Source: Epithemia pelagica
Taxonomy: Eukaryota; Protista; Bacillariophyta
Assembly (NCBI GenBank): GCA_946965045.2
Contig: OX337241.1
Coordinates: forward strand, 2,356,001-2,420,000
DNA: 64,000 bases
Direction of reading: 5' to 3'
Shown: piece by piece, positions 1-64,000 of the stretch
Numbering within the stretch: position 1 is the first letter of the stretch
How the letters are laid out: each line of letters begins with the position of its first letter
Notes under the pieces: generated by a model
The model's input: the letters and a program-made list of their open reading frames with translations, nothing else
Databases searched by the model: none
Told to the model about the DNA's origin: nothing
Translations under genes and position numbers: made by a program

Positions 1-744
1 GACGCCAAATTTTGTGCGCAACTACGTGAATGTGAAAAATAACACGCATGGAATCTTTCAAGATCATGGCCGCTACTTATTGGAATGGATCGAATATCAC
101 TTGGAAATTGGTGTCCAACATTTCATTGTCTACGACAATGAAGAGGAACATGTTGTGGGGCGCTTACGAACGCTACTCTTGCCGTATATTCGTCGGGGGA
201 TTGTGACCTATGTATGGTTTCCCCACCCCTTTTGTTTGCAACCTGGTGGGTGGCCCGTGACACGAGGACAATTTGCGGCCGACTTGAGTGCTCTGCATCG
301 ATACGGTGCGTATACGCGCTACTATGGAGACTGGGATGTGGACGAGTTTCTCTATCTCGGAGGAGACGAAGGAGGTTCTGTACCCCCTCCCTCCTCATTG
401 ACTGCAACCAAGACGGTCCCTGTGAAGCAGCGTACCAAGAAAACAAATTTGGTTGCATTTTTAGATTCGGTATTTGAAGAATCGGATCGGGAAGCAAAAG
501 AATGGGATGCTGTGCACTTTCGTCCGCATGTGTTCACCGTTTGCGATGGAACCAATACAACGTACGACCCAACGAGGCTGCTCATGGAGGCGCGACGATG
601 CTTTACAGGACAACACCATTCCGACAACAAACTGATTTTGAAACCGGATCGGATTTTGCACTACGTGGTGCACTATCCCCGCCTCACGGTGAATTGGACA
701 CAGCCTCGCGTGTACTTGGTCAATACGACAACGCACGATTTCTG
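1..744 (+). pseudogene. Glycosyltransferase family 92 (DUF23)-like gene, 5' part; it runs off the window start and its 3' end is displaced by an inversion
   Basis: Motifs LLEWIEYHLEIGVQHFIVYDN and WDVDEFL are typical of GT92. After ~744 the plus strand switches to kelch sequence. Confidence 0.7.
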
Positions 745-1041
745 TGTACCATGGTTGCCGTGGGATCTTGTCTGGTGGTGGCGGGAGGACGACGCAATTT
801 CACCGTGCAAGTATTGGATACGCATCATCACAACCGCATTTGGAATCTCCCACCATTATTGGGAAATCGCCTGGAACTCTGCCGCATGGTGACTGTGACC
901 AATCAAATTGCCGTGATTGGTGGATCTATGAATCCTACCTGTGCGACATTCCCACTCATGGACAAGCATACGTGGTGTTTTCGACGACTCCTCTGTGCGC
1001 AACCGGCCAACGGGTGGTATCAGTTTCGACAGAAGGAATGA
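745..1041 (+). pseudogene. Kelch-repeat gene, 3' fragment (inverted)
   Basis: CTMVAVGSCLVVAGG and VTNQIAVIGG kelch blades. It continues in frame from the minus-strand kelch gene broken at ~1558. Confidence 0.75.
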
Positions 1042-1397
1042 GCAGTTTGCCCTGTTTCACCTGGACATTCAAACTGACCAGTACGTACCGTAGTGAGAAA
1101 GGCAAGGATGAAACATGAAATGGGAAACATGTTGCATGTATATCCTACCTAAGACCAAAGGGAATCTATTATATATATATAGCATAATCATTTAGTTCTT
1201 AACCCATTGTCTTGGACTGTGAAAGGGGCGTCGGGATTTGCCATGTGTCACGGCAGCGATGGAGGCGATTCGCGCAAGGATTCCAGTCCTACAAACTCAA
1301 ACTGCTTGTCCAACAACCGTTCCTTCTCTCTCTATATATAATATCTACTAGTGATTTTTACGAGTCTGTGAGTCCGAGGAGTTTATCATCATCATCA

Positions 1398-1557
1398 TCA
1401 TGGGAATGATGATTCATTCCGTGATTCTGGTTGTTGTCCCTTGAGTCGGGCCTTGATTCGGGGAACAAACGGGTCCATGAGGGGCCAAAGTGTCGATGTT
1501 TTCTGATCCTCCTTGGAAGCGTAATGGTCCATGTCTGCCGCATGGCGATAATGGACC
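1398..1557 (-). pseudogene. GT92 gene, 3' fragment (inverted)
   Basis: Joined to 1-744 it reads in frame ...HDF(W/L)VHYRHAADMDHY...DPFVPRIKARLK...FP* with the stop at 1400-1398. Confidence 0.65.
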
Positions 1558-2402
1558 AAAAGACCTTGGGTCGGAAAGCACCAAATCCGATCGAGTCGTC
1601 CAGCCAGACAAGGAGGAACTGACTGTAGTAGTCAAAGCGTTGTCTTTTCGTTCCTCAGTGTCACCACAAGGCTTTGCAAATTCCAAATACTCCACCGAAT
1701 CAAGTTCGTCGTTCTCGTTCGTACGGCCTCCAACGACAAAGATGCGGTGGCCAATCACTGCACTGGCGCAAAATTGTCGAGGAACAGTCATGGACGGTCC
1801 CGCAGTGACACTGTGATTGTTGGTATCTATAATATCCACCGACGACAAATAATAACGATCGTTGTAACCACCCATTACAACAATGTATCGGTTGTGAACC
1901 GCAACAGCACTACATCCTTTTCGTCCCGTTGATAACCGACAATCCAACATGACCCAATGGATCTTCTGTGAACTTGAAATCGCAGATGGTGGCAGCAATC
2001 ATTGGAATCAATCCGTTCGATACAATCTAAATATGATCTTCCATTGTATCCTCCCATGACGTAGACGCCACCATTGCACACAACAGCGGCATGTCCGTGA
2101 CGACTCTGGTTCATGGGTGGCCCCCCTCGCCACTGCTTGTGGGATTCTGCTAAATTCAATACAAGAATGGAATTGACATAACCAGGACCTTGTTTCCAAC
2201 CTCCCAACACGACGACCGATTGTCTCTTGTGGTTGTGGTGGTTGTCGTCCGTATCGAAATGATCCAGTACGACCGAAGCATGACCTGAGCGCCATCCTCC
2301 CTCCAGCGGAGGCCAGTCGTTTCGATTCCATTCTGGTGTTGTCTCGTCGTCGTCGAACAGGACGACAAGGCCCGACTGCCATGCTTGTTCTTGCAGTGTC
2401 AT
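1558..2402 (-). pseudogene. Kelch-repeat gene, 5' part, with a 1-nt frameshift near 1997 and truncated by the inversion
   Basis: Repeated blades HAAVVCNGGVYVMGG, CSAVAVHNRYIVVMGG and CASAVIGHRIFVVGG are split over ORFs 1875-2402 and 1414-1998. Confidence 0.85.
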
Positions 2403-2517
2403 TCTGCTCCCATATATATTCTATGGTTGCCTTCACTCCAAACTCCAAAGAAGAACGACCACCGATTGGATTGTGGTTGCGCGAGTGAAGACGACCCGTC
2501 ATCCGTCGTCGTAAATC

Positions 2518-2728
2518 TACTTTAATAGCCAGGGTGGACGAGGAGGAGCTAGGGTGTGAGGAGTGGCTTAACTCCGAGAAGGGCAATAGCGACGAGGAGT
2601 GGACTGCCCCTGTGAGATCCGCGTAAGCGGATCGAGGGGGCAGTCCACGACGAGAAGCTATTGCCCGACGAGGAGTTAAGCCACGAGGAGCGCCCTGCGA
2701 CGAGGAGTTCCCCGGGGCTATTAAAGTA
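2518..2728. repeat. Nested inverted-repeat rod (fold-back) with interspersed (GA)CGAG(G/A)AG direct repeats
   Basis: Paired stems: 2518-2530/2716-2728, 2545-2550/2706-2711, 2551-2556/2691-2696, 2564-2574/2673-2683, 2581-2590/2657-2666, 2600-2610/2637-2647 and 2616-2622/2627-2633, closed by a GTAA loop. Confidence 0.9.
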
Positions 2729-2887
2729 TGTTAGCTTCCTTTGTCACGAGGAGTCCTGCCCGCGCACCCTAGGTAATTTTTGGTCTTCCTAAGTGATCGT
2801 TTCTCTCAATCGATACTTAGTAATCGTTGGCCTATTTAGCTTTCTACATTCGCGCCGGCACACTTTTAGTTAGGTATCTTGCTTGCG

Positions 2888-2985
2888 TGCTTGCGCACCT
2901 CATCCGATTGCTCGCGTTGCTCAAATTGCATCATACTGTCGTGCTTGCGCAACAAATCCGATGGCTCGCGTAAGTCAAATAGGTA
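2888..2985. repeat. Two imperfect direct copies with ~53-bp period
   Basis: gtgcttgcgcacctcatccgattgctcgcg (2888) versus gtgcttgcgcaacaaatccgatggctcgcg (2941). Confidence 0.75.
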
Positions 2986-3136
2986 ATTAGGACAAGTCGT
3001 GTTGTTTACATAGGCGTGACACAGGAATACATAAGTAATTTCTATTTATTACTTACATCCCCCACCCCCCAACTGACAATCCCACGATTCTCTCGTACAG
3101 ACGACACATTTTGTGCAACAACAACACAACAACATC

Positions 3137-6100
3137 ATGCGAAAAGGAAGACGACCGACCATGGTGACTCCTCCTCCTTCTGGAGGAGCTGCTCATGCTT
3201 CCAAACAGGTTGATTGTGGAGTCATAGACCTTTGCACCCCTCCTGATGTAATAGATCTTTGTAGTTCGTCTTCGTCGTCTAGTTGCTCATCAGACTCTTC
3301 GGGCGAAACTCTCGTCTTTGTCACCAAGGACAATGCAACAGACGAATGGGATGGCAATCTCTTTCGCCGCTCGGAACTCTACCACGACTGTACTGGGTCA
3401 TCCGACGACTTCAGCACCTGTAGTTCCGACCCTTGGATCATGGAAATCCTACAGAGACGGTAAGTTTTCGCCGCGTTTCCCACCATTGTCGTGTGTTTTC
3501 GTTCCAGACGTCTTCCCAAAATTTCAATCCACCTGCCATGCGCGCGCGCATGGTCGAGTCGCTGTTTTGTTTCCTACTGATTCCTACGTGCAGCCTACGT
3601 ATCCGCACATTGTCGCAAGTGTCACCGTCTTCACTTTCCTCACTCTCATTTTTCATTGTGCATCGTTTTTTCATTGTCGTTTCGCAGCCCGACCATGGCG
3701 ACTCGACAATCTCGCCGCCAAATAGAGCGGGCGGCTGCCAACAGAAACAACGACATTCCCACCAACAACAATGTCAATCCATACCGCAATCCAGTCCGTC
3801 CACCCGATAGCCGCCAGAGTCGTCCACCCTTGTCGAATGTGAACCTTCCTTCCCAAAATCGTCGTCGTCTTCCTCTTCGTCAACAAGGACAAGAAGCACC
3901 CGAGCAATCAAAGTAAGTAACCTATGTCTGAGAATGTGTTGTTTACTATTGTTATCTGTCTCGTTTCTAACCTCATTGTGTCTTTAGCAATGTGGCTGTG
4001 CCCACACTCTCGTCTCGTCGTCAACAAAACATGGCGGAAGTTCTTCCAAACGCGACGGATGCTCTCCTCAACGCTCCAACGATAGTTGAGTCTAACTTGG
4101 TGGATACCAAGCTAGTATCCCAAGCTCTAGTGAAGAAGAAGCATCTGGCTTGGGATGCTGAGTCGAACAGCATGAAGATTGGCGAGGTGTCGTTCAACCC
4201 GCCCACCATGGATTCCACGCGAGCACGATCTTTGTCGGCCTGGGCGCAGTACTGCCGGCTGTCGCCGACCATCTACGGCAATAACACCTTCACCATCCGT
4301 GACCTCACCGGATGCAAGGCGTCATACGACAAGGAGAAGGCGGCGTCTGTGAACAAGTTTCTCGGGTGCATTCAGAGGCATCACGAGATGCACTTCCTGC
4401 TGGAGATTGTTCAAGATGTTGATGAACTGAGTGGAGCTGACATTCCCACTCCTCTTCTCTTCCTTGCTTTGCGTGGTGCAAAGACACCCCCCAAGTTGAC
4501 ATTGTTGAATAGTGCAATCATGGTCTTCTTGGTGAACCACCGAATGCGTGGGTTCAACCCCGAGACCGACGACGTAGAAGATCCGAAGTGGTTCTTCCAA
4601 CCCAACACCACCATGAAGATGCTAAATCACATCTTTGCCTTGATCAAGACTCACGGCATCGTCATCGCCCAGAGTGATCTTCGCAATGGTTTCGGCTCGT
4701 ACCATGGCTACCTGTCCGACATCTGGAACCGAGCTGCTCTCGTCCGTCCCGAATTCGGCCGCCTCCCCCAACGTGCACCCACGGCATTCGACGATGAAGA
4801 AAAAATGCGGACGTGTGAGCCAGAGCTTCGACCGTTCGAAGAAGGTCAGTACTCTCTTGCCTTAAGCATGGGAGTGTACAAATCGTCACGAGATTTTGGC
4901 CTTCGAGGCCCTGAGGTAAGTTGTTGTTGTTGTTGTTGTTGTCGATTGTTATTCTTGTTGTTGCTGTTGTCTAACAGTTTGGTTGTTGCATGCTGTTGTC
5001 TCCAGATAAGATTACTTAAAGTATCCGACCTGATTTTCAAAGATTCTCTAGACAAATCGTTTGGGTTGTTGGCTGGTCTTCCTGCGATTATTTTGCGTGA
5101 GTCTGTGTTGGAAAAATCTTCGACTCTCGCGACGAACAATCTGGCTTTCGACAGAACTGTCAACGACACGCAAGACTCGACGCACATGGTGATCGAGAAT
5201 CCTGACGACAAATTCTCGACGTACAAGATTTTGATGCACCTCATGAAGGTGGGCCACCCGCCGGGGTGGCAAGGTCTGTTTTTTCTAGAGAAGATACCCG
5301 CGAAACATTTGAAGGCCCGCAAGGATGGTGCGAAGCACCTCGGTTGGACAGAGTTGGTTCCTGAGACCTCAGAGACCGACGCCGATGGGTCGGGCTTCAA
5401 GTGTGCGGGTAGATTGGGTGTAAATTGGCCGAATAGGAACGCCCGTCAACTTGCCATCCGATGCAAGTTCGACAACGCCGAAAAAGTGACGTTTCGGACT
5501 GGTCGACGCACGGGCATCTCGAATGTTGCCAACTGTGGAGTGCCACAGAAAGCGTCGAATTCCTTTGCCCGTCACAAGTCGACGGAAGTCAACGTACTGT
5601 ACCAGGACGTCACGGCTGAAAATCAAGTTCGGACCGTCACGGCCAACTGGTACCGTCCTCCCGAAAAGAGCGACGAGGCCGACAAAGAAAACACGAAGAA
5701 TGGTACGTACACTCATTGCATGAATCCCTCTTTCTACTTTGTTACTAACTACTCTGCTATTATGTTTAGATGAGAAGGGATCCAAGAAGAAAGAGTCAAA
5801 AACCGCTTCATCCCCCTCGTCCTCGTCGTCATCCTCCACCGACATTGATGCCTTTATGAAAAAGGCCAAGAAGAAGATTCGCCGTCGCAAGGCGTTGCAG
5901 CAGCTCAAGGCTGCCAAGAGACAGGACGACGATTCGTCCATCGAAGACGAGGATTCATTGGCGCGAATCCTCCGTCTCTTGGACGACAATCCATCCAAGT
6001 CGTCCAAGTCGCAAACCCATGGTAAGTTGATTGTTGCTTTGTTGTTTTCTTGGTTGCATCGATCTCATTCCGTCTTCTCTTCTTGTCACAGACACGAAAT

Positions 6101-7287
6101 CCAAGAAAAAACGCAAGAAGAAGAAGAAGAAGAAGAAGACGACGAATAAGAAGTCCATCGATTACTCGTCTTCGTCGTCGTCGTCGTCATCGGATGTGGT
6201 TCTTGAAGTTCATTCTCACAGTCGTAAGAAAAAGAAAACTTCACCGCCTTCCACCATCGTTGGTACGTAGATTGTTGGCTTCTGGTTGATTGCTATATTG
6301 TGGTTTCTCACTGTTTTCGTCATTTCTCCATCACACTTGTTGGTTTCAGTTGCCTCTACGAAGCCATCACCACCACCTAGCGACCATGCTGTGGTGACAC
6401 AACCACCACCACCTGGAGTTGGGCCTCCACCACCAGCAACAACAACAGCAACAACGACAGTGGCCGTAGCGCAGCCACCGCCACCACCACCACGTCCATC
6501 AACTGTGGAGCAACATGCGCCGCCTCCAAGCATTGCGACTGTGCCACCACCACCTCCACCAGCCATGACAACGACAATTCCACCGTCGCTGTCGTCAATA
6601 GTGGAACAACAGGTGGTAGATCCAACCACCATTACGGCCGTGCAACCACCACCCACAACAACCATTGCAGTCTTTCAACCTCCAGCACCACCTGCATCAA
6701 CATTGGAACAACATGCCCCACCTCCATGCACGGGGGGGACCACGAAACCACCACCAACAACGACATCGTCAACGGCCCTGGTTCCGATGGAAAACAACAA
6801 CAACCACTACGAGTCCTCCAACCATCATCAAACCCTCGGAGTCGTGCAGCCACCAGCACCACCTCCATCAACATCGGAGCAACATGCTCCTCCCCCAAGC
6901 ACGACGTCCATGCAACCACCACCACCTTCGACATCGTCCACGCCCCATCACGGAGGGTATCACCACACCAGTAGTCGAGACCGCGGGGTTGATTGTCGTG
7001 TGGAGGAGCACCATCGTGTTGCTTATCATCGCAACAACTGGTACTCCCCACCTCCACCATCTGAGTCGCCACCATATCATCATCATCCTCATCACCACCA
7101 ATCTTCCCGCGGATACCATCACCGCCCATACACACCATCACCACCACCACCGCCGTACTACCGTGACATCTACCGTGGTGGTGGATATACTCCACCACCT
7201 CCTCCACATCATCATCACCATCACCATCACCGTGGTTCGCGTCACCATGGCGGCAGCCATGGATATGGCCGTGGCTACCACTACTGA
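3137..7287 (+). CDS. Tyrosine recombinase (Crypton-like), 7 exons, ~1177 aa
   Basis: Exons 3137-3459, 3688-3912, 3988-4915, 5006-5702, 5770-6021, 6092-6262 and 6350-7287 total 3534 nt, all with GT-AG introns and frame preserved. Motifs: FGLRGPE|IRLLKVSDL (catalytic R), FRTGRRTG (HxxR box), ARHKS (H/W) and VLYQD (catalytic Y). Confidence 0.8.
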
Positions 7288-8510
7288 GTCTTCGGTACGT
7301 TTGCTTTTGTTGTTGCATTCTTGTTTGATTGTTGTCTCTTTCTCTTACCATTCTATCACTCTTTTTGACAGATTGATATCGCTTTTGCTCTTTTGCATGT
7401 CCCTTGCAAGGTGGTCTCTAGCTTGATGTCTCGATAGGTACGTCAGATTTCCTGGTCCGCGTTCCACTCCACTTTACACACCAATTTCTCACGCGTTCTC
7501 GATTTTTTGCTATTTTGTCTTGGCATGAAATTTCGTGGTGCATTTCGCTTTGCTACTGAATTTTCCGTGTCTTGTGTACGCTTTGTGTCGTGTGTTTGAT
7601 TGTTACGCCCTGCATCGTGATTCTTTGTTTCCGTGTCTGTGTTTCCGTTTTTGCTTTTGCTATTTGATTCGTGTTGTTCTCGCCTTTTCCGTTGGTGCAC
7701 CTCTTGTTCGCTTTGTCCTGTTCCTGTTCTCTTTCTCTCTCCTGGGTGTACTACTTTTCGCTGTGTGTACTACTTTCCTTGGTGTGCTACTTTTTCGTTT
7801 GGGCTATTCTAATTTTTATACTCTAAAATAAAAATCCAAGTACAGTAATTTTTCGGGCTTATGTAGAGTGGGGAGTAGGTGGGGGAGGGGTAGGACGACG
7901 AGTGACAAAGGTAGCTGCTGACCAGTGGATCGCACATAAACTACATGACAATCTCCTAGTAGGGGATTGCACAGTCATACGAATAGGGGTACAGGTACAG
8001 GGGATTCCTACAAGTACTACATTGTAGTAGTGTGTGGCTTGTTCGACGCCCGGCGCGTAAGCACGTGTGTGGATCGTCGCACACGTGGGGGACTTCTCTG
8101 GGGGGTACTGAAAGCATGTGATTCTCTTAAGTAAGAGAGAGTGACGCAAGCTGGATGCACGTGACAAGGACGTGCGCAGCACGTGCTTTATTTGACAATG
8201 GCGTGCGTGCTGCCATCGTTTGTTAGGAGGGGGCAGTAGTGCCGTTGAGAGAGTTGAGACACTCGGTGCTTGCAGTTTGCAGTCTGGTCGTTCGTGTCCA
8301 CGACAACTCGTGATTCGCCGAGAGCAGCTTGCGCCTTCGTCTTTGGGCGCAACACATGTGTGTGTCGTTGCGCTGTTCTCTTCTTTGTAGTGTTGTTTTC
8401 TGTTTTGTTGTTTGTTGTTGTTGTGCTGGAGAATCTATCCATATCATCTCTCTGTCGTATCATTCTTCTCTCTAGCTTGCAGCAACCAAGGCAACACACA
8501 CCTCTTCTGC

Positions 8511-8512
8511 TA

Positions 8513-8546
<34 letters not shown>
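8511..8546 (+). promoter_or_regulatory. TATA-like motif plus (AG)15 microsatellite upstream of the ODC-like gene
   Basis: tataaaa at 8511 followed by an AG repeat to 8546, about 70 bp before ATG 8614. Confidence 0.45.
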
Positions 8547-8547
<1 letters not shown>

Positions 8548-8613
8548 ACGTCTTGTTGTTGACAAACGAATCGGACCGACCATCTTGAAGTATTATTGCG
8601 ACCAAGAGCAACC

Positions 8614-8740
8614 ATGGCAACGGCCGCCACGACGAGTCCCACCATGACCACTCCAGTAGTAGTGCCTCCTCCTCCTCCCATGAAAAAGAATCGATTGCAA
8701 GCACGAGAACAAGTGGCCATGGCATGGCACCAACGACGTC

Positions 8741-8776
<36 letters not shown>

Positions 8777-11160
8777 CGGGCCAAGACTCCTCCTCCCAAC
8801 GAAGCACGCGTCCTCCCGCATCGACTGCTTCGTCGAGTCGATCGACGGCCCTCACCACACAACCACAACCACAACAACCCCCTGCGTGGTTTCCCTTTTG
8901 GTCCGCCTTGGTGCAAAAAGCGAGCAGCGTACAACGCTGTGGAGGTTGCACGACTACCAACCACCACAAGAGTTTTACCACCAAAGGCCACCCAACCACA
9001 ACTTCATTCCACAAACCACCACCAAACTTTGCTCGACGACCCTCCCACCAACAACGATTCGTGGACTCCAGCAGCAAGGGTAGCAGTAATAGTAGTACTA
9101 CTCCTACGACGACGACGACAAGCCCCACAACGTTTCCGTCCATGTTGGCCTTGCATCAAGCCAATGCCTTGTCACGACAAATTGAAACCCTACTCTTGCA
9201 TCATCAAGGACCGAGTCAACGGAATTTGGGGGAACCACAACCAGAGCAAGAACAAGACGACGACCCGGAACCACACCACCAAGACCAAACGCCCATGACT
9301 CGGACGACGGCCACCGAACCCCTTGCTTCCTCCTCCAAGTCGTCTTCTTCTTCTTCTTCCTTACTCGTGTCCATTTTATCCTCGCAATACAATTTGGAAC
9401 AGGCCGTGTACGAAATGGCCCAGGCTCGGACTCGCGCCTTTTGGCTCGTGGATTTGAGTACGGTCGTTCATCGATTGGTGGAATGGGATCAAACATGGAA
9501 TGCCACGAGTAGTAGTAGTACGACGCATGTGCCCCCGGTACGACTCTTGTATCGCGTCTCGGCCAATGCCCATCCCATTTTGTTGCGCGTCTTGACCTGT
9601 TGTTGCACCACGACGACAACGACCAGCAGCAGCACAACAACAAGATCCTTGAGAGGAACCAAACAACCCCAACAACAACAACCAGAACAGGAACCCGTGG
9701 TGCAATTGGTGACGAGCAATGCGTGGGATTTGGAACAAGTCCAACACTTTGGTGCGTCGCAGCCGAAGCAGCAACCACACCCACCATTAGTGGTGACGGT
9801 GTGGGATGATTCCACCTGGACGGGCAAACCCAATGCCTATTTGCGCAAAGCCTGGCTCGGACGACCACAATCCTCCTCCGCGTCATCATCACAACCACCA
9901 CAAGCACAACCCGCCATTTCCTGTTTGGCCGTAAATGGACCCCACGAAGTGCATCGCATTTGGAATGCCTTGCAACGGGCCACGCAACGACGACGACAAC
10001 GACCAAACCAATCGTCACCCAACAACAACCACCACACTCCTCGTGCCGCCGGCTTGTCGGTCTGTCTTCGATTGCCCGTCGGTCACCCCCACCAATGGTT
10101 GGACACGTGGATTTCAACGGTCCAGGCCTTGGACCGGTTGGCCGTCACGCACCAGAACCAGGACCAGGACGAGTCGTCCTCCTCCTTGTTTGGCATTGTG
10201 GTGGTGAGTGTGGAAGTGTCCGATTTGATCCACTCCTCCAACGCACCACAAAAGGAGGAGGAGCACACGTCTCCCGTAGTAGACTATACGAGTACTCCGT
10301 CGAGTACGACTCCCCGACCGCCGTATTCGTTGGACTCGACCAGCTGGAAAGCCTTGATAGAGTGTCTGACGTGGAATCACCACAACCAGGATCACGACGA
10401 CACGAATGACGACACGCGACGAGTCGCATCGCCGCAGGCCATTCGAGTCGAATTGACGGGTTCGGTGGAATTGGATCCGGCCATGGTGGAATTTGTGTCC
10501 GTCCTCCAACGACAGGCGGCATGCTGCTCCACTACGACGACGACACGGCCACAACCACTGATTTCCGAACTGGCCATTGACATTACCGGTCCCCTCTTGA
10601 CGTCGGCGGGAGCCTTGTGTACACGGGTCATTGGTGTCCGAGAAAGTAGTAGTGACCCTACCAATCACGACGAGAGCAGCGCGAGTGCTAGCGCGAGTGC
10701 TCCGACGACGACCCCCCAAACCACAGAGGAGCCACCCGCCACAACAAGGACGACGACCCGTTCCAAACGCCGACTTCATTATTACATTGACGATGGATGT
10801 TATGGATCCCTCTATCAAGAAGAAGGAGGAAAAAGTGCCGCTCATCCACTTCAACCGGTTCCCCTCATTACCACGCCGCGGAGTACTACAGCAAGTAATA
10901 GCAACCAGGACACGCGGACAAACTCGACCCAGGACAACGACAATCACAACAACAAGGACACGTTTGTCTCGACCGTCTGGGGTCCCACCTGCGATGGATT
11001 GGATCGAGTGTGCAATGACATTTGGTTGCCGGAATTGCAACGAGACGATTGGCTCGTCTTTCCCATTCACTGCAGTGGAGGAGAAGGATTGGGAACCGCC
11101 TTTAATGGATTTTGTCCACCCGATACCGCCTATTGCGTCCTCGGATACTTTCGAGAGTAA
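8614..11160 (+). CDS. Ornithine-decarboxylase-fold protein, probably inactive (antizyme-inhibitor-like), copy 1
   Basis: C-terminal YYIDDGCYGSL, STVWGPTCDGLD, LPELQRDDWLVF and GTAFNGF motifs. The PLP-lysine motif YAVKCN reads YRVSAN. Confidence 0.75.
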
Positions 11161-11334
11161 CGAATAGAGAAACTGTGTGTGTGTATAGCAACAACAAGTA
11201 CCACTCAAACACAAAATGGCTTAGTATAGAATCTCCCATGTATATAGAACACTGTCATAAAATATCTAAATCGAGTGGCTCGGATCGAACGTGAGCCCGC
11301 TCTCGCTAATAAGTTTCGCCATGTATGTGCTGGT

Positions 11335-12779
11335 CTACAGTCCGGTGGCGTGTTGGCCCAAGGCATGAAGGACCATGGTCAAACGTTCCGTCACGGTCTT
11401 GTCCGTCGTGCTGCCTTCCATGGCATAATCCAATGGATTTCTCCCACTTCCATCCGTCCAAACGACTGCTTCCGGATCTTCCTCGAGCAAGCATTGAATC
11501 ACTGGCAATGACGCTCCATGAATCACGGCCGAGTGAAGGGCCGACCGTCCATAAAAATCCACGGCTTGGTTGGCATCCGGACAATGGTCCAACAAGAGCT
11601 GAACGACAGACGAGGATGCTGTGGTTCCCGTCTTGCAAACCAACTGCAAGGGCAAGGAACCATCCGAGGGATCGGGAATTGCGGCTCCCATTGGATACAG
11701 ACCCAGCAAAAGGTCCAAAAAGCCAATGGGAGCATTTTCAATGCAGGCCATGTGGATGGGAAGCCGTTTCCAAATGCTTCGAAAATGGCCACCCCCACCC
11801 TCCTCCGGTTTGCAGCATCTCATGTTGCTGTGGTGGCAGTGGTGGTCAACACCATAATACCACTTGTGTGCGGTCGTGGGATCATCTTCCACCAATTCCA
11901 GGGCTCGTGTCCAATCCCTCTGCACAATCATATCCAAAAGTCCATCTACAATGGATGGAGGCGGAGGAACCATGGCGTACCTGGACGATGATGAAAAAGA
12001 AGAATTGACAGTGGACGATTCCTTCTCTTGTGCTACAACTGTGTTTGCGGAGAAGTCCGCCTTGTTTTCTTCCTTGCTCGAGGACGAAGCCACCAGTGTG
12101 ATGGTGTCGAGAGGAATTGGTAGAGACTCATGACTGGTACAATCTCCCACGCCGGACAACAAAACATGCCGACATTGGTCTTTATAGTCGCCGTCCTTCA
12201 TGCATTCGTCCAAGTATTCCATGGCAGTTTTTCCATGCTTGTCACTAGGCCAATCCACCGGTCCCGACTCGCACAGGATTTGCAAGGATTCCAGTGGACC
12301 TGGTGTTGTCGTCTCATCATCATCACCGTCCTTCTTGAGTGTGGAAAGGGCCAAGCTTGTTTCGGGATTTGGCTCGCAAAGTGTGGGTAGGTTCCAGCCC
12401 GCCGCAACCAAATGAATGGGAAGCATGCCCAGGACAGGCGTCGACGCTCCACCTGGATACGCTCGAATCAAAAGGTCCAGAACGGAAGGACTCGCCTGAA
12501 AGATGCAGGCAATGTGAATGGGCAAAAGAAGCAGAAGACGAGTCCCATCATGCCTGGCAATTTCGTCCAGGAGGGGCTGGATATCCCACTCGACAACAAA
12601 CCGATTGAAATCATTCTTTTGGCTACTCGTCGTCGTGTCGGATACACCCGACGACGTGCTCTCCGTGTCGTTGGATACCTTGGCTTGCATTGTTGGCGCG
12701 AGTCCTTCGGTGAAACCAACCTGGAACGGAGCTGCAGGTTCTTGGCCCGTCCACGAGCCTCCTTCATTGTCATGACCAG
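11335..12779 (-). pseudogene. Ankyrin-like (LPIHxAC repeat) gene, 3' half
   Basis: Near-identical to the C-terminal half of 45439-48015. It stops abruptly at 12779. Confidence 0.85.
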
Positions 12780-12955
12780 CGATCTCTCTCTCTCTTCTCT
12801 GCAAACCAAATCAAGACGAGTTCTGTGAATTGTTTTGTTGGTTAGCCTTCTCTCTCGTAGAAACTTTGTCTCTCTCGTAGAAACTTTGTCTCTCTCTCTC
12901 TCTCGGCATGGTAGTCTCATGGCGCCAGTGTCGTAAGCGCGTATTTCCGGGGTGT

Positions 12956-13416
12956 TGTTCAAAATAATGAGATATGGTCAGTGAATGAAGAAGTGCGACC
13001 AATATTCGGAACCGGCATTCGGAAGTAGAAGATTCGACCGACAAGAGACGAGTACCATCGTTATTTCAAACAGAACAAATGAACCAATGGGCCGACCAAG
13101 TCTCATTTGGAGCAACGCGTCATCAACAATAACGGCCCAAACAAGTCCAATACATAGAGAAACGAGATCCTATGGCATCCCATAACTGTCGTCGTCTAAA
13201 CATTCTGACAGGCAAGAACGGGCTGGACGACGATACATAGGAAACCAAGATTGCAACAAGATCGCAAAAGATCTCCAATCTACCTTATCAAGCGGCCGAC
13301 GATCCAACGGATCACAGCCATCGCTACGAGTAGAAGTAAAGACTAAACACACAACTTAACTTTGTTTTACACGGGTTGAGCTCGTTCTTGTTGCCTACGG
13401 TAGCAGGAAAACAACA
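12956..13416 (+). repeat. 5' LTR, 461 bp, TGTT...AACA
   Basis: Matches 37247-37707; two substitutions seen by eye. Confidence 0.95.
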
Positions 13417-13430
13417 CGCTTCCTCTGCGC
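13417..13430 (+). promoter_or_regulatory. Putative non-canonical primer-binding site complementary to the initiator tRNA-Met D-arm
   Basis: The reverse complement GCGCAGAGGAAGCG(TG) matches the conserved eukaryotic tRNA-iMet segment GCGCAGYGGAAGCG. No TGG-type PBS follows the LTR. Confidence 0.65.
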
Positions 13431-13467
13431 TGTTTACAGCTAAAACGTTGTCAATTCATCATCCACC

Positions 13468-14724
13468 ATGGCCGCAAATTTTGCCCTTTCACCCGCTCAT
13501 GCCAACGCCAATCAAGTGATCAACTTCACGATGGCAGGAGGAGCGAAGTTTTACAAGCAAGCGATTCGTGGATTGTACGATAGTGGAGATCTCTACGACC
13601 TTGAAGCCGACGGACTCAAGACGTTCCTTGATACTCTCCAAGACAGGATCGTCAAACAAAACTGGACTTCGATCTTTGCAATTCCAGAAGCGATCGCTGC
13701 CCCCGACGCCAATCTTCGTTTGCTCACCAGCGAGTACCGTCGTGTCTCCTTGCAACAAGTCCGTGCCTATGTTGAACACTTCAATGGAGCCAATCGTCAG
13801 ACACAGAATGCATACATGGCATACACTTGCATTATGGCATCACTTACCGACGACGCCAAGGCACAGGTCAATATTCGACGCGAAGACTTCACTATCGATG
13901 GGCGTGGTTCCGGACCCCTTCTCCTCAAGGTTTTGATCTCGTTGGCACATGTGGACACCGAAGCCACCGTTATGGTTCTACGCCAACGCCTGGCTGACCT
14001 TCACATCTATATTATGGATGTGAACGCGGACATCGCCAAGTTTAACTTCTATGTAGACGAGACTCTTCGGGCTCTCAACGCGCGCGGCGAGCAGACGCTC
14101 GACCTTCTACCGAATCTATTTAAGGCTTACGAAACCGTGAACGACGATAACTTTCTAGAGTTCATTCGTCGCAAGAAGAACGCATATGAAGAAGGAGACA
14201 ATCCAGGACTGACCCCGCGTCAACTAATGAGCGTTGCTCGCACCAAGTACCAGACGCTCGTGGAACAGAAGAAATGGCAGGCTCTCTCGGCACGCGACCA
14301 GAAATTGATCGCACTTGAAGCATCCGTGAATAAACTCAAGGAACAGAAACGCAAGACTAACCCCAGTGACCAGAAGAAACAGACAAGCAAAGGGAAGACG
14401 GACAAGGCAACTGACAACGATAAGGCCTGGCTTACGGTGGGACCAAAGAGTGGTCAGTCCGAGACGAAGGAAGTCAACGGAAAAATGTGGTACTGGTGCA
14501 AGTGGCACGGAAAGTGGTCGACCAATAAAAACCACACGTCCGCAACGTGTAACGGACGTGGTCTGACAGGAGAGAAGAAACGGGCCTACGACGCAGCACA
14601 CGAGAACAGAGATGATACCACGTCCGAGAACACGGGAACGAACCCAGGACTCCGCCTTGCTAGTGCCCTAGCCGGCGCTACCCACGATGAAGACGATGAC
14701 AGCGACAACAGCACCGACGAATGA
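13468..14724 (+). CDS. gag: Copia Gag, 418 aa
   Basis: Sits directly after the LTR and PBS, with a C-terminal variant zinc knuckle WYWCKWHGKWSTNKNHTSATC. Confidence 0.85.
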   Translation: MAANFALSPAHANANQVINFTMAGGAKFYKQAIRGLYDSGDLYDLEADGLKTFLDTLQDRIVKQNWTSIFAIPEAIAAPDANLRLLTSEYRRVSLQQVRAYVEHFNGANRQTQNAYMAYTCIMASLTDDAKAQVNIRREDFTIDGRGSGPLLLKVLISLAHVDTEATVMVLRQRLADLHIYIMDVNADIAKFNFYVDETLRALNARGEQTLDLLPNLFKAYETVNDDNFLEFIRRKKNAYEEGDNPGLTPRQLMSVARTKYQTLVEQKKWQALSARDQKLIALEASVNKLKEQKRKTNPSDQKKQTSKGKTDKATDNDKAWLTVGPKSGQSETKEVNGKMWYWCKWHGKWSTNKNHTSATCNGRGLTGEKKRAYDAAHENRDDTTSENTGTNPGLRLASALAGATHDEDDDSDNSTDE

Positions 14725-16784
14725 CAACCAAACCCGGGATGGTTCCCCGGGCTGCACGACATGATCAAGCAGCTCGTTTACACAGTATTAGTGACGATCC
14801 TTTTATCAAGTTACACTATGCTGTGCTACGGGCTATGGTGTCCTAGGTGCTACCACCTGGAGTCAGTCCTAGACTACGTCCAAAGGCTATGCGACTCCAT
14901 AGCGACCTCTCTCGCGACCAAAATCAAAGTGAAGAAGAAACGAAGAATCGACCATGGCCGGAGACGACGGAGAACTAACTATACAGGACTCCTCCGGGCA
15001 TTATGCATGGCAACGATACTGACTTCGACAACTGGACAAGTTACTCACCGAGCGGCCCACGAAGTTGGCTTTGATACCGACAGCAGGAAAGTCTTGATTG
15101 ACATTGCCCAACCGCGTCAATTACGAACGACATACAAGACTGCTGCACCAAACCAATCAAAATCAAACGAAAGGTCAAGGGAGTAGCAGGAACATATCAA
15201 CCAGATATATACGAGACGACGATACGATGGGATATCGAGGACGACGACGGCAAGATCCATACGATCACGCTCCCAAGGTCCTTCTACATCCCATCGACTC
15301 CAACCAAACTGCTTTCGCCCCAACATTGGGCACAAACAGCAAAAGATATCAAACCCTTGCCGAGAGGAACACGATGCGTGACGTATAGCAACGCTATCGA
15401 ATTGATTTGGGGGCAAGGACTCTTCAAACGGACGATTCCATTGAAACAACGAGGTTCAAATGTGGGTGAGTTTACGACTGCCCCAGGATACACAAAATAC
15501 GAAGCGTTTTGCAAAAAGGCAGGCACGACAATCCAACAAGAGGACAACAAGCCCTTGCTGGTCAACAACGCAAACCTCATTGAAGACGACGACGAATCCG
15601 TCATGGAACGGTCTCCATCAACAATGGACCAAGATGAGGGAGACGATTGGAGTATCGACGAAAATCACAAGAATCTCGACGACGAACAAAATGAACATTA
15701 TTTTCCAACAAGAGATGTACCGATGACTACCGAGTTCCTCATAGACCCCAGCGATACGGTACATGTGATTCCTAATGAAGAAGAGGTACTCGCCGAAAGT
15801 CCAACGCTAGAGTTACTCCGAACGCATCATAGAATGGGACACCTGTCGATGGCGAAAATCCAAAGCCTTGCACGACAAGGAGGACTCCCAAAGCGACTTG
15901 CAAACTGTAAGGTCCCAGTCTGTACGGCGTGTATGTACGGGAAAGCTACGCGACGTCCCTGGCGAATCAAAGGTCATCGTGGAACACTAGATACCATGAC
16001 GTCACCGGGTCAATGTGTATCAGTCGACCAAATGATATCAAAGACTCCGGGTTACATTGTGCATCTACGAGGGACTCCCACACGGGACAGATATAGGGTG
16101 GCTACGGTTTTCGTCGACCACTTCTCAGGGGTAGGCTATGTACACCTTCAACGGAGTACATCAGCAAAAGACACGATCGAAGCTAAAGAACGGTTTGAAG
16201 CTTGGGCAGACACTCACGGAGTCAAGATCCGACATTATCACGCCGATAACGGCATCTTTGCCGACAATAAATTCCGGGAAGCAGTACAAATGAAGAATCA
16301 ACGATTAACTTTCAGTGGGGTTAATGCTCACTTTCAAAGTGGCATGGCCGAACGACGTATTAGAGAACTACAAGAATCAGGAAGAACAATGCTAATACAC
16401 GCCCAACGACGCTGGCCTAGTACAGTGACGACGAACTTATGGCCCTATGCAGTCCGCTATGCCAACGACATGTTCAATGAGGCACCAATGAAGAAACACA
16501 AGGAAAAGACGCCAATGGAACTATTTACAGGTTCAACGGTAAGATTCAATACACGACTCGCACATACGTTCGGATGTCCAGCATACGTACTCGACAACGA
16601 ATTACAAAGCGGAACTCCAATTCCCAAATGGTCCGAACGAGCTCGAGTTGGCATTTTCTTGGGCTATTCTCCCCAACATGCAAGGACAATCGGGCTTATC
16701 TTATCCCTTTCTTCCGGATTGACGTCACCTCAATTTCATGTTCAATACGATGACCAATTTGAAACCATACGCAAAAGTTTTGGA
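14725..16784 (+). pseudogene. pol: Copia Pol 5' part (protease, GAG-pre-integrase, integrase); 1-nt frameshift near 15101; cut by the nested transposon
   Basis: GFDTDS..VLID protease motif, HHRMGH...CTACMYGK zinc finger, and VSVDQ/HADNG/AERRIRE integrase core. Confidence 0.9.
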
Positions 16785-16884
16785 CATCTAAGGAAGGAAC
16801 GGTACGCCAGTTTATGGCGGTTTAATTATCGATAAGAAAGCACCCCTAAGCGCATCCTACTAGAATCATCCGCGCGCAGGACAC

Positions 16885-17112
16885 GCGCACACCTACAAGA
16901 ACATGCGCACACCTACAAGAACATGCGCACACCTACAAGAACATGCGCATGGCCCTTCCTCACGTTATTACTAAAAATGTGCTTTCCAGAACCAGCAAGC
17001 GCATGACCCACATTTCACCAACTTCAACACCATGCACAGTCAAGAACCAATAGTCATCACATCCCTCCACCTTCATGCACAGTCAAGAACCAACAGTCAT
17101 CACATACCCTCC
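16885..17112. repeat. Left subterminal repeats: 20-bp unit x3 and ~42-bp unit x2
   Basis: gcgcacacctacaagaacat x3 at 16885-16944; catgcacagtcaagaacca...ctcc x2 at ~17030-17112. Confidence 0.85.
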
Positions 17113-17312
17113 TATGTATGCACTCATCCTTGATTGTGTCACATCACCATCATGCGCATTACTCCAGCATCAAGTGCAAGCAAGTTGAACACAGTGCATT
17201 TAACTAACACCATGCACACACTCCCACTAACAACCAGCGAATGAATGGAACACAATACATGTAGCTATATAGGAGTAGTATATGAAATGAAACCAATTGT
17301 CACTCTGATCAA

Positions 17313-19305
17313 TCACTGCCACGACCGTTTTCGTGGCCTTTTAGAAGGCCTTGTCACAGCATCATCATCTGCATACCCCATTCGAGAGCGATATTGCCCA
17401 TTGAGAAACATCATGAACCAGATACCGCGGTCGCCTGCTCTGTCTTCACGAGCGATTTTCTCTTCCATATCCTCAAAATAGTCCATACCATCCTCATTCA
17501 TACATCGACTTGAGTTCCAACTGCCTGAATATTTGAAGCGAGGATACCTTGCTGAGGATGTATCAATCATTTGATCAACACCATTTTCATTGTACCACCT
17601 TGGATTTAATTCAAATAGTTTCGCCTTGAAAGTGGTCTTGCCCATGTGAGTCCACACATCCCAGCAATCCACAAGGATGGTCAATATGAATGCCTCGTCA
17701 CTTGAAGTGAATAACTTCAAGGCCTTTTCGCAATGTTCCTTTCCCTGCTGCTCAGTGTGGTCACCAAAATTGAAATCAATCACGGTTTTATGCATATTCT
17801 CACCATAGACACATGGACCAAACAATTGCAAGAGATATGAATAGGCATAGTTGTCACACTTCTCTCCTCTCAATAACAGAAATTCTTCCAGGGTAGGCAT
17901 TGGCCCAAAGTCTTCACAGTCGTTCAAAAGGCATGGATACCTCCGCTGGAAATTACTGTCACGCCATAGATCAAGACCCACATGTTCTAGATTCAGCAAC
18001 AAATTATCTCACATCTCTTTATGAGAAGACGACATGATGAACCAACACATTCACTCTTCGATTGACACTTACTTATAAATGCTTTTCGCATGGAAGCCAG
18101 AACATTTGATCGTTTGCTTCGGAACTTGTCAAGCATATAAGGTGAATGTTCAATCCACCACTCCTCTTGTTGTTTTGCATCCGTAATGCCTTTGCCTTTG
18201 AAATAGTGCTCAGTAAAATATGTTTTGCCATACTTCCCCCAAAGACCATTCGGATCTGCCTTAGTATCTTCGGACATGGAGAAATACTTGACATAACGCC
18301 ATGCCACCTTCCGAACAAATGTATCAAAGAACTTCTCCGATACCACCTCAGGCTTTTTCTTCGGCTTTTGCTTCTTATTCTTGTCCTTTTCGACAGAACC
18401 TTTGTGTGTAGTGGATGTTACAATCGTACTTGTCGGGCAAGATGATTGATTATGGTGTACTGTTGTTGTCTGTGTTTCCTGTGCCAACTGATTTTGAATA
18501 TCGTCTTGTAGAAGAGTTTCCATCGCCTGATCAGGCCCTGTTGTTAGCAAAGTAGATGATGAAGATGACGACATATCCGAAAGGGAAGAAACGTCGTTAG
18601 CAAAGGTATCACCTGATGCATTCAACCCACAAACACCCCCGTCATTAGAGCCGTCTCACCGACAAATTGTCCTCCTCTATTTTGTGCATCTAACAACTTA
18701 CTGACAAGTCCTCCAGCAGGAAAATGTCTCTCATTAGGATCAAAATCATCTCCATCATACTCACTGGGTCCATTGCTCATATTCTGCAATGCTCGTTGCA
18801 TTTCAGGTCCAGTGAGAATATTTACACCGACGTCGTCCTCCTCCATGTTATTAACTGCCGTGTTTGTTGGTTGCGCAAAACCAGATGATGGTTGTGTTCT
18901 CAGCCCACCCTGTTCATTATTGCTATCATCTGCTGAAGTCACATCGGCTCCATCTCTTTCTGAATTTGTTGCCTGCTCCAAAAGATTACCACTCCCTTCC
19001 ACAGTTGTGCCTTCTTGTGCTTGTGCTTGATCGTTGTTCATCAAGATCTGTTCCTCTTCTTCCTCGTCATCAGAACTATCTTCTTGGAGTACTAAACCTC
19101 CATTGGCTGCTGCAATAAGAGCATCTTTGTTTGTAATTGTCCCGTCCTTGTTAGGAAGATTCTCTTTATTTCTTGTTGCCACTGCTGCCAAGATGCTTCT
19201 TCGTTGTCGTTCAACCTCTTTCTGATTACTTCCATAGTTTGCATTTCGGACTGCTAAGGGTCGACGCCTCGTTGGAGCTGCATTTCTGGTGGTGACTCCT
19301 GCCAT
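17313..19305 (-). CDS. Transposon accessory protein, 3 exons, ~605 aa, function unknown
   Basis: Exons 19305-18702, 18612-18073 and 17986-17313 with GTAAG/AG introns preserve frame (1818 nt). C-terminal SSDEAFILTILVDCWDVW and KYSGSW motifs. Confidence 0.7.
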
Positions 19306-19869
19306 CGTTTATCTTGGATGCTCCGTCTGATTTATGACAAGGATGTGAACAAGAGCAGGGTGACAACAAGACCTCTGATGGACAACCATTCAAATTCAAA
19401 CGCTGGAATGCTCCATGTTTGAATCATAAACTCCGTGTTTGAACGATGGTCCTTTAGAGAACGTATGAAGATGAGCATAGGTGGTTTCAAGTACATCATA
19501 CTTGTCAGATGGAACATTGGTGCATGGGTTTGAATGATTGTCATTTCCTTTCTAATGTCGACAGTGTCGGTATCCTCGGCATTGACACAGTGTTTGAATT
19601 CCAATCGCTGCTATCACCGTTGGTATCTAACCCGGCAGGCTGGATTGGATTAAGTAAATACACACGACCGTTTGAAAATATTATGATCCGTTCATGTACA
19701 TAAGCGATTTTCAGTCGCTTTTATGCACCAACGTCGGCCGATCCACCCAATGCGGAGAAATTCTGATATATGCCACAAGATTGACCACCGATGTCTCAAT
19801 TTGCAGAAATCGATTACAGAGCATTTTTCATTACAAACCAAAATCTAAAACCACCAGCATCGTACCATC

Positions 19870-22800
19870 ATGGGCCAGCGTCGTAAAGTAAAAAAGAAGT
19901 CGCGAAAGAGATGCTCAAATACAAGCCAACAAGAGGAGTCCTTCATATCCTTTCAAGTGTGTCGTTTCTGTCAATCACGTTTCGATGCAAGAGGAATCAG
20001 CCGTCACGAAACAGTTTGTGAATTGAAAATGAACACCCAAAGGAAATGGCCAAATGTTGGCGATGACAACAATGATTGTGCCAGTAATATGAATGCTGAT
20101 CCAATGAATATTGATATCATGGACGATGAAACCACTATTCCGCATGCTGACCCACCAAAAGCATACTATGTACCTGGTGATACAGATAATATTATTCTGC
20201 GCAACAGCAAGGAGTGCCCGGTTGATTTTCCTGCGTTCCTCGATAGAGATGGGAAGCAATTGAAACTTCATAAACACGATGCAGCCTTGGTCTCACTTAT
20301 GATGTTACTTCGGAAAGCTGGTTGCCCCAAATATTTGTACAATTCGATCCTGGCATGGTCGAGTGACACATACTCAAGATGCGGTCCTGGGTTCTTCCTG
20401 GACAACCATTCAAAGAGGAAAACGTTCATCGAAAAGTTTTCTTCCAAAGGTTTCAATTATCCCAAGGCCAAATTTTTCCCGGTACCAATGGAATTCACCC
20501 AAAAACAGGGTGTGGTTGTACCAGAGAGTGAGAAATCAATAACAACACCAGTATTTGATTTGATCAGTCAACTACAGCGTGTATTACAAGATCCCGATGC
20601 AACCAAGAAAGAAAATACGATCCTCGATGATGACGATCCGTATCGTCCATATGTTCCAAACAAGCACATCCAAAATATACAAGACGGAGAAGTATTTCGG
20701 AAAACAGTGGAAAAATATAGAGATGATCCAGATGCCTTCGTGGTTGGTCTTGTCTGTTATATGGACAAAACACATGCAACAGGGGATGGAAGATATACAT
20801 CGGAGCCTGTTGTAATGGTGCCATCTTTTCTAACGGAAACACAAATGAGGAAAGCAAGGCGACAGATCATCCTTGGGACTATTACAGACATGGAAAGAAA
20901 ATCATCAGCGGCAAAACATATCCTCGATAAAGGGACTCCTTGCCGAAATTATCATGCTCAATTGACTAAGATCCTCGAAGGTCTTGTCAGTATCCAAAAA
21001 CAGGAAGGTTTATGGATGAAACTACGTCTCCATGGGATTATCAAAGTTGTCCGTTTGATATTGCCAATGATTGTTGTCAAAGGAGACGGGAAGTCTCAGG
21101 ACAACCTTGCAGGTCGGTATGCCTCGCATCATCCAAGTGTTGGAAGACTATCATGGTGTTGCAACATTAAACCAAGGGATAGCAGATACCCATGGCATGA
21201 ATGTTCTTATATCAATGCTGCAAGTACATACAAAATGTGCTTGAATGCATTGGGTCTTAATGAAAATCGAGAAAAACTGACTGAACAGGATGTTGATTAC
21301 CAAGAGAGAGACAATGATACATTTTCGACTTTGACTGTTCCTACCTGTTTGAGCACATCGCAAGTAAGTCAAGAAAATAGCAGAGATGGAGGGGTCAATA
21401 CCCTTGTGTCAGCTGCAAAAACCCAATTGCATGACATGGGACAATATGCAGTCGATCTTTGTTTTTCCAAGGTTTACCTGGGTGAAGGAACCAATTCTGA
21501 ACATGGGATTTTCTCGGCCAGTAGTTGTGATGTTCTTCATACATTGAAATCTGGGATAATGAGATACATCATGATTGACTTTTTCACGTTGATGACAAAA
21601 ACTGAACGGGCCATGTTTGATTATGTCTACAATTCAATCTTTCGGGCAAGTAGACAGACTGTATTCTCGTATTCATCGAAACTTGGATATCCCGGAACAT
21701 CATTCTCGACCGGGATCAGTAACCTGTCAAAAGTAACTGCCAATGAGTGGGTTGGGATCATGTTTGCTTCAGCAGCTCTATGTGCCACTGCCAGAGGTCG
21801 CCTTATATTCGCGAAGAATATGGCAAAGAAATGGAACAAGGTGGTTGCGGAATGGAAAAAACGACAAGCAAAGCAAACATCCAAAACCACCAACAAGACA
21901 TGTCAAGCGGACTTGGATCAAGTGCAAGAGACAAGTGAACCTATTGCTGACAATGAGGATGATACTCCACCAGATGAAGAGTACGAACGTACACGTCTTG
22001 ATGATGATGATAGTGTTGACATTGATATCACAGCTGAAACTGTTTTTGATGATGACCCAGTTGCTTACAGGTCTATCTGGGATGTTGATGAGCGGGAACC
22101 ATACATAGACTTCCTGCATCTATTCGAGACTCTTTTGTGTTTCAACAGCTGGATTCGTATGGATACATTCTGGGAAACAGACCCTGACTCACAAGAAGGA
22201 CAAACAACAGCATCCAAGTCTCTCGAATCAGTGCGGATTTTGATGGATGGCATCAGGAGATATGCACCCAGGCTCGATAAAAAAGGCAAATTGATGTCCA
22301 ACGGGTGGATGATACCAAAATTCCACAATCTCATACACATTATACAACAGATTCAGAATTTTGGACCAGCACGACTGCTTGATGTGGAGTCAGAGGAAAG
22401 TAATCATAAGGAAATTGTGAAATTGAATGCAAAAACGGTACAGAAACGTGGAAAAGGAATTTTTGAGTCGCAACTTGCAGAAAATATCTGGTGGATGCAA
22501 AGCTTGGAAATGCTGCAGGAAGCAACAGGTCTTGAAGAAGATCATGTCACCTTTCTCCAGGAAGGGAAGTCGCCTTATGAAATAAGGAGAAAAAAGGGAT
22601 CCCAAAACCAACTCCCTACCACATCAACCTCGAATAGCCGTGGAACGGTCATAGTAGTATCCATGACCAGAGAAAAATGTTTGATTCCAGTACCTCACAC
22701 GAACGTACATACTTCTGGTGATAATCAAGACCAGTCATCAGATGAAATAGACAAGGATCTTCCGTCTCCATTGGGTATGTCGATTCAAGTTCCAGGCACG

Positions 22801-23727
22801 ACCAGAAAAGAACAAGACGGATCAAACCGAAACCAGACGAGTAGTGTACACAGGCGATTGACAGCAGCACCACACGAGGAGGATGTGGTATCAGTGAATA
22901 TCGAATTCCATTCCAAAACAAATCATGACATGACATTGCCACAGTTTTGTAATCACTTCTTTCGATTACATTACAAACGCTTTTTTCATCATATAGACGG
23001 GATGAGTGATGATCCAACAAATGAGACTTCAACCACACTGGAATTGTTTGGGAGCACAGAACTTAAGTTCGAAGACCCCAGGATAGGAAATATACGGGCT
23101 CATCCGAATTATCAAAGCGAGGGGCCATGGAGAGATAGGGTGATGGCTAAAGTTCCAAAGAAAAAAAGGAAACCTCTTGATGAGGTATACAACCAGCCTC
23201 TCGGAGAATTTGATACCATCCTATGTCAAACGATATGCTTCATTCAAATACCCATTACTCGAACAGACCACATACAAATGCAACCATCACCGGTATGTCA
23301 ACCTTCAACTTCACCCGAGATGACCCATGTCCTTCTCCGAACAACATATGTACGGAGTACAGCTGATATCGAGAAATCATCCGTTCTCTTTCAAAAATGG
23401 CGTAAGCGTTTTGACCTACATCGAATAGCTGAAATTGTCATGGTTCCACTCCGGAATATTGTTGAGGTTGTTGGTGTAGTGGATGAGAACCCAGAAATAA
23501 TTCAAGACCGTGATTCTATCCCAACATATTTCCATTCTTCACTTGAAAAAGATTTACTCCAAGAAGACAGTCGTAATTTGAGAAACTTTAGTGACAATGT
23601 CTGGGCCGTACGCAACATCAAAGAATGGGCTTCCGAATTCAATGAAAGTGCCCGTGACAATCTCGAGAAACGCTGTAATGAAATGAAAGAAAGATTGAAA
23701 CAATCCGTTAGCAATTCGACGTCATGA
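19870..23727 (+). CDS. Plavaka/CMC-type DDE transposase, 1285 aa
   Basis: N-terminal CxxC..HxxxC finger; YMDKTH (D1), GDGKSQD (D2), CDVLH (CxxH), IPKFHNLIH, ESEESNH (E) and RAHPNY...PWRD. Confidence 0.8.
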   Translation: MGQRRKVKKKSRKRCSNTSQQEESFISFQVCRFCQSRFDARGISRHETVCELKMNTQRKWPNVGDDNNDCASNMNADPMNIDIMDDETTIPHADPPKAYYVPGDTDNIILRNSKECPVDFPAFLDRDGKQLKLHKHDAALVSLMMLLRKAGCPKYLYNSILAWSSDTYSRCGPGFFLDNHSKRKTFIEKFSSKGFNYPKAKFFPVPMEFTQKQGVVVPESEKSITTPVFDLISQLQRVLQDPDATKKENTILDDDDPYRPYVPNKHIQNIQDGEVFRKTVEKYRDDPDAFVVGLVCYMDKTHATGDGRYTSEPVVMVPSFLTETQMRKARRQIILGTITDMERKSSAAKHILDKGTPCRNYHAQLTKILEGLVSIQKQEGLWMKLRLHGIIKVVRLILPMIVVKGDGKSQDNLAGRYASHHPSVGRLSWCCNIKPRDSRYPWHECSYINAASTYKMCLNALGLNENREKLTEQDVDYQERDNDTFSTLTVPTCLSTSQVSQENSRDGGVNTLVSAAKTQLHDMGQYAVDLCFSKVYLGEGTNSEHGIFSASSCDVLHTLKSGIMRYIMIDFFTLMTKTERAMFDYVYNSIFRASRQTVFSYSSKLGYPGTSFSTGISNLSKVTANEWVGIMFASAALCATARGRLIFAKNMAKKWNKVVAEWKKRQAKQTSKTTNKTCQADLDQVQETSEPIADNEDDTPPDEEYERTRLDDDDSVDIDITAETVFDDDPVAYRSIWDVDEREPYIDFLHLFETLLCFNSWIRMDTFWETDPDSQEGQTTASKSLESVRILMDGIRRYAPRLDKKGKLMSNGWMIPKFHNLIHIIQQIQNFGPARLLDVESEESNHKEIVKLNAKTVQKRGKGIFESQLAENIWWMQSLEMLQEATGLEEDHVTFLQEGKSPYEIRRKKGSQNQLPTTSTSNSRGTVIVVSMTREKCLIPVPHTNVHTSGDNQDQSSDEIDKDLPSPLGMSIQVPGTTRKEQDGSNRNQTSSVHRRLTAAPHEEDVVSVNIEFHSKTNHDMTLPQFCNHFFRLHYKRFFHHIDGMSDDPTNETSTTLELFGSTELKFEDPRIGNIRAHPNYQSEGPWRDRVMAKVPKKKRKPLDEVYNQPLGEFDTILCQTICFIQIPITRTDHIQMQPSPVCQPSTSPEMTHVLLRTTYVRSTADIEKSSVLFQKWRKRFDLHRIAEIVMVPLRNIVEVVGVVDENPEIIQDRDSIPTYFHSSLEKDLLQEDSRNLRNFSDNVWAVRNIKEWASEFNESARDNLEKRCNEMKERLKQSVSNSTS

Positions 23728-23922
23728 TCATAATTTGCCTCTATGGGGGGTTGTCACATACCAGCACTCCCCTCCTAATCTCCCCCCCAAACGTACGCGA
23801 GCCGACCAATTCAACTCAGAGTGTCACACACAAATTGGATGAAATAGTAGATACTTTCCATCGTTTTCCAAAAGTCATCCTCAGTCTTCAGTCAGCAAGG
23901 CTATTCTACTCCTCTTCAAACA

Positions 23923-25050
23923 ATGATCAACCCATACAAATCGAGGAAGAAAACAGTTCCACCCTTGGTGGTCAAACCAAACTTTCCAGTCACAAAGATA
24001 CCTCCATCTAATGAAGAAATGATGATCAACCCATACGAGTTAGAGGAAATAGAGACCCCCATGGTCAAAACGCACTCTCCAACCCCGAAAACTTGCGACG
24101 GTGAACATGACAAGAAGCCACCGCCTGCGTCCAAATCAATAATCAAATGTCATCCACTTCCGTCTTCTAAGCTTGATACCAAGGAAGAAGAGGAGAAGAA
24201 ACTTCCACCAATCAAGCGCCCATCGTATCAGTTGATCCCAAACCCATATAAGAAGAAGCTCAAGGTTGCCGATCCATCTACTATTCCAATCTTGCTATTA
24301 CATGACTCTCCTCCAATGTGTAAACCAAGAGCAAACCGAGATAAGCTGCATCTCGAAGTTATTCGGTTCACTGAGCTTGTCAATAAAATCTATGGATCCA
24401 ATGATGTTCCCCCAGAGCCAGTCTGTCCTTGGTGTTTTGTAACCGACAACCTTTCAACAGATCGTAGACTTACAGGAAAATGTTGGCATCACTTCGGTAA
24501 ATCTCTCTCATGTGCCGATTGTTGTTATGGTTGTGGAGTGCCCATGAACGGATGTGATTCAGGTGGGAATGAACGTTGTTGCACCGAAGCCCTGTATATC
24601 CATGATTCGATGAATATCACACGCGAAGAATCAGACATAAACAAGGTTCCATTGGTGTGTAAGTCTTGCTTAAGGCCATGCAATTCTTATTCAGAATGCG
24701 TCTTCTCGCATGGTTGTTGGAACTCTTGCAACAAGTACTTCGTCTGGCGATTCTGTCATATTGCTGGACGGGCGTTGGTGTACTCACAATTGAAGCCCAA
24801 TTGCAAAGGACCAGGCACGATTCCCAAACATGCACAGGATATTATCAAAAACGCAACAGAGTTGATGTACAACGAACTGCGAGATCCGATGGAGTCTTCT
24901 CAGTACACATCTCCATTTTGTCATGTTCTTGACCAAGACTCCTGGTCTAAATGGCTTGTCTCCATGTCTTTCGGTCGATACTACAATTACATGCCGTTCT
25001 TCCGTCATTGTTACACAGCCTTGATGTCTTCATCGAAACCATTGTATTAA
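23923..25050 (+). CDS. Cys-rich transposon cargo protein B, 375 aa
   Basis: Intact ORF with NPY repeats, many CxxC pairs, NKYFVWRFC and WSKWL...NYMPFF. Confidence 0.65.
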   Translation: MINPYKSRKKTVPPLVVKPNFPVTKIPPSNEEMMINPYELEEIETPMVKTHSPTPKTCDGEHDKKPPPASKSIIKCHPLPSSKLDTKEEEEKKLPPIKRPSYQLIPNPYKKKLKVADPSTIPILLLHDSPPMCKPRANRDKLHLEVIRFTELVNKIYGSNDVPPEPVCPWCFVTDNLSTDRRLTGKCWHHFGKSLSCADCCYGCGVPMNGCDSGGNERCCTEALYIHDSMNITREESDINKVPLVCKSCLRPCNSYSECVFSHGCWNSCNKYFVWRFCHIAGRALVYSQLKPNCKGPGTIPKHAQDIIKNATELMYNELRDPMESSQYTSPFCHVLDQDSWSKWLVSMSFGRYYNYMPFFRHCYTALMSSSKPLY

Positions 25051-25111
25051 ACAAACTCTCGACTTCTTCGAAAGGCAAACTGGGAACAGATAACAAGATT
25101 TATAATATATG

Positions 25112-26068
25112 TCAATGATCATTACCATCCATATTTCCACGTTCCAACTCCGCCGTCTCAGCCATTCTTTCGAGACAATTACGGAAGCACCTGACAAAGA
25201 GTGGCATGTAGTTGCGAAAACCAGCCGTAGAATGAGGCAACGAAAGCAACCATACTGCCCATGTTTTATCAGATGCTCGGGCATAATCGTATGGGGCACA
25301 ATCGTTATCATCAAAATAGAAACGGGATCGCAATTCCTCACGCCAAACGCTGCGGACAATAGTAAACATTGGCCAGGTGATTTGACGGGGAAAGTTCACA
25401 CCATCGTAGAAAGATGTTATTTGAAAAGTACGCGCCACAATATGGCGTATGAGCATACAGAACTGCCACACGAAGTGCTTGTTCTCAGATTCCACACAGA
25501 CACTGCATGAATCCAAATCTGGTTGTGGAATCCCAAAAGGTATTGAGCGTTCGGGAATTCGGAAACATTCCCTACACACCTGACAATGAAATGTTGGATG
25601 CCTGTGGCGGTGACATAAGTTACAACGCATCAAAAAATTCTGCTGCCAGATAACTGAATAATCGAGATATGCCGCACGTGTTACCACTGTAGTATTTCCA
25701 TGATTGCACTGGTGATGTGGTGTGGGACGACCAAGGATAACACAGTATGGACAGAGTTTCTCACCTCTAAGCATTTCGTCCACCAACCGTTTGAATTCAG
25801 TCTGGATTTCATGACCGACACGCATCTCTTCTCTGAGTTGTTCTATGACTTGTGGTACATCTTCTTCTTCATTATCGTAATCAAAAAAGATCCTCCCAGC
25901 GTCCCTGAAACAAGGCCGATCATTCACTTCCAAGTTCCTGTCGTTGATCGCCCGCATTTCTCGTCGTCGTCTACGTTCCCGAACATAAAAATCTTCTTCC
26001 TCCGATTCTTCTTCCTCCGATTCATCTCCCGATTCATCCTCCGGTTGGTCCTCTGGATTGTCAGCCAT
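25112..26068 (-). CDS. Cys-rich transposon cargo protein B', paralog of 23923-25050
   Basis: First ATG at 26068. Acidic N-terminus, CxxC pairs, NKHFVWQFC and WAVWL...NYMPLF. Confidence 0.65.
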   Translation of the reverse strand: MADNPEDQPEDESGDESEEEESEEEDFYVRERRRRREMRAINDRNLEVNDRPCFRDAGRIFFDYDNEEEDVPQVIEQLREEMRVGHEIQTEFKRLVDEMLRGEKLCPYCVILGRPTPHHQCNHGNTTVVTRAAYLDYSVIWQQNFLMRCNLCHRHRHPTFHCQVCRECFRIPERSIPFGIPQPDLDSCSVCVESENKHFVWQFCMLIRHIVARTFQITSFYDGVNFPRQITWPMFTIVRSVWREELRSRFYFDDNDCAPYDYARASDKTWAVWLLSLPHSTAGFRNYMPLFVRCFRNCLERMAETAELERGNMDGNDH

Positions 26069-26660
26069 TCTGTTTGCAGTCTCCTTCTCTTCGTTTTGCT
26101 GTGAATGCAAATACCTGTACTTGTTGCTTCTTCTTTGGATTTTTATGAAACCTCCGCTGTCATATGAACGAGAGTTCAACTGGAAATAGATCCACGGATA
26201 ACCGATCGGTCGCGTTTGTGTACAGAAATCGTCACACTATACTATTCACTGTGAGTATTACCACATACTGTGAGGATAAGTGTAATCATTCCCAACATGG
26301 TCGCGTTTCACTCGCTGGGCTGACCTATCGGTGTGGCTTTGCAAAATTCCATGGACATGGAACAATGACATGCTTCTAGAACTCGAATGGCTCCAAATTT
26401 TCGTATAGACCATTTGGGTATCATTTGCATGGACGGTAAAGGCTCTGAATTTGTCTATCATCAACCAAAAGACTTGCAATAGACCCTACCGGTGTGGTGT
26501 TGCCGTCGTCCCAAAATTCTATGGACATGGAGCAAAGACATTCTTCTAGAAATCGAATGGCTCCAAATTTTCTAGAGACCCTTGGGGTATCATAGGCATT
26601 GATTGATGGTAGGTAGTGGTTTTGCTGATAGGTGGGCATGGTCTTGTATATTAGAAATCT

Positions 26661-29600
26661 CTATTCGTCACTAGATTTCTGGCCCGACGCCAAGCCTCCA
26701 ATTTCATGAGAATTGTCATCCTCGTTTTGTGTTACGGTAGCACTCAAAGATCTTGCATTTGTGCTAAAAAACCAACCAATCGTATGATTTCCCACATTCT
26801 TGTCTTTCGGTGGTATGGAGTGTGTATGGACAGATGTTCCATGTCTGATGATTCTCCCGTCCCATGCGATCGCAATGCCATGGAATAACCGGATACAAAG
26901 CCCATGATAAGTCTTGTCCTTATGCTTTATAAGGACATTGGGAAGGACGAAATACCAATTGTTGGTGCTGCCTGGGTTGGTTTCTGTCCAGATTGTAAAG
27001 GACACTGATGCATCATGAATATCATAGTGGCTTGCATTCATCAAATCGCAACTCGAAATGATGGATGATGACACACCCCTTTCGTTTCCTCCCAATTCGT
27101 TTGGGACATCCAAACCGAAGTTTGTTTCCAGGTGTCTGAAAGCCGATAACACACCAGGGAATTTCCTCTCACAGAATCGCCGAACACCTCCACAGATTTT
27201 TGGCAATATATTCATCATGTTTGGAGATATTTTGAAAAGTTTGTCAGAAAAGAATGTACTTCTGCCACCCGTTTTTGTGCACACACCAACAGATGTCATA
27301 GTCCCCATATCACCATGGTTACACCTTGCATTGGCTGATCTCTCTAGTGTACCGCTCTGCGCGAAGTGACATGACCTCTTGTGTAACAATGAAAGTAGGT
27401 TTTTGTCATTTTGCTGAAGTGTTGTCACTTTGACATGGCTGATGGTTTCGTTTTTACCCGCGTACCCACGTGTCCGAACAATGAATGTTGTATCTTCTCC
27501 GGTATCCCTTACATCAAACAGGAGCGGACGGACCGAAGTATCAGGCGGAGGGGACAGGTTTCTATACAATGCTCCATGGACGTACTTTCGGCATCCAGTC
27601 TTGTTAGCACTGGCTTTATTCAGCAGTGTTTCACGATACCACACTCTAAGAGAATGTTGGTCATTTGGTGTCATTTTTGGTCTGGACTTTTCACTTGTGT
27701 AATGATCAGGGGCCCAAAGTGGAGAACCACTTTCAACATCAGACGCTTGGTAGCATTCATGGACAACTCTCTTTGCACTTTGTGTCCAATCAATACACCA
27801 ACACTTGACAACCTTTTTGAGGAATGCCCCACCACTTGGTTGGCCGTCGGAATGTCGTAAGCGCAGCCAGGATATAGGTAGTGCTACCAAAGATGAAGTG
27901 CATTCCGATGTTGCATACCCAGTATTCATTATCATTGCCGAAGTATAAAAAATACCGGCCAAAGGGATGATAACGATCACGTCATGGAAAATATGGTCCA
28001 TACAATCATCACAGTTTTTCTTGGATGTGCGACAATGGAAGATTGTATCGTCAAACGCAGACCACACGGTTTTGGGGTATTTCCGATGTCCCTTATGTCG
28101 TTGACAGCGATTCAGTACACATTCTACCAAGAAGGCACATGGAGACCGGGTTGTTAAGAACTTCGGGTCACATTCTGTCACATGAAGCTTGTTGTCTTCG
28201 AAACAACAATGGCTTGCTGGATCTTCCGTCACCTCACCAACCATGTCTTTCATTTGTTCGTATATGTTAGGTAATTTTCCCATGATTGTTTGGAGGTCTG
28301 TTGGTGTGATGTCGTAGTCTTTCAGAACCTTTGTATAGCAGATGCCGAACATTCTCCGATCATCATTGCTACTGAGACAGAGTGATAGTAAGTCGCGTAG
28401 TCTTTTTGCTACCTTGTCCATGTCAGGAATTCCAAAAAAACACATTTCTGTATGATCGGATTCATTTGGTTTGGAGAATTTTGTCGTCAAATGGCTAGGT
28501 TTCTCAGCCTGTCGTCTCTTATACTTCTTCATCGTTTCATGTGTTAGTGTCAACTTCGATAGGCCCTCTTGTCGTCGTTGCTTGTTCGTGGGTAGTCCCC
28601 TGGATGAACCAATGGTCTTACATTCTTTTCTTTTCCTTTCCGGTGAAGTATTCTGTTCGTCAGTATCGTCATGATTACCGTGTATTGGAGACTTGTGAAT
28701 CTCCTTCGTACCTCGTTCGTCTTGTATGCGCTGATCCGTTTGTGTTGTCGTGTTGATGCTACTTCCCTTGTTATGGTCGTTTTTTGTCATTTGGTCATCG
28801 TTGTTCTTGTTGCTACCTTTTTGTTTGTCTGTACTATCCTTTCCTTCTTTGGTTTGTGTCGCATCATCTTGGTTGACACTGTCATTGTGACAGCTAGACG
28901 GATTATCACTGTCAGGTGTGTTGTTGGCATTCTTAGACCCGTTCTCTCCAGAATTTCCGTGTTGTTCGTAAGCAACAATCTCTTGCTTGCCACATTCCTT
29001 GCCCTTTTGTTTGTCTGTAGAACCGTTGCCATCTCTGCTTTGTATCTCTTCTCCTTGTCCACATTCATCTTGGTGACTGGAGGTTGCTTTCTGACCGCTC
29101 TGTCTGTTCCGATCATCCCTCTCCTGATTGTCCTTGGAATTCCAACCAAGTTTGGATAGGCCATCCTGCCCTCCACGACTCGCTGTAGTGTGATGAATGT
29201 CCTTTTCTCTCTCTCTACGAGGTGATTGATTTGGTTGACTATTACCTCTATCAGTTGAGGGACGGTTAGGCTCTCTCTGACGGGTACGCCTAGAATGATC
29301 GTTGTGTCCAGGATGACTGTCTCTAAGTGACAAATGGTGCCTGGAATGTTCGTTGTATCCAGGGAATCTCTCCCAATCCATCGGATCCATCGGATGTCGA
29401 TTAGACCATTGATTGTGGCTATCTCTATATACCGAATGGTGCCTTGTATGTTCTCTCGAATGTTCGTTGTATCCAGAGAATCTCCTCCAATCCATCGAAT
29501 GTCGATTAGACAATTGATTTTGATTATCATGTCTTCTTTTTCTATCCCGGTAAGTGTTTTCCATGATTTGATCTCTTCTCCCTCTAGACTCGTCTTGGTG

Positions 29601-32600
29601 GTTATCATGGTATCCATGTTGGTCTTGTTGCTCAATGACTCCTCTTCTAGTTTGTTGGTTATCTTGATCGAAATGTGAATGACGAGACCCATGATAATCC
29701 GATGTATTAGATCCTCTCGATCCTGGATGATCATCATTGAATCGATTCTGTCCATGCTTACAATACACTGGCCTGTCATGTTCAGGTAGCGAACCCCACT
29801 CATTTGTTCTGGGGCTTCGAGTTGTCGACAGGACGTTGTTCTGATTCCGTCCACCCCACAGCCCATATGGATTCTCTCTCTTGTCCTTGGTTCTTTCGTT
29901 ATCATGTTGGGTTTGCTCTGTTCTATGTCTTTCTTCAGGCAGCTCACTCCGGTTACCCCAATTTGCAGGCATTGCAACGGAACGTGATGAGTTATTTCCT
30001 CCCCATTGCTGGTATTTAGGCTTCTCACCCTCTGGTGACTGATAGATTGCTTTGTGTTCAGAAGGATGAGTATATGTTCTTTGAACAGAACGTGTCATAG
30101 GACAGAAGTACAATAGACTTTGAATATCCTGGCTGCACACCATACATGTGTTGTGGCCCCGCTGCATCCAATCTCCAACACATTCCCGACAAAATGTATG
30201 TCTACAAAGAAACAGTTCGCAATCCACTTTTCTGGTCATACAAATCGAACAAACCTCGGGCTTGTATTTTGTCTCAACTCCTCTTTGTTCTAGTGTTGAT
30301 GGCTTGTTACTCACGGGTGATTTTTTTGATGATTCTTCAGGGCGTCCCTCAATCGTAGTTGTAGTGTCTTTGACTGTTTTCCTATGTCCCTCTTCAGGGA
30401 ATCCCTCGCTCGTAGTTGTAGTGTCTTCCGCTGTTTTCTTGTGTCCCTCTATCTTCTCCGCACCAAACATGTGGATGTTACTCTTGATCTTTTGTCCACA
30501 CTGGGGACACCATACATTATGATACTTGAACCGTATTCGTAAGCAATTTCCGTGAACCAGATGTCCACATGGGATGAGGGTACAGACTTCGCTGTCTGTA
30601 TCTGTTTTCAATGCCCTGTTACAGCATACACAAGAATCTGGACAATATACAACGGTCGGTAGCAATCGATTTATATCTCTCTTGGAAAGTTTGGAGTCAA
30701 GTAACACCTCCTTGGGTTCTAATCCCACCCTCGGGCACGGTATGAACAATATGTCACCATCCGTAGTCCACGTCTCTGAACACCCACCATCAGATAGATC
30801 GACGTTCTCCTGGTATTCGTATTTATCGGTACCACGTGAAAACCCCACTTCAACAGGATCGTCGTCGCTGTTGCCATCGAAATTGTCAGGTCCCAACACC
30901 AAAGGAGAAATCGAATTGCCTTCAACAGCATGCTCTAGTCCTCTCGAAAATTCATTATTGTACCGTATTTGATTACTCGAAAAACAATTGGATATCGTCA
31001 TACTCTTGTCTATCTGACCTTCTTTCCGACCCGGGTTTGGTCGACTACTCATTATGTTTCCAAGCATTCTGATCACAATAGCTTGTGGCATTGGCTTTGG
31101 AGTATCCTTCTTAGGTTCTGGCATTTTCACAATGCGATATCGCCACTTGTTACATTCCTTGTTTGTATCATGTGTTGTTTCATCTTCTTCCACTAATGAT
31201 GGGTCATAACATAGACTGACAGGCGGGGCACCTTTTGACGTATTGACCAGGTCCCATTTCCGTAGTACATGACGCGTCGTTCCTTCCCAGTATTGGTCTG
31301 ATCGATTATGTATTGGTTCGTAGATATGAAGTATCTTTTTGTCGATTTCGAAAGCCAATAAAGCTGGGTCGCTGACATCAGTTGCTGTTGTCAAGGCAAT
31401 GATCGCCAATATCAGTGTGTTCGGATCCTGTTGTCTCCATGATGACATAGGAATTTTCTTAGGAAATGGGTTCCTGTTTGCTTCATCAAATGTTACTTTG
31501 TCAACATATACTAGGTTCTGATGGTTGTGATGGACCATCAATTTCAAACAAGTATAGAAAGACTCAATCGGCATGCCCGTCCTTGAAGTGTTGTAGCAAA
31601 GATCTCTCCGACGATGTCTATGTGGGATATGCAAAACACGCGTTGTAGGGTCCTGGTCATTCATCAACCCACTGTAAGACATGCATAGTGTGCACCTAAA
31701 TAATGTCTTGATTTCGACATGCGTGTTGTCCTTCCCCATACTCTTAGCATACTGGGTTGCTAGCTTCATGGCCGACTTGATGTTCTCGTTGTTTCTGTTA
31801 GTTTGTTTTTCCGCGAACTTGTCCAAGTAACCGTCACCAATGTTGTCGATTGATTCATTCGAGTCCCATGAGTCTTTTCTTCTCTTCTGGTTTACTATAG
31901 GATCAAGAACGTGTGGAATTTCAATGAAAGGCTGTGGTACCACACCATCACCTGTCTCCTCAATTCCCTTGTTTATGGAAGCACAACGTCTCTAAGACAA
32001 ATAGATCAATCATTTTTGAGATTGTCTAATCCTTCTCGATTCTTGGCAAGTCGCTCGAACATCTTACCTCGTTGTCTGCGGTTTTTTCATTGTCGTCGCT
32101 TATAATCTTCCTGACCTCTTCCACACGGTCTGATTTGAGGGCAACTTGGTTCGACGTTGTAATGGAAGTTGGTAGTACTTGATCCTTTTTCTCGTCAGTA
32201 GGATCATTACCAGCGACGACCTTCTGTCTCTTTTTTGCCGGCGAGTCTATACTCCGACGTTGCACGGCAATTTCTTTCGATTTCCTGGCAGACAGTACCT
32301 CTTGTTTTTCTATATAATGCAGTAGATCGTAGAACATACCGCCATCGTCTCCGTTTCTTCCATATTGTACCAAAGAATCTCTTTCTTCAAGGTACATCTT
32401 GAACCATGTGTCAGGCATCGTATACAACAGTGCTTTCTCCATTTGGATATTGGAAATCACGTCCATGTTCTCGTCCGATGTCGATTCTGAGATGAAACGG
32501 TGTATGGCCACCATATGTTCGATAACCCATGCGATTTTACCAACAGGTACGAGACGCGGTTTCCTGTAAAGGGAGGAATCATCTAGAAGGTATCGTTTCA

Positions 32601-33192
32601 ATGCTTCTCCAATCCCACCGATCCCCTTGCGTGTCTTCTTAGAGACTAAGCCATGAGAGGAAAGAAATCTGATAATGGTTTGTCTCAGATTCTCAGCACC
32701 GTCTATCACTGTCGTCCCAAATGCCTGATTCCAAATATTGGAAACAGGACTGTAGAGAGTCTTTTTGAACAACAGTCGAGCAACCATTGGAGTCAACTTG
32801 TCATCATCATCCATCTCGTTCTTAATTCTTGTGAAACAGAAAACGGAGTGACAGATGATATCTTGGAATGCAGGCGAATAACAGATTGGTAGGAATATCT
32901 TCACATAATGGCCGTCATGTGGTACCTCCACTGTTGTCCATTTTCCTGATTTGTCTTGGAAAACACTTTCATACCAATTGAGGACACTTTCGTATGTAAT
33001 GGGCATAATACCGGTGTAGTGAGATTCCTCGCTTGTGTGTGTTCGAAGTGTATGATTGGTACCAGAAACAGTCATAGTCGACACGTCCTTTCTTTTGTTT
33101 CGCACTTCATCATTCATTGAAGAAGGGTCACCAGGATTCTTGGCGGTCGGTGGTTTTTTGTAGCGAGGGCCCTTGATGCGGTTGCCCGCCAT
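26661..33192 (-). CDS. ~2151-aa protein with two RING fingers and a C-terminal TET/JBP-like 2OG-Fe(II) dioxygenase domain (2 exons)
   Basis: Exons 33192-32068 and 31991-26661, joined by a phase-0 GTAAG...TTAG intron. RINGs: CVCC...CGHLVHGNC...CPQC and CSIC...CRHTFCREC...CMVC. Dioxygenase: ASHYDIHD...WYFVLPN...LFHGIAIAWDGRIIRHGTS. Confidence 0.7.
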
Positions 33193-33214
33193 TTTGTACT
33201 TGTCACGATGCGCT

Positions 33215-34560
33215 TTTTGTGTAGCGTCTTTGTTTCAACAACAACAACAACAAGGGTAGTCGAGGAAGCGCTTTAATTGTAGCGTCTTTGAGACAACCTT
33301 GTGTACTTGTCTAATCAGTAAAAAGTGTGCGCTGAATTGTGTAGCGTCTTTGGTTTGGTCCTGAACTCTGGTGGTAACAAAACAACAACAAAATCGAAGG
33401 AATACACTACGACGCGCTTTATGTGTAGCGTCTTGTTCGTTGTGATCCAACAATCGGTGCCAGAATTTGCTACTCCAAAACCAGGGGTTGGTTGGTTGTC
33501 CAAGCAATCTCGCGACAAGAATAGAACAGAAGCAACTGGCTACCACCGTGTCACACTGCTTGCTTTGGGTCTGTTCTATTCAAGTCCGAGTATCACGAGG
33601 ACAGGAGGGTTCTTGATAAACAATCTAACAGATAACCCGAAACCGCTTCAATTGTAATAGCGTGATTGGAGTGAAGGACAGAGCTGAGTGAAACAAGCAA
33701 CAATCAGACAGATGCCCCAAGCCGCTTTAATTGTAGCGTGGTGATTGGAATGGCAGAGCTGCAAGATAGTGCAAGTGTCAAAGATAGGACAAATGTCGAC
33801 AATATTTCGAATGCTCTGGTGGTCGTTCTTCTTCTTGGGTTCCTCTTCTTCTTGTTTTCCTGTTGTAGCGGTTTTGGAGTGAAGGTCGTGGTTGAAAGGA
33901 AGCAAGCAACAATCAGACAGATGCCCCAAGCCGCTTTAGTTGTAGCGTGATTGGAATGGCAGAGCTGCAAGATAGTGCAAGTGTCAATGTCTCGAATGCT
34001 CTGGCCGTGCTTGAGTTCCTCTTCCTCTTCTTCTGGTGCAGCGGTTTTGGAGTGAAGTGTTGTAGCGGTTTTGGAGTGAAGGTCGTGGTTGAAAGGAAGC
34101 AAGCAACAATCAGACAGATGCCCCAAGCCGCTTTAATTGTAGCGTGATTGGAATGGCAGAGCTGCAAGATAGTGCAAGTGTCAATGTCTCGAATGCTCTG
34201 GCCGTGCTTGAGTTCCTCTTCCTCTTCTTCTGGTGCAGCGGTTTTGGAGTGAAGGTGGCTGAAGAGGAAGCAAGCAACAAAAAGGTGGCTGAAAAGGAAC
34301 CAAGCAACAATCAGACAGATGCCCCAAGCCGCTTTAATTGTAGCGTGATTGGAATGGCAGAGCTGTTAGGTTGATGAAAGAAGTTGGATAGGTGAAAGGA
34401 TTGAAAAGGGAATCTCGGCAGAGAGAAAGCAAGCAACAAAAAGGTGGCTGAAAAGGAACCAAGAAACAATCAGACAGATGCCCCAAGCCGCTTTAATTGT
34501 AGCGTGATTGGAATGGCAGAGCTGTTAGGTTGATGAAAGAAGCTGGATAGATAATGGGAT
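33215..34560. repeat. Right subterminal tandem array built on TGTAGCG motifs and a ~55-bp core
   Basis: caatcagacagatgccccaagccgcttta(a/g)ttgtagcgtg...gattggaatggcagagctg occurs about five times; tgtagcg occurs more than ten times. Confidence 0.85.
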
Positions 34561-35246
34561 TGAACAGGGGAATCTCGATAGCGTTGGGTGATCGATTGTT
34601 GTTGTTGCTGCTGCTGTTGTTGTTGTTTGTTGTGGTGTGTTGGGTGGAGGTGGAGGGAGATGAATGAGCATCGATTCTGGTGGTCGTTGATTGTTGAATG
34701 ACTAGTATGCTAAGTTGTTCGGTTTTGTTCGATGGATCAGAGTGTCGAGTTGGTAATCCCCGCGGTTTGGGTGATTGGGAAGGAGGATCCATCTGAGACA
34801 TTCTTTGGGACATCCATGTGCGTCAGTCTTTCTGGCAGCTGCTGTGTGATGTGGTGGGAGTGGAAATTCGTGATTCAAAGGTGAGGGGACAGACGCTTGC
34901 GCATGAGGGTTGCGTCATGCGCGTCTCGGGGGGGTCGAGCGCGCCAGATAGTTGTAGTGCGCATTATCGGAGTGTGGCGCGCGTTATTCGTGGTTTGATC
35001 GCGGGCTTGTGCGCATTAAAATTGTGGCATGCGCGTGATAGTCAGCTCGATCTCTAGAACTAGCTAGAGAAATGTGCATTGTTAGACCTAGATTTGCAGA
35101 TTTAGTTGGGAAAGCAGGATTATAGTTAAAAACTGCGCATATAAAAATAAACTGCGCATAAAAAATTTTAATTCGGCGAATTTTTTCTAGAAATTCGCTT
35201 TTGGGGGTGGAAATCAAGCGCCGGGGCCCATTTCCCTCCTTAGATG

Positions 35247-37219
35247 GAGAGGCCCAACCAATATCTCAATGGCAGTATAAGGCAGGGTTCACAAAATCCA
35301 GACCACGCATGAGGGAGAATCAACCACGCGTGGAATTCAGAAGTACAACGACGTCATCCCGACGTGAGACCGACGTTACGATACCCGAAGACAGGGACCA
35401 AACTAACGATGCTAACCCGCCAATGAAAGAACGAGAAACTATGCCAGAGCATGAGGGAGCTAGGCGGTCCCAACGTACTCCTCGTCGAACACAACGATAT
35501 CAAGACTACTTGACTTCGCTCCAAGAGCCCGAAGACGCGATCGGAGAAGTAGCTATCACAGCTAAACCAACTGTGACAGTCAATACCGCTCAAGCTAACA
35601 GCAATCCAGATGTTATGTACTGGCATGAAGCGATGAAACAAGAGGATCGAGCGGAATTCATAAAGGCAGCACAGAAAGAAGTACAAGATCATAGCGATAA
35701 TGGGCTATGGGAGGTGGTCAAGCGAAAGGACATTCCGAAAGGAGCGCTAATCTCCCGAGGAGTGTGGAGTTGCGTCCGAAAGAGAAGACTAAAAACTAGA
35801 GAAGTCTACAAATGGAAATCCAGATTGGCATATGATGGGTCCATGCAAGAAAAGGGGGTTAACTATTGGGAAACCTACGCTCCCGTGATTCAATGGCCCG
35901 TCGTGAGATTCATCCTGACTATGGCACTCACACAAGGATGGCACATCAAACAGGTAGATTATGTGCTGGCATATACTCAAGCAGTCGCCGAGACTGATAT
36001 GTATATGGAAGCGCCGAAAAGCTTCACATTCGATACAAAAGGAAACCAGCGAGCAGAAGACTACGTCCTCAAGATCAAGCAAAATTACTATGGGCAGAAG
36101 CACGGTGCCCGAGTCTGGAATCAACACCTCGTGGAACGACTTAAGCAAGTCGGTTTCCAACAAAGTGCACACGACGAGTGCCTCTTTTATCATGGTAAAT
36201 GCGTATACATTTTGTATACGGACGATTCATTATTGTTGGGTCCTGACAAAGAAGAACTCGACCGGTTGATTGTTACAATGGAGAATAGTGGTCTGAAGAT
36301 GACCTATGAAGACGGAGTCAACGATTTTCTTGGGGTCAACATCGACAGAAAAGAGGATGGCACCATCCACTTGACTCAACCACATTTAATTGACTCAATC
36401 CTCCAAGATCTTCACCTTGCCGACGAATCGACCAAGAAGAAAGAAACACCGGCACCAACCACAGTACGCTTGAGACAAGACCAAGACGGAAAAGCATTTG
36501 ATCACCATTTCCATTACAGGTCGGCGATCGGGAAACTCAACTTCCTGGAAAAGAGCACGAGACCAGATATTAGTTTCGCCGTCCACCAATGCGCTAGATT
36601 TTGCGAAAACCCAAAAGCAATTCATGGGAAAGCCGTCAAACACATAGCACGTTACCTCGCCGGGACAAGAAAGCAAGGAGTGATACTAAAACCCGACACC
36701 ACGAAATCTTTCCAAGTGTTCGCTGACGCGGACTTTGCTGGCAATTTTAACAAGCTCGACCACCCAAACAAGGACATGGCTCGGTCTCGAACGGGATTTG
36801 TGGTCTTCTATGCAGGTTGCCCCATCCTCTGGCAATCAAAACTGCAGTCAGAGATAGCCTTATCAACCACAGAAGCAGAGATCATCAGTTTGTCACACGC
36901 ACTACGTACCGTCATTCCGTTGATGGCCATCACTCGTGAGATGAAGGATTTGGGAATCCCTATTCTCTCTACGACACCCAATATACACTGCAAGGCCTTC
37001 GAAGATAACAGTGGTGCAGTCGAACTTGCAACGATATACAAGTACAGACCCAGGACACGGTATCTGTGCACCAAGTTGTTCCATTTTAAATCTTTTGTGG
37101 AACGAAAAGAGATCGAGATTCACCCGTGCGCGACAGACGATCAGACCGCGGATATCTTCACTAAATCGCTCAACGAATCATCGTTCGAGAAACATCGCGA
37201 GAGTATACAAGGATGGTAA
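35247..37219 (+). pseudogene. pol: Copia Pol 3' part (reverse transcriptase, RNase H)
   Basis: KSRLAYDG, QVDYVLAY, YGQKHG and LYTDDS (RT); FADADFAG, LSTTEAE, EDNSGA and ADIFTK (RNase H). Confidence 0.92.
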
Positions 37220-37237
37220 CATCGACTCTACTCGGCC

Positions 37238-37246
37238 GAGAGGGAG
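37238..37246 (+). promoter_or_regulatory. Polypurine tract
   Basis: gagagggag abuts the 3' LTR. Confidence 0.8.
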
Positions 37247-37707
37247 TGTTCAAAATAATGAGATATGGTCAGTGAATGAAGAAGTGCGACCAATATTCGG
37301 AACCGGCATTCGGAAGTAGAAGATTCGACCGACAAGAGACGAGTACCATCGTTATTTCAAACAGAACAAATGAACCAATGGGCCGACCAAGTCTCATTTG
37401 GAGCAGCGCGTCATCAACAATAACGGCCCAAACAAGTCCAATACATAGAGAAACGAGATCCTATGGCATCCCATAACTGTCGTCGTCTAAACATTCTGAC
37501 AGGCAAGAACGGGCTGGACGACGATACATAGGAAACCAAGATTGCAACAAGATCGCAAAAGATCTCCAATCTACCTTATCAAACGGCCGACGATCCAACG
37601 GATCACAGCCATCGCTACGAGTAGAAGTAAAGACTAAACACACAACTTAACTTTGTTTTACACGGGTTGAGCTCGTTCTTGTTGCCTACGGTAGCAGGAA
37701 AACAACA
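37247..37707 (+). repeat. 3' LTR, 461 bp
   Basis: Direct repeat of 12956-13416. Confidence 0.95.
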
Positions 37708-37787
37708 GGGTGTTTGTGGTGTCCGAACCAAGGATGGAACCATGCAGACGACAACCATTGGGGCATTCCCATGGACACAACCGTAAC

Positions 37788-38716
37788 ATCGCAACGCAGT
37801 CGGAACCAAATGAGTTGACACGCTTGCCCATTTTGCGTGATCGAAGGGTAAGTATGCTGAGAAATATGCGCATACATTTTGTTTAGCAATTTTGTTCTCT
37901 AACGCATTCCACAAACAGAATTTGCTACGTCGTTGCGTTTCTGCGACGCAAATGATGGTGGCAAACTTGGTCAAGACTGAACTTGCGTATATTAACACCT
38001 CTCACCCAGACTTTATTGGAGGATCACAAGCTGTTGCTTCTTTGATGGCGAAGATTGGAAAAGAGAATGACCGCAAGTGTGCGGCCGGTATTGCCGGTGT
38101 TGTCGGAGTGCCCGATAACGCACCGGCCCCTCTTTCGGACGCATCCGTGAACAACTACGAATATGAAGGTGAAGATGAGAACGTCTCGGTGTATGAGAAG
38201 CGATCAGCAAAGAGTGGAGGTATCATGGGCATGCTTTTTCAAAAGGAAGGCAAGCCGGGCAACAACGGAAAGAATGGTGGTCCCGTAGGAGGTCCTCCTT
38301 CTACGGTAGGTTCGGCCCGAAAGACCCAAAAAGGACGGGCCTCCTTAGAACCACCCAGTATGGTTGAGCTTCCGCAGGTTCCAGATTGTATGAACCAGGC
38401 TGATATTCCAGTCACAGAGAAGGAAACGATTGAAATGGAAATCATCAAAACCTTGGTGGGTTCGTTTTTTGACATTGTGCGCAAGAATTTTACTGACATG
38501 GTCCCAAAGACTATCATGTATTTCCTGGTCAACCATGTGCGTGATTCGCTGCAGAATGAACTCGTAGCCGAGCTATACCGTGAAGCCGAAGTTGGCACAC
38601 TTTTGCAAGAGGCCGAAGATATCGCAGCTCGCCGTCAGAGTTGCATGGAGATGAAGGATTTGCTCGGTAAGGTAATGGAAACTGTCAACGAAGTGCGAGA
38701 CTATACAACACAATGA
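37788..38716 (+). pseudogene. Dynamin-related protein (Dnm1/Vps1-like), 3' fragment covering the middle domain end and GED
   Basis: ELTRLPILRDR, ELAYINTSHPDF and IVRKNFTDMVPKTIMYFLVN. One intron at 37848-37918. No GTPase domain upstream. Confidence 0.8.
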
Positions 38717-39037
38717 AATAGGCAGTCTCCGGTGAGTTGGGAACGGCTCTAATTGGGAGTAACAGTATTGTCAAAAAGTGGGCGCACGTGAACGTTACTT
38801 GCAAAAATGAAGATCATAGTCATTGCTTCGCCGTTGTAAGTCCAACTCATTTATTGTTTGTTTCTATGACCAAAGCAAGGAGTAAATCTCAAAAACTGGA
38901 GTCTCTTTGTGTTTACTTGGAAAAATGCATGTCATGGAAGATCAGTGTCTAGATTTGTTAGATATTCTGTCGCCAAGTATCCAAACAATTCCATATGTAT
39001 CAAACGAGTAATTTCCCTTCCACTTGCAAAATATCGC

Positions 39038-39571
39038 CTAGAGACGAATGCCGATGAATTTCTTGAAGCGATCACGGCGCGTCTCCACTGTGCCTCCGGC
39101 GGCAAGGCCGTAGAAACCCAGCGCGGCATTCAACGCAGGCCCATTCATGGTGTTCAAAGCTTGAAGAGTGGCAGGAAACTGGGGAAATGGGTTCCCAGTG
39201 CCATTATTCAACGGAGTAAGTATATCATTTTGATGGACAGCCACGGCGTTGCTTTGACGTGCATTGATATTTACGAGTTGTGCATTGATAGGAGCCAAGC
39301 CAGCAGCCAACGCAGGACCAAACCAAGCAGGGGCTCCTCCCCCCGCCACAACGCCTGTGGCAGCAGCAGTGCAACGTGCTTGGAACGCTTCGTGATCCCC
39401 GTACTCTGCTTCCGTGATGGAACCATTTTGAAATAGGCCCTCCGCTATTTTCTTGCGCTTTGCAGACCGAGTGATGCGGACATTGGCAGGCCCAGCTGCG
39501 CCAACGTCGACAACTAAATCGAGAGCCGCTTGAGCACTAGCGTTTGCAACTGCAGGTGGATTGAACGCCAT
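39038..39571 (-). CDS. Mug135-like C-terminal-domain protein, copy A (~177 aa)
   Basis: NARQSN...LTPLNNGTGNPFPQFPATL...LGFYGL...RRDRFKKFIGI resembles the Mug135_C family pattern and is preceded by a heptad segment. Confidence 0.5.
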   Translation of the reverse strand: MAFNPPAVANASAQAALDLVVDVGAAGPANVRITRSAKRKKIAEGLFQNGSITEAEYGDHEAFQARCTAAATGVVAGGGAPAWFGPALAAGLAPINAQLVNINARQSNAVAVHQNDILTPLNNGTGNPFPQFPATLQALNTMNGPALNAALGFYGLAAGGTVETRRDRFKKFIGIRL

Positions 39572-39880
39572 GGTATGGTAATGACAAAATGACATCGAGT
39601 TCACGAAAAACTTTTCGCGCGGATGCTTGTCTGTCGTGCGTACGTCGTGACGCGGCAGGAGTTCGGGAGCAGATGTTCGGACATCAGATGGACGAGCACG
39701 CGCGGAGCGCGCACACGGCCACGGCCAGCGCGCAACTGTGGATGGAGCTGGGAAGCAGAACATCGGCATCAGAGTCGAGCTCACAATTTTGGGATAGTGA
39801 GTAGAGACTTCGAAATCTGCCATCTCAAGTGGAGGACATCAAACTAGATAGTTCTAAGGATTCAAAAACTGTTTGCTACG

Positions 39881-40233
39881 ATGACTGTTTCGACTAATCC
39901 TGTCTTTGAGGACGACGACTTCTTCTTCCCGCCTCCGGACCCGCCTCAACAGGATCCTTTGATGGGTTTGAAAGGTCCTCCCCCTTCCAACGGGACTGCT
40001 TCTGACATTCCTGTTGTCTCCCAACTTTCCCAAGGAAATGATACCCATGCTGGTGTTTCGGAAACCGAAGTGGTCGACCTATGCTCGGTAGATGGTGACG
40101 GGCCCGGCGTGCGGGCCCGTCCCAAATTCGACTCGGTGATGAAAGAATCGCTGCGACGCTTGTGCATATGGAAGGTTTTGCAAGAACAACATGAGCGAGA
40201 GCAACAACAACAACAACAACAACAAGATTATCA
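39881..40233 (+). pseudogene. 5' fragment of an unknown gene, fused to the ankyrin 5' half (also at 49587 and 55490)
   Basis: ORF MTVSTNP...QQQQDY runs into antisense ankyrin sequence at 40234. Confidence 0.45.
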
Positions 40234-41365
40234 TGGTCTGCTGCTGCTCCGCAGAACGTCGTGATGATGAAAGGGACACGGTAGAGGGGGTATCGTCGAT
40301 AGTCTCGTTGTTCCGTTCCGACTCTTCCCACATGCGTGCCGTTTCTTTATCATGAGGAGGACGAGGAGGAGACGCTGGGAGTGGCATGGCAGCCAGTCCT
40401 CCCGACGGACTGAGTTGAAGCACCACTCCCGGTTTGGTCGTCAAGTCCATTTCGTCATCGTCGTGGTTGTTCCAACAGGGTGATGGTTGCTCTAGTACTC
40501 GAATGGAAGGACCATCATTACTGGACAAGGACGATTCATCGCCGCAGTCGCAATACAAAAACACGCCATGATGGTTCGTCGTCTTTTTGGGTGGACTGTA
40601 CTCATTCACTGATTCTTCCCCTCCCACCGGTTGTGGGCCATGGGGAAGGAGGAATCTTCGTGGTTCGACACTCCCCAAATCGACATCTTCTGCATTGTCA
40701 CCACTTGGTTGGGGAAAAACCGTTGGAAATTGGGGAAAGGATCCGTTTCGATGGTCTCGCCAGGAACGCAACTTCTTGGCCAATCTTGTTGTTGTTGGCG
40801 TTCTCCTCCTCCTGGGAGGAACCCCCCGTCGTCGTGTCGTAGTAGTATGGTGTGGCCATTTGTGTCCTTCTTGTTGTTGATGTTGGGGACGACCCGGACG
40901 ACGATTACGACTACGACGACCGCTGGTCTCGTGGTTCTTCTGGCTCGGATAATGGTGGGGTTGGATGGACACGGCGGCTGTGGCTGTGGCATCCATCACC
41001 GAGTGGTGTTGTTGGAGCAAGAGTTGTACCACTTCCACGGGTGGATCCAAGGCACAGACCAAATGCAAAGGCATGACAGTCAACTCCAAATCGACACCCT
41101 CCGAAAGGGCAATGCAAACTTCCATGGTCAGTTCTTCTGGATACCGATGTACACGAATCAAGACACGTTGCCAATCCTGACGCAAAATCAAGGCCCACAG
41201 CGGTGAAGACGAACAGGAGGACCGAAGAAGCGGACATGTAGTCGTCATGGTTCGAGCGGAGAATGGGTTTCTCTTCCAGACAACATGTTCCGGAACGCAA
41301 GACTTATTGAGGGGAGGATCAAAGGGTCGTGCTGGCAATGGAGGCACTGCCAATTGGTTTCCCAT
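40234..41365 (-). pseudogene. Ankyrin-like gene, 5' half (complements 11335-12779)
   Basis: Starts MGNQLAVPP. It ends exactly at the base where the 3' half stops when compared with the intact copy. Confidence 0.85.
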
Positions 41366-42740
41366 GCTGGTGTGTGTGTCAACGATATTGGTACCTTGTT
41401 TTGTTCGTTCTAGAATACTGGTGAAACCGAAACAAAATAATGAGCCACGGTCAGTGTACGCAAGTTTTGGTTGGTGGTTGGAATGGTGGAACCTGGATGC
41501 TTTACCTGGAGTCCTCTCCCACCAAACCACTCCGTGTGTGTGTCTTGCACAATGGAATCCGCAACCACCACCACATGGATCTCTCTCTCTCTCTTGGGTA
41601 CAGAACGTTCCATCAGAATCAGGCATGGCCCTTGGCAGAGTGTTGGAAGTTGTCCGCACCTCTATGGAAAAAGGTCCTGGAGGAAAGGATCCTTTCGTAC
41701 ACCGTTGACCCGCCACAAACACTGGTTCCCGCCTCGTAGGAATGGAACTCCCAATTCCCAATCCCATCTACTCGAGGAAGAACCATCCTCCTGTAGTACA
41801 CTCCGCACCAATATCCCTAATTGCTAGCTTTTGGCAGTTCCTGGAAGCTGAGAAACTCTCTACCTACCTAGTAGTTCGAGATTGTTGGAACCCAGCCAGT
41901 ACAGGGCTCCAAGAACAGACGCATGACAGTGGCCTTGGACGAGACAGCAGAATGGAATACTAACGACTACTGGTGGATCATCTGCCCATCCATCTCGCGT
42001 CCAAAGCTCTTGTACGGGCAGGGTGACTTTCAGGTTCAACACTGTCCCCTTTGCCCATTCTGGGAGAATGTTTGATCACTGTAATGAAGAGAGAGCCCTT
42101 TTATGATCGCGATCCTTGCACTCCAGCTAGGAGTGCGATCATAAAAGCGCTCTCCCTTCATCACGGTCTGGAAGGCAGTAGATGAGTCCGACACTGGGAC
42201 CCGTCCAATCGACGTTGCGATGCCTTGATTTGTAGGGAGAATTTTGCCGCCCAACGGAAATCTCTCATGGCCACCGCAGAGCCTTTTTTGTTCTTCCAAT
42301 TGTGGTAATTTCTCTTGCAGGTCTTCCTTGGCAGTGCTTTGTTGTTGTTCTTGTTGTTGTTTGGCCATGCTTCTTTTTTGAGCCTCGAGGACGGTGCAAC
42401 TCCCTCCATATGATTGGTATCTGTGGCCGTCGGTTGCATGCCTTCAACTTTTTGCTCCACGTGCTGCGTCTCGTGATTTGTGTCATGTTGGAACTCTGGG
42501 AACAAGCGAAACAAGAGCTTCAACAGAATCATCTTTGTAATCGTCCCGACTCTTGGTCCTCCCTTTCGTCGCTATGGTCTACGGCCACGTTCTTATTGTA
42601 TCAATCCCATGCACTGAATTTGGTACAAAATTACAAGGATGTGAGTCGTTAGTACCTGGAAGCTGAGAAACTCTCTACACCTACCTAGTAGTTCGAGATT
42701 GTTGGAACCGCCAGTACAGGGCTCCAAGAAGAACAGACGC

Positions 42741-45242
42741 ATGACAGTGGCCTTGAAAAAGAATCGATTGCAAGCGCGAGAACAAGTGGCCTTGGCATGG
42801 CACCAACGACGTCAACAACAACAACAACAACAACAATCGGGCCAAGACTCCTCCTCCCAACGAAGCACGCGTCCTCCGGCCTCGACTGCTTCGAGTCGAT
42901 CGACGGCCCTCACCAGCACACCATCCCAGCAATCACAACAACCCGCTGCGTGGTTTCCCTTTTGGTCCGCCTTGTTCCAAAAAGCGAACAGCGTACAACG
43001 CTGTGGGGGTTGCACGACTACCAACCACCATCACAAGAGTTTTACCACCAAAGCCCACCATCCTTCGTCCATTCCTCCATCCTCCAACAAGCAACCACCA
43101 AACGTTGCTCGACGACCCTCCCAACAACCACCACGATCTGTGGATCACCACAAGGGTAGTAATAGTAGTACGACGCATACTTCGTCCTCGTCCTCCTCCA
43201 GTCCCACAACGTTTCCGTCCATGTTGGCCTTGCATCAAGCCAATGCCCTGTCGCGACAAATTGAAACCCTTCTCTTGCATCATCAAGGACACAGTCAACG
43301 AAATTTGGGGGAATCACAACCAGAGCAAGAACCAGACGACGACCCGGAACCACACCAAGACCCACCAACCGCTCGAACGACGGCAACCGCACCTACTGCC
43401 CCCTCCTCCAAGTCTTCTTCGTCTTCGTCGTCGTCGTCGTCCTTGCTCGTGTCCATTTTATCCTCGCAATACAATTTGGAACAGGCCGTGTACGAAATGG
43501 CCCAGGCTCGGACGCGCGCCTTTTGGCTCGTGGATTTGAGTACGGTCGTTCATCGATTGGTGGAATGGGATCAAACATGGAATGCCACAAGTTCGAGTAG
43601 TAGTACGACGCACGTGCCCCCGGTACGACTCTTGTATCGCGTCTCGGCCAATGCCCATCCCATTTTGTTGCGGGTCTTGACTTGCTGTTGCACCACAACG
43701 ACCACGACCAGCAGCAGCACAACAACAAGATCCTTGAGAGGAACCAAACAACCCCAACAACAACAACCAGAACAGGAACCCGTGGTGCAATTGGTGACGA
43801 GCAATGCGTGGGATTTGGAACAAGTCCAACACTTTGGTGCGTCACAACGGCAGCAATCGACCAGTTCCTCGTGTGTAACGACCGTCTGGGATGATTCTAC
43901 CTGGACGGGCAAACCCAATGCCTATTTGCGCAAGGCCTGGCTCGGACGACCACAATCCTCCTCCGCGTCATCATCACAACCACCACAAGCACAACCCGCC
44001 ATTTCCTGTTTGGCCGTAAATGGACCCCACGAAGTGCATCGCATTTGGAATGCCTTGCAACGGGCCACGCAACGACGACGACAACGACCAAACCAATCGT
44101 CACCCAACAACAACCACCACACTCCTCGTGCCGCCGGCTTGTCGGTCTGTCTTCGATTGCCCGTCGGTCACCCCCACCAATGGTTGGACACGTGGATTTC
44201 AACGGTCCAGGCCTTGGACCGGTTGGCCGCCCGTCACAACAAGGACGACGACGACGACGAGTCCTTGTTTGGCATTGTGGCCGTGAGTGTGGAAGTGTCC
44301 GATTTGATAATCCACTCCTCCAACGCACCACAAAAGGAGGAGGAGCACACGTCTCCCGTAGTAGACTATACGAGTACTCCGTCGAGTACGACTCCCCGAC
44401 CGCCGTATTCGTTGGACTCGACCAGCTGGAAGGCCTTGATGGAGTGTCTGACGTGGAACCACCACCAGGATCACAACAACACGAACGACACGGCCACAAC
44501 ATCCTCCTCATCGCCGCAGGCCATTCGAGTCGAATTGACGGGTTCGGTGGAATTGGATCCGGCCATGGTGGAATTTGTGTCCGTCCTGCAACGACAGGCG
44601 GCATGCTGCTCCACTACGACGACACGGCCACAACCACTGATTTCCGAACTGGCCATTGACATTACCGGTCCCCTCTTGACGTCGGCGGGAGCCTTGTGTA
44701 CACGGGTCATTGGTGTCCGAGAAAGTAGTAGTGACCCTACCAATCACGACGATGAGAGCAGCGCTAGTGCGAGTGCAAGCGCTTCGACGACGACCCCCCA
44801 AACCACAGAGGAGCCACCCGCCACAACAAGGACGACGACCCGTTCCAAACGCCGACTTCATTATTACATTGACGATGGATGTTATGGATCCCTCTATCAA
44901 GAAGAAGGAGGAAAAGGTGCCGCTCATCCACTTCAACCGGTACCCCTCATTACCACGCCGCGGAGTACTACAGCAAGTAATAGCGACCAGGACACGCGGA
45001 CAAACTCGACCCAGGACAACGACAATCACAACAACAAGGACACGTTTGTCTCGACCGTCTGGGGTCCCACCTGCGATGGATTGGATCGAGTGTGCAATGA
45101 CATTTGGTTGCCGGAATTGCAACGAGACGATTGGCTCGTCTTTCCCATTCACTGCAGTGGAGGAGAAGGATTGGGAACCGCCTTTAATGGATTTTGTCCA
45201 CCCGATACCGCCTATTGCGTCCTCGGATACTTTCGAGAGTAG
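42741..45242 (+). CDS. ODC-fold protein, copy 2, with a chimeric N-terminus
   Basis: Near-identical to 8681-11160 from 42754 onward. The native 5' end is replaced by a repeated module that supplies ATG 42741. Confidence 0.75.
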   Translation: MTVALKKNRLQAREQVALAWHQRRQQQQQQQQSGQDSSSQRSTRPPASTASSRSTALTSTPSQQSQQPAAWFPFWSALFQKANSVQRCGGCTTTNHHHKSFTTKAHHPSSIPPSSNKQPPNVARRPSQQPPRSVDHHKGSNSSTTHTSSSSSSSPTTFPSMLALHQANALSRQIETLLLHHQGHSQRNLGESQPEQEPDDDPEPHQDPPTARTTATAPTAPSSKSSSSSSSSSSLLVSILSSQYNLEQAVYEMAQARTRAFWLVDLSTVVHRLVEWDQTWNATSSSSSTTHVPPVRLLYRVSANAHPILLRVLTCCCTTTTTTSSSTTTRSLRGTKQPQQQQPEQEPVVQLVTSNAWDLEQVQHFGASQRQQSTSSSCVTTVWDDSTWTGKPNAYLRKAWLGRPQSSSASSSQPPQAQPAISCLAVNGPHEVHRIWNALQRATQRRRQRPNQSSPNNNHHTPRAAGLSVCLRLPVGHPHQWLDTWISTVQALDRLAARHNKDDDDDESLFGIVAVSVEVSDLIIHSSNAPQKEEEHTSPVVDYTSTPSSTTPRPPYSLDSTSWKALMECLTWNHHQDHNNTNDTATTSSSSPQAIRVELTGSVELDPAMVEFVSVLQRQAACCSTTTTRPQPLISELAIDITGPLLTSAGALCTRVIGVRESSSDPTNHDDESSASASASASTTTPQTTEEPPATTRTTTRSKRRLHYYIDDGCYGSLYQEEGGKGAAHPLQPVPLITTPRSTTASNSDQDTRTNSTQDNDNHNNKDTFVSTVWGPTCDGLDRVCNDIWLPELQRDDWLVFPIHCSGGEGLGTAFNGFCPPDTAYCVLGYFRE

Positions 45243-45438
45243 GTGTACGGATTGTAGAAAACGACGACACGAGTCGAACCTGTGTGTAGCAACCTAGGAA
45301 CAACCATCACCACTCAAACACAAAATGGCTTAGTCTAGAATCTCTCATGTATAGAACACTGTCATAAGATATCTAAATCGAGGGGCTCGGATCGAACGCG
45401 AGCCCGCTCTCGCATAGTTTCGCCATATATGTGCTGGT

Positions 45439-48015
45439 CTACAGTCCGGCGGCGTGTTGGCCCAAGGCATGAAGGACCATGGTCAAAAGTTCCGTCACGG
45501 TCTTGTCCGTCGTGCTGCCTTCCATGGCATAATCCAATGGATTTCTCCCACTTTGATCCGTCCAAACGACTGCTTCCGGATCTTCCTCGAGCAAGCATTG
45601 AATCACTGGCAATGACGCTCCATGAATCACGGCCGAGTGAAGGGCCGACCGTCCATAAAAATCCACGGCTTGGTTGGCATCCGGACAATGGTCCAACAAG
45701 AGCTGAACGACAGACGAGGATGCTGTGGTTCCCGTCTTGCAAACCAACTGCAAGGGCAAGGAACCATCCGAGGGATCGGGAATTGCGGCTCCCATTGGAT
45801 ACAGACCCAGCAAAAGGTCCAAAAAGCCAATGGGAGCATTTTCAATGCAGGCCATGTGGATGGGAAGCCGTTTCCAAATGCTTCGAAAATGGCCACCCCC
45901 ACCCTCCTCCGGTTTGCAGCATCTCATGTTGCTGTGGTGGCAGTGGTGGTCAACACCATAATACCACTTGTGTGCGGTCGTGGGATCATCTTCCACCAAT
46001 TCCAGGGCTCGTGTCCAATCCCTCTGCACAATCATATCCAAAAGTCCATCTACAATGGATGGAGGCGGAGGCACCATGGCGTACCTGGACGATGATGAAA
46101 AAGAAGAATTGACAGTGGTAGATTCCTTCTCTTGTGCTACAACTGTGTTTGCGGAGAAGTCCGCCTTGTTTTCTTCCTTGCTCGAGGACGAAGCCACCAG
46201 TGTGATGGTGTCGAGAGGAATTGGTAGAGACTCATGACTGGTACAATCTCCGACGCCGGACAACAAAACATGCCGACATTGGTCTTTATAGTCGCCGTCC
46301 TTCATGCATTCGTCCAGGTATTCCAAGGCAGTTTTTCCATGCTTGTCACTAGGCCAATCCACCGGTCCCGACTCGCACAGGATTTGCAAGGATTCCAGTG
46401 GACCTGGTGTTGTCGTCTCATCATCATCACCGTCCTTCTTGAGTGTGGAAAGGGCCAAGGTTGTTTCGGGATTTGGCTCGCAAAGTGTGGGTAGGTTCCA
46501 GCCCGCCGCAACCAAATGAATGGGAAGCATGCCCAGGACAGGCGTCGACGCTCCACCTGGATACGCTCGAATCAAAAGGTCCAGAACGGAAGGACTCGCC
46601 TGAAAGATGCAGGCAATGTGAATGGGCAAAAGAAGCAGAAGACGAGTCCCATCATGCCTGGCAATTTCGTCCAGGAGGGGCTGGATATCCCACTCGACCA
46701 CAAACCGATTGAAATCATTCTTTGGGCTACTCGTCGTCGTGTCGGATACACCCGACGACGTGCTCTCCGTGTCGTTGGATACCTTGGCTTGCATGGTTGG
46801 CGCGAGTCCTTCGGTGAAACCAACCTGGAACGGAGCTGCAGGTTCTTGGTACGTCCACGAGCCTCCTTCATTGTCATGACCAGTGGTCTGCTGCTGCTGC
46901 GCAGAACGTCGTGATGATGAAAGGGACGCGGTAGAGGGGGTATCGTCGAAAGAATCATTGTTCCGTTCCGACTCTTCCCACGTGCGTTCCGTTTCTTTAT
47001 CATGAGGAGGACGAGGAGGAGACGCTGGGAGTGGCATGGCAGCCAGTCCTCCCGATGGACTGAGTTGAAGCACCACTCCCGGCTTGGTCGTCAAGTCCAT
47101 TTCGTCGTCTTCCTGGTTGTTCCAACAGGGTGGTGGTTGCTCTAGTCCTCGAATGGAAGGACCATCAGTACTGGACAAGGACGATTGATCGTCGCAGTCG
47201 CAATACAAAAACACTCCATGATGGTTCGTCGTCTTTTTGGGTGGACTGTACTCGTTCACTGATTCTTCACCTCCCACCGGTTGTGGGCCATGGGGAAGGA
47301 GGAATCTTCGTGGTTCGACACTCCCTGAATCGACATCTTCTGCATTGTCACCACTTGGTTGGGGAGAAACCATTGGAAATTGGGGAAAAGATCCGTTTCG
47401 ATGGTCTCGCCATGAACGCAACTTCTTGGCCAATCTTGTTGTGGTGGTTCTTCTCCTCCTTGGAGGAACTCCCCGTCGTCGTGTCGTAGTAGTATGGTGT
47501 GGCCATTTGTGTCCTTCTTGTTGTTGTTGGGGACGACCCGGGCGATGACTACGACTACGACGACCGTTGTTGGTGTTGTTGTGGTTCTTCCGGCTCGGAT
47601 AATGGTGGGGTTGGACAGACACGGCGGCTGTGGCTGCGGCATCCATCACCGAGTGGTGTTGTTGTAGCAAGAGTTGTACCACTTCCACGGGTGGATCCAA
47701 GGCACAGATCAAATGCAAGGGCATGACAGTCAACTCCAAATCGATACCCTCCGAAAGGGCAATGCAAACTTCCATGGTCAGTTCTTCTGGATACCGATGT
47801 ACACGAATCAAGACACGTTGCCAATCCTGACGCAAAATCAAGGCCCACAGCGGTGAAGACGAACAGGAGGACCGAAGAAGCGGACATGTAGTCGTCATGG
47901 TTCGAGCGGAGAATGGGTTTCTCTTCCAGACAACATGTTCCGGAACGCAAGACTTATTGAGGGGAGGATCAAAGGGTCGTGCTGGCAATGGAGGCACTGC
48001 CAATTGGTTTCCCAT
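45439..48015 (-). CDS. Intact ankyrin-like repeat protein, 858 aa
   Basis: LPIHIAC, LPIHLV, LPIHMAC, LPLQLVC, GRSALHSA and GRNPLDYA repeats in an uninterrupted ORF. Confidence 0.75.
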   Translation of the reverse strand: MGNQLAVPPLPARPFDPPLNKSCVPEHVVWKRNPFSARTMTTTCPLLRSSCSSSPLWALILRQDWQRVLIRVHRYPEELTMEVCIALSEGIDLELTVMPLHLICALDPPVEVVQLLLQQHHSVMDAAATAAVSVQPHHYPSRKNHNNTNNGRRSRSHRPGRPQQQQEGHKWPHHTTTTRRRGVPPRRRRTTTTRLAKKLRSWRDHRNGSFPQFPMVSPQPSGDNAEDVDSGSVEPRRFLLPHGPQPVGGEESVNEYSPPKKTTNHHGVFLYCDCDDQSSLSSTDGPSIRGLEQPPPCWNNQEDDEMDLTTKPGVVLQLSPSGGLAAMPLPASPPRPPHDKETERTWEESERNNDSFDDTPSTASLSSSRRSAQQQQTTGHDNEGGSWTYQEPAAPFQVGFTEGLAPTMQAKVSNDTESTSSGVSDTTTSSPKNDFNRFVVEWDIQPLLDEIARHDGTRLLLLLPIHIACIFQASPSVLDLLIRAYPGGASTPVLGMLPIHLVAAGWNLPTLCEPNPETTLALSTLKKDGDDDETTTPGPLESLQILCESGPVDWPSDKHGKTALEYLDECMKDGDYKDQCRHVLLSGVGDCTSHESLPIPLDTITLVASSSSKEENKADFSANTVVAQEKESTTVNSSFSSSSRYAMVPPPPSIVDGLLDMIVQRDWTRALELVEDDPTTAHKWYYGVDHHCHHSNMRCCKPEEGGGGHFRSIWKRLPIHMACIENAPIGFLDLLLGLYPMGAAIPDPSDGSLPLQLVCKTGTTASSSVVQLLLDHCPDANQAVDFYGRSALHSAVIHGASLPVIQCLLEEDPEAVVWTDQSGRNPLDYAMEGSTTDKTVTELLTMVLHALGQHAAGL

Positions 48016-48722
48016 GCTGGTGTGTGTGCCAACGATATTGGTACCTTGTTGTTCGTTCTAGAATACTGGTGAAACCGAAACAAAATAATGAGCCACGGTC
48101 AGTGTGCGCAAGTTTTGGTTGGTGGTTGGAATGGTGGAACCTGGATGCTTTTCCTGGAGTCCTCTCCCACCAAACCACTCCGTGTGTGTGTCTTGCACAA
48201 TGGAATCCGCAACCACCACCACATGGATCTCTCTCTCTCTCTCTTGGGTACAGAACGTTCCATCAGAATCAGGCATGGCCCTTGGCAGAGTGTTGGAAGT
48301 TGTCCGCACCTCTATGGAAAAAGGTCCTGGAGGAAAGGATCCTTCCGTACACCGTTGACCCGCCACAAACACTGGTTAGAAATGGAACTCCCAATTCCCA
48401 ATCCCATCTACTCGAGGAAGAACCATCCTCCTGTAGTACACTCCGCACCAATATCCCTAATTGCTAGCTTTTGGCAGTTCCTGGAAGCTGAGAAACTTTC
48501 TACCTAGGAGTACCTAGTAGTTCGAGATTGTTGGAACCCAGCCAGTACAGGGCTCCAAGAACAGACGCATGACAGTGGCCTTGGACGAGACAGCAGAATG
48601 GAATACTAACGACTACTGGTGGATCATCTGCCCATCCATCTCGCGTCCAAAGCTCTTGTACGGGCAGGGTGACTTTCAGGTTCAACACTGTAGTAATTTT
48701 CCTTCCACTTGCAAAATATCGC

Positions 48723-49277
48723 CTAGAGACGAATGCCGATGAATTTCTTGAAGCGATCACGGCGCGTCTCCACTGTGCCTCCGGCGGCAAGGCCGTAGAA
48801 ACCCAGCGCGGCATTCAACGCAGGCCCATTCATGGTGTTCAAAGCTTGAAGAGTGGCAGGAAACTGGGGAAATGGGTTCCCAGTGCCATTATTCAACGGA
48901 GTAAGTATATCATTTTGATGGACAGCCACGGCGTTGCTTTGACGTGCATTGATATTTACGAGTTGTGCATTGATATTTACGAGTTGTGCATTGATAGGAG
49001 CCAAGCCAGCAGCCAACGCAGGACCAAACCAAGCAGGGGCTCCTCCCCCCGCCACAACGCCTGTGGCAGCAGCAGTGCAACGTGCTTGGAACGCTTCGTG
49101 ATCCCCGTACTCTGCTTCCGTGATGGAACCATTTTGAAATAGGCCCTCCGCTATTTTCTTGCGCTTTGCAGACCGAGTGACGCGGACATTGGCAGGCCCA
49201 GCTGCGCCAACGTCGACAACTAAATCGAGAGCCGCTTGAGCACTAGCGTTTGCAACTGCAGGTGGATTGAACGCCAT
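48723..49277 (-). CDS. Mug135-like protein, copy B (one extra 21-nt heptad)
   Basis: Same as copy A but reads INAQLVN twice. Confidence 0.5.
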   Translation of the reverse strand: MAFNPPAVANASAQAALDLVVDVGAAGPANVRVTRSAKRKKIAEGLFQNGSITEAEYGDHEAFQARCTAAATGVVAGGGAPAWFGPALAAGLAPINAQLVNINAQLVNINARQSNAVAVHQNDILTPLNNGTGNPFPQFPATLQALNTMNGPALNAALGFYGLAAGGTVETRRDRFKKFIGIRL

Positions 49278-49936
49278 GGTATGGTAATGACAAAATGACA
49301 TCGAGTTCACGAAAAACTTTTCGCGCGGATGCTTGTCTGTCGTGCGTACGTCGTGACGCGGCAGGAGTTCGGGAGCAGATGTTCGGACATCAGATGGACG
49401 AGCACGCGCGGAGCGCGCACACGGCCACGGCCAGCGCGCAACTGTGGATGGAGCTGGGAAGCAGAACATCGGCATCAGAGTCGAGCTCACAATTTTGGGA
49501 TAGTGAGTAGAGACTTCGAAATCTGCCATCTCAAGTGGAGGACATCAAACTAGATAGTTCTAAGGATTCAAAAACTGTTTGCTACGATGACTGTTTCGAC
49601 TAATCCTTTCTTTGAGGACGACGACTTCTTCTTCCCGCCTCCGGACCCGCCTCAACAGGATCCTTTGATGGGTTTGAAAGGTCCTCCCCCTTCCAACGGG
49701 ACTGCTTCTGACATTCCTGTTGTCTCCCAACTTTCCCAAGGAAATGATACCCATGCTGGTGTTTCGGAAACCGAAGTGGTCGACCTATGCTCGGTAGATG
49801 GTGACGGGCCCGGCGTGCGGGCCCGTCCCAAATTCGACTCGGTGATGAAAGAATCGCTGCGACGCTTGTGCATATGGAAGGTTTTGCAAGAACAACATGA
49901 GCGAGAGCAACAACAACAACAACAACAAGATTATCA

Positions 49937-51073
49937 TGGTCTGCTGCTGCTCCGCAGAACGTCGTGATGATGAAAGGGACACGGTAGAGGGGGTATCGTC
50001 GATAGTCTCGTTGTTCCGTTCCGACTCTTCCCACATGCGTGCCGTTTCTTTATCATGAGGAGGACGAGGAGGAGACGCTGGGAGTGGCATGGCAGCCAGT
50101 CCTCCCGACGGACTGAGTTGAAGCACCACTCCCGGTTTGGTCGTCAAGTCCATTTCGTCATCGTCGTGGTTGTTCCAACAGGGTGATGGTTGCTCTAGTA
50201 CTCGAATGGAAGGACCATCATTACTGGACAAGGACGATTCATCGCCGCAGTCGCAATACAAAAACACGCCATGATGGTTCGTCGTCTTTTTGGGTGGACT
50301 GTACTCATTCACTGATTCTTCCCCTCCCACCGGTTGTGGGCCATGGGGAAGGAGGAATCTTCGTGGTTCGACACTCCCCAAATCGACATCTTCTGCATTG
50401 TCACCACTTGGTTGGGGAAAAACCGTTGGAAATTGGGGAAAGGATCCGTTTCGATGGTCTCGCCAGGAACGCAACTTCTTGGCCAATCTTGTTGTTGTTG
50501 GCGGTCTCCTCCTCCTGGGAGGAACCCCCCGTCGTCGTGTCGTAGTAGTATGGTGTGGCCATTTGTGTCCTTCTTGTTGTTGATGTTGGGGACGACCCGG
50601 ACGACGATTACGACTACGACGACCGCTGGTCTCGTGGTTCTTCTGGCTCGGATAATGTGGGGTTGGATGGACACGGCGGCTGTGGCTGTGGCATCCATCA
50701 CCGAGTGGTGTTGTTGGAGCAAGAGTTGTACCACTTCCACGGGTGGATCCAAGGCACAGACCAAATGCAAAGGCATGACAGTCAACTCCAAATCGACACC
50801 CTCCGAAAGGGCAATGCAAACTTCCATGGCCAGTTCTTCTGGATACCGATGTACACGAATCAAGACACGTTGCCAATCCTGACGCAAAATCAAGGCCCAC
50901 AGCGGTGAAGAAGAAGAAGAAGAAGAGGACCGAAGAAGCGGACATGTCGTCGTCATGGTTCGAGTGGAGAATGGGTTTCTCTTCCAGACAACATGTTCCG
51001 GAACGCAAGACTTATTGAGGGGAGGATCAAAGGGTCGTGCTGGCAATGGAGGCACTGCCAATTGGTTTCCCAT
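49937..51073 (-). pseudogene. Ankyrin-like 5' half, frameshifted copy
   Basis: 1-nt deletion (ataatgtgggg versus ataatggtgggg) near 50655. Confidence 0.8.
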
Positions 51074-52432
51074 GCTGGTGTGTGTGTCCACGATATTGGT
51101 ACCTTGTTGCTCGTTCTAGAATACTGGTGAAACCGAAAAAAATAAGAGCCACGATCAGTGTGCGCAAGTTTTGGTTGGTGGTGGGAATGGTGGAACCTGG
51201 ATGCTTTTCCTGGAGGCCTCTCCCACCAAACCACTCCGTGTGTGTGTCTTGCACATTGGAATCCACAACCACCACCACATGGATCTCTCTCTCTCTCTCT
51301 CTTGGTTACAGAACGCTCCACCAGAATCAGGCATGTTCCTTGGTAGAGTGTTGGAATTTGTCCGCACCTCTATGGAAAAAGGTCCTGAAGGAAAGGATCC
51401 TTCCGTACACCGTTGACCCGCCACAAACACTGGTTCCCGCCTCGTAGGAATGGAACTACCAATCCCATCTACTCGAGGAAGAATCATCCTCCTGTAGTCC
51501 ACTCCGCAACAATATCCCTAATAGTTAGCTTTCGGCAGTTCCTGGAAGCTGAGAAACCCTCTACCTACCTAGTAGTTCGAGATTGTTGGAACCCAGCCAG
51601 CATGACAAGTGGCCTTGGACGAGACAGTAGAATGGAATAATAACGACTACTGGTGGATCATCTGCCCATCCATCTCGCGTCCAAAGCTCTTGTATGGGCA
51701 GGGTGACTTTTAGGTTCAACATTGTCCCCTTTGGCCATTCTGGGAGAATGTTTGAACCCTGTAATGAAGAGAGAGCCCTTTTATGATCGCGATCCTTGCA
51801 CTCCAGCTAGGAGTGCGATCATAAAAGCGCTCTCCCTTCATCACGGTCTGGAAGGCAGTAGATGAGTCCGACACTGGGACCCGTCCAATCGACGTTGCGA
51901 TGCCTTGATTTGTAGGGAGAATTTTGCCGCCGAACGGAAATCTCTCATGACCACCGCAGAGCCTTTTTTGTTCTTCCAATTCTGGTAATTTCTCTTGCAG
52001 GTCTTCCTTGGCAGTGCTTTGTTGTTGTTCTTGTTGTTGTTTGGCCATGCTTCTTTTTTGAGCCTCGAGGACGGTGCAACTCCTTCCATATGATTGGTAT
52101 CTGTGGCCGTCGGTTGCATGCCTTCAACTTTTGGCTCCATGTGCTGCGTCTCGTGATTTGTGTCATGTTGGAACTCTGGGAACAAGCGAAACAAGAGCTT
52201 CAACAGAATCATCTTTGTAATCTTCCCGACTCTTGGTCCTCCTTCTCGTCGCTATGGTCTACGGCCACGTTCTTATTGTATCAATCCCATGCACTGAATT
52301 TGGTACAAAATTACAAGGATGTGAGTCGTTAGTACCTGGAAGCTGAGAAACTCTCTACACCTACCTAGTAGTTCGAGATTGTTGGAACCGCCAGTACAGG
52401 GCTCCAAGAAGAACAGACGCATGACAGTGGCC

Positions 52433-52681
52433 TTGGACGAGACAGCAGAATGGAATGCTAACGACTGCTGTTGGATCATCCACCAGTCGTTCGTATACCA
52501 TTCTGCTGTCTCGTCCAAAAAGGACACAAGGACCGATTGCCATGCTTTTGTTCTTGCAGTCTTTATCATGGACATAGAGGTAGTCATGACAGTCCGGCCT
52601 TGGACGAGACAGAAGAATGGTATACGAACGACTGGTGGATCATCCACCAGTCGTTCGTATACCATTCTGCAATCTCGTCCA
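52433..52681. repeat. Two adjacent fold-back palindromes derived from a kelch 5' end
   Basis: 21-bp perfect terminal IR at 52433-52453/52498-52518. 26-bp perfect IR at 52615-52640/52642-52667 with a 1-nt spacer. Confidence 0.9.
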
Positions 52682-53139
52682 GAAAGGACACTAATCCCGA
52701 CTGCCATGCTTGTTCGTGCAGTCTTTATCATGGACATCGAGGAAGTTGTTTGGAGGGTGTGGAGTAGCGTGGAGGCCGCTTGTTGATGATCGATCATTGT
52801 CTGACAGAGTCTCTTGCTGCTGTATGGTCGTTGATGGCAGTCCCAGGAAAAGGGTTCAATCCCTAATACTTAGTATCCCAAGAAGATTTCAGTTTTTCAG
52901 AGCTCAATCATCTCTTTAAGTCGTAGCGTTAGGGCGTGTAGTGGAACCGACGCACATATGCGAAGGGCGATGGCGGCGCAGCGACACACATCCATTACAG
53001 CAACAGGTTTTGTTGTGTGTGCATACAAGCTGTCGTTGTTGTTGTTCCTGTGTGAGCAAAGAAGTGTATTGCTTGTGTCATCCGTTTGGACAAGAAAGGA
53101 ACGTATTTTTTTTCTGGACAGTGAGAAGCGTACAACAAC

Positions 53140-53586
53140 ATGTTTTCGACGAGATCCTCTTTGCTCCTCCGGTCCCTTGGTCGGACACCTCCCACGACGA
53201 CACTGGGTCGCGTCCGTCACATGGGCGGCGGCAAAATGCCCGTACCACAATCCATGAAGGCCAAACTGTGGGGTGGTGTGACGGAACGAGAAGGATGGGA
53301 AGATAGTTTTTACGTGACATCGGCCTTGGCCTGTTTGGGCTTTTACTTGTATTTTTTCATGACCCCCGACACCAATATTCAATCCTGGGCCCGCAACGAA
53401 GCCGCAGCTCGATTGCGTCTCAAGGAAGAACATGGGTTCACTGATTTTAAATTTGGAACGCATTATCAAGACAAGTTGCTGGATAGCCGTAGAACGGAGT
53501 GGGATGATTTGGGCAGCAAATTTGATCCCTTCAAGGAGGAAGACGACGATGACGACGAAGATGATGAAGAAGAAGATGACGAATAA
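53140..53586 (+). CDS. NDUFB11: Mitochondrial complex I ESSS subunit, copy 1
   Basis: Mitochondrial-type presequence, REGWE, a single TM helix and PDTNIQSWARNEAAARL. Confidence 0.75.
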   Translation: MFSTRSSLLLRSLGRTPPTTTLGRVRHMGGGKMPVPQSMKAKLWGGVTEREGWEDSFYVTSALACLGFYLYFFMTPDTNIQSWARNEAAARLRLKEEHGFTDFKFGTHYQDKLLDSRRTEWDDLGSKFDPFKEEDDDDDEDDEEEDDE

Positions 53587-53775
53587 ACTATTCTCATTAA
53601 ATTATTTGTAAGAAAGGAATCGTTGAAATCACATTGTAATCTGTAACTCGAATAGGCATCATGGTTAAAGTGGGTTTTCTTTTCTCCGCGTCTTCTGAGA
53701 TGTGGGTAGCTTTTTGCATGTCAACTTTGGTCGCAGTTCGGTGCCGAGAGATCCTTCTCGCAGAATCTTTTTCCC

Positions 53776-54510
53776 ATGATGGCCATGGCACCGCCGTCGC
53801 CCAGAAGGAGAACGCAGTTGTGGATCGACAGGACTCGAATGTTTGTGACAGTCCTTACGTGGTGGTCCTATTGGTTCCTCTTCTTCCTGGACGAAAGCCA
53901 TGGATTTTTGTCACCAAGAATCACTTCGTTCCAACATCATCCGCAGGACGTCGGGCGATGGCAACCAGAGTCGCGTGGCGTAGGTTGTGCTGGTAGAAAT
54001 GGTGGTCGTCCAGTCCTCCGAGTGTCTTCCTTGCAGGCGACTGGTTCTGATTCTTTTGTGGACCATCATGAGTCGTCGGAAGGATTGTATCGTCGGTTTG
54101 CCACGGTCGCATGGAACAAACTCTTGGACACGGGTTGGTTGGTACAAGAAATGGCCAACAACAACGACACAGACAAAGAATCCACAGGACTGGATTCGGA
54201 AGAAACTGCCTCGGATTCCTCCGAGACTCGTACCTTTGAACGATTGCACGTTCAACAAGCTCCTGCCAAGGGAATGCCACCCGGCAGTACGGTCAAGATT
54301 GAAATTCGTGCCCTTCGACCGTCGAGACCCGACGTTCCTGTGCAATATGCCCGATTGGCCTTGCTGGAAACCCTTGTGCCCTCCAATTCAACAGCAACAA
54401 CAACAACAACAAGAAGGATTCAAAGTCAGGGCATTCAAGTCTTGAATTTGGTCGTCTTTCCCTCTCCCGACAACCACCACCCTCAGCCACACCCACAACA
54501 AGAACAACCG
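53776..54510 (+). pseudogene. 5'-only copy of the ferredoxin-dependent bilin reductase gene
   Basis: Similar to 59732 onward but breaks after QQEQP (54510) into unrelated filler. Confidence 0.8.
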
Positions 54511-54625
54511 TCAGCTGCCGCACGAGTGCGCACAACAGCTGTAACGGCACTTGTGCCCTAAGCAGTCTACCCTCGTTATATATTGTATCAAACGAGTAAT
54601 TTCCCTTCCACTTGCAAAATATCGC

Positions 54626-55180
54626 CTAGAGACGAATGCCGATGAATTTCTTGAAGCGATCACGGCGCGTCTCCACTGTGCCTCCGGCGGCAAGGCCGTA
54701 GAAACCCAGCGCGGCATTCAACGCAGGCCCATTCATGGTGTTCAAAGCTTGAAGAGTGGCAGGAAACTGGGGAAATGGGTTCCCAGTGCCATTATTCAAC
54801 GGAGTAAGTATATCATTTTGATGGACAGCCACGGCGTTGCTTTGACGTGCATTGATATTTACGAGTTGTGCATTGATATTTACGAGTTGTGCATTGATAG
54901 GAGCCAAGCCAGCAGCCAACGCAGGACCAAACCAAGCAGGGGCTCCTCCCCCCGCCACAACGCCTGTGGCAGCAGCAGTGCAACGTGCTTGGAACGCTTC
55001 GTGATCCCCGTACTCTGCTTCCGTGATGGAACCATTTTGAAATAGGCCCTCCGCTATTTTCTTGCGCTTTGCAGACCGAGTGACGCGGACATTGGCAGGC
55101 CCAGCTGCGCCAACGTCGACAACTAAATCGAGAGCCGCTTGAGCACTAGCGTTTGCAACTGCAGGTGGATTGAACGCCAT
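54626..55180 (-). CDS. Mug135-like protein, copy C
   Basis: Same translation as copy B. Confidence 0.5.
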   Translation of the reverse strand: MAFNPPAVANASAQAALDLVVDVGAAGPANVRVTRSAKRKKIAEGLFQNGSITEAEYGDHEAFQARCTAAATGVVAGGGAPAWFGPALAAGLAPINAQLVNINAQLVNINARQSNAVAVHQNDILTPLNNGTGNPFPQFPATLQALNTMNGPALNAALGFYGLAAGGTVETRRDRFKKFIGIRL

Positions 55181-55839
55181 GGTATGGTAATGACAAAATG
55201 ACATCGAGTTCACGAAAAACTTTTCGCGCGGATGCTTGTCTGTCGTGCGTACGTCGTGACGCGGCAGGAGTTCGGGAGCAGATGTTCGGACATCAGATGG
55301 ACGAGCACGCGCGGAGCGCGCACACGGCCACGGCCAGCGCGCAACTGTGGATGGAGCTGGGAAGCAGAACATCGGCATCAGAGTCGAGCTCACAATTTTG
55401 GGATAGTGAGTAGAGACTTCGAAATCTGCCATCTCAAGTGGAGGACATCAAACTAGATAGTTCTAAGGATTCAAAAACTGTTTGCTACGATGACTGTTTC
55501 GACTAATCCTTTCTTTGAGGACGACGACTTCTTCTTCCCGCCTCCGGACCCGCCTCAACAGGATCCTTTGATGGGTTTGAAAGGTCCTCCCCCTTCCAAC
55601 GGGACTGCTTCTGACATTCCTGTTGTCTCCCAACTTTCCCAAGGAAATGATACCCATGCTGGTGTTTCGGAAACCGAAGTGGTCGACCTATGCTCGGTAG
55701 ATGGTGACGGGCCCGGCGTGCGGGCCCGTCCCAAATTCGACTCGGTGATGAAAGAATCGCTGCGACGCTTGTGCATATGGAAGGTTTTGCAAGAACAACA
55801 TGAGCGAGAGCAACAACAACAACAACAACAAGATTATCA

Positions 55840-56976
55840 TGGTCTGCTGCTGCTCCGCAGAACGTCGTGATGATGAAAGGGACACGGTAGAGGGGGTATC
55901 GTCGATAGTCTCGTTGTTCCGTTCCGACTCTTCCCACATGCGTGCCGTTTCTTTATCATGAGGAGGACGAGGAGGAGACGCTGGGAGTGGCATGGCAGCC
56001 AGTCCTCCCGACGGACTGAGTTGAAGCACCACTCCCGGTTTGGTCGTCAAGTCCATTTCGTCATCGTCGTGGTTGTTCCAACAGGGTGATGGTTGCTCTA
56101 GTACTCGAATGGAAGGACCATCATTACTGGACAAGGACGATTCATCGCCGCAGTCGCAATACAAAAACACGCCATGATGGTTCGTCGTCTTTTTGGGTGG
56201 ACTGTACTCATTCACTGATTCTTCCCCTCCCACCGGTTGTGGGCCATGGGGAAGGAGGAATCTTCGTGGTTCGACACTCCCCAAATCGACATCTTCTGCA
56301 TTGTCACCACTTGGTTGGGGAAAAACCGTTGGAAATTGGGGAAAGGATCCGTTTCGATGGTCTCGCCAGGAACGCAACTTCTTGGCCAATCTTGTTGTTG
56401 TTGGCGTTCTCCTCCTCCTGGGAGGAACCCCCCGTCGTCGTGTCGTAGTAGTATGGTGTGGCCATTTGTGTCCTTCTTGTTGTTGATGTTGGGGACGACC
56501 CGGACGACGATTACGACTACGACGACCGCTGGTCTCGTGGTTCTTCTGGCTCGGATAATGTGGGGTTGGATGGACACGGCGGCTGTGGCTGTGGCATCCA
56601 TCACCGAGTGGTGTTGTTGGAGCAAGAGTTGTACCACTTCCACGGGTGGATCCAAGGCACAGACCAAATGCAAAGGCATGACAGTCAACTCCAAATCGAC
56701 ACCCTCCGAAAGGGCAATGCAAACTTCCATGGCCAGTTCTTCTGGATACCGATGTACACGAATCAAGACACGTTGCCAATCCTGACGCAAAATCAAGGCC
56801 CACAGCGGTGAAGAAGAAGAAGAAGAAGAGGACCGAAGAAGCGGACATGTCGTCGTCATGGTTCGAGTGGAGAATGGGTTTCTCTTCCAGACAACATGTT
56901 CCGGAACGCAAGACTTATTGAGGGGAGGATCAAAGGGTCGTGCTGGCAATGGAGGCACTGCCAATTGGTTTCCCAT
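55840..56976 (-). pseudogene. Ankyrin-like 5' half, frameshifted copy 2
   Basis: Duplicate of 49937-51073. Confidence 0.8.
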
Positions 56977-58335
56977 GCTGGTGTGTGTGTCCACGATATT
57001 GGTACCTTGTTGCTCGTTCTAGAATACTGGTGAAACCGAAAAAAATAAGAGCCACGATCAGTGTGCGCAAGTTTTGGTTGGTGGTGGGAATGGTGGAACC
57101 TGGATGCTTTTCCTGGAGGCCTCTCCCACCAAACCACTCCGTGTGTGTGTCTTGCACATTGGAATCCACAACCACCACCACATGGATCTCTCTCTCTCTC
57201 TCTCTTGGTTACAGAACGCTCCACCAGAATCAGGCATGTTCCTTGGTAGAGTGTTGGAATTTGTCCGCACCTCTATGGAAAAAGGTCCTGAAGGAAAGGA
57301 TCCTTCCGTACACCGTTGACCCGCCACAAACACTGGTTCCCGCCTCGTAGGAATGGAACTACCAATCCCATCTACTCGAGGAAGAATCATCCTCCTGTAG
57401 TCCACTCCGCAACAATATCCCTAATAGTTAGCTTTCGGCAGTTCCTGGAAGCTGAGAAACCCTCTACCTACCTAGTAGTTCGAGATTGTTGGAACCCAGC
57501 CAGCATGACAAGTGGCCTTGGACGAGACAGTAGAATGGAATAATAACGACTACTGGTGGATCATCTGCCCATCCATCTCGCGTCCAAAGCTCTTGTATGG
57601 GCAGGGTGACTTTTAGGTTCAACATTGTCCCCTTTGGCCATTCTGGGAGAATGTTTGAACCCTGTAATGAAGAGAGAGCCCTTTTATGATCGCGATCCTT
57701 GCACTCCAGCTAGGAGTGCGATCATAAAAGCGCTCTCCCTTCATCACGGTCTGGAAGGCAGTAGATGAGTCCGACACTGGGACCCGTCCAATCGACGTTG
57801 CGATGCCTTGATTTGTAGGGAGAATTTTGCCGCCGAACGGAAATCTCTCATGACCACCGCAGAGCCTTTTTTGTTCTTCCAATTCTGGTAATTTCTCTTG
57901 CAGGTCTTCCTTGGCAGTGCTTTGTTGTTGTTCTTGTTGTTGTTTGGCCATGCTTCTTTTTTGAGCCTCGAGGACGGTGCAACTCCTTCCATATGATTGG
58001 TATCTGTGGCCGTCGGTTGCATGCCTTCAACTTTTGGCTCCATGTGCTGCGTCTCGTGATTTGTGTCATGTTGGAACTCTGGGAACAAGCGAAACAAGAG
58101 CTTCAACAGAATCATCTTTGTAATCTTCCCGACTCTTGGTCCTCCTTCTCGTCGCTATGGTCTACGGCCACGTTCTTATTGTATCAATCCCATGCACTGA
58201 ATTTGGTACAAAATTACAAGGATGTGAGTCGTTAGTACCTGGAAGCTGAGAAACTCTCTACACCTACCTAGTAGTTCGAGATTGTTGGAACCGCCAGTAC
58301 AGGGCTCCAAGAAGAACAGACGCATGACAGTGGCC

Positions 58336-58584
58336 TTGGACGAGACAGCAGAATGGAATGCTAACGACTGCTGTTGGATCATCCACCAGTCGTTCGTATA
58401 CCATTCTGCTGTCTCGTCCAAAAAGGACACAAGGACCGATTGCCATGCTTTTGTTCTTGCAGTCTTTATCATGGACATAGAGGTAGTCATGACAGTCCGG
58501 CCTTGGACGAGACAGAAGAATGGTATACGAACGACTGGTGGATCATCCACCAGTCGTTCGTATACCATTCTGCAATCTCGTCCA
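58336..58584. repeat. Second copy of the kelch-derived palindrome pair
   Basis: Duplicate of 52433-52681 at +5903. Confidence 0.9.
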
Positions 58585-59042
58585 GAAAGGACACTAATCC
58601 CGACTGCCATGCTTGTTCGTGCAGTCTTTATCATGGACATCGAGGAAGTTGTTTGGAGGGTGTGGAGTAGCGTGGAGGCCGCTTGTTGATGATCGATCAT
58701 TGTCTGACAGAGTCTCTTGCTGCTGTATGGTCGTTGATGGCAGTCCCAGGAAAAGGGTTCAATCCCTAATACTTAGTATCCCAAGAAGATTTCAGTTTTT
58801 CAGAGCTCAATCATCTCTTTAAGTCGTAGCGTTAGGGCGTGTAGTGGAACCGACGCACATATGCGAAGGGCGATGGCGGCGCAGCGACACACATCCATTA
58901 CAGCAACAGGTTTTGTTGTGTGTGCATACAAGCTGTCGTTGTTGTTGTTCCTGTGTGAGCAAAGAAGTGTATTGCTTGTGTCATCCGTTTGGACAAGAAA
59001 GGAACGTATTTTTTTTCTGGACAGTGAGAAGCGTACAACAAC

Positions 59043-59489
59043 ATGTTTTCGACGAGATCCTCTTTGCTCCTCCGGTCCCTTGGTCGGACACCTCCCACGA
59101 CGACACTGGGTCGCGTCCGTCACATGGGCGGCGGCAAAATGCCCGTACCACAATCCATGAAGGCCAAACTGTGGGGTGGTGTGACGGAACGAGAAGGATG
59201 GGAAGATAGTTTTTACGTGACATCGGCCTTGGCCTGTTTGGGCTTTTACTTGTATTTTTTCATGACCCCCGACACCAATATTCAATCCTGGGCCCGCAAC
59301 GAAGCCGCAGCTCGATTGCGTCTCAAGGAAGAACATGGGTTCACTGATTTTAAATTTGGAACGCATTATCAAGACAAGTTGCTGGATAGCCGTAGAACGG
59401 AGTGGGATGATTTGGGCAGCAAATTTGATCCCTTCAAGGAGGAAGACGACGATGACGACGAAGATGATGAAGAAGAAGATGACGAATAA
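59043..59489 (+). CDS. NDUFB11: Mitochondrial complex I ESSS subunit, copy 2
   Basis: Same translation as 53140-53586. Confidence 0.75.
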   Translation: MFSTRSSLLLRSLGRTPPTTTLGRVRHMGGGKMPVPQSMKAKLWGGVTEREGWEDSFYVTSALACLGFYLYFFMTPDTNIQSWARNEAAARLRLKEEHGFTDFKFGTHYQDKLLDSRRTEWDDLGSKFDPFKEEDDDDDEDDEEEDDE

Positions 59490-59731
59490 ACTATTCTCAT
59501 TAAATTATTTGTAAGAAAGGAATCGTTGAAATCACATTGTAATCTGTAACTCGAATAGGCATCATGGTTCAAGTGGGTTTTCTCTTCTCCGCGTCTTCAA
59601 TGAAAAAGCAAGGGACAAGATATGTTACTCGGGGTAGCTAGCGGTAGCTGATGTGGGTAGCTTTTTGCATGTCAACTTTGGTCGCAGTTCGGTGCCGAGA
59701 GATCCTTCTCGCAGAATCTTATAAGGTTACC

Positions 59732-61066
59732 ATGATGGCCATGGCACCGCCGTCGTCCAGAAGGAGAACGCAGTTGTGGATCGACAGGACTCGAATGTTT
59801 GTGACAGTCCTTACATGGTGGTCTTATTGGTTGCTCTTCCTGGACCAAAGCCATGGATTTTTGTCACCAAGAATCACTTCGTTCCAACAACAGCATCCGC
59901 AGGACGTCGGGCGATGGCAACCAGCGTCTAGTGGCATAGGTTGTGCTTGTTGTAGAAATGGCGGTCGTCCAGTCCTCCGAGTGTCTTCCTTGCAGGCAAC
60001 TGGTTCTGGTTCTTTTGTGGACCATCAGGAGTCGTCGGAAGGATTGTATCGTCGGTTTGCCACGGTCGCATGGAACAAACTCTTGGACACGGGTTGGTTG
60101 GTACAAGAAATGGCCAACAACAACGACACGGACAAAGAATCCACAGGACTGGATTCGGAAGAAACTGCCTCGGATTCCTCCTCCTCCTCCGTGACTCGTA
60201 CCTTTGAGCGATTGCACGTTCAACAAGCACCCGCCAAGGGAATGCCACCCGGTAGTACGGTCCAGATTGAAATTCGTGCCCTTCGACCGTCGAGACCCGA
60301 CGTTCCTGTGCAATATGCCCGCTTGGCCTTGCTGGAAACCCTCGTGCCCTCCAATTCAACAACACCAACAACAACAACCAGGATTCAAAGCCAGGGCATT
60401 CAAGTCTTGAATTTGGTCGTCTTTCCCTCTCCCCACCCTCAGGCACACCCACAACAAGAACAACCGTTTCCCGTCTGGGGTGCCGATTTTGTCAGCTTGC
60501 CGGGGGGCAAACACTTGTTCTTGTTGGATGCCCAACCCATGGGGCCCAATTGTACCTGGTACGAATGGTGGAAGGACTGGCAGGAGCAGAGAATCATGGA
60601 CTCGGAGGAATCATGGAATGTATTTTCCATGTGGGGAGGACCTCTTCCACCAGCCGTTCAACGCTTTGTTTCTCCCCATGCCTTGTGGACACGCTTGGTC
60701 GAAGGAGAATCCATCCCACCACAAAATGACGACCAACCAGAACAAGAAGAACAAGTCTTGGACAATGATCGAGTCAAGGACTTGGTTCAAAACCAACTCT
60801 TGTCCCTCTACGAACAACACTTGGATGTCTACCTCAATCTCTTGTCGTCCTCGTCCTCCATGCCCGAACCACCCACCAGTGACAACGACGACAACGACGA
60901 CGATAACAACAACAGCAATTGGTTTGATGAGTACTTGTCGTATCGATTGGAGAATGATCCGGCTCGACCCATGCTCAAATCTCTCTATGGAGCCGAATGG
61001 ACGGAGCAAATTCTGGAACAAGTCTTGTTTCCCAGTTGGCTCCGACGAGGGACTCCTCCTTCCTGA
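59732..61066 (+). CDS. pebB: Ferredoxin-dependent bilin reductase, PebB/HY2-like, probably plastid-targeted
   Basis: WGADFVSLPGGKHLFLLDAQP and YLSYRLENDPARPMLKSLYGAEWTEQ motifs. The signal peptide ends SHG-FLSP (ASAFAP-like). Confidence 0.65.
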   Translation: MMAMAPPSSRRRTQLWIDRTRMFVTVLTWWSYWLLFLDQSHGFLSPRITSFQQQHPQDVGRWQPASSGIGCACCRNGGRPVLRVSSLQATGSGSFVDHQESSEGLYRRFATVAWNKLLDTGWLVQEMANNNDTDKESTGLDSEETASDSSSSSVTRTFERLHVQQAPAKGMPPGSTVQIEIRALRPSRPDVPVQYARLALLETLVPSNSTTPTTTTRIQSQGIQVLNLVVFPSPHPQAHPQQEQPFPVWGADFVSLPGGKHLFLLDAQPMGPNCTWYEWWKDWQEQRIMDSEESWNVFSMWGGPLPPAVQRFVSPHALWTRLVEGESIPPQNDDQPEQEEQVLDNDRVKDLVQNQLLSLYEQHLDVYLNLLSSSSSMPEPPTSDNDDNDDDNNNSNWFDEYLSYRLENDPARPMLKSLYGAEWTEQILEQVLFPSWLRRGTPPS

Positions 61067-62302
61067 GTATTCGTTCCTGAGTATTCGTTCGTGTTGTTGC
61101 TGCTGCTGTTTTGGAAGGATTGCTGTGTGATTACTTCCGTGGTGTCCTGTTGTTTCCGTCATGGTGGTTTGCCGTGACGCCCTTCCAATTGGATTTTCTA
61201 GGGTATTGTTTCAGACCCAGAAGCTACTACTACTCTAGAGAGAGAGCTGAAACACCCTTGACTGTGATGTGACATTCCACCATGGAGCAAAGTAAACTAC
61301 CTACCTAGTAACACTGTCGTGAGTTTGACTCCGCTCTCACGTGAGCATAATGATGATTAGGAGTAAGTCACTCGGTTCGATACAGAATTTAGAGAAACAG
61401 AATAGAGTGTATGAGAAATATATATTCTGTACTGTGAATCGAAGGTTAACTTCAATTCCGTGTGGTATTCCTTTCTTGCACGAGTTCCTAGGGTGCTCGA
61501 CCCAAGGCGTTGCAGATTCCTCCGTCCGAGCCGCAGATATGAAACGTTTCATGGAGAGCGCCACTCGCCGTTGGCGCTGCAGGGTGAATGACAAAAGGAT
61601 TCCGAATGAACAAGGCCAAAATGTTCCTTGCGAGACGAACACAATACAGTCGCAATGGATGAAACGATCCGTATGGACACCAACAAGGTCTGACAGTATC
61701 GCAACGCCAAACCAGAGAAGGCAAGCCACATGTTCAAACTGCAACCATGGTACGTTGGAGTCTTTCAGGATCCAGATTGTATCATAAAAAATGGACCCAC
61801 ACCATTGGCAACGACCAAACCACAGCCGTCACAGCAAGCCTTGAATCCTGCAAAACAAAACATGGTGTGTCTCTCAAAACGAGTTGTTGTGTTGGACCAC
61901 CGTATTACCGGCGCCATGAAATGAATCTTGGACGGAGCCCATGGATTCCGTTGAGTCGGCGGATGGCACTCGGGAGGAATGCGCCGTCGTGTGTTCCGGA
62001 TGGGTGTTCTCGATCGTGGAAGGTTGTTGGTGCTTGGGATTGGATTTCAGAAGGCCCATGCTTTCGGCTCGAACTTGTCCCAATCGACGTGCCAAGGACG
62101 ACATGAGAACCGGTCTCTTGGTATTGTTGTTGTTGTTGTTATGGGTGGCTGGATTCGTCGCATGGTGATGATTCGTCGTACCACAAAGAGTTTCGTGCGT
62201 TCCACTTCTGGTGGATAGAGGCGTGAGAGATTGCAGTTCCTTTTGGTTGTGCTGGTTGTCACCACCACCACCACCAAGGCGTTCCTCTTCTTCTTCTTCT
62301 TC

Positions 62303-63670
62303 TTATTCTTCTTGCAACAGTTCTTCCAAGGAACGTTCGGCATGTTCCAGTCGTCGTGGTTCCACACTGCTGTCTCCTCCTCGTGCTCCTCCTTCGTCCT
62401 GCAGTGATTCCTCCTCCTCGGGTGTGGACTGTTGTTGTTGTTGGTGATGTCGCGCAAAGCGCTTTTTGTGCGGTCGTCGGTGAAACAAGGGCGAGGAGGA
62501 GTCTCCTGTCTCCTCATCTTGTTGTTGTTGCGGTCGTCGTTCGGCCAGCCACGCCAATTGGTCAAAAAAGTAGGTCGCTTGTTGGGTTTCGGGCAAGACG
62601 GCCGATCGAGCGTCCAATCCTTGGTCCTTGCATTCGCTCACGAGCAATTGATTCAAGTGGAGTTGCAATCGGGATTGCACGAGGGGTGGTACCACGACCC
62701 GTTCAACCAGGCCTTGTCCATCCATACCCACCACCCAACACCAAAATTCGGCCACACCCAAACACACGACACCCACCAATTGCAAGACGAACCACACACG
62801 AACGGAGGAGGAATCCACGGACAGCGAGGTGGCATCAGACATGTGGTTGCTGTTGTTGTTGTTGTTGCGGTGAGACTGTGAGGCATCCTCAGTGTTGCTA
62901 CTGTTCTCGTTGGTGTGGTTCTTGTCTGTCAATGTTTCCATCAGTCGAGGCACATGGACGCGACACAGCTCGAGTTCCAAGACAAGGTAGGGTCCTTGAT
63001 GAAAGACCACGTGCACGTCCAAGTCCAATCCTTTGGACTGTCCCTTGGTTTGAATCTTGTGCGGCAAGCTGGTCGCCAATACCTTGGCCACCTTGTCGGG
63101 CGTCACGAATCGTTTGGCCACAAAATGGGCCGCCAATCGAACCGGTCGAGGCATGTTCTTGCGTTCGTCCAAGTGTTGTGCCACCACGCCACTGGGATCC
63201 AACACAACCAAATTCACATACAAGAGACGACGGGGTCGATTCGTCGAGTGGCGGCGTCGAGCAAGAGTAGCCTTGTGGTGGGTCGAGTCGGGAGATATCG
63301 TTGTCGGAACAGACTCGGCGAGAGTCGTCGTACTCTTTGTTGCTGCTGCTGTGGTGGTTGAATCCATCTTCTCGACCAGGAGGGCACTCATGGCGGTGCC
63401 CGCCGAAGCGACGGACGACGATTCGTCTTGGTCGTCCTCGTTGGAACCGTGATTCCACGACACGGCAGCCGCATCGGCCGAAGCCGTGCGGTTCCGCAAC
63501 CGCAAGGAACGACCCAAGGCCGTGGCCATGACGACGGGAGAAAACTGAGTGGTTGTTGAAGTTGTGGTTGGTTCGACGGCTGGACCCACGACACGACGAG
63601 GATGACGACGTGTCGGTGTCAGAGTGGTGGCAGTCGTCCTCGTGGTTGGTCCTGGTCGATGATTCTCCAT
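62303..63670 (-). CDS. Hypothetical protein (~455 aa)
   Basis: Long ORF with a globular core (LYVNLVVLDP...VFHQGPYLVLEL) between low-complexity ends. First ATG at 63670. Confidence 0.55.
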   Translation of the reverse strand: MENHRPGPTTRTTATTLTPTRRHPRRVVGPAVEPTTTSTTTQFSPVVMATALGRSLRLRNRTASADAAAVSWNHGSNEDDQDESSSVASAGTAMSALLVEKMDSTTTAAATKSTTTLAESVPTTISPDSTHHKATLARRRHSTNRPRRLLYVNLVVLDPSGVVAQHLDERKNMPRPVRLAAHFVAKRFVTPDKVAKVLATSLPHKIQTKGQSKGLDLDVHVVFHQGPYLVLELELCRVHVPRLMETLTDKNHTNENSSNTEDASQSHRNNNNNSNHMSDATSLSVDSSSVRVWFVLQLVGVVCLGVAEFWCWVVGMDGQGLVERVVVPPLVQSRLQLHLNQLLVSECKDQGLDARSAVLPETQQATYFFDQLAWLAERRPQQQQDEETGDSSSPLFHRRPHKKRFARHHQQQQQSTPEEEESLQDEGGARGGDSSVEPRRLEHAERSLEELLQEE

Positions 63671-64000
63671 ACTGTACAAGTGCCTCTTGGATGGGTCGTT
63701 CGGGGAGGGCGGCTTTTCTAGAGACCCGAACAACGAGAGACAGAGAGTGAGAGCGAGAGAATCGGGTGCAGCGTGTCAAGATTCTCGTTGTTGCCCAGTC
63801 GCGTTCTCTCGGTTCGACCCCCGCCGAATGCGAATGATCCTCGCTTTTGTCTCTCTCGAATTCGACAATGTTACAAAAGTTCCTTTTTTGGGTGGGTTTG
63901 TTCTCGTTGTTGTTGTTGGCGATGACTCAATGTACATCAAAGTTTAAGCGGGATCAAGAAGCGGGATTGGACCACGTCACGGAGCCTGCGCATTGATTGT

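Follow-up and report, generated by a model that had tools for sequence, protein, structure and literature searches.

A conserved, G.A-zipped fold-back at the tip of a Crypton-like element in Epithemia pelagica as a candidate recombination site

The 64,000-nt stretch of Epithemia pelagica DNA analysed here (OX337241.1, hereafter the window, whose coordinates are used throughout) contains a rod-like fold-back that lies at the left tip of a precisely inserted mobile element, pairs onward with the right end of that element across the joint of its two ends and is conserved with covarying stems in a family of related elements. We read this rod as a cis-acting recombination site at the end of a Crypton-like transposon, possibly one that is used as folded single-stranded DNA, and would give this reading a probability of roughly 0.55. 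What is observed is the fold and its place at the tip of an exactly inserted element, together with pairing across the joint and covarying stems; from these observations we infer both the role as a recombination site and the action as single-stranded DNA. The features of the element copy in the window (W) are collected in Table 1.

Table 1 Features of the element copy in the window and of its terminal fold-back
Feature	Position	Strand	Remarks
Target-side GTCG at left tip	2508-2511	+	imperfect 4-bp direct repeat with terminal GTAG (7911-7914)
Whole mobile element	2512-7914	+	5,403 bp, boundary ambiguous by 1 nt (shared G); starts TAAATC, ends AAAGGTAG
Left tip TAAATC	2512-2517	+	poorly paired 6-nt bubble opposite 2729-2734, directly 3' of crossover point
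Rod	2518-2728	+	seven stems, GTAA apex, four symmetric G.A-zipped segments, asymmetric loop below apex
Rod stem 1	2518-2530/2716-2728		
Rod stem 2	2532-2538/2708-2714		
Rod stem 3	2547-2556/2691-2698		
Rod stem 4	2564-2574/2673-2683		
Rod stem 5	2582-2590/2657-2665		
Rod stem 6	2600-2610/2637-2647		
Rod stem 7	2616-2622/2627-2633		
Rod apical loop GTAA	2623-2626		
Rod core (stems 5-7 and apex)	2582-2665	+	best-conserved DNA of element family; near-invariant alignment columns
Arm 3' of rod	2729-2761	+	bubble TGTTAG, stem CTTCCTTTGTCA, motif CGAGGAG, stem TCCTGCCC; pairs with right end
Main recombinase open frame	4031-5773	+	580 aa as called, unspliced intron near 4915-4990; same strand as purine-rich rod strand
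Right terminal arm	7888-7914	+	GGGTAGGA, CGACGAG, TGACAAAGGTAG; extends rod once ends joined

The rod and its internal loops

Folding of the region confirmed the 210-nt rod-like fold-back with seven stems that had originally been predicted. As RNA the plus strand of 2500-2760 reaches a minimum free energy of -146.9 kcal/mol against a shuffle mean of -88.5 (z -12.0), with 0 of 200 shuffles folding as well, and the minus strand of the rod region reaches -117.2 kcal/mol (z -9.4). The difference between the strands is small in a DNA energy model (-64.0 vs -57.7) because this model has no term for sheared G.A pairs. Copies of a purine-rich motif lie at 2537, 2557, 2575, 2591, 2649, 2667, 2684, 2699 and 2747, positions that matched those given earlier, and are spaced 15-18 bp apart along the rod. 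Of the form GACGAGRAG the window has 12 copies where 1.07 would be expected, five of them inside the rod. Elsewhere in the window CGAGGAG or GACGAGGAG forms no similar array or fold-back, the sequence there being apparently ordinary, mostly protein-coding and in several cases duplicated. The GNRA tetraloop of the original prediction holds for the window, where GTAA closes the rod, but does not extend to the family, the apical loops of other copies reading GTCA, TATAA and ATCA. As a separate observation, positions 10037 and 44122 of the window share identical 130-nt contexts 34 kb apart and thus mark a large internal duplication.

The internal loops had been taken to be unpaired and a possible array of protein-binding sites. 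Alignment of the left arm with the reversed right arm shows them instead to be symmetric segments zipped by tandem G.A/A.G oppositions that are flanked by G-C pairs, typically in the order C-G, G.A, A.G, G-C, and they are probably stacked non-canonical pairs rather than open loops. When G.A is counted along with G-C the 10-mer CGACGAGGAG is a perfect palindrome (C1-G10, G2.A9, A3.G8, C4-G7, G5.A6), and it is because the motif pairs with a copy of itself that it can stand as a direct repeat on both arms of an inverted repeat. Four independent rods were aligned with a strand-neutral scoring that rewards Watson-Crick pairs only, and their non-Watson-Crick oppositions comprised A.G 77, A.A 10, G.G 9, C.T 6, G.T 5, A.C 5 and T.T 4. 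The 37 tandems found in five rods are without exception 5'-GA-3'/3'-AG-5', the reverse orientation never occurring, and most of them have a C-G or G-C pair beside them. From thermodynamic and NMR work this is the stable tandem orientation in DNA and RNA alike. On the minus strand the G.A tandems become C.T/T.C, and therefore only the plus strand closes into a continuous rod.

Tandem sheared G.A motifs (5'-Y-GA-R-3' in DNA and 5'-GA-3'/3'-AG-5' in RNA) were reportedly characterised by Ebel et al. in 1992, by SantaLucia and Turner in 1993 and by Chou, Zhu and Reid in 1997. The tandems of the rod have the same orientation, mostly in the context C-GA-G; earlier examples come from short model duplexes, centromeric repeats and RNA motifs, whereas here the motif lies in a transposon end. 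We know of no transposon end made of a regular series of tandem G.A motifs. A natural helix of about 100 bp with a tandem G.A step every 10 pairs or so is an unusual nucleic-acid design that is worth study in itself.

The mobile element, its empty site and its recombinase

A paralogue of the kelch frame beside the rod, 90% identical to it, lies on the same 1.19-Mb contig of an ENA assembly at a distance of about 200 kb. At this paralogous locus (L120), which is 92-98% identical to the window on both flanks, position 2511 is joined straight to 7915; the sequence between them in the window is therefore an insertion, and the rod starts 6 nt inside its left tip. The ends are confirmed by a second copy (L126) that is 97-98% identical to the window from 2506 to 7915 and no further and lies in different flanking DNA. 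The element tips (TAAATCTAC... and ...AAAGGTAG) carry neither terminal inverted repeats nor LTRs, and the left arm of an inverted repeat (2733-2761/7888-7916) is subterminal, lying 221 nt in from the tip. The empty site at L120 holds a single GTCG with nothing duplicated, so that there is no target-site duplication. The left flank reads GTCG in W and L126, GTAG in L131 and GTTG in L127 and the right end is GTAG in all four, which makes a GTNG/GTAG junction repeat imperfect at its third base. Whether the rod travels with the recombinase element or with kelch promoters had been set beforehand as a check on the original prediction; the kelch promoter at L120 has no rod and the rod thus belongs to the recombinase element. 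A kelch-promoter element was rejected on the same observation. A MITE at 2518-2728 flanked by a TA or TTAA duplication was rejected as well, the empty site placing the boundaries 6 nt further left and 5.2 kb further right.

These loci offered several observations apart from the rod. Both young copies, W (2500-2511) and L126 (6470-6480), have TCGTCG immediately before the insertion, a sequence complementary to CGACGA within the motif of the element itself; in two related insertions this may reflect chance or a target preference. A 113-bp segment in the proline-rich frame is inverted between the window (6421-6533) and L126 (10571-10683). Roughly 100 bp beyond the right side of the empty Crypton site, L120 has a 7.1-kb insertion of its own (2678-9802, window equivalent about 8022). 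Inverted repeats of 53 nt, 94% complementary, enclose this insertion, and within it lies a Copia-type element (RVT_2) whose two direct repeats of 268 nt are identical and stand 5.2 kb apart; the whole looks like a retrotransposon nested in a TIR element. The kelch 5' exon (window 2001-2400) has a summed contig depth of about 200x the single-copy level and kelch copies part from one another precisely at the start codon (loose ends at 2402), which suggests a kelch gene family that is very large and whose promoters are unrelated.

The protein encoded by the main open frame is reasonably but not rigorously supported as a tyrosine recombinase. A structure model of its C-terminal 256 aa (pLDDT 74) gave, as the complete list of structural matches at Z of at least 4, XerA (7.2), Cre (7.1), QRICH1/DUF3504 (5.9), the Tn1549 integrase (5.9) and topoisomerase I (4.3), with Foldseek E-values that are not significant. 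In an alignment of 28 relatives R168-R169, R190-H191 and Y200 are near-invariant and the H-to-Y spacing is 9 as in Cre, active-site box II reading RxxR rather than HxxR. The Pfam family Phage_integrase weakly matched five of the 28 (best E 0.0021) and Pfam gave no match to the recombinase frame of the window itself. Word-based protein searches with the recombinase frame, its C-terminal part and the translated rod returned no match, nor did the recombinase sequence match any solved structure, and relatives came from HMMER only, an exhaustive search with the 580-aa frame yielding 210 of them.

Judged by its sequence the element passes as a Crypton. It shares with Cryptons a recombinase-like protein, tips without TIRs or LTRs, the lack of a target-site duplication and the lack of any detected reverse transcriptase, for which Pfam gave no match in the element frames 3113-3460, 3992-5770 and 6286-7284 (introns unresolved). 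Crypton termini have been described as carrying 4-6-bp direct repeats that serve as recombination substrates (Kojima and Jurka 2011, PMC3212892), and the imperfect GTNG/GTAG junction repeats match this description. CryptonS occur in oomycetes and diatoms, which the diatom host fits, and the DUF3504 domain of QRICH1 is itself derived from Cryptons (PMC3212892). The element differs in its termini, which are unlike the TATGG found in most CryptonS (PMC3212892), and in the RxxR of its box II. The words 'hairpin' and 'palindrom' have 0 occurrences in the text of the Crypton paper (PMC3212892), and a full-text literature search returned no published description of such a Crypton end hairpin.

Conservation and covariation in the element family

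A rod of the same design was found at four more loci of the same assembly, L126, L127, L131 and L132, whose recombinases are 87%, 46%, 46% and 39% identical to that of W. At each of them about 1.2-1.5 kb separate the rod from the recombinase frame downstream of it, and the purine-rich strand of the rod is the sense strand. Our comparison of covariation covers four independent lineages, all from one genome. In the part that could be aligned with MAFFT (56 pairs; RNAalifold was also run) 92.7% of cells were paired, 9 pairs had changed on both sides and 16 extra pair types were seen, against 30-42% paired and 0-1 double changes in slid controls. The stem TGGACTG/CAGTCCA, for example, has become TGTACTG/CAGTACA in L132, and a further copy seen at a loose end has a compensated change in its apical stem (AAATCCGC/GCGGATTT). 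The outer stems of W, L127 and L132 have no common sequence, yet each is self-complementary. The motif and the rod core (2582-2665) are near-invariant across the family alignment, and in L127 and L132 the rod is the best-conserved DNA of the element, with 80-82% identity over 121-140 nt vs 72-74% for the best coding segment. The original prediction had called the structure selected and had pointed to other recombinase elements, with or without a rod and compensatory changes, as the place to look; the covarying stems and the motif kept alongside recombinases that are only 39-46% identical bear it out.

Beyond these five loci, part of the rod is also covered by contigs from two metagenomes, with 1 difference in a marine one and 10 in one from a biofilm. 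Two specific rod-core patterns had no match among JGI metagenome contigs, and the matches of generic motif-array patterns to viral contigs were acidic coding repeats only. A more distant element of the same genome (L134) has no rod. Another, L137, with a recombinase 37% identical to that of W, has a hairpin of about 170 nt (4570-4740, z -10.6) that lies equally far upstream and whose stem is nearly perfect and has no G.A steps. The wider family can hence do without the zipper, and the hairpin of L137 argues that long end hairpins are general in these elements and the zipper specific to one subfamily. The distant recombinases L128-L130, L133, L135, L136 and L138 lie on short metagenome or Logan contigs with too little flank to judge a rod.

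Were the rod a neutral by-product, be it of a fold-back duplication, a nested MITE or a feature of the kelch promoter, one might point to its place 110 bp from the kelch start codon and to a summed contig depth of 40-60x the single-copy level over the rod when the element body stands at about 1x. The depth is probably explained by the rod core, which remains 80-87% identical between subfamilies whose bodies are too diverged to align at 80%. The paralogous kelch promoter has no rod, and position, strand and compensated stems are kept in elements with recombinases 39-46% identical, which a by-product would not lead one to expect. A fold-back duplication would moreover yield an inverted motif and not a direct one, so that the earlier argument from direct motifs and inverted spacers against such an origin has held. 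We consider an origin of this kind very improbable.

The same conservation bears on whether the motif copies are instead duplex-DNA binding sites, comparable to the arm-type sites of lambda attP or to iterons, at which the N-terminal part of the recombinase or another protein of the element would bind the direct motifs and build a synaptic complex, the palindromy being secondary. That the motif itself is kept and not only its pairing potential, that its copies are 15-18 bp apart and that the core is conserved beyond the needs of pairing would all suit such sites. They give no account, however, of arm spacers that stay complementary through complete sequence turnover, nor of a motif that is palindromic under G-C and G.A pairing and forms tandems of the stable orientation in 37 of 37 cases. 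We hold this explanation to be unlikely as the whole account of the rod, and a duplex-binding role of the motif may coexist with its use as a recombination site.

The joined ends and a possible mode of transposition

The last 27 nt of the element (7888-7914) are complementary to 2735-2761, within the 33 nt that follow the rod, and the right-arm motif CGACGAG comes to stand opposite CGAGGAG (2747-2753) as C-G, GA/AG, G-C, GA/AG, G-C. When the ends are joined the predicted fold of W goes from -153.2 kcal/mol for the left end alone to -201.8 kcal/mol, the gain in predicted pairing across W, L126, L131 and L127 being 26 to 51 kcal/mol, and the two ends form one predicted hairpin of about 280-290 nt. 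In this joined form the crossover point GTAG^TAAATC lies near the hairpin base, flanked on one side by a conserved stem (CAAAGGTAG vs CTTCCTTTG, where W, L126 and L131 share a T.T mismatch) and on the other by a bubble of 6 nt that is poorly paired. No circle joint from 7914 to 2512 was among the best-supported joints listed, contigs being able to show the presence of such a joint rather than its absence.

The rod could alternatively act as RNA, either as the leader of the recombinase transcript or as a separate hairpin RNA that controls expression or is diced to small RNAs. The purine-rich strand is the sense strand of the recombinase at five of five loci, and the RNA energy model favours tandem G.A steps closed by G-C and itself picks isolated G-C pairs with 2x2 loops. 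Such a role sits poorly with the left tip just 6 nt upstream of the rod, which leaves no room for an internal promoter in an integrated copy, and with a fold that continues into a right end 5 kb away and becomes contiguous only once the ends are joined. The apical loop is not kept as GNRA, G.T is no commoner than A.C (5 vs 5) unlike in typical structured RNAs, and a scan of 2000-8500 with Rfam 15 gave no match on the rod at E up to 1. Taken together the tip position, the pairing across the joint, the tetraloop that is not conserved and the lack of a G.T excess over A.C lean towards DNA rather than RNA, and we regard a function as RNA as quite unlikely.

If the rod is a recombination site of a Crypton-like element, its use might be pictured as follows. 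The ends would come together as in an excised circle, the form through which Cryptons are believed to pass, upon which the right end would pair with the sequence after the rod and the crossover point would be placed at the hairpin base between stem and bubble, a layout like that of a core site in folded form. The recombinase would recognise the folded purine-rich strand, either in single-stranded DNA or in a cruciform arm, and would exchange strands with a GTNG target; a single strand exchange into the duplex target might then be finished by replication, as in CTX attP(+) and attC. G.A pairing on one strand only suggests that the element uses a folded single strand when moving, and the lack of a common overlap beyond GTNG together with the bubble beside the cleavage point fits a folded single-strand exchange. 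Counting against it, we know of no eukaryotic source of single-stranded circles. The wider proposal, a eukaryotic family of tyrosine-recombinase transposons that moves through a folded single-stranded DNA intermediate in which a G.A-zipped hairpin of about 280-290 nt presents the crossover site, is one that we offer tentatively, as possible but rather doubtful.

The closest likeness is to the forked hairpin of the CTX phage, attP(+), which Val and colleagues reportedly showed in 2005 to be recombined by XerCD. In both cases a hairpin of at least 150 nt on one specific strand, imperfectly paired at its centre, makes or would make the recombination site, and integration is precise without a common overlap sequence, as fits a single strand exchange resolved by replication. 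The phage system differs in being bacterial, in relying on host Xer proteins and a single-stranded phage genome and in a much shorter hairpin with no G.A zipper, and the comparison is one of mechanistic analogy only and not of membership. Integron attC sites are likewise strand-specific folded single-stranded substrates of a tyrosine recombinase (IntI on the folded bottom strand), with a structure that is kept while the stem sequence is little conserved and with non-Watson-Crick features that set the strand; the rods have their own strand asymmetry, with 77 G.A vs 6 C.T oppositions and the plus-strand fold of W stronger than the minus-strand fold by the RNA energies given above. The attC sites differ in a length of 57-141 nt, in having extrahelical bases in place of G.A tandems, in their R and L boxes with GTTRRRY and in being bacterial. 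Neither attC R/L boxes (GTTRRRY) nor XerC/XerD binding arms were found in the joint region GTAG^TAAATC. The hairpins of IS200/IS605 elements and of parvoviruses are also imperfect end palindromes that act on one DNA strand and in which mismatched bubbles matter for recognition; they are served by HUH endonucleases or Rep proteins rather than by tyrosine recombinases, those of IS608 being far shorter and those of parvoviruses being genuine telomeres of a linear genome.

Ideas on the movement of Cryptons still rest on analogy, and a cis-acting site has yet to be defined for these elements. For the element described here an empty site gives the ends to the exact base, and a long, conserved and strand-specific structure spans the joint and holds the crossover point. 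The joint-spanning hairpin thereby offers a concrete substrate for the biochemistry of eukaryotic tyrosine-recombinase transposition. Should the single-strand reading prove true, a mode of recombination so far known from bacteria only would extend to eukaryotes, and the rod would give eukaryotes their first parallel to integron attC and CTX attP(+) recombination.

Follow-up and report, generated by a model that had tools for sequence, protein, structure and literature searches.

The window, by which we mean the whole 64,000-nucleotide stretch of DNA that was analysed, carries on its + strand a tyrosine-recombinase transposon whose host is apparently a eukaryote of diatom type (Table 1). The element is present in about 40 copies in the genome, about 10 of them full-length and about 25 of them non-autonomous derivatives of 0.7-1 kb, and homology between these copies begins at 2508 on the left and stops at 7914 on the right (..AAGGTAG). 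The boundaries, which the preliminary description expected to emerge from a genome-wide comparison of the ends, are thus defined as 2508/2512 to 7914. Long direct repeats at the element ends were not found in the repeat search.

Table 1. Features of the element and its immediate flanks, in positions of the window
Feature	Position	Strand	Basis
Element (tyrosine-recombinase transposon), ~5.4 kb	2508/2512-7914	+	
GTCG, target-derived (consensus GTNG), abuts left end	2508..2511	+	left-flank logo, 34 independent insertions
TAAATC, the element's own spacer, directly 3' of crossover point	2512..2517	+	left-junction comparison
Rod, imperfect hairpin of ~210 nt with purine-rich internal loops (GACGAGGAG-like, both sides)	2518..2728	+	repeat search
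TGTTAG, opposite spacer TAAATC in joined-end hairpin	2729..2734	+	MFE, joined ends and natural tandem junction
P1 left half (CT-T-CCTTTGTCAC), pairs with 7902-7914, contains T x T	2735..2747	+	repeat search, copies
GAGGAG, left side of 6x6 purine-rich internal loop	2748..2753	+	direct reading, copies
P2 left half (TCCTGCCC)	2754..2761	+	repeat search, copies
Largest open stretch of recombinase gene, including catalytic region RxxR...RH...Y	3992..5773	+	homologue comparison
P2 right half (GGGTAGGA)	7888..7895	+	repeat search, copies
CGACGA, right side of 6x6 loop	7896..7901	+	direct reading, copies
P1 right half (GTGACAAAGG-T-AG), ends at right terminus GTAG^	7902..7914	+	~40 copies
Flank, target spacer CTGCTG then AC (consensus N6-AC), outside element	7915..7922	+	right-flank logo

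The recombinase and the insertion signature

Residues R166, R169, R191, H192 and Y201 of the recombinase are near-invariant among 31 homologues. Pfam, a PDB sequence search and Foldseek returned nothing significant for this protein, the sole match in the sequence-profile libraries was phrog_1 integrase (E 0.044), and its neighbours in the protein atlas carry Phage_integrase or DUF3504. The best 27 of 48,161 structural matches to an AlphaFold model (pLDDT 76.6) all belong to tyrosine recombinases, to domesticated or regulatory proteins related to these (QRICH1, Ndc10, MrpR) or to type IB topoisomerases, at scores that are moderate only (Z <= 6.5: Cre 6.5, XerA 6.3, integron integrase 6.2, QRICH1 5.4). 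By its predicted structure, the element encodes a protein of the tyrosine-recombinase fold. A reverse transcriptase (RT) had been thought absent and, in agreement with this, Pfam detected no family at E <= 0.01, RT, RNase H and HUH included, in 20 open reading frames of at least 80 aa scanned on both strands of the element.

The flanks of 34 independent insertions define the target as GTNG|N6-AC, the left-flank logo being G31 T33 N G33 and the right-flank logo having A at +7 in 32/34 and C at +8 in 28/34, and insertion occurs without target duplication. At all 34 the left junction consists of the target GTNG followed by the element spacer, and the right junction of the element's GTAG followed by the target spacer; the spacer on the left is TAAATC or TAAGTC in every case and never target sequence. 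The termini carry short direct repeats, GTNG on the left and GTAG on the right, which in the window copy are imperfect (GTCG for GTAG). A single crossover point is thereby fixed in 34/34 insertions, and the junction types stand at 34:0, whereas a two-strand exchange across heterologous spacers would predict two outcomes; this agrees with a single strand exchange resolved by replication but does not prove it. Empty sites, which the preliminary description had proposed as a check on the boundaries, do exist as paralogues: where L062 carries the element, ..AGTCG is followed there directly by ACGAAAAC.., that is, GTCG and then the right flank, with no duplication. We note that a duplex circle which undergoes a single strand exchange and is then replicated also fits a fixed crossover point.

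Paired arms and the predicted joined-end hairpin

An inverted-repeat search identified two arms at 2733-2761 and 7888-7916 (29 nt, 79% complementary), the bases of which were also read directly. It had been proposed that the two ends pair around a symmetric 6x6 loop, and this layout stands: a proximal stem (P1) pairs at 14/15 positions with a T x T mismatch, and is followed by the 6x6 loop and a distal stem (P2) of 8 bp including one G.T. What does not stand is the outer limit of the right arm, since 7914 is the right boundary in the approximately 40 copies and 7915-7916 (CT) are therefore copy-specific flank outside the element; the conserved part of P1 is 10 bp, T x T and 2 bp. The duplex between the right arm and the 44 nt after the rod has an energy of -20.3 kcal/mol, compared to -9.9 +/- 2.1 for shuffles, of which 0/2000 were as low, and in a scan of the whole element the best partner of the right arm is the left arm, the next unrelated site reaching -15.9. 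The right terminal 27 nt thus find their complement some 225 nt inward from the left end, which is not a classical TIR, and a conserved inverted structure of this kind, formed by the right terminus and a subterminal left segment, is unreported for Cryptons.

The rod, which by itself folds at -64.3 kcal/mol, is kept in approximately 40 copies. Three natural head-to-tail junctions read ..AAGGTAG TAAATC TAC.., and in these the rod is bordered immediately by the right arm on its 5' side and by the left arm on its 3' side. When the ends of the window copy are joined in the same way, a single hairpin of about 290 nt is predicted at -84.7 kcal/mol, with the crossover point GTAG^TAAATC within its stem and the spacer paired only partially to TGTTAG (2 Watson-Crick pairs, 2 G.T). 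A natural junction, L063:5545-5880, folds at -75.4 kcal/mol (z = -8.3) with P1 and P2 in the MFE, as compared to -66.0 kcal/mol for its minus strand, in which most of P1 and P2 is lost. The predicted joined-end folds in four families and in one natural junction rebuild a duplex-like core at the cleavage point. With the ends joined, the arms sit on either side of the rod and simply extend it, and the panhandle over a 5.1-kb loop envisaged in the preliminary description is not needed. The head-to-tail junctions in the genome are indirect evidence of an extrachromosomal circular intermediate, but an insertion next to a right end already in place may produce them as well.

Four divergent elements of another assembly share this layout (L076, L082, L081 and L085; three further families); their recombinases are 35-48% identical and their arm sequences differ. 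Cognate arm duplexes have energies of -19 to -34 kcal/mol, compared to -5 to -13 across families. In P2 a compensatory swap of C-G and G-C distinguishes lineage A from lineages B and C, and at least 3 compensatory pairs and one paired indel separate L081 from L085. The suggestion that the arms co-evolved is thus borne out, complementarity being kept across the lineages of this genome and the four divergent elements, and the arms always flank a tyrosine-recombinase gene, as the same suggestion implied. The left half of P1 is almost unchanging among the G000 copies, and all five elements compared have the T x T mismatch at a distance of 2 nt ahead of the crossover. On the other hand, P2 is interrupted by a G x G mismatch in the abundant short-c lineage, and P1 of lineage B contains three G.T in a row, with a cognate duplex of only -11 kcal/mol as DNA, which suggests either that strict pairing is not required or that protein or RNA stabilises the stems. 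In more distant homologues, which are on short metagenomic contigs, the rod is not obvious.

Strand asymmetry and a proposed folded attachment site

Within the 66 consensus pairs there are 145 G.T cells and 1 A.C cell, and where the majority of a column is Watson-Crick the minority is G.T in 15 columns and A.C in 1. Similarly, 16 G.T pairs occur in the MFE folds predicted for four representative elements, and 0/15 of the 1x1 mismatches in these folds are A/C. Non-stem DNA of the same copies, taken as a control, gives 52 versus 45 (Fisher p = 0.0015 against 15:1), which points to selection acting on the + strand. The minus strand of the junctions folds well too, being weaker by just 2.5-10.6 kcal/mol. 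Judged from sequence, the asymmetry argues for a structure made by the + strand alone, and to this extent it supports the single-stranded intermediate that had been proposed; the ssDNA or RNA intermediate itself we infer.

These observations lead us to propose, with a probability of roughly 55%, that the arms form the base of a single composite recombination site in a Crypton-like, recombinase-only transposon whose attachment site is the folded + strand. Whether in a circle after excision or where two ends lie head to tail, the ends would join at GTAG^TAAATC, and the joined + strand would fold into one imperfect hairpin of about 290 nt, presumably with the crossover point within a duplex-like core that has P1 on one side and the base of the rod on the other, a conserved T x T mismatch that precedes the cut by 2 nt and a spacer that is only partly paired. 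The folded + strand, whether as an extruded hairpin or a single-stranded circle, would most likely be recognised by the element's tyrosine recombinase; strand exchange with a double-stranded target GTNG^N6-AC might then take place at one fixed position, and replication would complete the insertion with no target duplication. We infer that the hairpin forms in vivo, that it is DNA and not RNA, and that only one strand is exchanged. More tentatively, and on odds that we would place somewhat below even, this may be a eukaryotic tyrosine-recombinase transposon which recombines via a folded single DNA strand, by a one-strand exchange finished by replication and possibly with one-strand copy-out from the donor.

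Alternatively, the arms might be two inverted recombinase-binding sites that are bound as ordinary double-stranded DNA with no strand folding, the junction being the true core and the sequence beyond the rod a non-cleavable pseudo-core (GAAG for GTAG), much as other tyrosine recombinases bind their arm or accessory sites. Inverted repeats separated by a spacer of 6-8 bp are the usual make-up of a tyrosine-recombinase site (PMC3212892), a dyad (AAAGGTAG-TAAAT-CTACTTT) is present at the joined ends, and the target resembles a duplex pseudo-palindrome, GT..N..AC. Covariation between the arms, by itself, is also expected from two inverted copies of one protein-binding site, if one co-evolving protein binds both. 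However, duplex binding gives no reason for G.T to be preferred over A.C at 15:1 against a control of 52:45. Nor would an inverted duplex repeat give loops that are purine-rich on both sides of one strand, where the same motif recurs in place of complementary sequences, and the stems between the loops differ freely among families yet remain complementary. We consider this reading unlikely, although it is no weaker than any other competitor of the folded + strand.

An equally improbable alternative is the panhandle in its literal form, in which the + strand of the integrated element is single-stranded throughout, the arms pair over the 5.1-kb loop, the cut sites meet and one strand is excised. 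The identical pairing could synapse GTNG^TAAATC with GTAG^N6, one-strand copy-out would account for the approximately 40 copies, and the commonest copies are the short derivatives of 0.7-1 kb, with a loop of about 0.4 kb; strand-biased circularising elements also appear to be a bacterial precedent (PMC9345347). Against this, 5 kb of ssDNA is unexpected in eukaryotic chromatin and a local 290-nt hairpin demands far less, no sequence feature requires the long-range form, and it is only with the ends joined that a partly paired spacer can be understood.

The structure might instead be one of RNA, with a sense transcript spanning the rod and both arms, either full-length or a read-through of a circle or tandem junction, folding into a panhandle or rod with a role in regulation, recombinase recruitment, circularisation or evasion of silencing. 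The favoured strand is the sense strand of the recombinase in all five elements compared, and the G.U wobble runs, among them the three consecutive pairs of lineage B, resemble RNA more than DNA, as do the tandem G.A loops. Nevertheless, the DNA crossover point is precisely where the pairing stops, and the register of the pairing runs on across the DNA junction, tyrosine recombinases have DNA as their substrate, RNA could not be copied back without an RT, and no Rfam family matches. Furthermore, an AATAAA-like box at 7826-7835, about 60 nt upstream of the right arm, is conserved and also present in L082, so the mRNA may end before the right arm, although poly(A) signals in diatoms are poorly defined. 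We regard RNA as slightly less plausible again than the two alternatives above. Finally, chance complementarity of low-complexity, purine-rich ends, for which one could cite the repeat-rich region and its many further inverted pairs of similar length, has a negligible probability given that 0/2000 shuffles attain the arm duplex energy and that the arms hold a fixed position right after the rod and at the very terminus, and the conservation data, in which five elements with different arm sequences are still complementary, rule it out.

Relation to known systems

To our knowledge, no class of eukaryotic DNA transposons is less well understood than the Cryptons, with the intermediate, the cis-acting site and the cleavage position all undefined, and the route of a folded single strand and a tyrosine recombinase has so far been known only in bacteria. 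The present element provides an exact crossover point, a target consensus, an active-looking set of copies, autonomous as well as non-autonomous, and a structured site that is conserved and under strand-specific constraint. If our proposal is true, single-strand recombination by tyrosine recombinases would extend beyond bacteria, with a eukaryotic counterpart of attC and CTX integration, and the multiplication of a "cut-and-paste", circle-forming element would be explained.

Crypton DNA transposons (Goodwin et al. 2003; Kojima & Jurka 2011, PMC3212892), of which CryptonS occurs in oomycetes and a diatom, share with the element a tyrosine recombinase as the sole recognisable enzyme with no RT and no LTRs, short imperfect terminal direct repeats (here GTNG and GTAG), insertion without target duplication, a presumed circular intermediate and stramenopile hosts. 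However, Cryptons were described as having neither terminal inverted repeats nor conserved structural features (PMC3212892), whereas here the right terminus, the rod and the subterminal left arm give a conserved hairpin of about 290 nt. The termini are GTAG and not TATGG, the catalytic box is RxxR and not HxxR, and the protein is undetected by Pfam Phage_integrase.

The mobilisation route was previously presented as undescribed, but bacterial folded single-strand tyrosine-recombinase sites are a precedent, namely integron attC (PMC3458562) and the CTX phage. In attC/IntI (PMC3458562, PMC2727003), as here, an imperfect hairpin of one strand rebuilds a core-like duplex with conserved unpaired stem bases, structure is kept while sequence varies, and there is one crossover point without duplication, with one strand exchange resolved by replication (for our element, as proposed above). 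Integrons are bacterial, with attC hairpins of 60-140 nt and an integrase encoded by the platform and not the cassette, in contrast to an apparently eukaryotic, diatom-type host, an element-encoded recombinase and a much longer hairpin with repeated purine loops, split between the ends of the integrated element. The CTX phage attP(+) site, reportedly described by Val et al. in 2005, is said to be a folded single-strand integration site used with XerCD. In both CTX and our element, inverted core-like sites about 100-200 nt apart would anneal in the + strand with mismatches in the central region, and integration would proceed by one strand exchange. As a filamentous phage, CTX draws its ssDNA from a rolling circle and depends on recombinases of its host, whereas no ssDNA source is evident for the element.

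DIRS-like retrotransposons (PMC7192593) are likewise tyrosine-recombinase elements of eukaryotes; their ends have a complement elsewhere in the element, and they use single-stranded intermediates, which for our element we can only suppose. They differ in having RT and RNase H, with the complementarity serving completion of the cDNA; no RT was found here. IS200/IS605, Helitrons and Replitrons (PMC10288648) rely on HUH endonucleases, whereas the element has a tyrosine-recombinase fold and no detected HUH, but all have subterminal hairpins, strand-specific ends and insertion 3' of a short specific sequence without target duplication. The hairpin in combination with the GTAG terminus represents a signature by which algal genomes can be searched for elements of this kind and for the short copies derived from them.

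Ends that pair and the hairpin predicted at their junction

We consider the best-supported reading of this sequence to be that of a Crypton-like element whose attachment site would be a composite hairpin, completed when the ends are joined; the strand read would be the + strand, also the sense strand of the recombinase. The observations that carry this reading are the predicted structure of the hairpin, its conservation and strand bias, the crossover point and the fold of the recombinase. The preliminary description had proposed that the two ends of the element pair as a panhandle around a symmetric loop, and both stretches can indeed be read directly in the sequence, a repeat search of the window listing them as two inverted 29-nt arms with 79% complementarity and 5126 nt between them. 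Within the whole element the best partner of the right arm is the left arm (-20.3 kcal/mol, against -15.9 for the next unrelated site), and 0 of 2000 shuffled right arms attain the observed energy (mean -9.9, sd 2.1); chance complementarity is rejected. The pairing stands as drawn except for its final two pairs, 7915-7916, which are flank, since genomic copies of the element end at 7914.

Features of the element, its surroundings and its relatives (window positions unless a locus is named)
Feature	Position	Description	Detail
Element	2512-7914	begins at 2508 with the shared tetranucleotide
Rod	2518-2728	imperfect hairpin
Left arm	2733-2761
Right arm	7888-7916		as first drawn
P1		proximal stem, crossover side	14/15 paired as first drawn; T x T mismatch
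6x6 loop		symmetric, between P1 and P2	GAGGAG opposite CGACGA
P2		distal stem	8 bp, one G.T
Direct repeat	2770-2790	just past left arm
Right subterminal block	7826-7868		45-90 nt from right end
Repeat-family copy	832-983	minus strand
Adjoining ORF	8596-11160	+ strand
Lineage A		full-length	window copy and a 97.8% identical copy
Lineage B		full-length	six copies
Lineage C and L062		full-length	further lineages
L063	G000 C10:2746800-2753800	triple head-to-tail array	junction L063:5545-5880
L015/L021	G000 C3:2334511-2336059	two short copies
L076 arms	8011-8040 and 11797-11826 of L076
L081/L085 arms		39 nt	87-90% complementary
Transposon in L081	5681-7847 of L081	pogo-like, DDE_1

Following both ends through the genome, as had been suggested, fixed the boundaries and also yielded paralogous empty sites. 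In the 60.5-Mb assembly (G000) the left 300 nt occur about 40 times, with homology beginning at 2508, and right-end homology ceases at 7914-7916. In the 37 copies with both ends read, the left junction is [flank]GTNG and then TAAATC/TAAGTC-TACTTTAATAGC.., and the right end is ..AAGGTAG and then variable flank, from which the extent of the element in the Table follows.

Three genomic head-to-tail junctions read ..AAGGTAG-TAAATC-TAC.., and at such joined ends the right arm lies directly 5' of the rod and the left arm directly 3'. The joined ends of the copy in the window, folded as DNA, give one continuous hairpin (-84.7 kcal/mol, as compared to -64.3 for the rod alone) in which P2, the 6x6 loop and P1 prolong the rod base. 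A natural junction, that of the array L063, takes the same fold (-75.4 kcal/mol, z = -8.3), and its complementary strand reaches -66.0 kcal/mol with most of P1 and P2 lost. The crossover point, GTAG^TAAATC, is within the predicted stem, flanked by P1 and the rod base; it faces TGTTAG, and a T x T mismatch precedes it by 2 nt. The supposed panhandle thus amounts to the basal third of the rod, and the 5-kb loop that it was thought to close is unnecessary, as the joined ends already place the arms at the rod base. An Rfam search of families matched none.

Insertion signature and copies

The target, as read from 34 independent insertions, is GTNG followed by N6-AC (G31, T33, G33; A32, C28). The variable N falls at the left junction throughout, 36 of 37 copies have GTAG at the right, and the element spacer is always left and the target spacer always right (34:0). 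Classical two-strand exchange with a differing overlap of 4-8 bp would be expected to leave both reciprocal junction types after replication, whereas one type is seen; the pattern fits a single strand exchange at a fixed position and subsequent replication, and is silent on which strand is exchanged. Paralogues of the sequence into which the full-length copy L062 inserted read ..AGTCG and then directly ACGAAAAC.., and thus there was no target duplication. That insertion hit another copy of a repeat family whose members (one at the left of the window; also L046, L019 and L003) are 80-85% identical, the paralogues being empty sites that read ..CACAAAGTCG and, across the insertion point, ACGAAAACACC...

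The resident right end (GTAG-N6-AC) is itself a good target, which would explain the head-to-tail arrays. The array L063 consists of a full-length lineage-B copy, a 1.0-kb short copy and then flank with 82.5% identity to part of the rod region of L081, an element from another assembly. This flank opens with TATTAA, the spacer of the L081 family; members of different families apparently use one another's right ends as targets. The short copies L015 and L021 belong to different lineages and are arranged tail to tail, their right ends only 4 nt apart, which fits insertion at a pseudo-target provided on the opposite strand by the resident GTAG terminus. The right flanks of L081 and its relative L085 have N6-AA, not N6-AC (n = 2), and the target half-site may be family-specific.

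Full-length copies number about 10 (5.1-6.7 kb, several lineages) and non-autonomous copies about 25 (0.7-1.0 kb), the latter reduced to ~340 nt from the left end and ~100 nt from the right; the assembly also holds 38 loci of other recombinase families. In all six full-length lineage-B copies the frame stays open for only 275 aa, and in five of them (on C1, C7, C10 (two) and C17) the catalytic exon contains the same in-frame TAG. The copy in the window and its twin on C6 have open frames of 600 and 611 aa, and the active source may be lineage A. Of the non-autonomous lineages the most abundant, short-c (e.g., L011, L013), carries an A-type right end and a B/C-type left end, and looks like a recombinant.

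Conservation and strand bias of the hairpin

Among copies in the assembly the left arm is almost invariant and the right arm variable, and on the + strand the common P1 variants all pair with the left arm by G.T wobble. P2 of lineage A, TCCTGCCC paired with GGGTAGGA, is replaced in lineages B and C by TCGTGC(C) paired with G(T/C)ACGA, a compensatory C-G to G-C swap; the exceptions are short-c, whose P2 has a G x G mismatch, and lineage B, with three consecutive G.T pairs. Four homologous elements from ENA ERZ21939226 (L076, L082, L081 and L085), with recombinase fragments 35-48% identical to the window protein, share one layout: GTNG, spacer, a rod with GACGAG-type loops, 4-7 nt, the left arm, and a right arm that reaches the terminus and ends T-AG. 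Their stem sequences are quite unlike those of the window element; cognate arms pair at -19 to -34 kcal/mol and arms across families at -5 to -13, and between L081 and L085 an 18-bp stem shows at least three compensatory double changes and one paired indel. The T x T mismatch recurs in 5/5 families. Arm complementarity is thus conserved in homologous elements, the arms occur around recombinase genes, and the covariation that the preliminary description had proposed to check is found both between lineages and between families. More distant homologues (L077-L080, L083, L084) have no clear rod or arms on metagenomic contigs of 1.3-3.6 kb, too short to judge absence. The rod of L081 contains a nested pogo-like transposon with 29-nt terminal inverted repeats that are 93% complementary.

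In a duplex inverted repeat there is no cause for G.T to exceed A.C, since A.C on one strand is G.T on the other. Over 66 consensus pairs in 32 distinct joined-end sequences we counted 145 G.T cells and 1 A.C cell; among majority-Watson-Crick columns, 15 have minority G.T and 1 minority A.C. The MFE folds of four representative elements contain 16 G.T pairs, and A/C accounts for 0 of 15 single mismatches. The corresponding transitions in the interior of the same short copies, outside the hairpin, are balanced (A>G + C>T = 52, G>A + T>C = 45; Fisher p = 0.0015 for the stem asymmetry against this control), and therefore mutation bias does not account for the asymmetry. The same purine motif is found in loops on both sides of the + strand, and the favoured strand is the recombinase sense strand in every family. 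These features suggest that what is selected is a structure of the + strand.

A sense-strand transcript might carry that structure instead, which would suit both the wobble runs and the sense-strand preference, but the pairing halts exactly at the DNA crossover, and the mRNA may end before it reaches the right arm, to judge from a conserved AATAAA-like box ~60 nt ahead of that arm. The arms might alternatively be recombinase-binding sites in ordinary double-stranded DNA; such sites account for the arm covariation and leave the G.T bias and the same-strand loop motif unexplained. A long-range single-stranded panhandle is a possible intermediate in excision, chiefly of short derivatives, but nothing observed demands it. 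We infer that the composite hairpin forms in vivo, as DNA, with one strand exchanged: joining of the ends would complete it as the attachment site, the + strand would be read, and one strand would be exchanged with the target, with replication thereafter.

The right subterminal block (ACACTAAAATAAAAATCC...GTACAGTAATTTTT.GGGCTTA) is conserved in all lineages of the assembly, with variants in L076 and L082, and its GTAATTTT.GG recurs as a direct repeat beyond the left arm (..CCTAGGTAATTTTTGG). The block may combine a poly(A) signal with an accessory binding site.

The recombinase and comparison with known systems

The element has a single conserved protein, and an exhaustive HMMER search found 210 relatives of this window protein, in whose alignment R166 and R169 (RxxR), R191-H192 and Y201 are near-invariant. 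Several other sequence comparisons came back empty: a word-indexed protein search gave no match, Pfam at E <= 10 no integrase match for the window protein or 10 homologues, and PDB sequences no match by phmmer or profile. Language-model neighbours of the protein carry Phage_integrase or DUF3504. Against its AlphaFold model (pLDDT 76.6), Foldseek found nothing in the PDB at E <= 0.001, with QRICH1, Cre and phage integrases among the weak rows, and in structural alignment the best 27 of 48,161 PDB representatives were all tyrosine recombinases, their domesticated or regulatory relatives (QRICH1, Ndc10, MrpR) or type IB topoisomerases. The Z scores (Cre 6.5, XerA 6.3, integron integrase 6.2, Crypton-derived QRICH1 5.4) are moderate, and the weight of the assignment lies in how consistent the list is. 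No RT, RNase H, DDE or HUH domain was found in 20 ORFs scanned on both strands, in agreement with the proposal of mobilisation without RT. A DIRS-like element is rejected for want of an RT, and a classical TIR transposon for want of a DDE domain and of target duplication.

A comparable attachment site, read on a folded + strand, is the attP(+) of CTX phage. Integron attC (PMC3458562) is likewise a folded attachment site, the likeness here being drawn from sequence and predicted folds. Cryptons as published (PMC3212892) are recombinase-only, with short terminal direct repeats and no target duplication. Our element shares these three features and a stramenopile-type host, but differs in its large conserved structured site and the RxxR box of its recombinase, a comparison drawn from the description of Cryptons. 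A limited full-text literature search, which is not proof of absence, found no publication in which a recombinase-only transposon of a eukaryote is described with a hairpin or folded-strand site. The large ORF adjoining the element encodes an Orn/DAP/Arg decarboxylase C-terminal domain (PF00278, E 2.6e-12) and looks like an ordinary host gene.

Follow-up and report, generated by a model that had tools for sequence, protein, structure and literature searches.

PlavakaB transposons have been described from Agaricales fungi, TET-carrying families included (Kojima 2025, PMC12730594), and are characterized by 5′-CATCA..TGATG-3′ termini and a target-site duplication of 2 or 3 bp, that of PlavakaA being 2 bp (PMC12730594). 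Basidiomycete KDZ transposons have also been linked to TET/JBP genes (Iyer et al. 2014, as cited in PMC12730594). According to a preprint on red algae (10.1101/2025.02.11.637652), fungal Plavaka elements have a single accessory gene each, while giant Plavaka elements of 17.4-19.1 kb in Bostrychia moritziana carry the accessory genes PAG1-3; a PAG protein with a 2OG-dependent oxygenase domain adjoins a tandem repeat array, and the accessory genes occur on Mutator-type elements too. PlavakaB elements with TET genes are already known from fungi, and giant cargo-bearing Plavaka from red algae; a literature search found no paper on Plavaka in diatoms. Here, we analyzed a 64,000-nucleotide stretch of the genome of the diatom Epithemia pelagica (the window), which very probably harbors a member of a young Plavaka-lineage family of DNA transposons (CMCT clade of DDE transposases), the nearest described type being PlavakaB; the copy is full-length and apparently autonomous.

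Positions 16785-35246 of the window are a single 18,462-bp insertion in the pol gene of a Copia retrotransposon, defined by its LTRs, pol frame and domains and located on the forward strand at 12956..37707 (6,290 bp minus the insertion). The host has the features of Ty1/Copia elements: two 461-bp LTRs (12956-13416 and 37247-37707) with TG..CA ends and two mismatches between them, a 5-bp duplication (GGTGT on both flanks), and integrase before the RVT_2 reverse transcriptase, with gag_pre-integrase 5′ of the insertion and RVT_2 3′ of it. Excising the insertion together with one GA, so that 15357-16784 is joined to 35249-37219, yields a single pol frame with zero internal stops. A search for the rebuilt empty site (40 nt with a single GA) gives 12 matches in the rest of the genome at 0-2 mismatches (control pattern, 0), and these are other Copia copies with an intact target. 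The 18,462 bp entered pol of a young Copia as one unit and duplicated 2 bp, with GA present on the left at 16783..16784 and on the right at 35247..35248 and a single GA in the empty sites. The restored frame and the 12 empty sites bear out the exact ends that a sequence-only reading had drawn from the landing in pol; its GA duplication stands as well, as does its placing of the insertion after a Copia with nearly identical LTRs, given the two differences and the interrupted pol. The terminal inverted repeats begin CATCTAAGGA..., the left one being CATCTAAGGAAGGAA (16785..16799, forward strand; the same in 16 of 16 left ends read) and the right one having the reverse complement CATCTAAGGAGGGAA (35232..35246, reverse strand; end comparison). 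Their length of 15 bp and their CATC start agree with that reading, but the repeat is not perfect, since the two ends are complementary at only 14 of 15 bases.

The subterminal repeat arrays noticed earlier were recovered at both ends. The left subterminal region (16850..17158) contains a 20-bp × 3.5 array (16881-16949), 43-bp × 2.2 repeats (17031-17123) and a (T)GCGCA cluster, and the right one (34898..35166) contains five TGCGCA motifs and a 19-bp × 2 repeat (35130-35166). Of the palindrome TGCGCA, the left 370 bp contain four occurrences and the right 350 bp five, against two in the 17.7-kb interior. An internal array of 197-bp and 159-bp tandem units (33159..34577, forward strand) covers the 5′ end of the gene referred to below as RING-RING-TET and the sequence upstream of it; the 12 TGTAGCG heptamers found in the window all lie in it, carried by direct repeats.

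A genome-wide search with the element ends returned 27 left-end and 27 right-end matches, corresponding to about 23 two-ended copies of 3.6-20.3 kb. Eight are full-size (18.0-18.5 kb) with common ends and differing flanks, and the six of them that were compared with the window copy over the first 10 kb are 98.5-99.7% identical to it. The remaining copies are internal-deletion derivatives with differing breakpoints, a pattern as expected if shorter copies are left by interrupted gap repair following excision. Among 14 end-paired copies checked, 13 have their own 2-bp duplication (chance 1/16 each) and one has a 4-bp duplication, ACTC, instead. The transposase frame is open in seven copies and the RING-TET frame in eight. 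Because the compared copies are nearly identical, seven transposase frames are open and the target Copia is young, the family appears to have been active recently, in agreement with the sequence-only reading.

The transposase (1285 aa, single exon, 19870..23727, forward strand), identified from profile relatives and invariant residues, has a C2HC finger at its N-terminus (C31, C34) and a catalytic DDE triad (D299, D406, E843) that is invariant in 35 relatives at about 19-27% identity to it; other conserved residues are C431, C445, H557, H819 and H823. Synonymous changes in it exceed nonsynonymous ones (56:39). The protein itself matches no Pfam model, even at E 10, and the link to Plavaka is transitive: 20 of the 35 proteins retrieved by the family profile at E<=1e-73 match PF18759 (E<=1e-3, best 4.6e-14), and the best single link, relative P0004 (E 1.7e-40 to the window transposase), matches PF18759 at 2.9e-5 with 23.9 bits, a score under the Pfam gathering score of 26.3. 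When the clade motif is compared by its description, H819-x3-H823 and H557 are present and the invariant Cys pair C431/C445 lies 13 residues apart; the C(2)C motif described for the Plavaka clade (PMC12730594) is not seen as such, CC standing where close relatives have CxC. The termini, CATCT..AGATG, are identical to those of PlavakaB at four of five bases, the fifth being T and not A, and the 2-bp duplication and the CATC..GATG ends are in keeping with the PlavakaB lineage (PMC12730594). The earlier assignment to Plavaka/CMC is thus supported by the homology of the transposase, transitive as that link is, and by the end structure.

The cargo comprises four further genes. Gene 1 (17316..19305, reverse strand) is made up of three open segments that adjoin one another, each in a different frame (19305-18625, 18655-17996 and 18008-17316), and are probably spliced together; its last segment is the conserved one (synonymous to nonsynonymous changes 17:5), its first gives no sign of constraint (13:40), and its paralogues in sister families are 35-51% identical. 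Cys-rich protein 1 (375 aa, 23923..25050, forward strand) has a distant paralogue in Cys-rich protein 2 (355 aa, 25112..26179, reverse strand), with E 1e-8 over the C-terminal 112 aa. The RING-RING-TET gene, on the reverse strand, is predicted to comprise exon 1 (the 388-aa ORF, 375 codons, 32068..33192) and exon 2 (the 1760-aa ORF, 1776 codons open, 26661..31991), separated by a 76-nt intron delimited by its splice signals (GTAAGA...TTGTCTTAG, 31992..32067). Of 12 other copies, 11 retain both signals, and the exons join in frame, which supports one gene of roughly 2,150 codons by predicted splicing. Its product carries two RING fingers identified with Pfam (ORF residues 438-488 and 565-609; 30117..30632, reverse strand) and a C-terminal TET/JBP-like 2OG-Fe(II) dioxygenase domain (26664..27800, reverse strand).

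The sequence-only reading had counted five undamaged genes. All frames are indeed open in the window copy, but ORFs alone give eight open segments; to arrive at five, the 388-aa and 1760-aa ORFs must be spliced into one gene, as the sequence supports. Its view of a self-contained gene set gains strength from at least two diverged families of the genome that carry these five genes too, with order and orientation unchanged (sister-family loci such as C3:475535-498061 and C13:2723223-2746602). For each cargo gene, diverged paralogues (29-77% identity) lie beside diverged transposase paralogues at no fewer than nine other loci, with order and orientation kept, contradicting the possibility, named in the same reading, of single-copy host genes captured only here. 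Among the matches, part of which were assigned to elements, no solitary cargo-gene copy of high identity was conspicuous. The linkage of the four cargo genes to the transposase, with order and orientation kept, extends over at least three diverged families of the genome; the cargo is therefore ancestral and not a local capture, and its conserved synteny shows long-term selection together with the transposase.

A place outside the Plavaka lineage, as an EnSpm/CACTA element or as a CMC element of Mirage or Chapaev type, appears improbable here: the ends are CATC and not CACTA, the duplication is 2 bp and not 3 in 13 of 14 copies, and neither the protein nor any of its 35 relatives matches PF02992, no transposase family besides PF18759 being found among the relatives. 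In the ESM Atlas, where the top clusters are Plavaka, 15 of 30 matches fall in clusters with Plavaka as the sole common Pfam family and another eight in clusters combining it with DUF6830, although one is a Transposase_21 cluster, and Mirage elements likewise make 2-bp duplications. Such an assignment could also draw on the recognizable likeness of Plavaka and EnSpm transposases (PMC12730594). A nest of several mobile elements, or of host genes captured between two ends, with an accidental and local cargo, would be consistent with the large size of the insertion, with four of five genes lacking a recognized family and with the mutual paralogy of the two Cys-rich proteins; it is rendered most improbable by the eight full-size copies with common ends in differing flanks, by the near-identity of the six compared and by the linked paralogues at the other loci.

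For the dioxygenase domain, the alternative concerns substrate and role. The H, D and H of the HxD...H iron triad (H1639, D1641 and H1701 in the 1760-aa ORF numbering) are invariant in 19 homologues, and the AlphaFold2 model (pLDDT 77.6, pTM 0.81) has a beta-rich core. Its best Foldseek matches are TET2 (1e-9), CMD1 (3e-8) and CcTet (9e-7), and in VIA-align TET2 (Z 18.3), CMD1 (15.1), NgTet1 (14.3) and CcTet (13.8), the solved TET/JBP-family chains among the matches listed, all outrank every other 2OG enzyme, the best non-TET chain being AlkBH3 (11.2); alignments are also longer with TET/JBP chains (222-294 residues) than with other 2OG enzymes (170-218). Moreover, 24 of 30 ESM Atlas neighbors fall in clusters with Tet_JBP as the common Pfam family, and TET genes are associated with Plavaka in fungi too (PMC12730594). 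In this model, the domain is closer in fold to the TET/JBP family than to the remaining 2OG oxygenases. Set against this, sequence identity to TET structures is just 9-13%, the domain itself has no direct Pfam match, PF12851 (Tet_JBP) being matched by neither the RING-RING-TET protein nor 18 homologues and PF20515 (Tet-like) by one homologue, at 0.0014, AlkBH3, FTO and PHD2 also align at Z of about 10-11, and fold alone cannot reveal substrate, all of which would suit a generic 2OG oxygenase (a protein hydroxylase, or a repair enzyme or RNA demethylase of the AlkB/FTO type) that takes no part in DNA methylation; the cargo would in that case aid transposition itself or a process unconnected with silencing. 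We consider this reading unlikely, though with appreciably more in its favor than those weighed above.

As a Plavaka element, the insertion resembles fungal PlavakaB in the PF18759 matches of its transposase relatives, its 2-bp duplication, its CATC..GATG ends and the TET/JBP-type gene aboard, and differs in its diatom host, its 18.5 kb with five genes, its fifth terminal base, the C-terminal position of the dioxygenase in a protein of about 2,150 codons with two RINGs, and a transposase too diverged for the Pfam model. With the red-algal elements it shares the size class, the combination of a transposase with several conserved accessory genes, and a 2OG oxygenase gene beside a repeat array; unlike in red algae, the oxygenase is partnered by a RING pair, the array is of direct and not inverted repeats, and a Pfam scan found neither an N6-adenine methylase nor a SET domain in the element, nor, in the N-terminal part, a ParB-like domain. 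Plant En/Spm (CACTA) elements are comparable in their related DDE clade, short terminal inverted repeats, subterminal short-repeat clusters at both ends (TGCGCA here), several element-encoded proteins and internal-deletion non-autonomous derivatives; they differ in having CACTA with 3 bp rather than CATC with 2 bp, in PF02992, and in producing two proteins via alternative splicing, where separate genes are found here. VANDAL Mutator elements of Arabidopsis encode an anti-silencing protein, VANC. The idea of a DNA transposon with its own factor against DNA-methylation silencing, which we infer here, would be common to VANDAL and to the KDZ-TET/JBP association, although the transposase superfamilies are unrelated and VANC is not a dioxygenase.

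In the proposed mechanism, the transposase would bind the CATC termini, and it or an accessory protein would also bind the subterminal TGCGCA clusters; the transposase would then excise the element and reinsert it at a cut staggered by 2 bp, nearly regardless of target sequence. The RING-RING-TET protein may oxidize 5-methylcytosine on the element or nearby, while its RING fingers may target a chromatin protein, so that the element would resist methylation-based silencing; the TGTAGCG array before its gene may serve for docking or regulation. A more far-reaching proposal, which we regard as speculative and rather unlikely, is that the five genes form a self-contained epigenetic counter-defense cassette co-evolved with diatom Plavaka, in which the RING-RING-TET protein would be recruited, directly or via the Cys-rich proteins or gene 1, to its own TGTAGCG array and the TGCGCA clusters, oxidizing 5-methylcytosine and ubiquitinating a silencing factor. 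Such a cassette, if real, would counter silencing on DNA and chromatin alike, a dual device not described for any transposon.

The family would extend TET/JBP carriage and giant cargo Plavaka, combined, to a third distant lineage, the stramenopile algae. For annotators, its five-gene synteny offers a way to account for dozens of multi-copy "orphan" genes in the genome. Since it combines near-identical copies, seven open transposase frames and many deletion derivatives, it would provide a natural series for testing TET-like protection from methylation. Transposon methylation occurs in diatoms such as Phaeodactylum, which are also transformable, so the question should be experimentally tractable.

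The 18,462-bp Plavaka-type DNA transposon (16785-35246) begins with CATCTAAGGAAGGAA and ends in a sequence whose reverse complement is CATCTAAGGAGGGAA, so that its terminal inverted repeats match at 14 of 15 bases, and the dinucleotide GA lies directly outside both ends. When the element and one GA are removed by joining 15357-16784 to 35249-37219, the interrupted Copia pol frame is continuous with a single terminal stop. A 40-nt pattern of the reconstructed empty site has 12 matches with 0-2 mismatches in the rest of the genome, against none for a control pattern. In sister Copia copies this site is therefore empty, a finding that fixes the element ends and the 2-bp duplication to the base and upholds what the sequence-only reading had proposed for both. 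Its claim that the element postdates the Copia is likewise borne out. The 461-bp LTRs of the host retrotransposon (12956-13416 and 37247-37707, with TG..CA ends) differ at only two positions; the Copia is very young, and the insertion it hosts is therefore younger still. The Copia is flanked by GGTGT and carries gag_pre-integrase upstream of the insertion and RVT_2 downstream. Two 4.1-kb direct repeats (8678-12779 and 42751-46883; 93.5% identity, 34 kb apart) enclose the Copia together with its insertion; they are either a segmental duplication or the long ends of a nested element that is larger still.

The transposase (19870-23727, plus strand, 1285 aa) matched no Pfam model down to E 10, and neither phmmer nor a profile hmmsearch gave a useful match among PDB sequences; therefore no likeness to RAG1 or Transib was established. 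In the ESM Atlas, it adjoins clusters in which PF18759 Plavaka is the only Pfam family (score 0.98, 226 of 256 features). A word-indexed search returned only four proteins: the transposase itself (53 cluster members), relatives at 51% and 39% identity, and P0004 (25% identity, E 1.7e-40), whose cluster has a member from Attheya sp. CCMP212, a diatom, and which scores 2.9e-5 against PF18759 (23.9 bits, below the cut-off of 26.3). A profile built from these four proteins and run against 1.84 billion representatives recovered 4122 proteins at E<=1e-3 and 838 at E<=1e-30; among 35 sampled matches, Pfam assigned PF18759 to 20 (best 4.6e-14) and no other transposase family to any. Residues D299, D406 and E843 are invariant in the 35-sequence alignment, as are C431, C445 and H557, and 90% or more of the sequences keep H819 and H823; an N-terminal C2HC finger is also present. 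Four gap-free copies show 56 synonymous to 39 non-synonymous differences, a larger synonymous share than the ratio of about 1:3 expected without constraint, albeit from comparisons that are not independent. An open frame of 1292-1293 codons is kept in seven copies.

On the minus strand, a 388-aa open reading frame (33192-32026) and a 1760-aa frame (31943-26661) lie head to tail and are predicted to form one spliced gene. The predicted 76-nt intron, with donor GTAAGA at 32067 and acceptor TTGTCTTAG ending at 31992, connects 375 upstream codons with 1776 downstream ones in exact frame. Its acceptor AG belongs to the stop codon that bounds the downstream frame at its 5′ edge, and both splice signals are retained in 11 of 12 other copies. 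The frame and stops of the joined two-exon model were checked by script, and the exons were used separately in database searches. Pfam identifies two RING fingers at residues 438-488 and 565-609 of the 1760-aa frame (zf-RING_2, 2e-10 when the piece was scanned by itself), and a scan of all open reading frames of the element to E 10 found nothing else. The last 379 residues gave no Pfam match and no useful PDB sequence match by phmmer or profile hmmsearch. Their ESM Atlas neighbors are Tet_JBP clusters in 24 of 30 cases, and one nearby cluster is rich in Bacillariophyta; with the Attheya member of the P0004 cluster, it makes a diatom host probable. Across 19 aligned sequences, H1639, D1641 and H1701 are invariant, and the 17 homologues of the region share 27-54% identity with it. 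The AlphaFold2 model derived from this alignment (pLDDT 77.6, pTM 0.81) has TET2 (1e-9), CMD1 (3e-8) and CcTet (9e-7) as its best PDB matches in Foldseek. VIA-align ranks TET2 highest (Z 18.3 over 294 residues), followed by CMD1 (15.1), NgTet1 (14.3) and CcTet (13.8), with the non-TET enzymes lower (AlkBH3 at 11.2, FTO and PHD2 at about 10). From this fold ranking and the invariant H/D/H triad, the C-terminal domain, as modeled, resembles TET/JBP enzymes in its fold and its metal site. The RING-TET frame of 1757-1776 codons is kept in eight copies. TET-like domains also form a large multi-copy family in the genome, with further groups at 33-39% identity in frames of 614-651 codons (for example, C5:847564-931741, C10:104652 and C7:2655910, where C numbers denote contigs). 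Six-frame searches of the genome reported no Plavaka transposase paralogues near these groups, which may ride on other transposon types.

Gene 1 (19305-17316, minus strand) consists of three open segments that adjoin one another, each in a different frame, and, judged from its sequence, is probably spliced; its first junction alone allows 31 in-frame GT..AG combinations, and no single model was chosen. Its last segment is constrained (17 synonymous to 5 non-synonymous differences), while its acidic first segment gives no indication of constraint (13 to 40). The remaining two genes encode Cys-rich proteins of 375 and 355 aa that are distantly related paralogues (E 1e-8). Neither they nor gene 1 contain a domain recognized by Pfam at E 10.

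The palindrome TGCGCA occurs four times in the left 370 bp and five times in the right 350 bp of the element, and twice in the 17.7-kb interior, the subterminal copies being embedded in repeats of 20, 43 and 19 bp. The number of 20-bp units (16881-16949) differs between copies, many left ends aligning over 280 rather than 300 bp, and could mark sub-lineages. A second array is formed by the heptamer TGTAGCG, all 12 occurrences of which in the 64-kb window lie on the plus strand between 33159 and 34504 (2.9 expected in the whole window), in tandem units of 197 and 159 bp at and upstream of the 5′ end of the RING-RING-TET gene. The repeats are direct, and no inverted repeats were found in this array, which is a possible target and may serve for protein docking or regulation. 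It parallels the tandem arrays that adjoin a 2OG-oxygenase accessory gene in the 17-19 kb Plavaka elements of red algae (10.1101/2025.02.11.637652).

The sequence-only reading had named a genome-wide end search, copy number and a duplication consensus as checks, and these were carried out on the 60.5-Mb assembly (23 contigs, with the window at C17:2356001-2420000). The terminal 300 bp recovered 27 places for each end, and pairing of ends on the same contig and strand yielded about 23 copies, of which eight measure 18.0-18.5 kb, one 20.3 kb and the others 3.6-17.9 kb. Identical 2-bp flanks were present in 13 of the 14 pairs with both flanks readable (GA and TA three times each, AG, AT and TG twice each, and CA once); the remaining pair, a 14-kb copy at C16:3130006-3144168, has ACTC on both sides, which may be due to chance or to a cut whose stagger is occasionally 4 bp. 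Apart from a purine at the second position of the duplication (16 of 20), the flanks gave no target-site consensus. The terminal 25 bases are constant across copies, save for one or two internal positions with single substitutions. Of the eight long copies, the six that were compared over their first 10 kb share 98.5-99.7% identity with this element. Short copies are internal deletions with differing breakpoints, such as cut-and-paste elements commonly produce when gap repair is interrupted; some, for example those of 3.6 and 8 kb, lack the RING-TET gene. The family has multiplied recently and has given rise to deletion derivatives; it inserts whole, duplicating 2 bp, and its coding capacity is conserved.

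Published PlavakaB elements end in CATCA..TGATG, duplicate 2-3 bp of target, and are the only Plavaka group in which TET genes are carried (PMC12730594). The present element agrees with them in duplication length, at four of the five terminal bases, apparently in the H(3)H motif, and in TET cargo; the Cys pair of its transposase is spaced differently from the published motif. Compared with this published description, the element comes closest to PlavakaB. The Lanisha lineage, which is a moss lineage, was set aside. Plavaka elements, TET-carrying Plavaka elements and giant cargo-bearing Plavaka elements have all been published; the literature searched contained no paper linking Plavaka to diatoms, and a literature search likewise found none linking TET/JBP transposons to them.

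Six-frame genome searches with each gene found, besides the copies of the family itself, diverged copies of the transposase (60-63% identity), the dioxygenase (48-49%), Cys-rich 1 (42-45%), the last segment of gene 1 (37-39%) and exon 1 of the RING-RING-TET gene (29-30%). These are grouped, in unchanged order and orientation, at nine or more loci, each covering some 22 kb, including C3:475535-498061, C17:1186503-1208217, C16:2999736-3017500, C7:1603312-1626021 and C6:3108071-3130289. A third set (C13:2723223-2746602 and C6:1761981-1783568) has identities of 49-51%, 57-65%, 77%, 53-70% and 38-39%. The five-gene set thus recurs in unchanged order, at 29-77% protein identity, in at least two more Plavaka-type families whose elements measure about 22 kb. 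One C3 locus has a 2730-codon open frame spanning three tandem transposase-like matches. The co-located diverged copies refute the alternative that the cargo consists of single-copy host genes captured only here, one of the refuting conditions that the sequence-only reading had set for itself.

Transposition would proceed by DDE cut-and-paste, as in the family at large, with the termini and the subterminal TGCGCA clusters serving as putative binding sites for the transposase or an accessory protein, on the model of the subterminal sites of En/Spm. The TET-like enzyme may act on the element or its surroundings, oxidizing methylated bases there and so countering silencing, a role suggested by its fold and by fungal and red-algal precedents, which we hold tentatively and with slightly less than even confidence. 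The shared loci show that the five-gene set diverged together with its transposase, the cargo being ancestral to the lineage.

What the first reader, a model, noticed from the sequence alone, without database searches (positions are those of the whole stretch)
26661..33192. Transposon-borne double-RING plus TET/JBP-like dioxygenase: candidate self-encoded anti-silencing system
Seen: a phase-0 intron (31992-32067) fuses the 388- and 1760-aa ORFs into ~2151 aa. The protein has two RING fingers (~30135-30635) and a C-terminal HxD (HYD, 27029-27021) ... distal H (HGT, 26843-26835) double-stranded-beta-helix signature. The usual 2OG-binding Arg after the distal His is not evident (GNHTIGWFF). Established: TET/JBP enzymes oxidise 5mC or T, are linked to KDZ and Plavaka transposons in fungi, and the Chlamydomonas homolog CMD1 uses ascorbate instead of 2OG; diatoms methylate transposons. 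Inference: the element may erase or re-mark its own methylation and ubiquitinate chromatin factors, possibly creating an unusual base.
Basis: partly seen in the sequence, partly recalled or inferred. Interest (0 to 1): 0.88.

Follow-up and report, generated by a model that had tools for sequence, protein, structure and literature searches.

The report
Plavaka transposon's RING–TET fusion gene
An 18.5-kb jumping gene of the Plavaka type, apparently in a diatom, carries one large gene that joins two RING fingers to an enzyme folded like the TET/JBP DNA-base oxidases. The enzyme may let the element tamper with its own DNA methylation, but no activity has been shown.

Summary
The sequence features hold. 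Two ORFs on the minus strand (388 and 1760 aa) can be joined by a canonical 76-nt GT-AG phase-0 intron into a 2151-aa protein. No RNA evidence could be obtained.

The protein has two RING fingers. Its last ~500 aa fold with high confidence (pLDDT 89.6) into a TET/JBP dioxygenase: VIA-align gives TET2 Z 19, CMD1/NgTET1/CcTet Z 15-16, and AlkB/FTO no more than 12.

The HxD...H iron triad, an HxDxxD aspartate and an upstream Arg are nearly invariant in about 70 relatives. The second 2OG-anchoring Arg of TET2/NgTET1 is absent across the family. A Trp sits at His+13, as in CMD1.

The gene lies in an 18,462-bp Plavaka-type DNA transposon (16785-35246). It has CATCTAAGGA inverted ends, a 2-bp target duplication and an intact DDE transposase, and it is inserted in a Copia element. 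Dozens of copies 98-99% identical exist in the same assembly.

A diverged sister family keeps the whole RING-TET architecture. TET-domain changes between copies are mostly synonymous.

Anti-silencing, ubiquitination and an unusual base remain inference.

The scan found this family before on other DNA (s1-226332, s1-242206) and on this same stretch (s1-230515). It is a new variant of a known kind: TET-carrying Plavaka elements are described in fungi.

The parts
16785..35246 (.). Complete Plavaka-type DNA transposon, 18,462 bp, lower in GC than its flanks
   Evidence: Similarity to four other copies in the same assembly starts exactly at 16785 (L006) and stops exactly at 35246 (L003, L004, L005), at 97.9-99.3% identity. 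GC is 0.42-0.46 against about 0.50-0.54 beyond the Copia host.
16785..16800 (+). Left terminal inverted repeat, CATCTAAGGAAGGAAC
   Evidence: It is the reverse complement of the right end (10 of 10, then 15 of 16) and is identical in L006 and L007.
35231..35246 (-). Right terminal inverted repeat, ...TTTCCCTCCTTAGATG
   Evidence: The ends read 5'-CATC..GATG-3', like PlavakaB termini (PMC12730594).
16783..16784 (.). Target-site duplication GA (second copy at 35247-35248)
   Evidence: Removing the element plus one GA restores the Copia pol reading frame (frames taken coordinates; flanks). Copy L007 has TG on both sides.
19870..23727 (+). DDE transposase of the Plavaka lineage, 1285 aa
   Evidence: tblastn gives 25% identity over 573 aa (E 2e-42) to the L002 gene, which hits PF18759 Plavaka at 3.5e-12. 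The alignment keeps D299, D406 and E843 and the K-x-H-x3-H motif. Atlas nearest clusters are Plavaka. Pfam is blank for the window protein itself.
32068..33192 (-). Exon 1 of the large gene (375 codons); no recognised domain
   Evidence: ORF. There are 36 cluster members at 90% identity or more. Identity to L001 is 35%. Pfam and PDB searches were blank.
31992..32067 (-). Predicted 76-nt GT-AG phase-0 intron
   Evidence: There is no RNA support.
26661..31991 (-). Exon 2 of the large gene (1776 codons plus stop)
   Evidence: The long ORF is intact in L004 (1757 aa called), L005 and L006, and broken in L003.
30894..31769 (-). Conserved N-terminal domain of unknown fold (ORF2 aa ~59-350); weak Ulp1/C48-like lead without the catalytic residues
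   Evidence: Identity to L001 is 41-43%. Atlas features point to Peptidase_C48 at 0.89 with 151 shared, which is below the trust level. The AF2 model failed at pLDDT 29.
30498..30632 (-). RING-H2 finger (ORF2 aa 438-482)
   Evidence: The Cys/His pattern is. Pfam zf-RING_2 is sub-threshold here. The L001 homologue (55% identity) scores 30.8 bits against a 27.3 cut-off. Weak PDB matches to AMFR and RCHY1 RINGs.
30117..30257 (-). C3HC4 RING finger (ORF2 aa 563-609)
   Evidence: PF13920 scores 31 bits (cut-off 27) and PF00097 scores 27.1 (cut-off 21). The RNF8 RING matches at E 4.8e-6.
28464..30086 (-). Low-complexity, probably disordered linker (ORF2 aa ~620-1160), with in-frame indels between copies
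   Evidence: Low entropy of 3.3-3.7 bits. There is a 9-nt in-frame deletion in other copies. N:S is about 1.4 here.
26694..28166 (-). TET/JBP-type dioxygenase domain with its N-terminal extension (ORF2 aa ~1260-1750)
   Evidence: AF2 pLDDT 89.6 and pTM 0.92. Foldseek PDB hits are TET2 (1e-10), then CMD1, NgTET1 and CcTet. VIA-align gives Z 19.2 for TET2 and 15-16 for CMD1/NgTET1/CcTet against 12 or less for AlkBH3/FTO. 26 of the top 27 Swiss-Prot models are JBP1/2, TET1-3, NgTet1 or CMD1.
27012..27029 (-). H1639-Y-D1641-I-H-D1644 (HxDxxD): two iron ligands plus the Asp that reads N4 of cytosine in CMD1 and NgTET1
   Evidence: H 70/70, D 69/70, D 69/70. The residue roles of CMD1 D350 and NgTET1 D234 come from PMC7854593.
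26841..26843 (-). Distal iron-binding His1701, in WDGRxIRH(G/C)TS
   Evidence: H 66/67 and T at +2 in 61/67.
27324..27326 (-). Arg1540 (NxRxxxGDxGxM), candidate equivalent of TET2 R1261 / CMD1 R244
   Evidence: R 66/71. It lies 99 residues before the first His, against 101 in CMD1 and 121 in TET2 (numbers from PMC7854593). The equivalence is inferred from spacing and has not been superposed.
33200..34570 (.). Array of ~160-210-bp tandem repeats just upstream of the gene's start codon (probable promoter or binding region)
   Evidence: Repeat families D2, D3, D5, D6, D7 and D11.
23923..26179 (.). Two convergent accessory genes (375 aa +, 355 aa -) that share a C-terminal domain
   Evidence: BLASTP gives 28% identity over 112 aa, E 1e-8. 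Pfam was blank.
17313..19305 (-). Fifth gene: three abutting ORFs of 227, 210 and 229 aa, probably one interrupted gene
   Evidence: Pfam was blank.
12956..37546 (+). Host Copia LTR retrotransposon, split by the insertion
   Evidence: Two identical 300-nt LTRs at 12956-13255 and 37247-37546. The integrase part is at 15357-16835 and RVT_2 at 35201-37219.

Best explanation
Window 16785-35246 is a young, complete, multi-copy cut-and-paste transposon of the Plavaka lineage (CACTA/EnSpm relatives). Besides its DDE transposase it carries a ~6.5-kb gene.

After removal of one 76-nt intron, that gene encodes a 2151-aa protein with this layout:
- two conserved N-terminal regions of unknown fold;
- a RING-H2 finger;
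- a C3HC4 RING finger;
- a ~540-aa disordered linker;
- a C-terminal Fe(II) dioxygenase of the TET/JBP family.

Most likely mechanism (inferred, not shown): the dioxygenase flips out and oxidises, or otherwise modifies, 5-methylcytosine in DNA. The likely target is the element's own CpG-bearing ends and promoter repeats, so that methylation-based silencing is weakened. The RINGs would recruit an E2 and ubiquitinate a nearby chromatin protein or the protein itself.

Shown here: the fold, the iron triad, the transposon context, the copy number, conservation of the architecture, and purifying selection.

Inferred: the substrate, the target, the benefit to the element, and E3 activity.
For: Fold:
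- AF2 pLDDT 89.6.
- TET2, CMD1, NgTET1 and CcTet top Foldseek and VIA-align at Z 15-19, clearly above AlkB/FTO at Z 12 or less.
- 26 of the top 27 Swiss-Prot models are TET/JBP enzymes.

Family:
- The exhaustive search gave 649 representative relatives at E<1e-3.
- H1639, D1641, D1644, H1701 and R1540 are nearly invariant.
- HxDxxD has the same spacing as NgTET1 H229/D231/D234 and CMD1 H345/D347/D350. There the last Asp bonds N4 of 5mC and disfavours thymine (PMC7854593).

Selection and conservation:
- TET-domain differences between copies are mostly synonymous: 11S:5N, 11S:7N, 8S:4N and 20S:13N.
- The diverged family L001 keeps exon 1, the N-terminal domain, both RINGs and TET at 35-59% identity.

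Transposon:
- Exact ends, inverted repeats and a 2-bp target duplication.
- DDE transposase homologous to PF18759-positive genes.
- 53 transposase and 36 exon-1 cluster members at 90% identity or more.
- The same TET family sits next to Plavaka transposases in metagenome contigs L002, L011 and L013.
- 21 of the element's 32 GCGC sites lie in its first and last 500 bp.

Precedent: TET-carrying PlavakaB elements in fungi, with CATCA..TGATG ends and 2-3 bp duplications (PMC12730594).
Against: - There is no RNA evidence for the splice or for expression.
- There are no biochemical or methylome data.
- The window protein and most relatives do not reach any Pfam TET model; only 5 of 73 give weak hits.
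- PDB sequence searches, by single sequence and by profile, were blank.
- The beta-VIII Arg that holds the 2OG C5-carboxylate in TET2 and NgTET1 is absent family-wide, so canonical 2OG-dependent chemistry is not assured.
- CpG observed/expected inside the element (0.5-0.9, except two 1-kb bins near 1.0) is lower than in the flanking Copia (1.15-1.2). If anything, this suggests the element has been methylated and has lost CpGs.
- RING activity is assumed from sequence alone.
Confidence: 0.5

Rival explanations
1. A CMD1-like chemistry. The dioxygenase does not use 2-oxoglutarate in the TET manner. It uses ascorbate or another co-substrate to attach a bulky group to 5mC, or to make another unusual base. 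The mark is masked rather than removed.
For: - No Arg or Lys is conserved in the strand after the distal His. In TET2, NgTET1 and CMD1 the Arg lies six residues before the base-stacking aromatic. Here those positions are G/D, N or H (residue numbers from PMC7854593).
- Trp1652 lies at His+13 (W in 57/69). CMD1 W358 also lies at H345+13, where it fills the Arg's place and clashes with the 2OG C5-carboxylate.
- Ser at His-8 and Thr at distal His+2 match the CMD1 ascorbate contacts T337 and T399 by spacing.
- An invariant Gly1723 sits in beta-VIII (41/41).
Against:
- 2OG-binding residues vary between 2OG-oxygenase subfamilies. Conserved R1697 or R1700 (WDGRxIRH) or R1452 could take over.
- CMD1 His249 has no counterpart; Asp is at Arg+5.
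- TET2 scores higher than CMD1 (Z 19 against 15.7).
Confidence: 0.2
2. The domain is an active dioxygenase whose substrate is not 5mC in the element's DNA. It could be thymine (JBP-like), 6mA (as CcTet can), RNA, or a protein. The benefit to the transposon would then be unrelated to cytosine methylation.
For: - JBP2 and JBP1 models are among the best Swiss-Prot fold matches.
- CcTet 6mA complexes also match.
- NgTET1 also acts on thymine (PMC12344493).
- Sequence identity to all characterised enzymes is only 8-13%.
Against: - The invariant Asp at HxD+3 matches the cytosine-N4 contact of CMD1 and NgTET1. According to the CMD1 study it disfavours thymine and purines.
- All characterised members of this fold group act on nucleic-acid bases.
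Confidence: 0.13
3. There is no fusion. The 388-aa ORF and a ~1702-aa protein starting at Met59 of the long ORF are separate products, and the GT-AG pair is not used.
For: - Automatic gene calls on other copies give separate 388-aa and 1700-1757-aa products.
- There is no RNA evidence.
- In sister family L001 the two parts are in the same frame, separated by one stop, with no equivalent frame-shifting intron.
Against: - The donor GTAAGA and the pyrimidine-rich acceptor are canonical and are kept in five copies.
- The splice gives one clean 2151-codon frame.
- The 58 codons upstream of Met59 are open, and similarity to L001 starts at residue 2.
- The exon-1 homologue directly precedes the long ORF in L001 as well.
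- The gene calls quoted were made without introns.
Confidence: 0.15
4. The RING-TET gene is a passively captured host gene with no role for the element, on its way to decay.
For: - Some copies are broken: L003 has two frameshifts and stops, and L006 has a 1-nt deletion in exon 1.
- Transposons of this superfamily often pick up host fragments.
Against: - Synonymous changes exceed non-synonymous ones in the TET domain.
- The full architecture is retained in a family only 35-59% identical.
- The TET family recurs as cargo beside Plavaka and other mobile-element genes.
- There are hundreds of relatives with invariant catalytic residues.
Confidence: 0.04

Closest known systems
TET/JBP-carrying PlavakaB DNA transposons of Agaricales fungi (Kojima 2025, PMC12730594; association first noted by Iyer et al. 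2014)
   Same: - Plavaka-lineage DDE transposase.
- 5'-CATC..GATG-3'-type ends.
- 2-bp target duplication.
- A TET/JBP dioxygenase gene carried inside the element.
- Proposed escape from methylation silencing.
   Different: - The host is apparently a diatom, not a fungus.
- The element is 18.5 kb with five genes.
- The dioxygenase is the C-terminus of a 2151-aa protein with two RINGs and further domains, not a stand-alone ~300-400-aa protein.
- The termini read CATCTA rather than CATCA.
- The window transposase does not reach the Pfam Plavaka model, and its C-x2-C motif is degenerate (SWCC).
CMD1 of Chlamydomonas reinhardtii (5mC-modifying enzyme using vitamin C; PDB 7CY4-7CY8)
   Same: - TET/JBP fold (Z 15-16).
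- HxDxxD motif.
- Trp at His+13.
- Thr at distal His+2.
- Upstream Arg about 100 residues before the HxD.
   Different: - 12-13% identity.
- CMD1 has no RINGs, and no transposon context is known to me.
- The co-substrate here is unknown.
Human TET2, Naegleria NgTET1 and Coprinopsis CcTet catalytic domains
   Same: Best structural matches (TET2 Z 19.2 over ~296 residues, including part of its N-terminal extension). The iron triad and the Asn/Asp at HxD+3 are shared.
   Different: - The Arg that anchors the 2OG C5-carboxylate (R1896 in TET2, R289 in NgTET1) is missing.
- No Cys-rich zinc cluster is conserved across the family.
- 8-12% identity.
Transposon-encoded anti-silencing factors: maize En/Spm TnpA and Arabidopsis VANDAL VANC (from my own knowledge; VANDAL is also cited in bioRxiv 10.1101/2025.02.11.637652)
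   Same: A DNA transposon (En/Spm is of the same wider CACTA group) encodes a protein that lowers methylation of its own sequence.
   Different: Those proteins are not dioxygenases, and their mechanism is indirect. Here an enzyme able to modify the base itself is encoded.
Giant red-algal Plavaka elements with accessory genes PAG1-3 (Bostrychia preprint, 10.1101/2025.02.11.637652)
   Same: - Plavaka elements of 17-19 kb with several accessory genes.
- One accessory gene has a putative 2OG-oxygenase domain next to tandem repeats.
- The authors propose that the element modifies itself.
   Different: - PAG3's oxygenase was matched only weakly to a non-TET oxygenase (2OPW, E 0.016) and is joined to a ParB-like domain.
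- There are no RINGs.
- No 6mA-methylase/SET gene is present here.

Membership tests
TET/JBP dioxygenases (2OGFeDO) | Double-stranded beta-helix fold closest to solved TET/JBP members rather than to other 2OG oxygenases | tested here: met
   VIA-align gives Z 19.2 (TET2) and 15-16 (CMD1, NgTET1, CcTet) against 12 or less for AlkBH3, FTO and others. Foldseek E is 1e-10 to 1e-6. 26 of the top 27 Swiss-Prot models are TET/JBP enzymes.
TET/JBP dioxygenases (2OGFeDO) | HxD...H iron-binding triad | tested here: met
   H1639, D1641 and H1701 are present and found in 70/70, 69/70 and 66/67 relatives.
TET/JBP dioxygenases (2OGFeDO) | First 2OG/base-stacking Arg (TET2 R1261, NgTET1 R224, CMD1 R244) | tested here: inconclusive
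   R1540 is conserved 66/71 and lies at a CMD1-like distance from the HxD. No residue-level superposition was possible.
TET/JBP dioxygenases (2OGFeDO) | Second Arg in the strand after the distal His, holding the 2OG C5-carboxylate (TET2 R1896, NgTET1 R289) | tested here: not met
   The strand reads N-H-T-[IFY]-G-[WF]-F-[FW]. No Arg or Lys is conserved at any position six residues before its aromatics in 41 relatives; 3 of 41 have R at one of those positions.
TET/JBP dioxygenases (2OGFeDO) | Match to the curated sequence models PF12851 Tet_JBP or PF20515 2OG-FeII_Oxy_6 | tested here: not met
   The window protein gives no hit. Among 73 relatives, 4 hit PF20515 (best E 2e-4) and 1 hits PF12851 (E 0.003).
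TET/JBP dioxygenases (2OGFeDO) | Oxidation of a methylated base in nucleic acid | not testable with these tools
   This needs an enzyme assay or a methylome.
RING-type E3 ligases | Cross-brace C3HC4 / C3H2C3 zinc-binding pattern recognised by curated models | tested here: met
   RING2 scores 31 bits on PF13920 (cut-off 27) and matches RNF8 at E 5e-6. RING1 has the full RING-H2 pattern, and its L001 homologue passes zf-RING_2.
RING-type E3 ligases | E2 binding and ubiquitin (or SUMO) transfer | not testable with these tools
   This needs an in-vitro ubiquitination assay.
Plavaka (PlavakaB) DNA transposons, CMCT group | DDE transposase homologous to Plavaka transposases, with H(3-4)H before the catalytic E | tested here: met
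   E 2e-42 to the L002 gene (PF18759 at 3.5e-12) and homology to L013 (PF18759 at 1e-7). D299, D406 and E843 and K817-x-H819-x3-H823 are invariant. The window protein itself is below Pfam detection.
Plavaka (PlavakaB) DNA transposons, CMCT group | [quoted passage not shown] | tested here: inconclusive
   L002 has CRGC and L013 has CRIC. The window has SWCC at the aligned place, so only the last Cys is shared.
Plavaka (PlavakaB) DNA transposons, CMCT group | Termini 5'-CATCA..TGATG-3' and 2-3-bp target-site duplications | tested here: met
   The ends are CATCTAAGGA...TCCTTAGATG. The target duplications are 2 bp, GA in the window and TG in L007. Criteria are from PMC12730594. The fifth base differs (T, not A).
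Ulp1/SENP (peptidase C48) domain, considered for the N-terminal region | C48 fold with a His-Asp-Cys triad | tested here: inconclusive
   The only evidence is an Atlas feature lead at 0.89. Pfam and PDB were blank. AF2 failed at pLDDT 29. By eye, the expected His, Asp and Cys positions are not occupied.

The most novel reading that the evidence does not exclude
The family is a new branch of TET/JBP enzymes that has given up the canonical 2-oxoglutarate anchor: no beta-VIII Arg, and a CMD1-like Trp in its place. It would use ascorbate or another co-substrate to convert 5mC in the transposon's own CpG-rich ends into a bulky, so far undescribed base. The two RINGs on the same polypeptide would ubiquitinate a chromatin or methylation-maintenance factor at the same site. 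That would be a one-protein, transposon-encoded counter-silencing machine, spread among diatoms on several transposon superfamilies.
Probability: 0.15. Interest if true: 0.88.

Novelty: new variant of a known kind. Interest (0 to 1): 0.62.

Why it matters
In the papers I could search, TET/JBP genes riding on transposons are described for fungi. I found no paper that holds diatom, TET, JBP and transposon together in a relevant sense. Iyer et al. 2014 itself could not be read.

This case differs in three ways:
- The cargo sits in a complete, young, roughly 50-copy Plavaka element of an apparent diatom.
- It is fused to two RING fingers, which directly links a base-modifying enzyme to a ubiquitin-type ligase.
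- It has a catalytic pocket that departs from the 2OG-binding pattern in the same direction as the ascorbate-using CMD1.

Diatoms methylate their transposons and can be transformed. That would make the question of whether a transposon can enzymatically undo or disguise its own methylation directly testable. It could also yield a new DNA-modifying enzyme for sequencing chemistry.

The scan has already reported this family from other copies, so this window mainly adds residue-level and boundary detail.

Tried and rejected
1. RNA check of the splice. The look-up of sequencing runs returned three runs of kind '?'. Laid on 27250-33249, they proved to be genomic contigs, contiguous over the intron, with no 32067/31992 joint.

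2. Sequence routes to known TETs all came back blank:
- Pfam on the whole ORF and on pieces;
- phmmer against PDB;
- profiles A1 and A3 against PDB.
Only structure gave the link.

3. The search for homologous proteins (word-based) found only self or paralogues for the transposase, the N-terminal domain and the TET domain. I therefore have no source names or taxa for relatives.

4. N-terminal domain. AF2 on a 4-sequence alignment failed (pLDDT 29), so no fold search was run on it. The Ulp1 lead is untested.

5. TET2-like Cys-rich zinc domain. Only one Cys column is conserved in the family, so this was rejected as a family feature.

6. RBR (RING-between-RING) reading. The 80-aa spacer between the RINGs has no Cys/His and holds a 19-aa tandem duplication, so this was rejected.

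7. KDZ transposase. Nothing points to it; Atlas and homology give Plavaka/Transposase_21 only.

It worked with a 12-sequence core alignment.

9. Residue-level superposition on CMD1 or TET2. Model coordinates are not exposed, so equivalences rest on spacing only.

10. Iyer et al. 2014 (PMC3918813) is not held.

Full report
**Observation**

The minus strand carries a 1760-aa ORF (26661-31943) and a 388-aa ORF (32026-33192). They are in different frames.
- Read on the minus strand, exon 1 ends ...GAC AAC GAG, followed by GTAAGA (intron from 32067).
- The sequence TTTGTCTTAG ends at 31992 and is followed by AGA CGT..., which is in the frame of the long ORF.
- Removing these 76 nt gives a 6456-nt CDS of 2151 codons with only the terminal stop.
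- GT and AG are unchanged in four other copies.
- The long ORF has no ATG before codon 59. Even so, similarity to a diverged sister family starts at its second codon. This argues that it is translated from an upstream exon.

I could not verify splicing. The three runs that hold the sequence are genomic assemblies that read straight through the intron.

**RING fingers**

- ORF2 aa 563-609 passes the Pfam C3HC4 models. Its best solved match is the RNF8 RING (E 4.8e-6).
- aa 438-482 has the complete RING-H2 spacing but is sub-threshold here.
- Its homologue in locus L001 (55% identical) passes zf-RING_2.
- The spacer between the RINGs has no Cys/His and contains a 57-nt tandem duplication. These are therefore two separate RINGs, not an RBR module.

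**The C-terminal domain**

Sequence methods see nothing. Pfam and PDB searches, by single sequence and by profile, were blank.

An exhaustive HMMER search of 1.84 billion representatives found 649 relatives at E<1e-3 and 59 at E<1e-30. A 73-sequence alignment (A1) gave an AlphaFold model with mean pLDDT 89.6 and pTM 0.92.

Fold searches gave these results:

| Search | Result |
|---|---|
| Foldseek, PDB | TET2 first (E 1e-10), then CMD1, NgTET1 and CcTet, and only then FTO |
| VIA-align | TET2 Z 19.2 over 296 residues; CMD1, NgTET1 and CcTet Z 15-16; AlkBH3, FTO and the rest Z 12 or less |
| Swiss-Prot models | 26 of the first 27 hits are JBP2, JBP1, TET1-3, NgTet1 or CMD1 |
| Atlas language-model search | Tet_JBP and PF20515 clusters; nearest unnamed cluster has Bacillariophyta members |

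**Active site**

In A1 the following are nearly invariant, in ORF2 numbering:
- R1540, D1545, G1547 and M1549;
- S1631 and N1636;
- H1639, D1641 and D1644;
- E1654, W1663, P1668 and G1689;
- D1695, G1696, R1700 and H1701;
- T1703 and G1723.

H1639-x-D1641 and H1701 form the iron triad.

The CMD1 structure paper (PMC7854593) gives residue roles that can be mapped by spacing:
- **Cytosine contact.** The Asp or Asn three residues after the HxD (CMD1 D350, NgTET1 D234, TET2 N1387) bonds N4 of 5mC and disfavours thymine and purines. Here D1644 is present in 69 of 70.
- **2OG anchors.** TET2 and NgTET1 hold 2OG with two Args, R1261/R224 and R1896/R289.
- **First Arg.** R1540 lies 99 residues before the first His, compared with 101 in CMD1, and is a plausible first Arg.
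- **Second Arg.** In TET2, NgTET1 and CMD1 it sits six residues before the base-stacking aromatic (R1896-Y1902, R289-F295, R410-F416). Here the strand reads N-H-T-[I/F/Y]-G-[W/F]-F-[F/W].
- The positions six residues before its three aromatics hold G/D, N (33/41) and H (21/41; R in 3). The Arg is therefore missing across the family.
- **CMD1-like Trp.** In CMD1, W358 (H345+13) fills the Arg's place and blocks the 2OG C5-carboxylate. Here W1652 sits at H1639+13 and is Trp in 57 of 69.

These equivalences are inferences from spacing. I had no access to model coordinates. Other conserved arginines (R1697, R1700, R1452) might replace the anchor, so the co-substrate is open.

**Transposon context**

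The gene lies in a low-GC block that splits a Copia retrotransposon.
- The Copia has identical 300-nt LTRs at 12956 and 37247.
- Its integrase part is on the left of the block and its RVT_2 on the right.

Other copies from the same ENA assembly (ERZ21939226) fix the ends.
- Similarity begins at 16785 (L006) and ends at 35246 (L003-L005), at 97.9-99.3% identity.
- The ends are inverted repeats: CATCTAAGGAAGGAAC and the complement of CATCTAAGGAGGGAAA.
- The target duplication is 2 bp. It is GA in the window, and removing it restores the Copia pol frame. It is TG in a second complete 18,572-bp copy.

The 1285-aa ORF at 19870-23727 is a Plavaka-lineage transposase.
- It has no Pfam hit of its own.
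- It is homologous (E 2e-42) to a metagenomic gene that hits PF18759 Plavaka at 3.5e-12, and to another that hits it at 1e-7.
- The alignment keeps D299, D406 and E843 and the K-x-H-x3-H motif. The C-x2-C motif is degenerate.

Kojima (2025; PMC12730594) describes PlavakaB elements with CATCA..TGATG ends and 2-3-bp duplications. He states that all TET-carrying Plavaka families belong to PlavakaB. The present element fits that description apart from one base of the terminus.

Clusters at 90% identity or more hold 53 transposase and 36 exon-1 sequences on many contigs. This is a family of dozens of young copies.

**Conservation and selection**

- Locus L001, on another contig of the same assembly, holds a diverged family. 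Its identity to the window protein is 35% in exon 1, 41% in the N-terminal domain, 55% and 40% in the two RINGs, and 59% in TET, all in the same order.
- Between near-identical copies, TET-domain changes are mostly synonymous: 11S:5N, 11S:7N, 8S:4N and 20S:13N. The disordered linker shows N:S of about 1.4.
- L004 and L005 share most of their changes, so these counts are not independent.
- Some copies are broken. L003 has two frameshifts and L006 has a 1-nt deletion in exon 1. The window copy, L004 and L005 are intact.

**Wider distribution**

- In metagenome contigs the same TET family lies next to Plavaka transposases (L002, L011, L013).
- In another group of loci it lies directly downstream of a ~1400-aa DEAD/Helicase_C protein, with an integrase-like ORF nearby (L016, L019, L025).
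- None of these carries the RINGs or the N-terminal domain.
- P0060, a 1739-aa relative, shares only the C-terminal ~550 aa.

The RING-TET fusion seems confined to the two families of this genome.

**Mechanism**

What is shown is a transposon-encoded, selected, catalytically complete-looking TET/JBP domain fused to two RINGs.

The rest is inferred:
- that it acts on 5mC (supported by HxDxxD);
- that its targets are the element's own CpG-bearing ends;
- that this counters silencing.

For the targets, 21 of the element's 32 GCGC sites fall in its first and last 500 bp, including repeated TGCGCA. A ~1.4-kb tandem-repeat array lies just upstream of the gene.

CpG observed/expected is lower inside the element (0.5-0.9, with two 1-kb bins near 1.0) than in the flanking Copia (1.15-1.2). 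This may mean that the element has in fact been methylated. That is consistent with a need for such an enzyme, but not with complete protection.

**Comparison and novelty**

- TET+ Plavaka elements are known in fungi.
- Giant Plavaka elements with other accessory genes are known in red algae.
- I found no paper on diatom transposons carrying TET/JBP genes or on RING-TET fusions.
- Earlier notes of this scan describe the same family on other DNA (s1-226332, s1-242206) and on this stretch (s1-230515). They also describe TET cargo on Mutator and Ginger-like elements of this genome.

This is therefore a new variant of a known kind.
- the exact ends and target duplication of this copy;
- the selection pattern;
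- the sister family;
- the family-wide loss of the second 2OG Arg together with a CMD1-like Trp.

Noticed in passing
window 12956-13255 and 37247-37546: The host Copia element has two 100% identical 300-nt LTRs, so it inserted recently. The Plavaka insertion into its pol gene is younger still, which dates the transposon's activity as very recent.
   Followed up: partly
window 16878-16949 and 34898-35160: GCGC/TGCGCA motifs pile up in the first and last 500 bp of the element (21 of its 32 GCGC sites). They include a 20-nt unit, AGAACATGCGCACACCTACA, repeated about 3.5 times at the left end. These are candidate transposase-binding, methylation-sensitive subterminal repeats.
   Followed up: partly
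window 33200-34570: A tandem array of ~160-210-bp units with a shared 51-nt core lies between the right end and the start codon of the large gene. Red-algal Plavaka elements also have repeat arrays beside their oxygenase gene.
   Followed up: no
window 23923-25050 (+) and 25112-26179 (-): Two convergent accessory genes share a ~110-aa Cys/Trp-rich C-terminal domain (28% identity, E 1e-8). The same domain is 84.5% identical in the otherwise diverged L001 locus. No known family matches.
   Followed up: partly
L001:6050-6420: In the sister family the exon-1-like and exon-2-like parts are in the same frame, separated by a single TAA, instead of the frame-shifting 76-nt intron. This could be a different intron, a pseudogene, or two genes.
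   Followed up: partly
L016, L017, L019, L020, L024, L025, L028, L031, L040 (metagenome contigs): A 320-390-aa stand-alone member of the same TET family lies directly downstream of a 1150-1450-aa ORF. In L016, L019 and L025 that ORF has DEAD/Helicase_C domains. In L019 and L025 a ~1150-1200-aa ORF lies on the other strand, and the L025 one shows a weak Integrase_H2C2 hit. This probably marks another mobile-element type carrying the same cargo.
   Followed up: partly
window 17000-35000: CpG observed/expected is 0.5-0.9 in most 1-kb bins inside the element (two bins near 1.0), against 1.15-1.2 in the flanking Copia sequence. This could be a sign of past CpG methylation and deamination, or just of the element's lower GC.
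   Followed up: no
window 30334-30447: A 57-nt tandem duplication (84% identical) encodes the repeated EGH[KR]KT..DTTTT..EG.PE peptide between the two RINGs.
   Followed up: no
window 30894-31769 (ORF2 aa ~59-350): The conserved N-terminal domain gives a weak language-model lead to Ulp1/SENP (C48) proteases. By eye, the places where His, Asp and Cys would be expected are not occupied. Ulp1-like domains are common transposon cargo in plants (from my own knowledge).
   Followed up: partly
window 29376 (gene position 3798): A 9-nt in-frame deletion relative to the window is present in copies L003-L005 and in all three sequencing runs. The window copy therefore carries a minority length variant in the disordered linker.
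   Followed up: no
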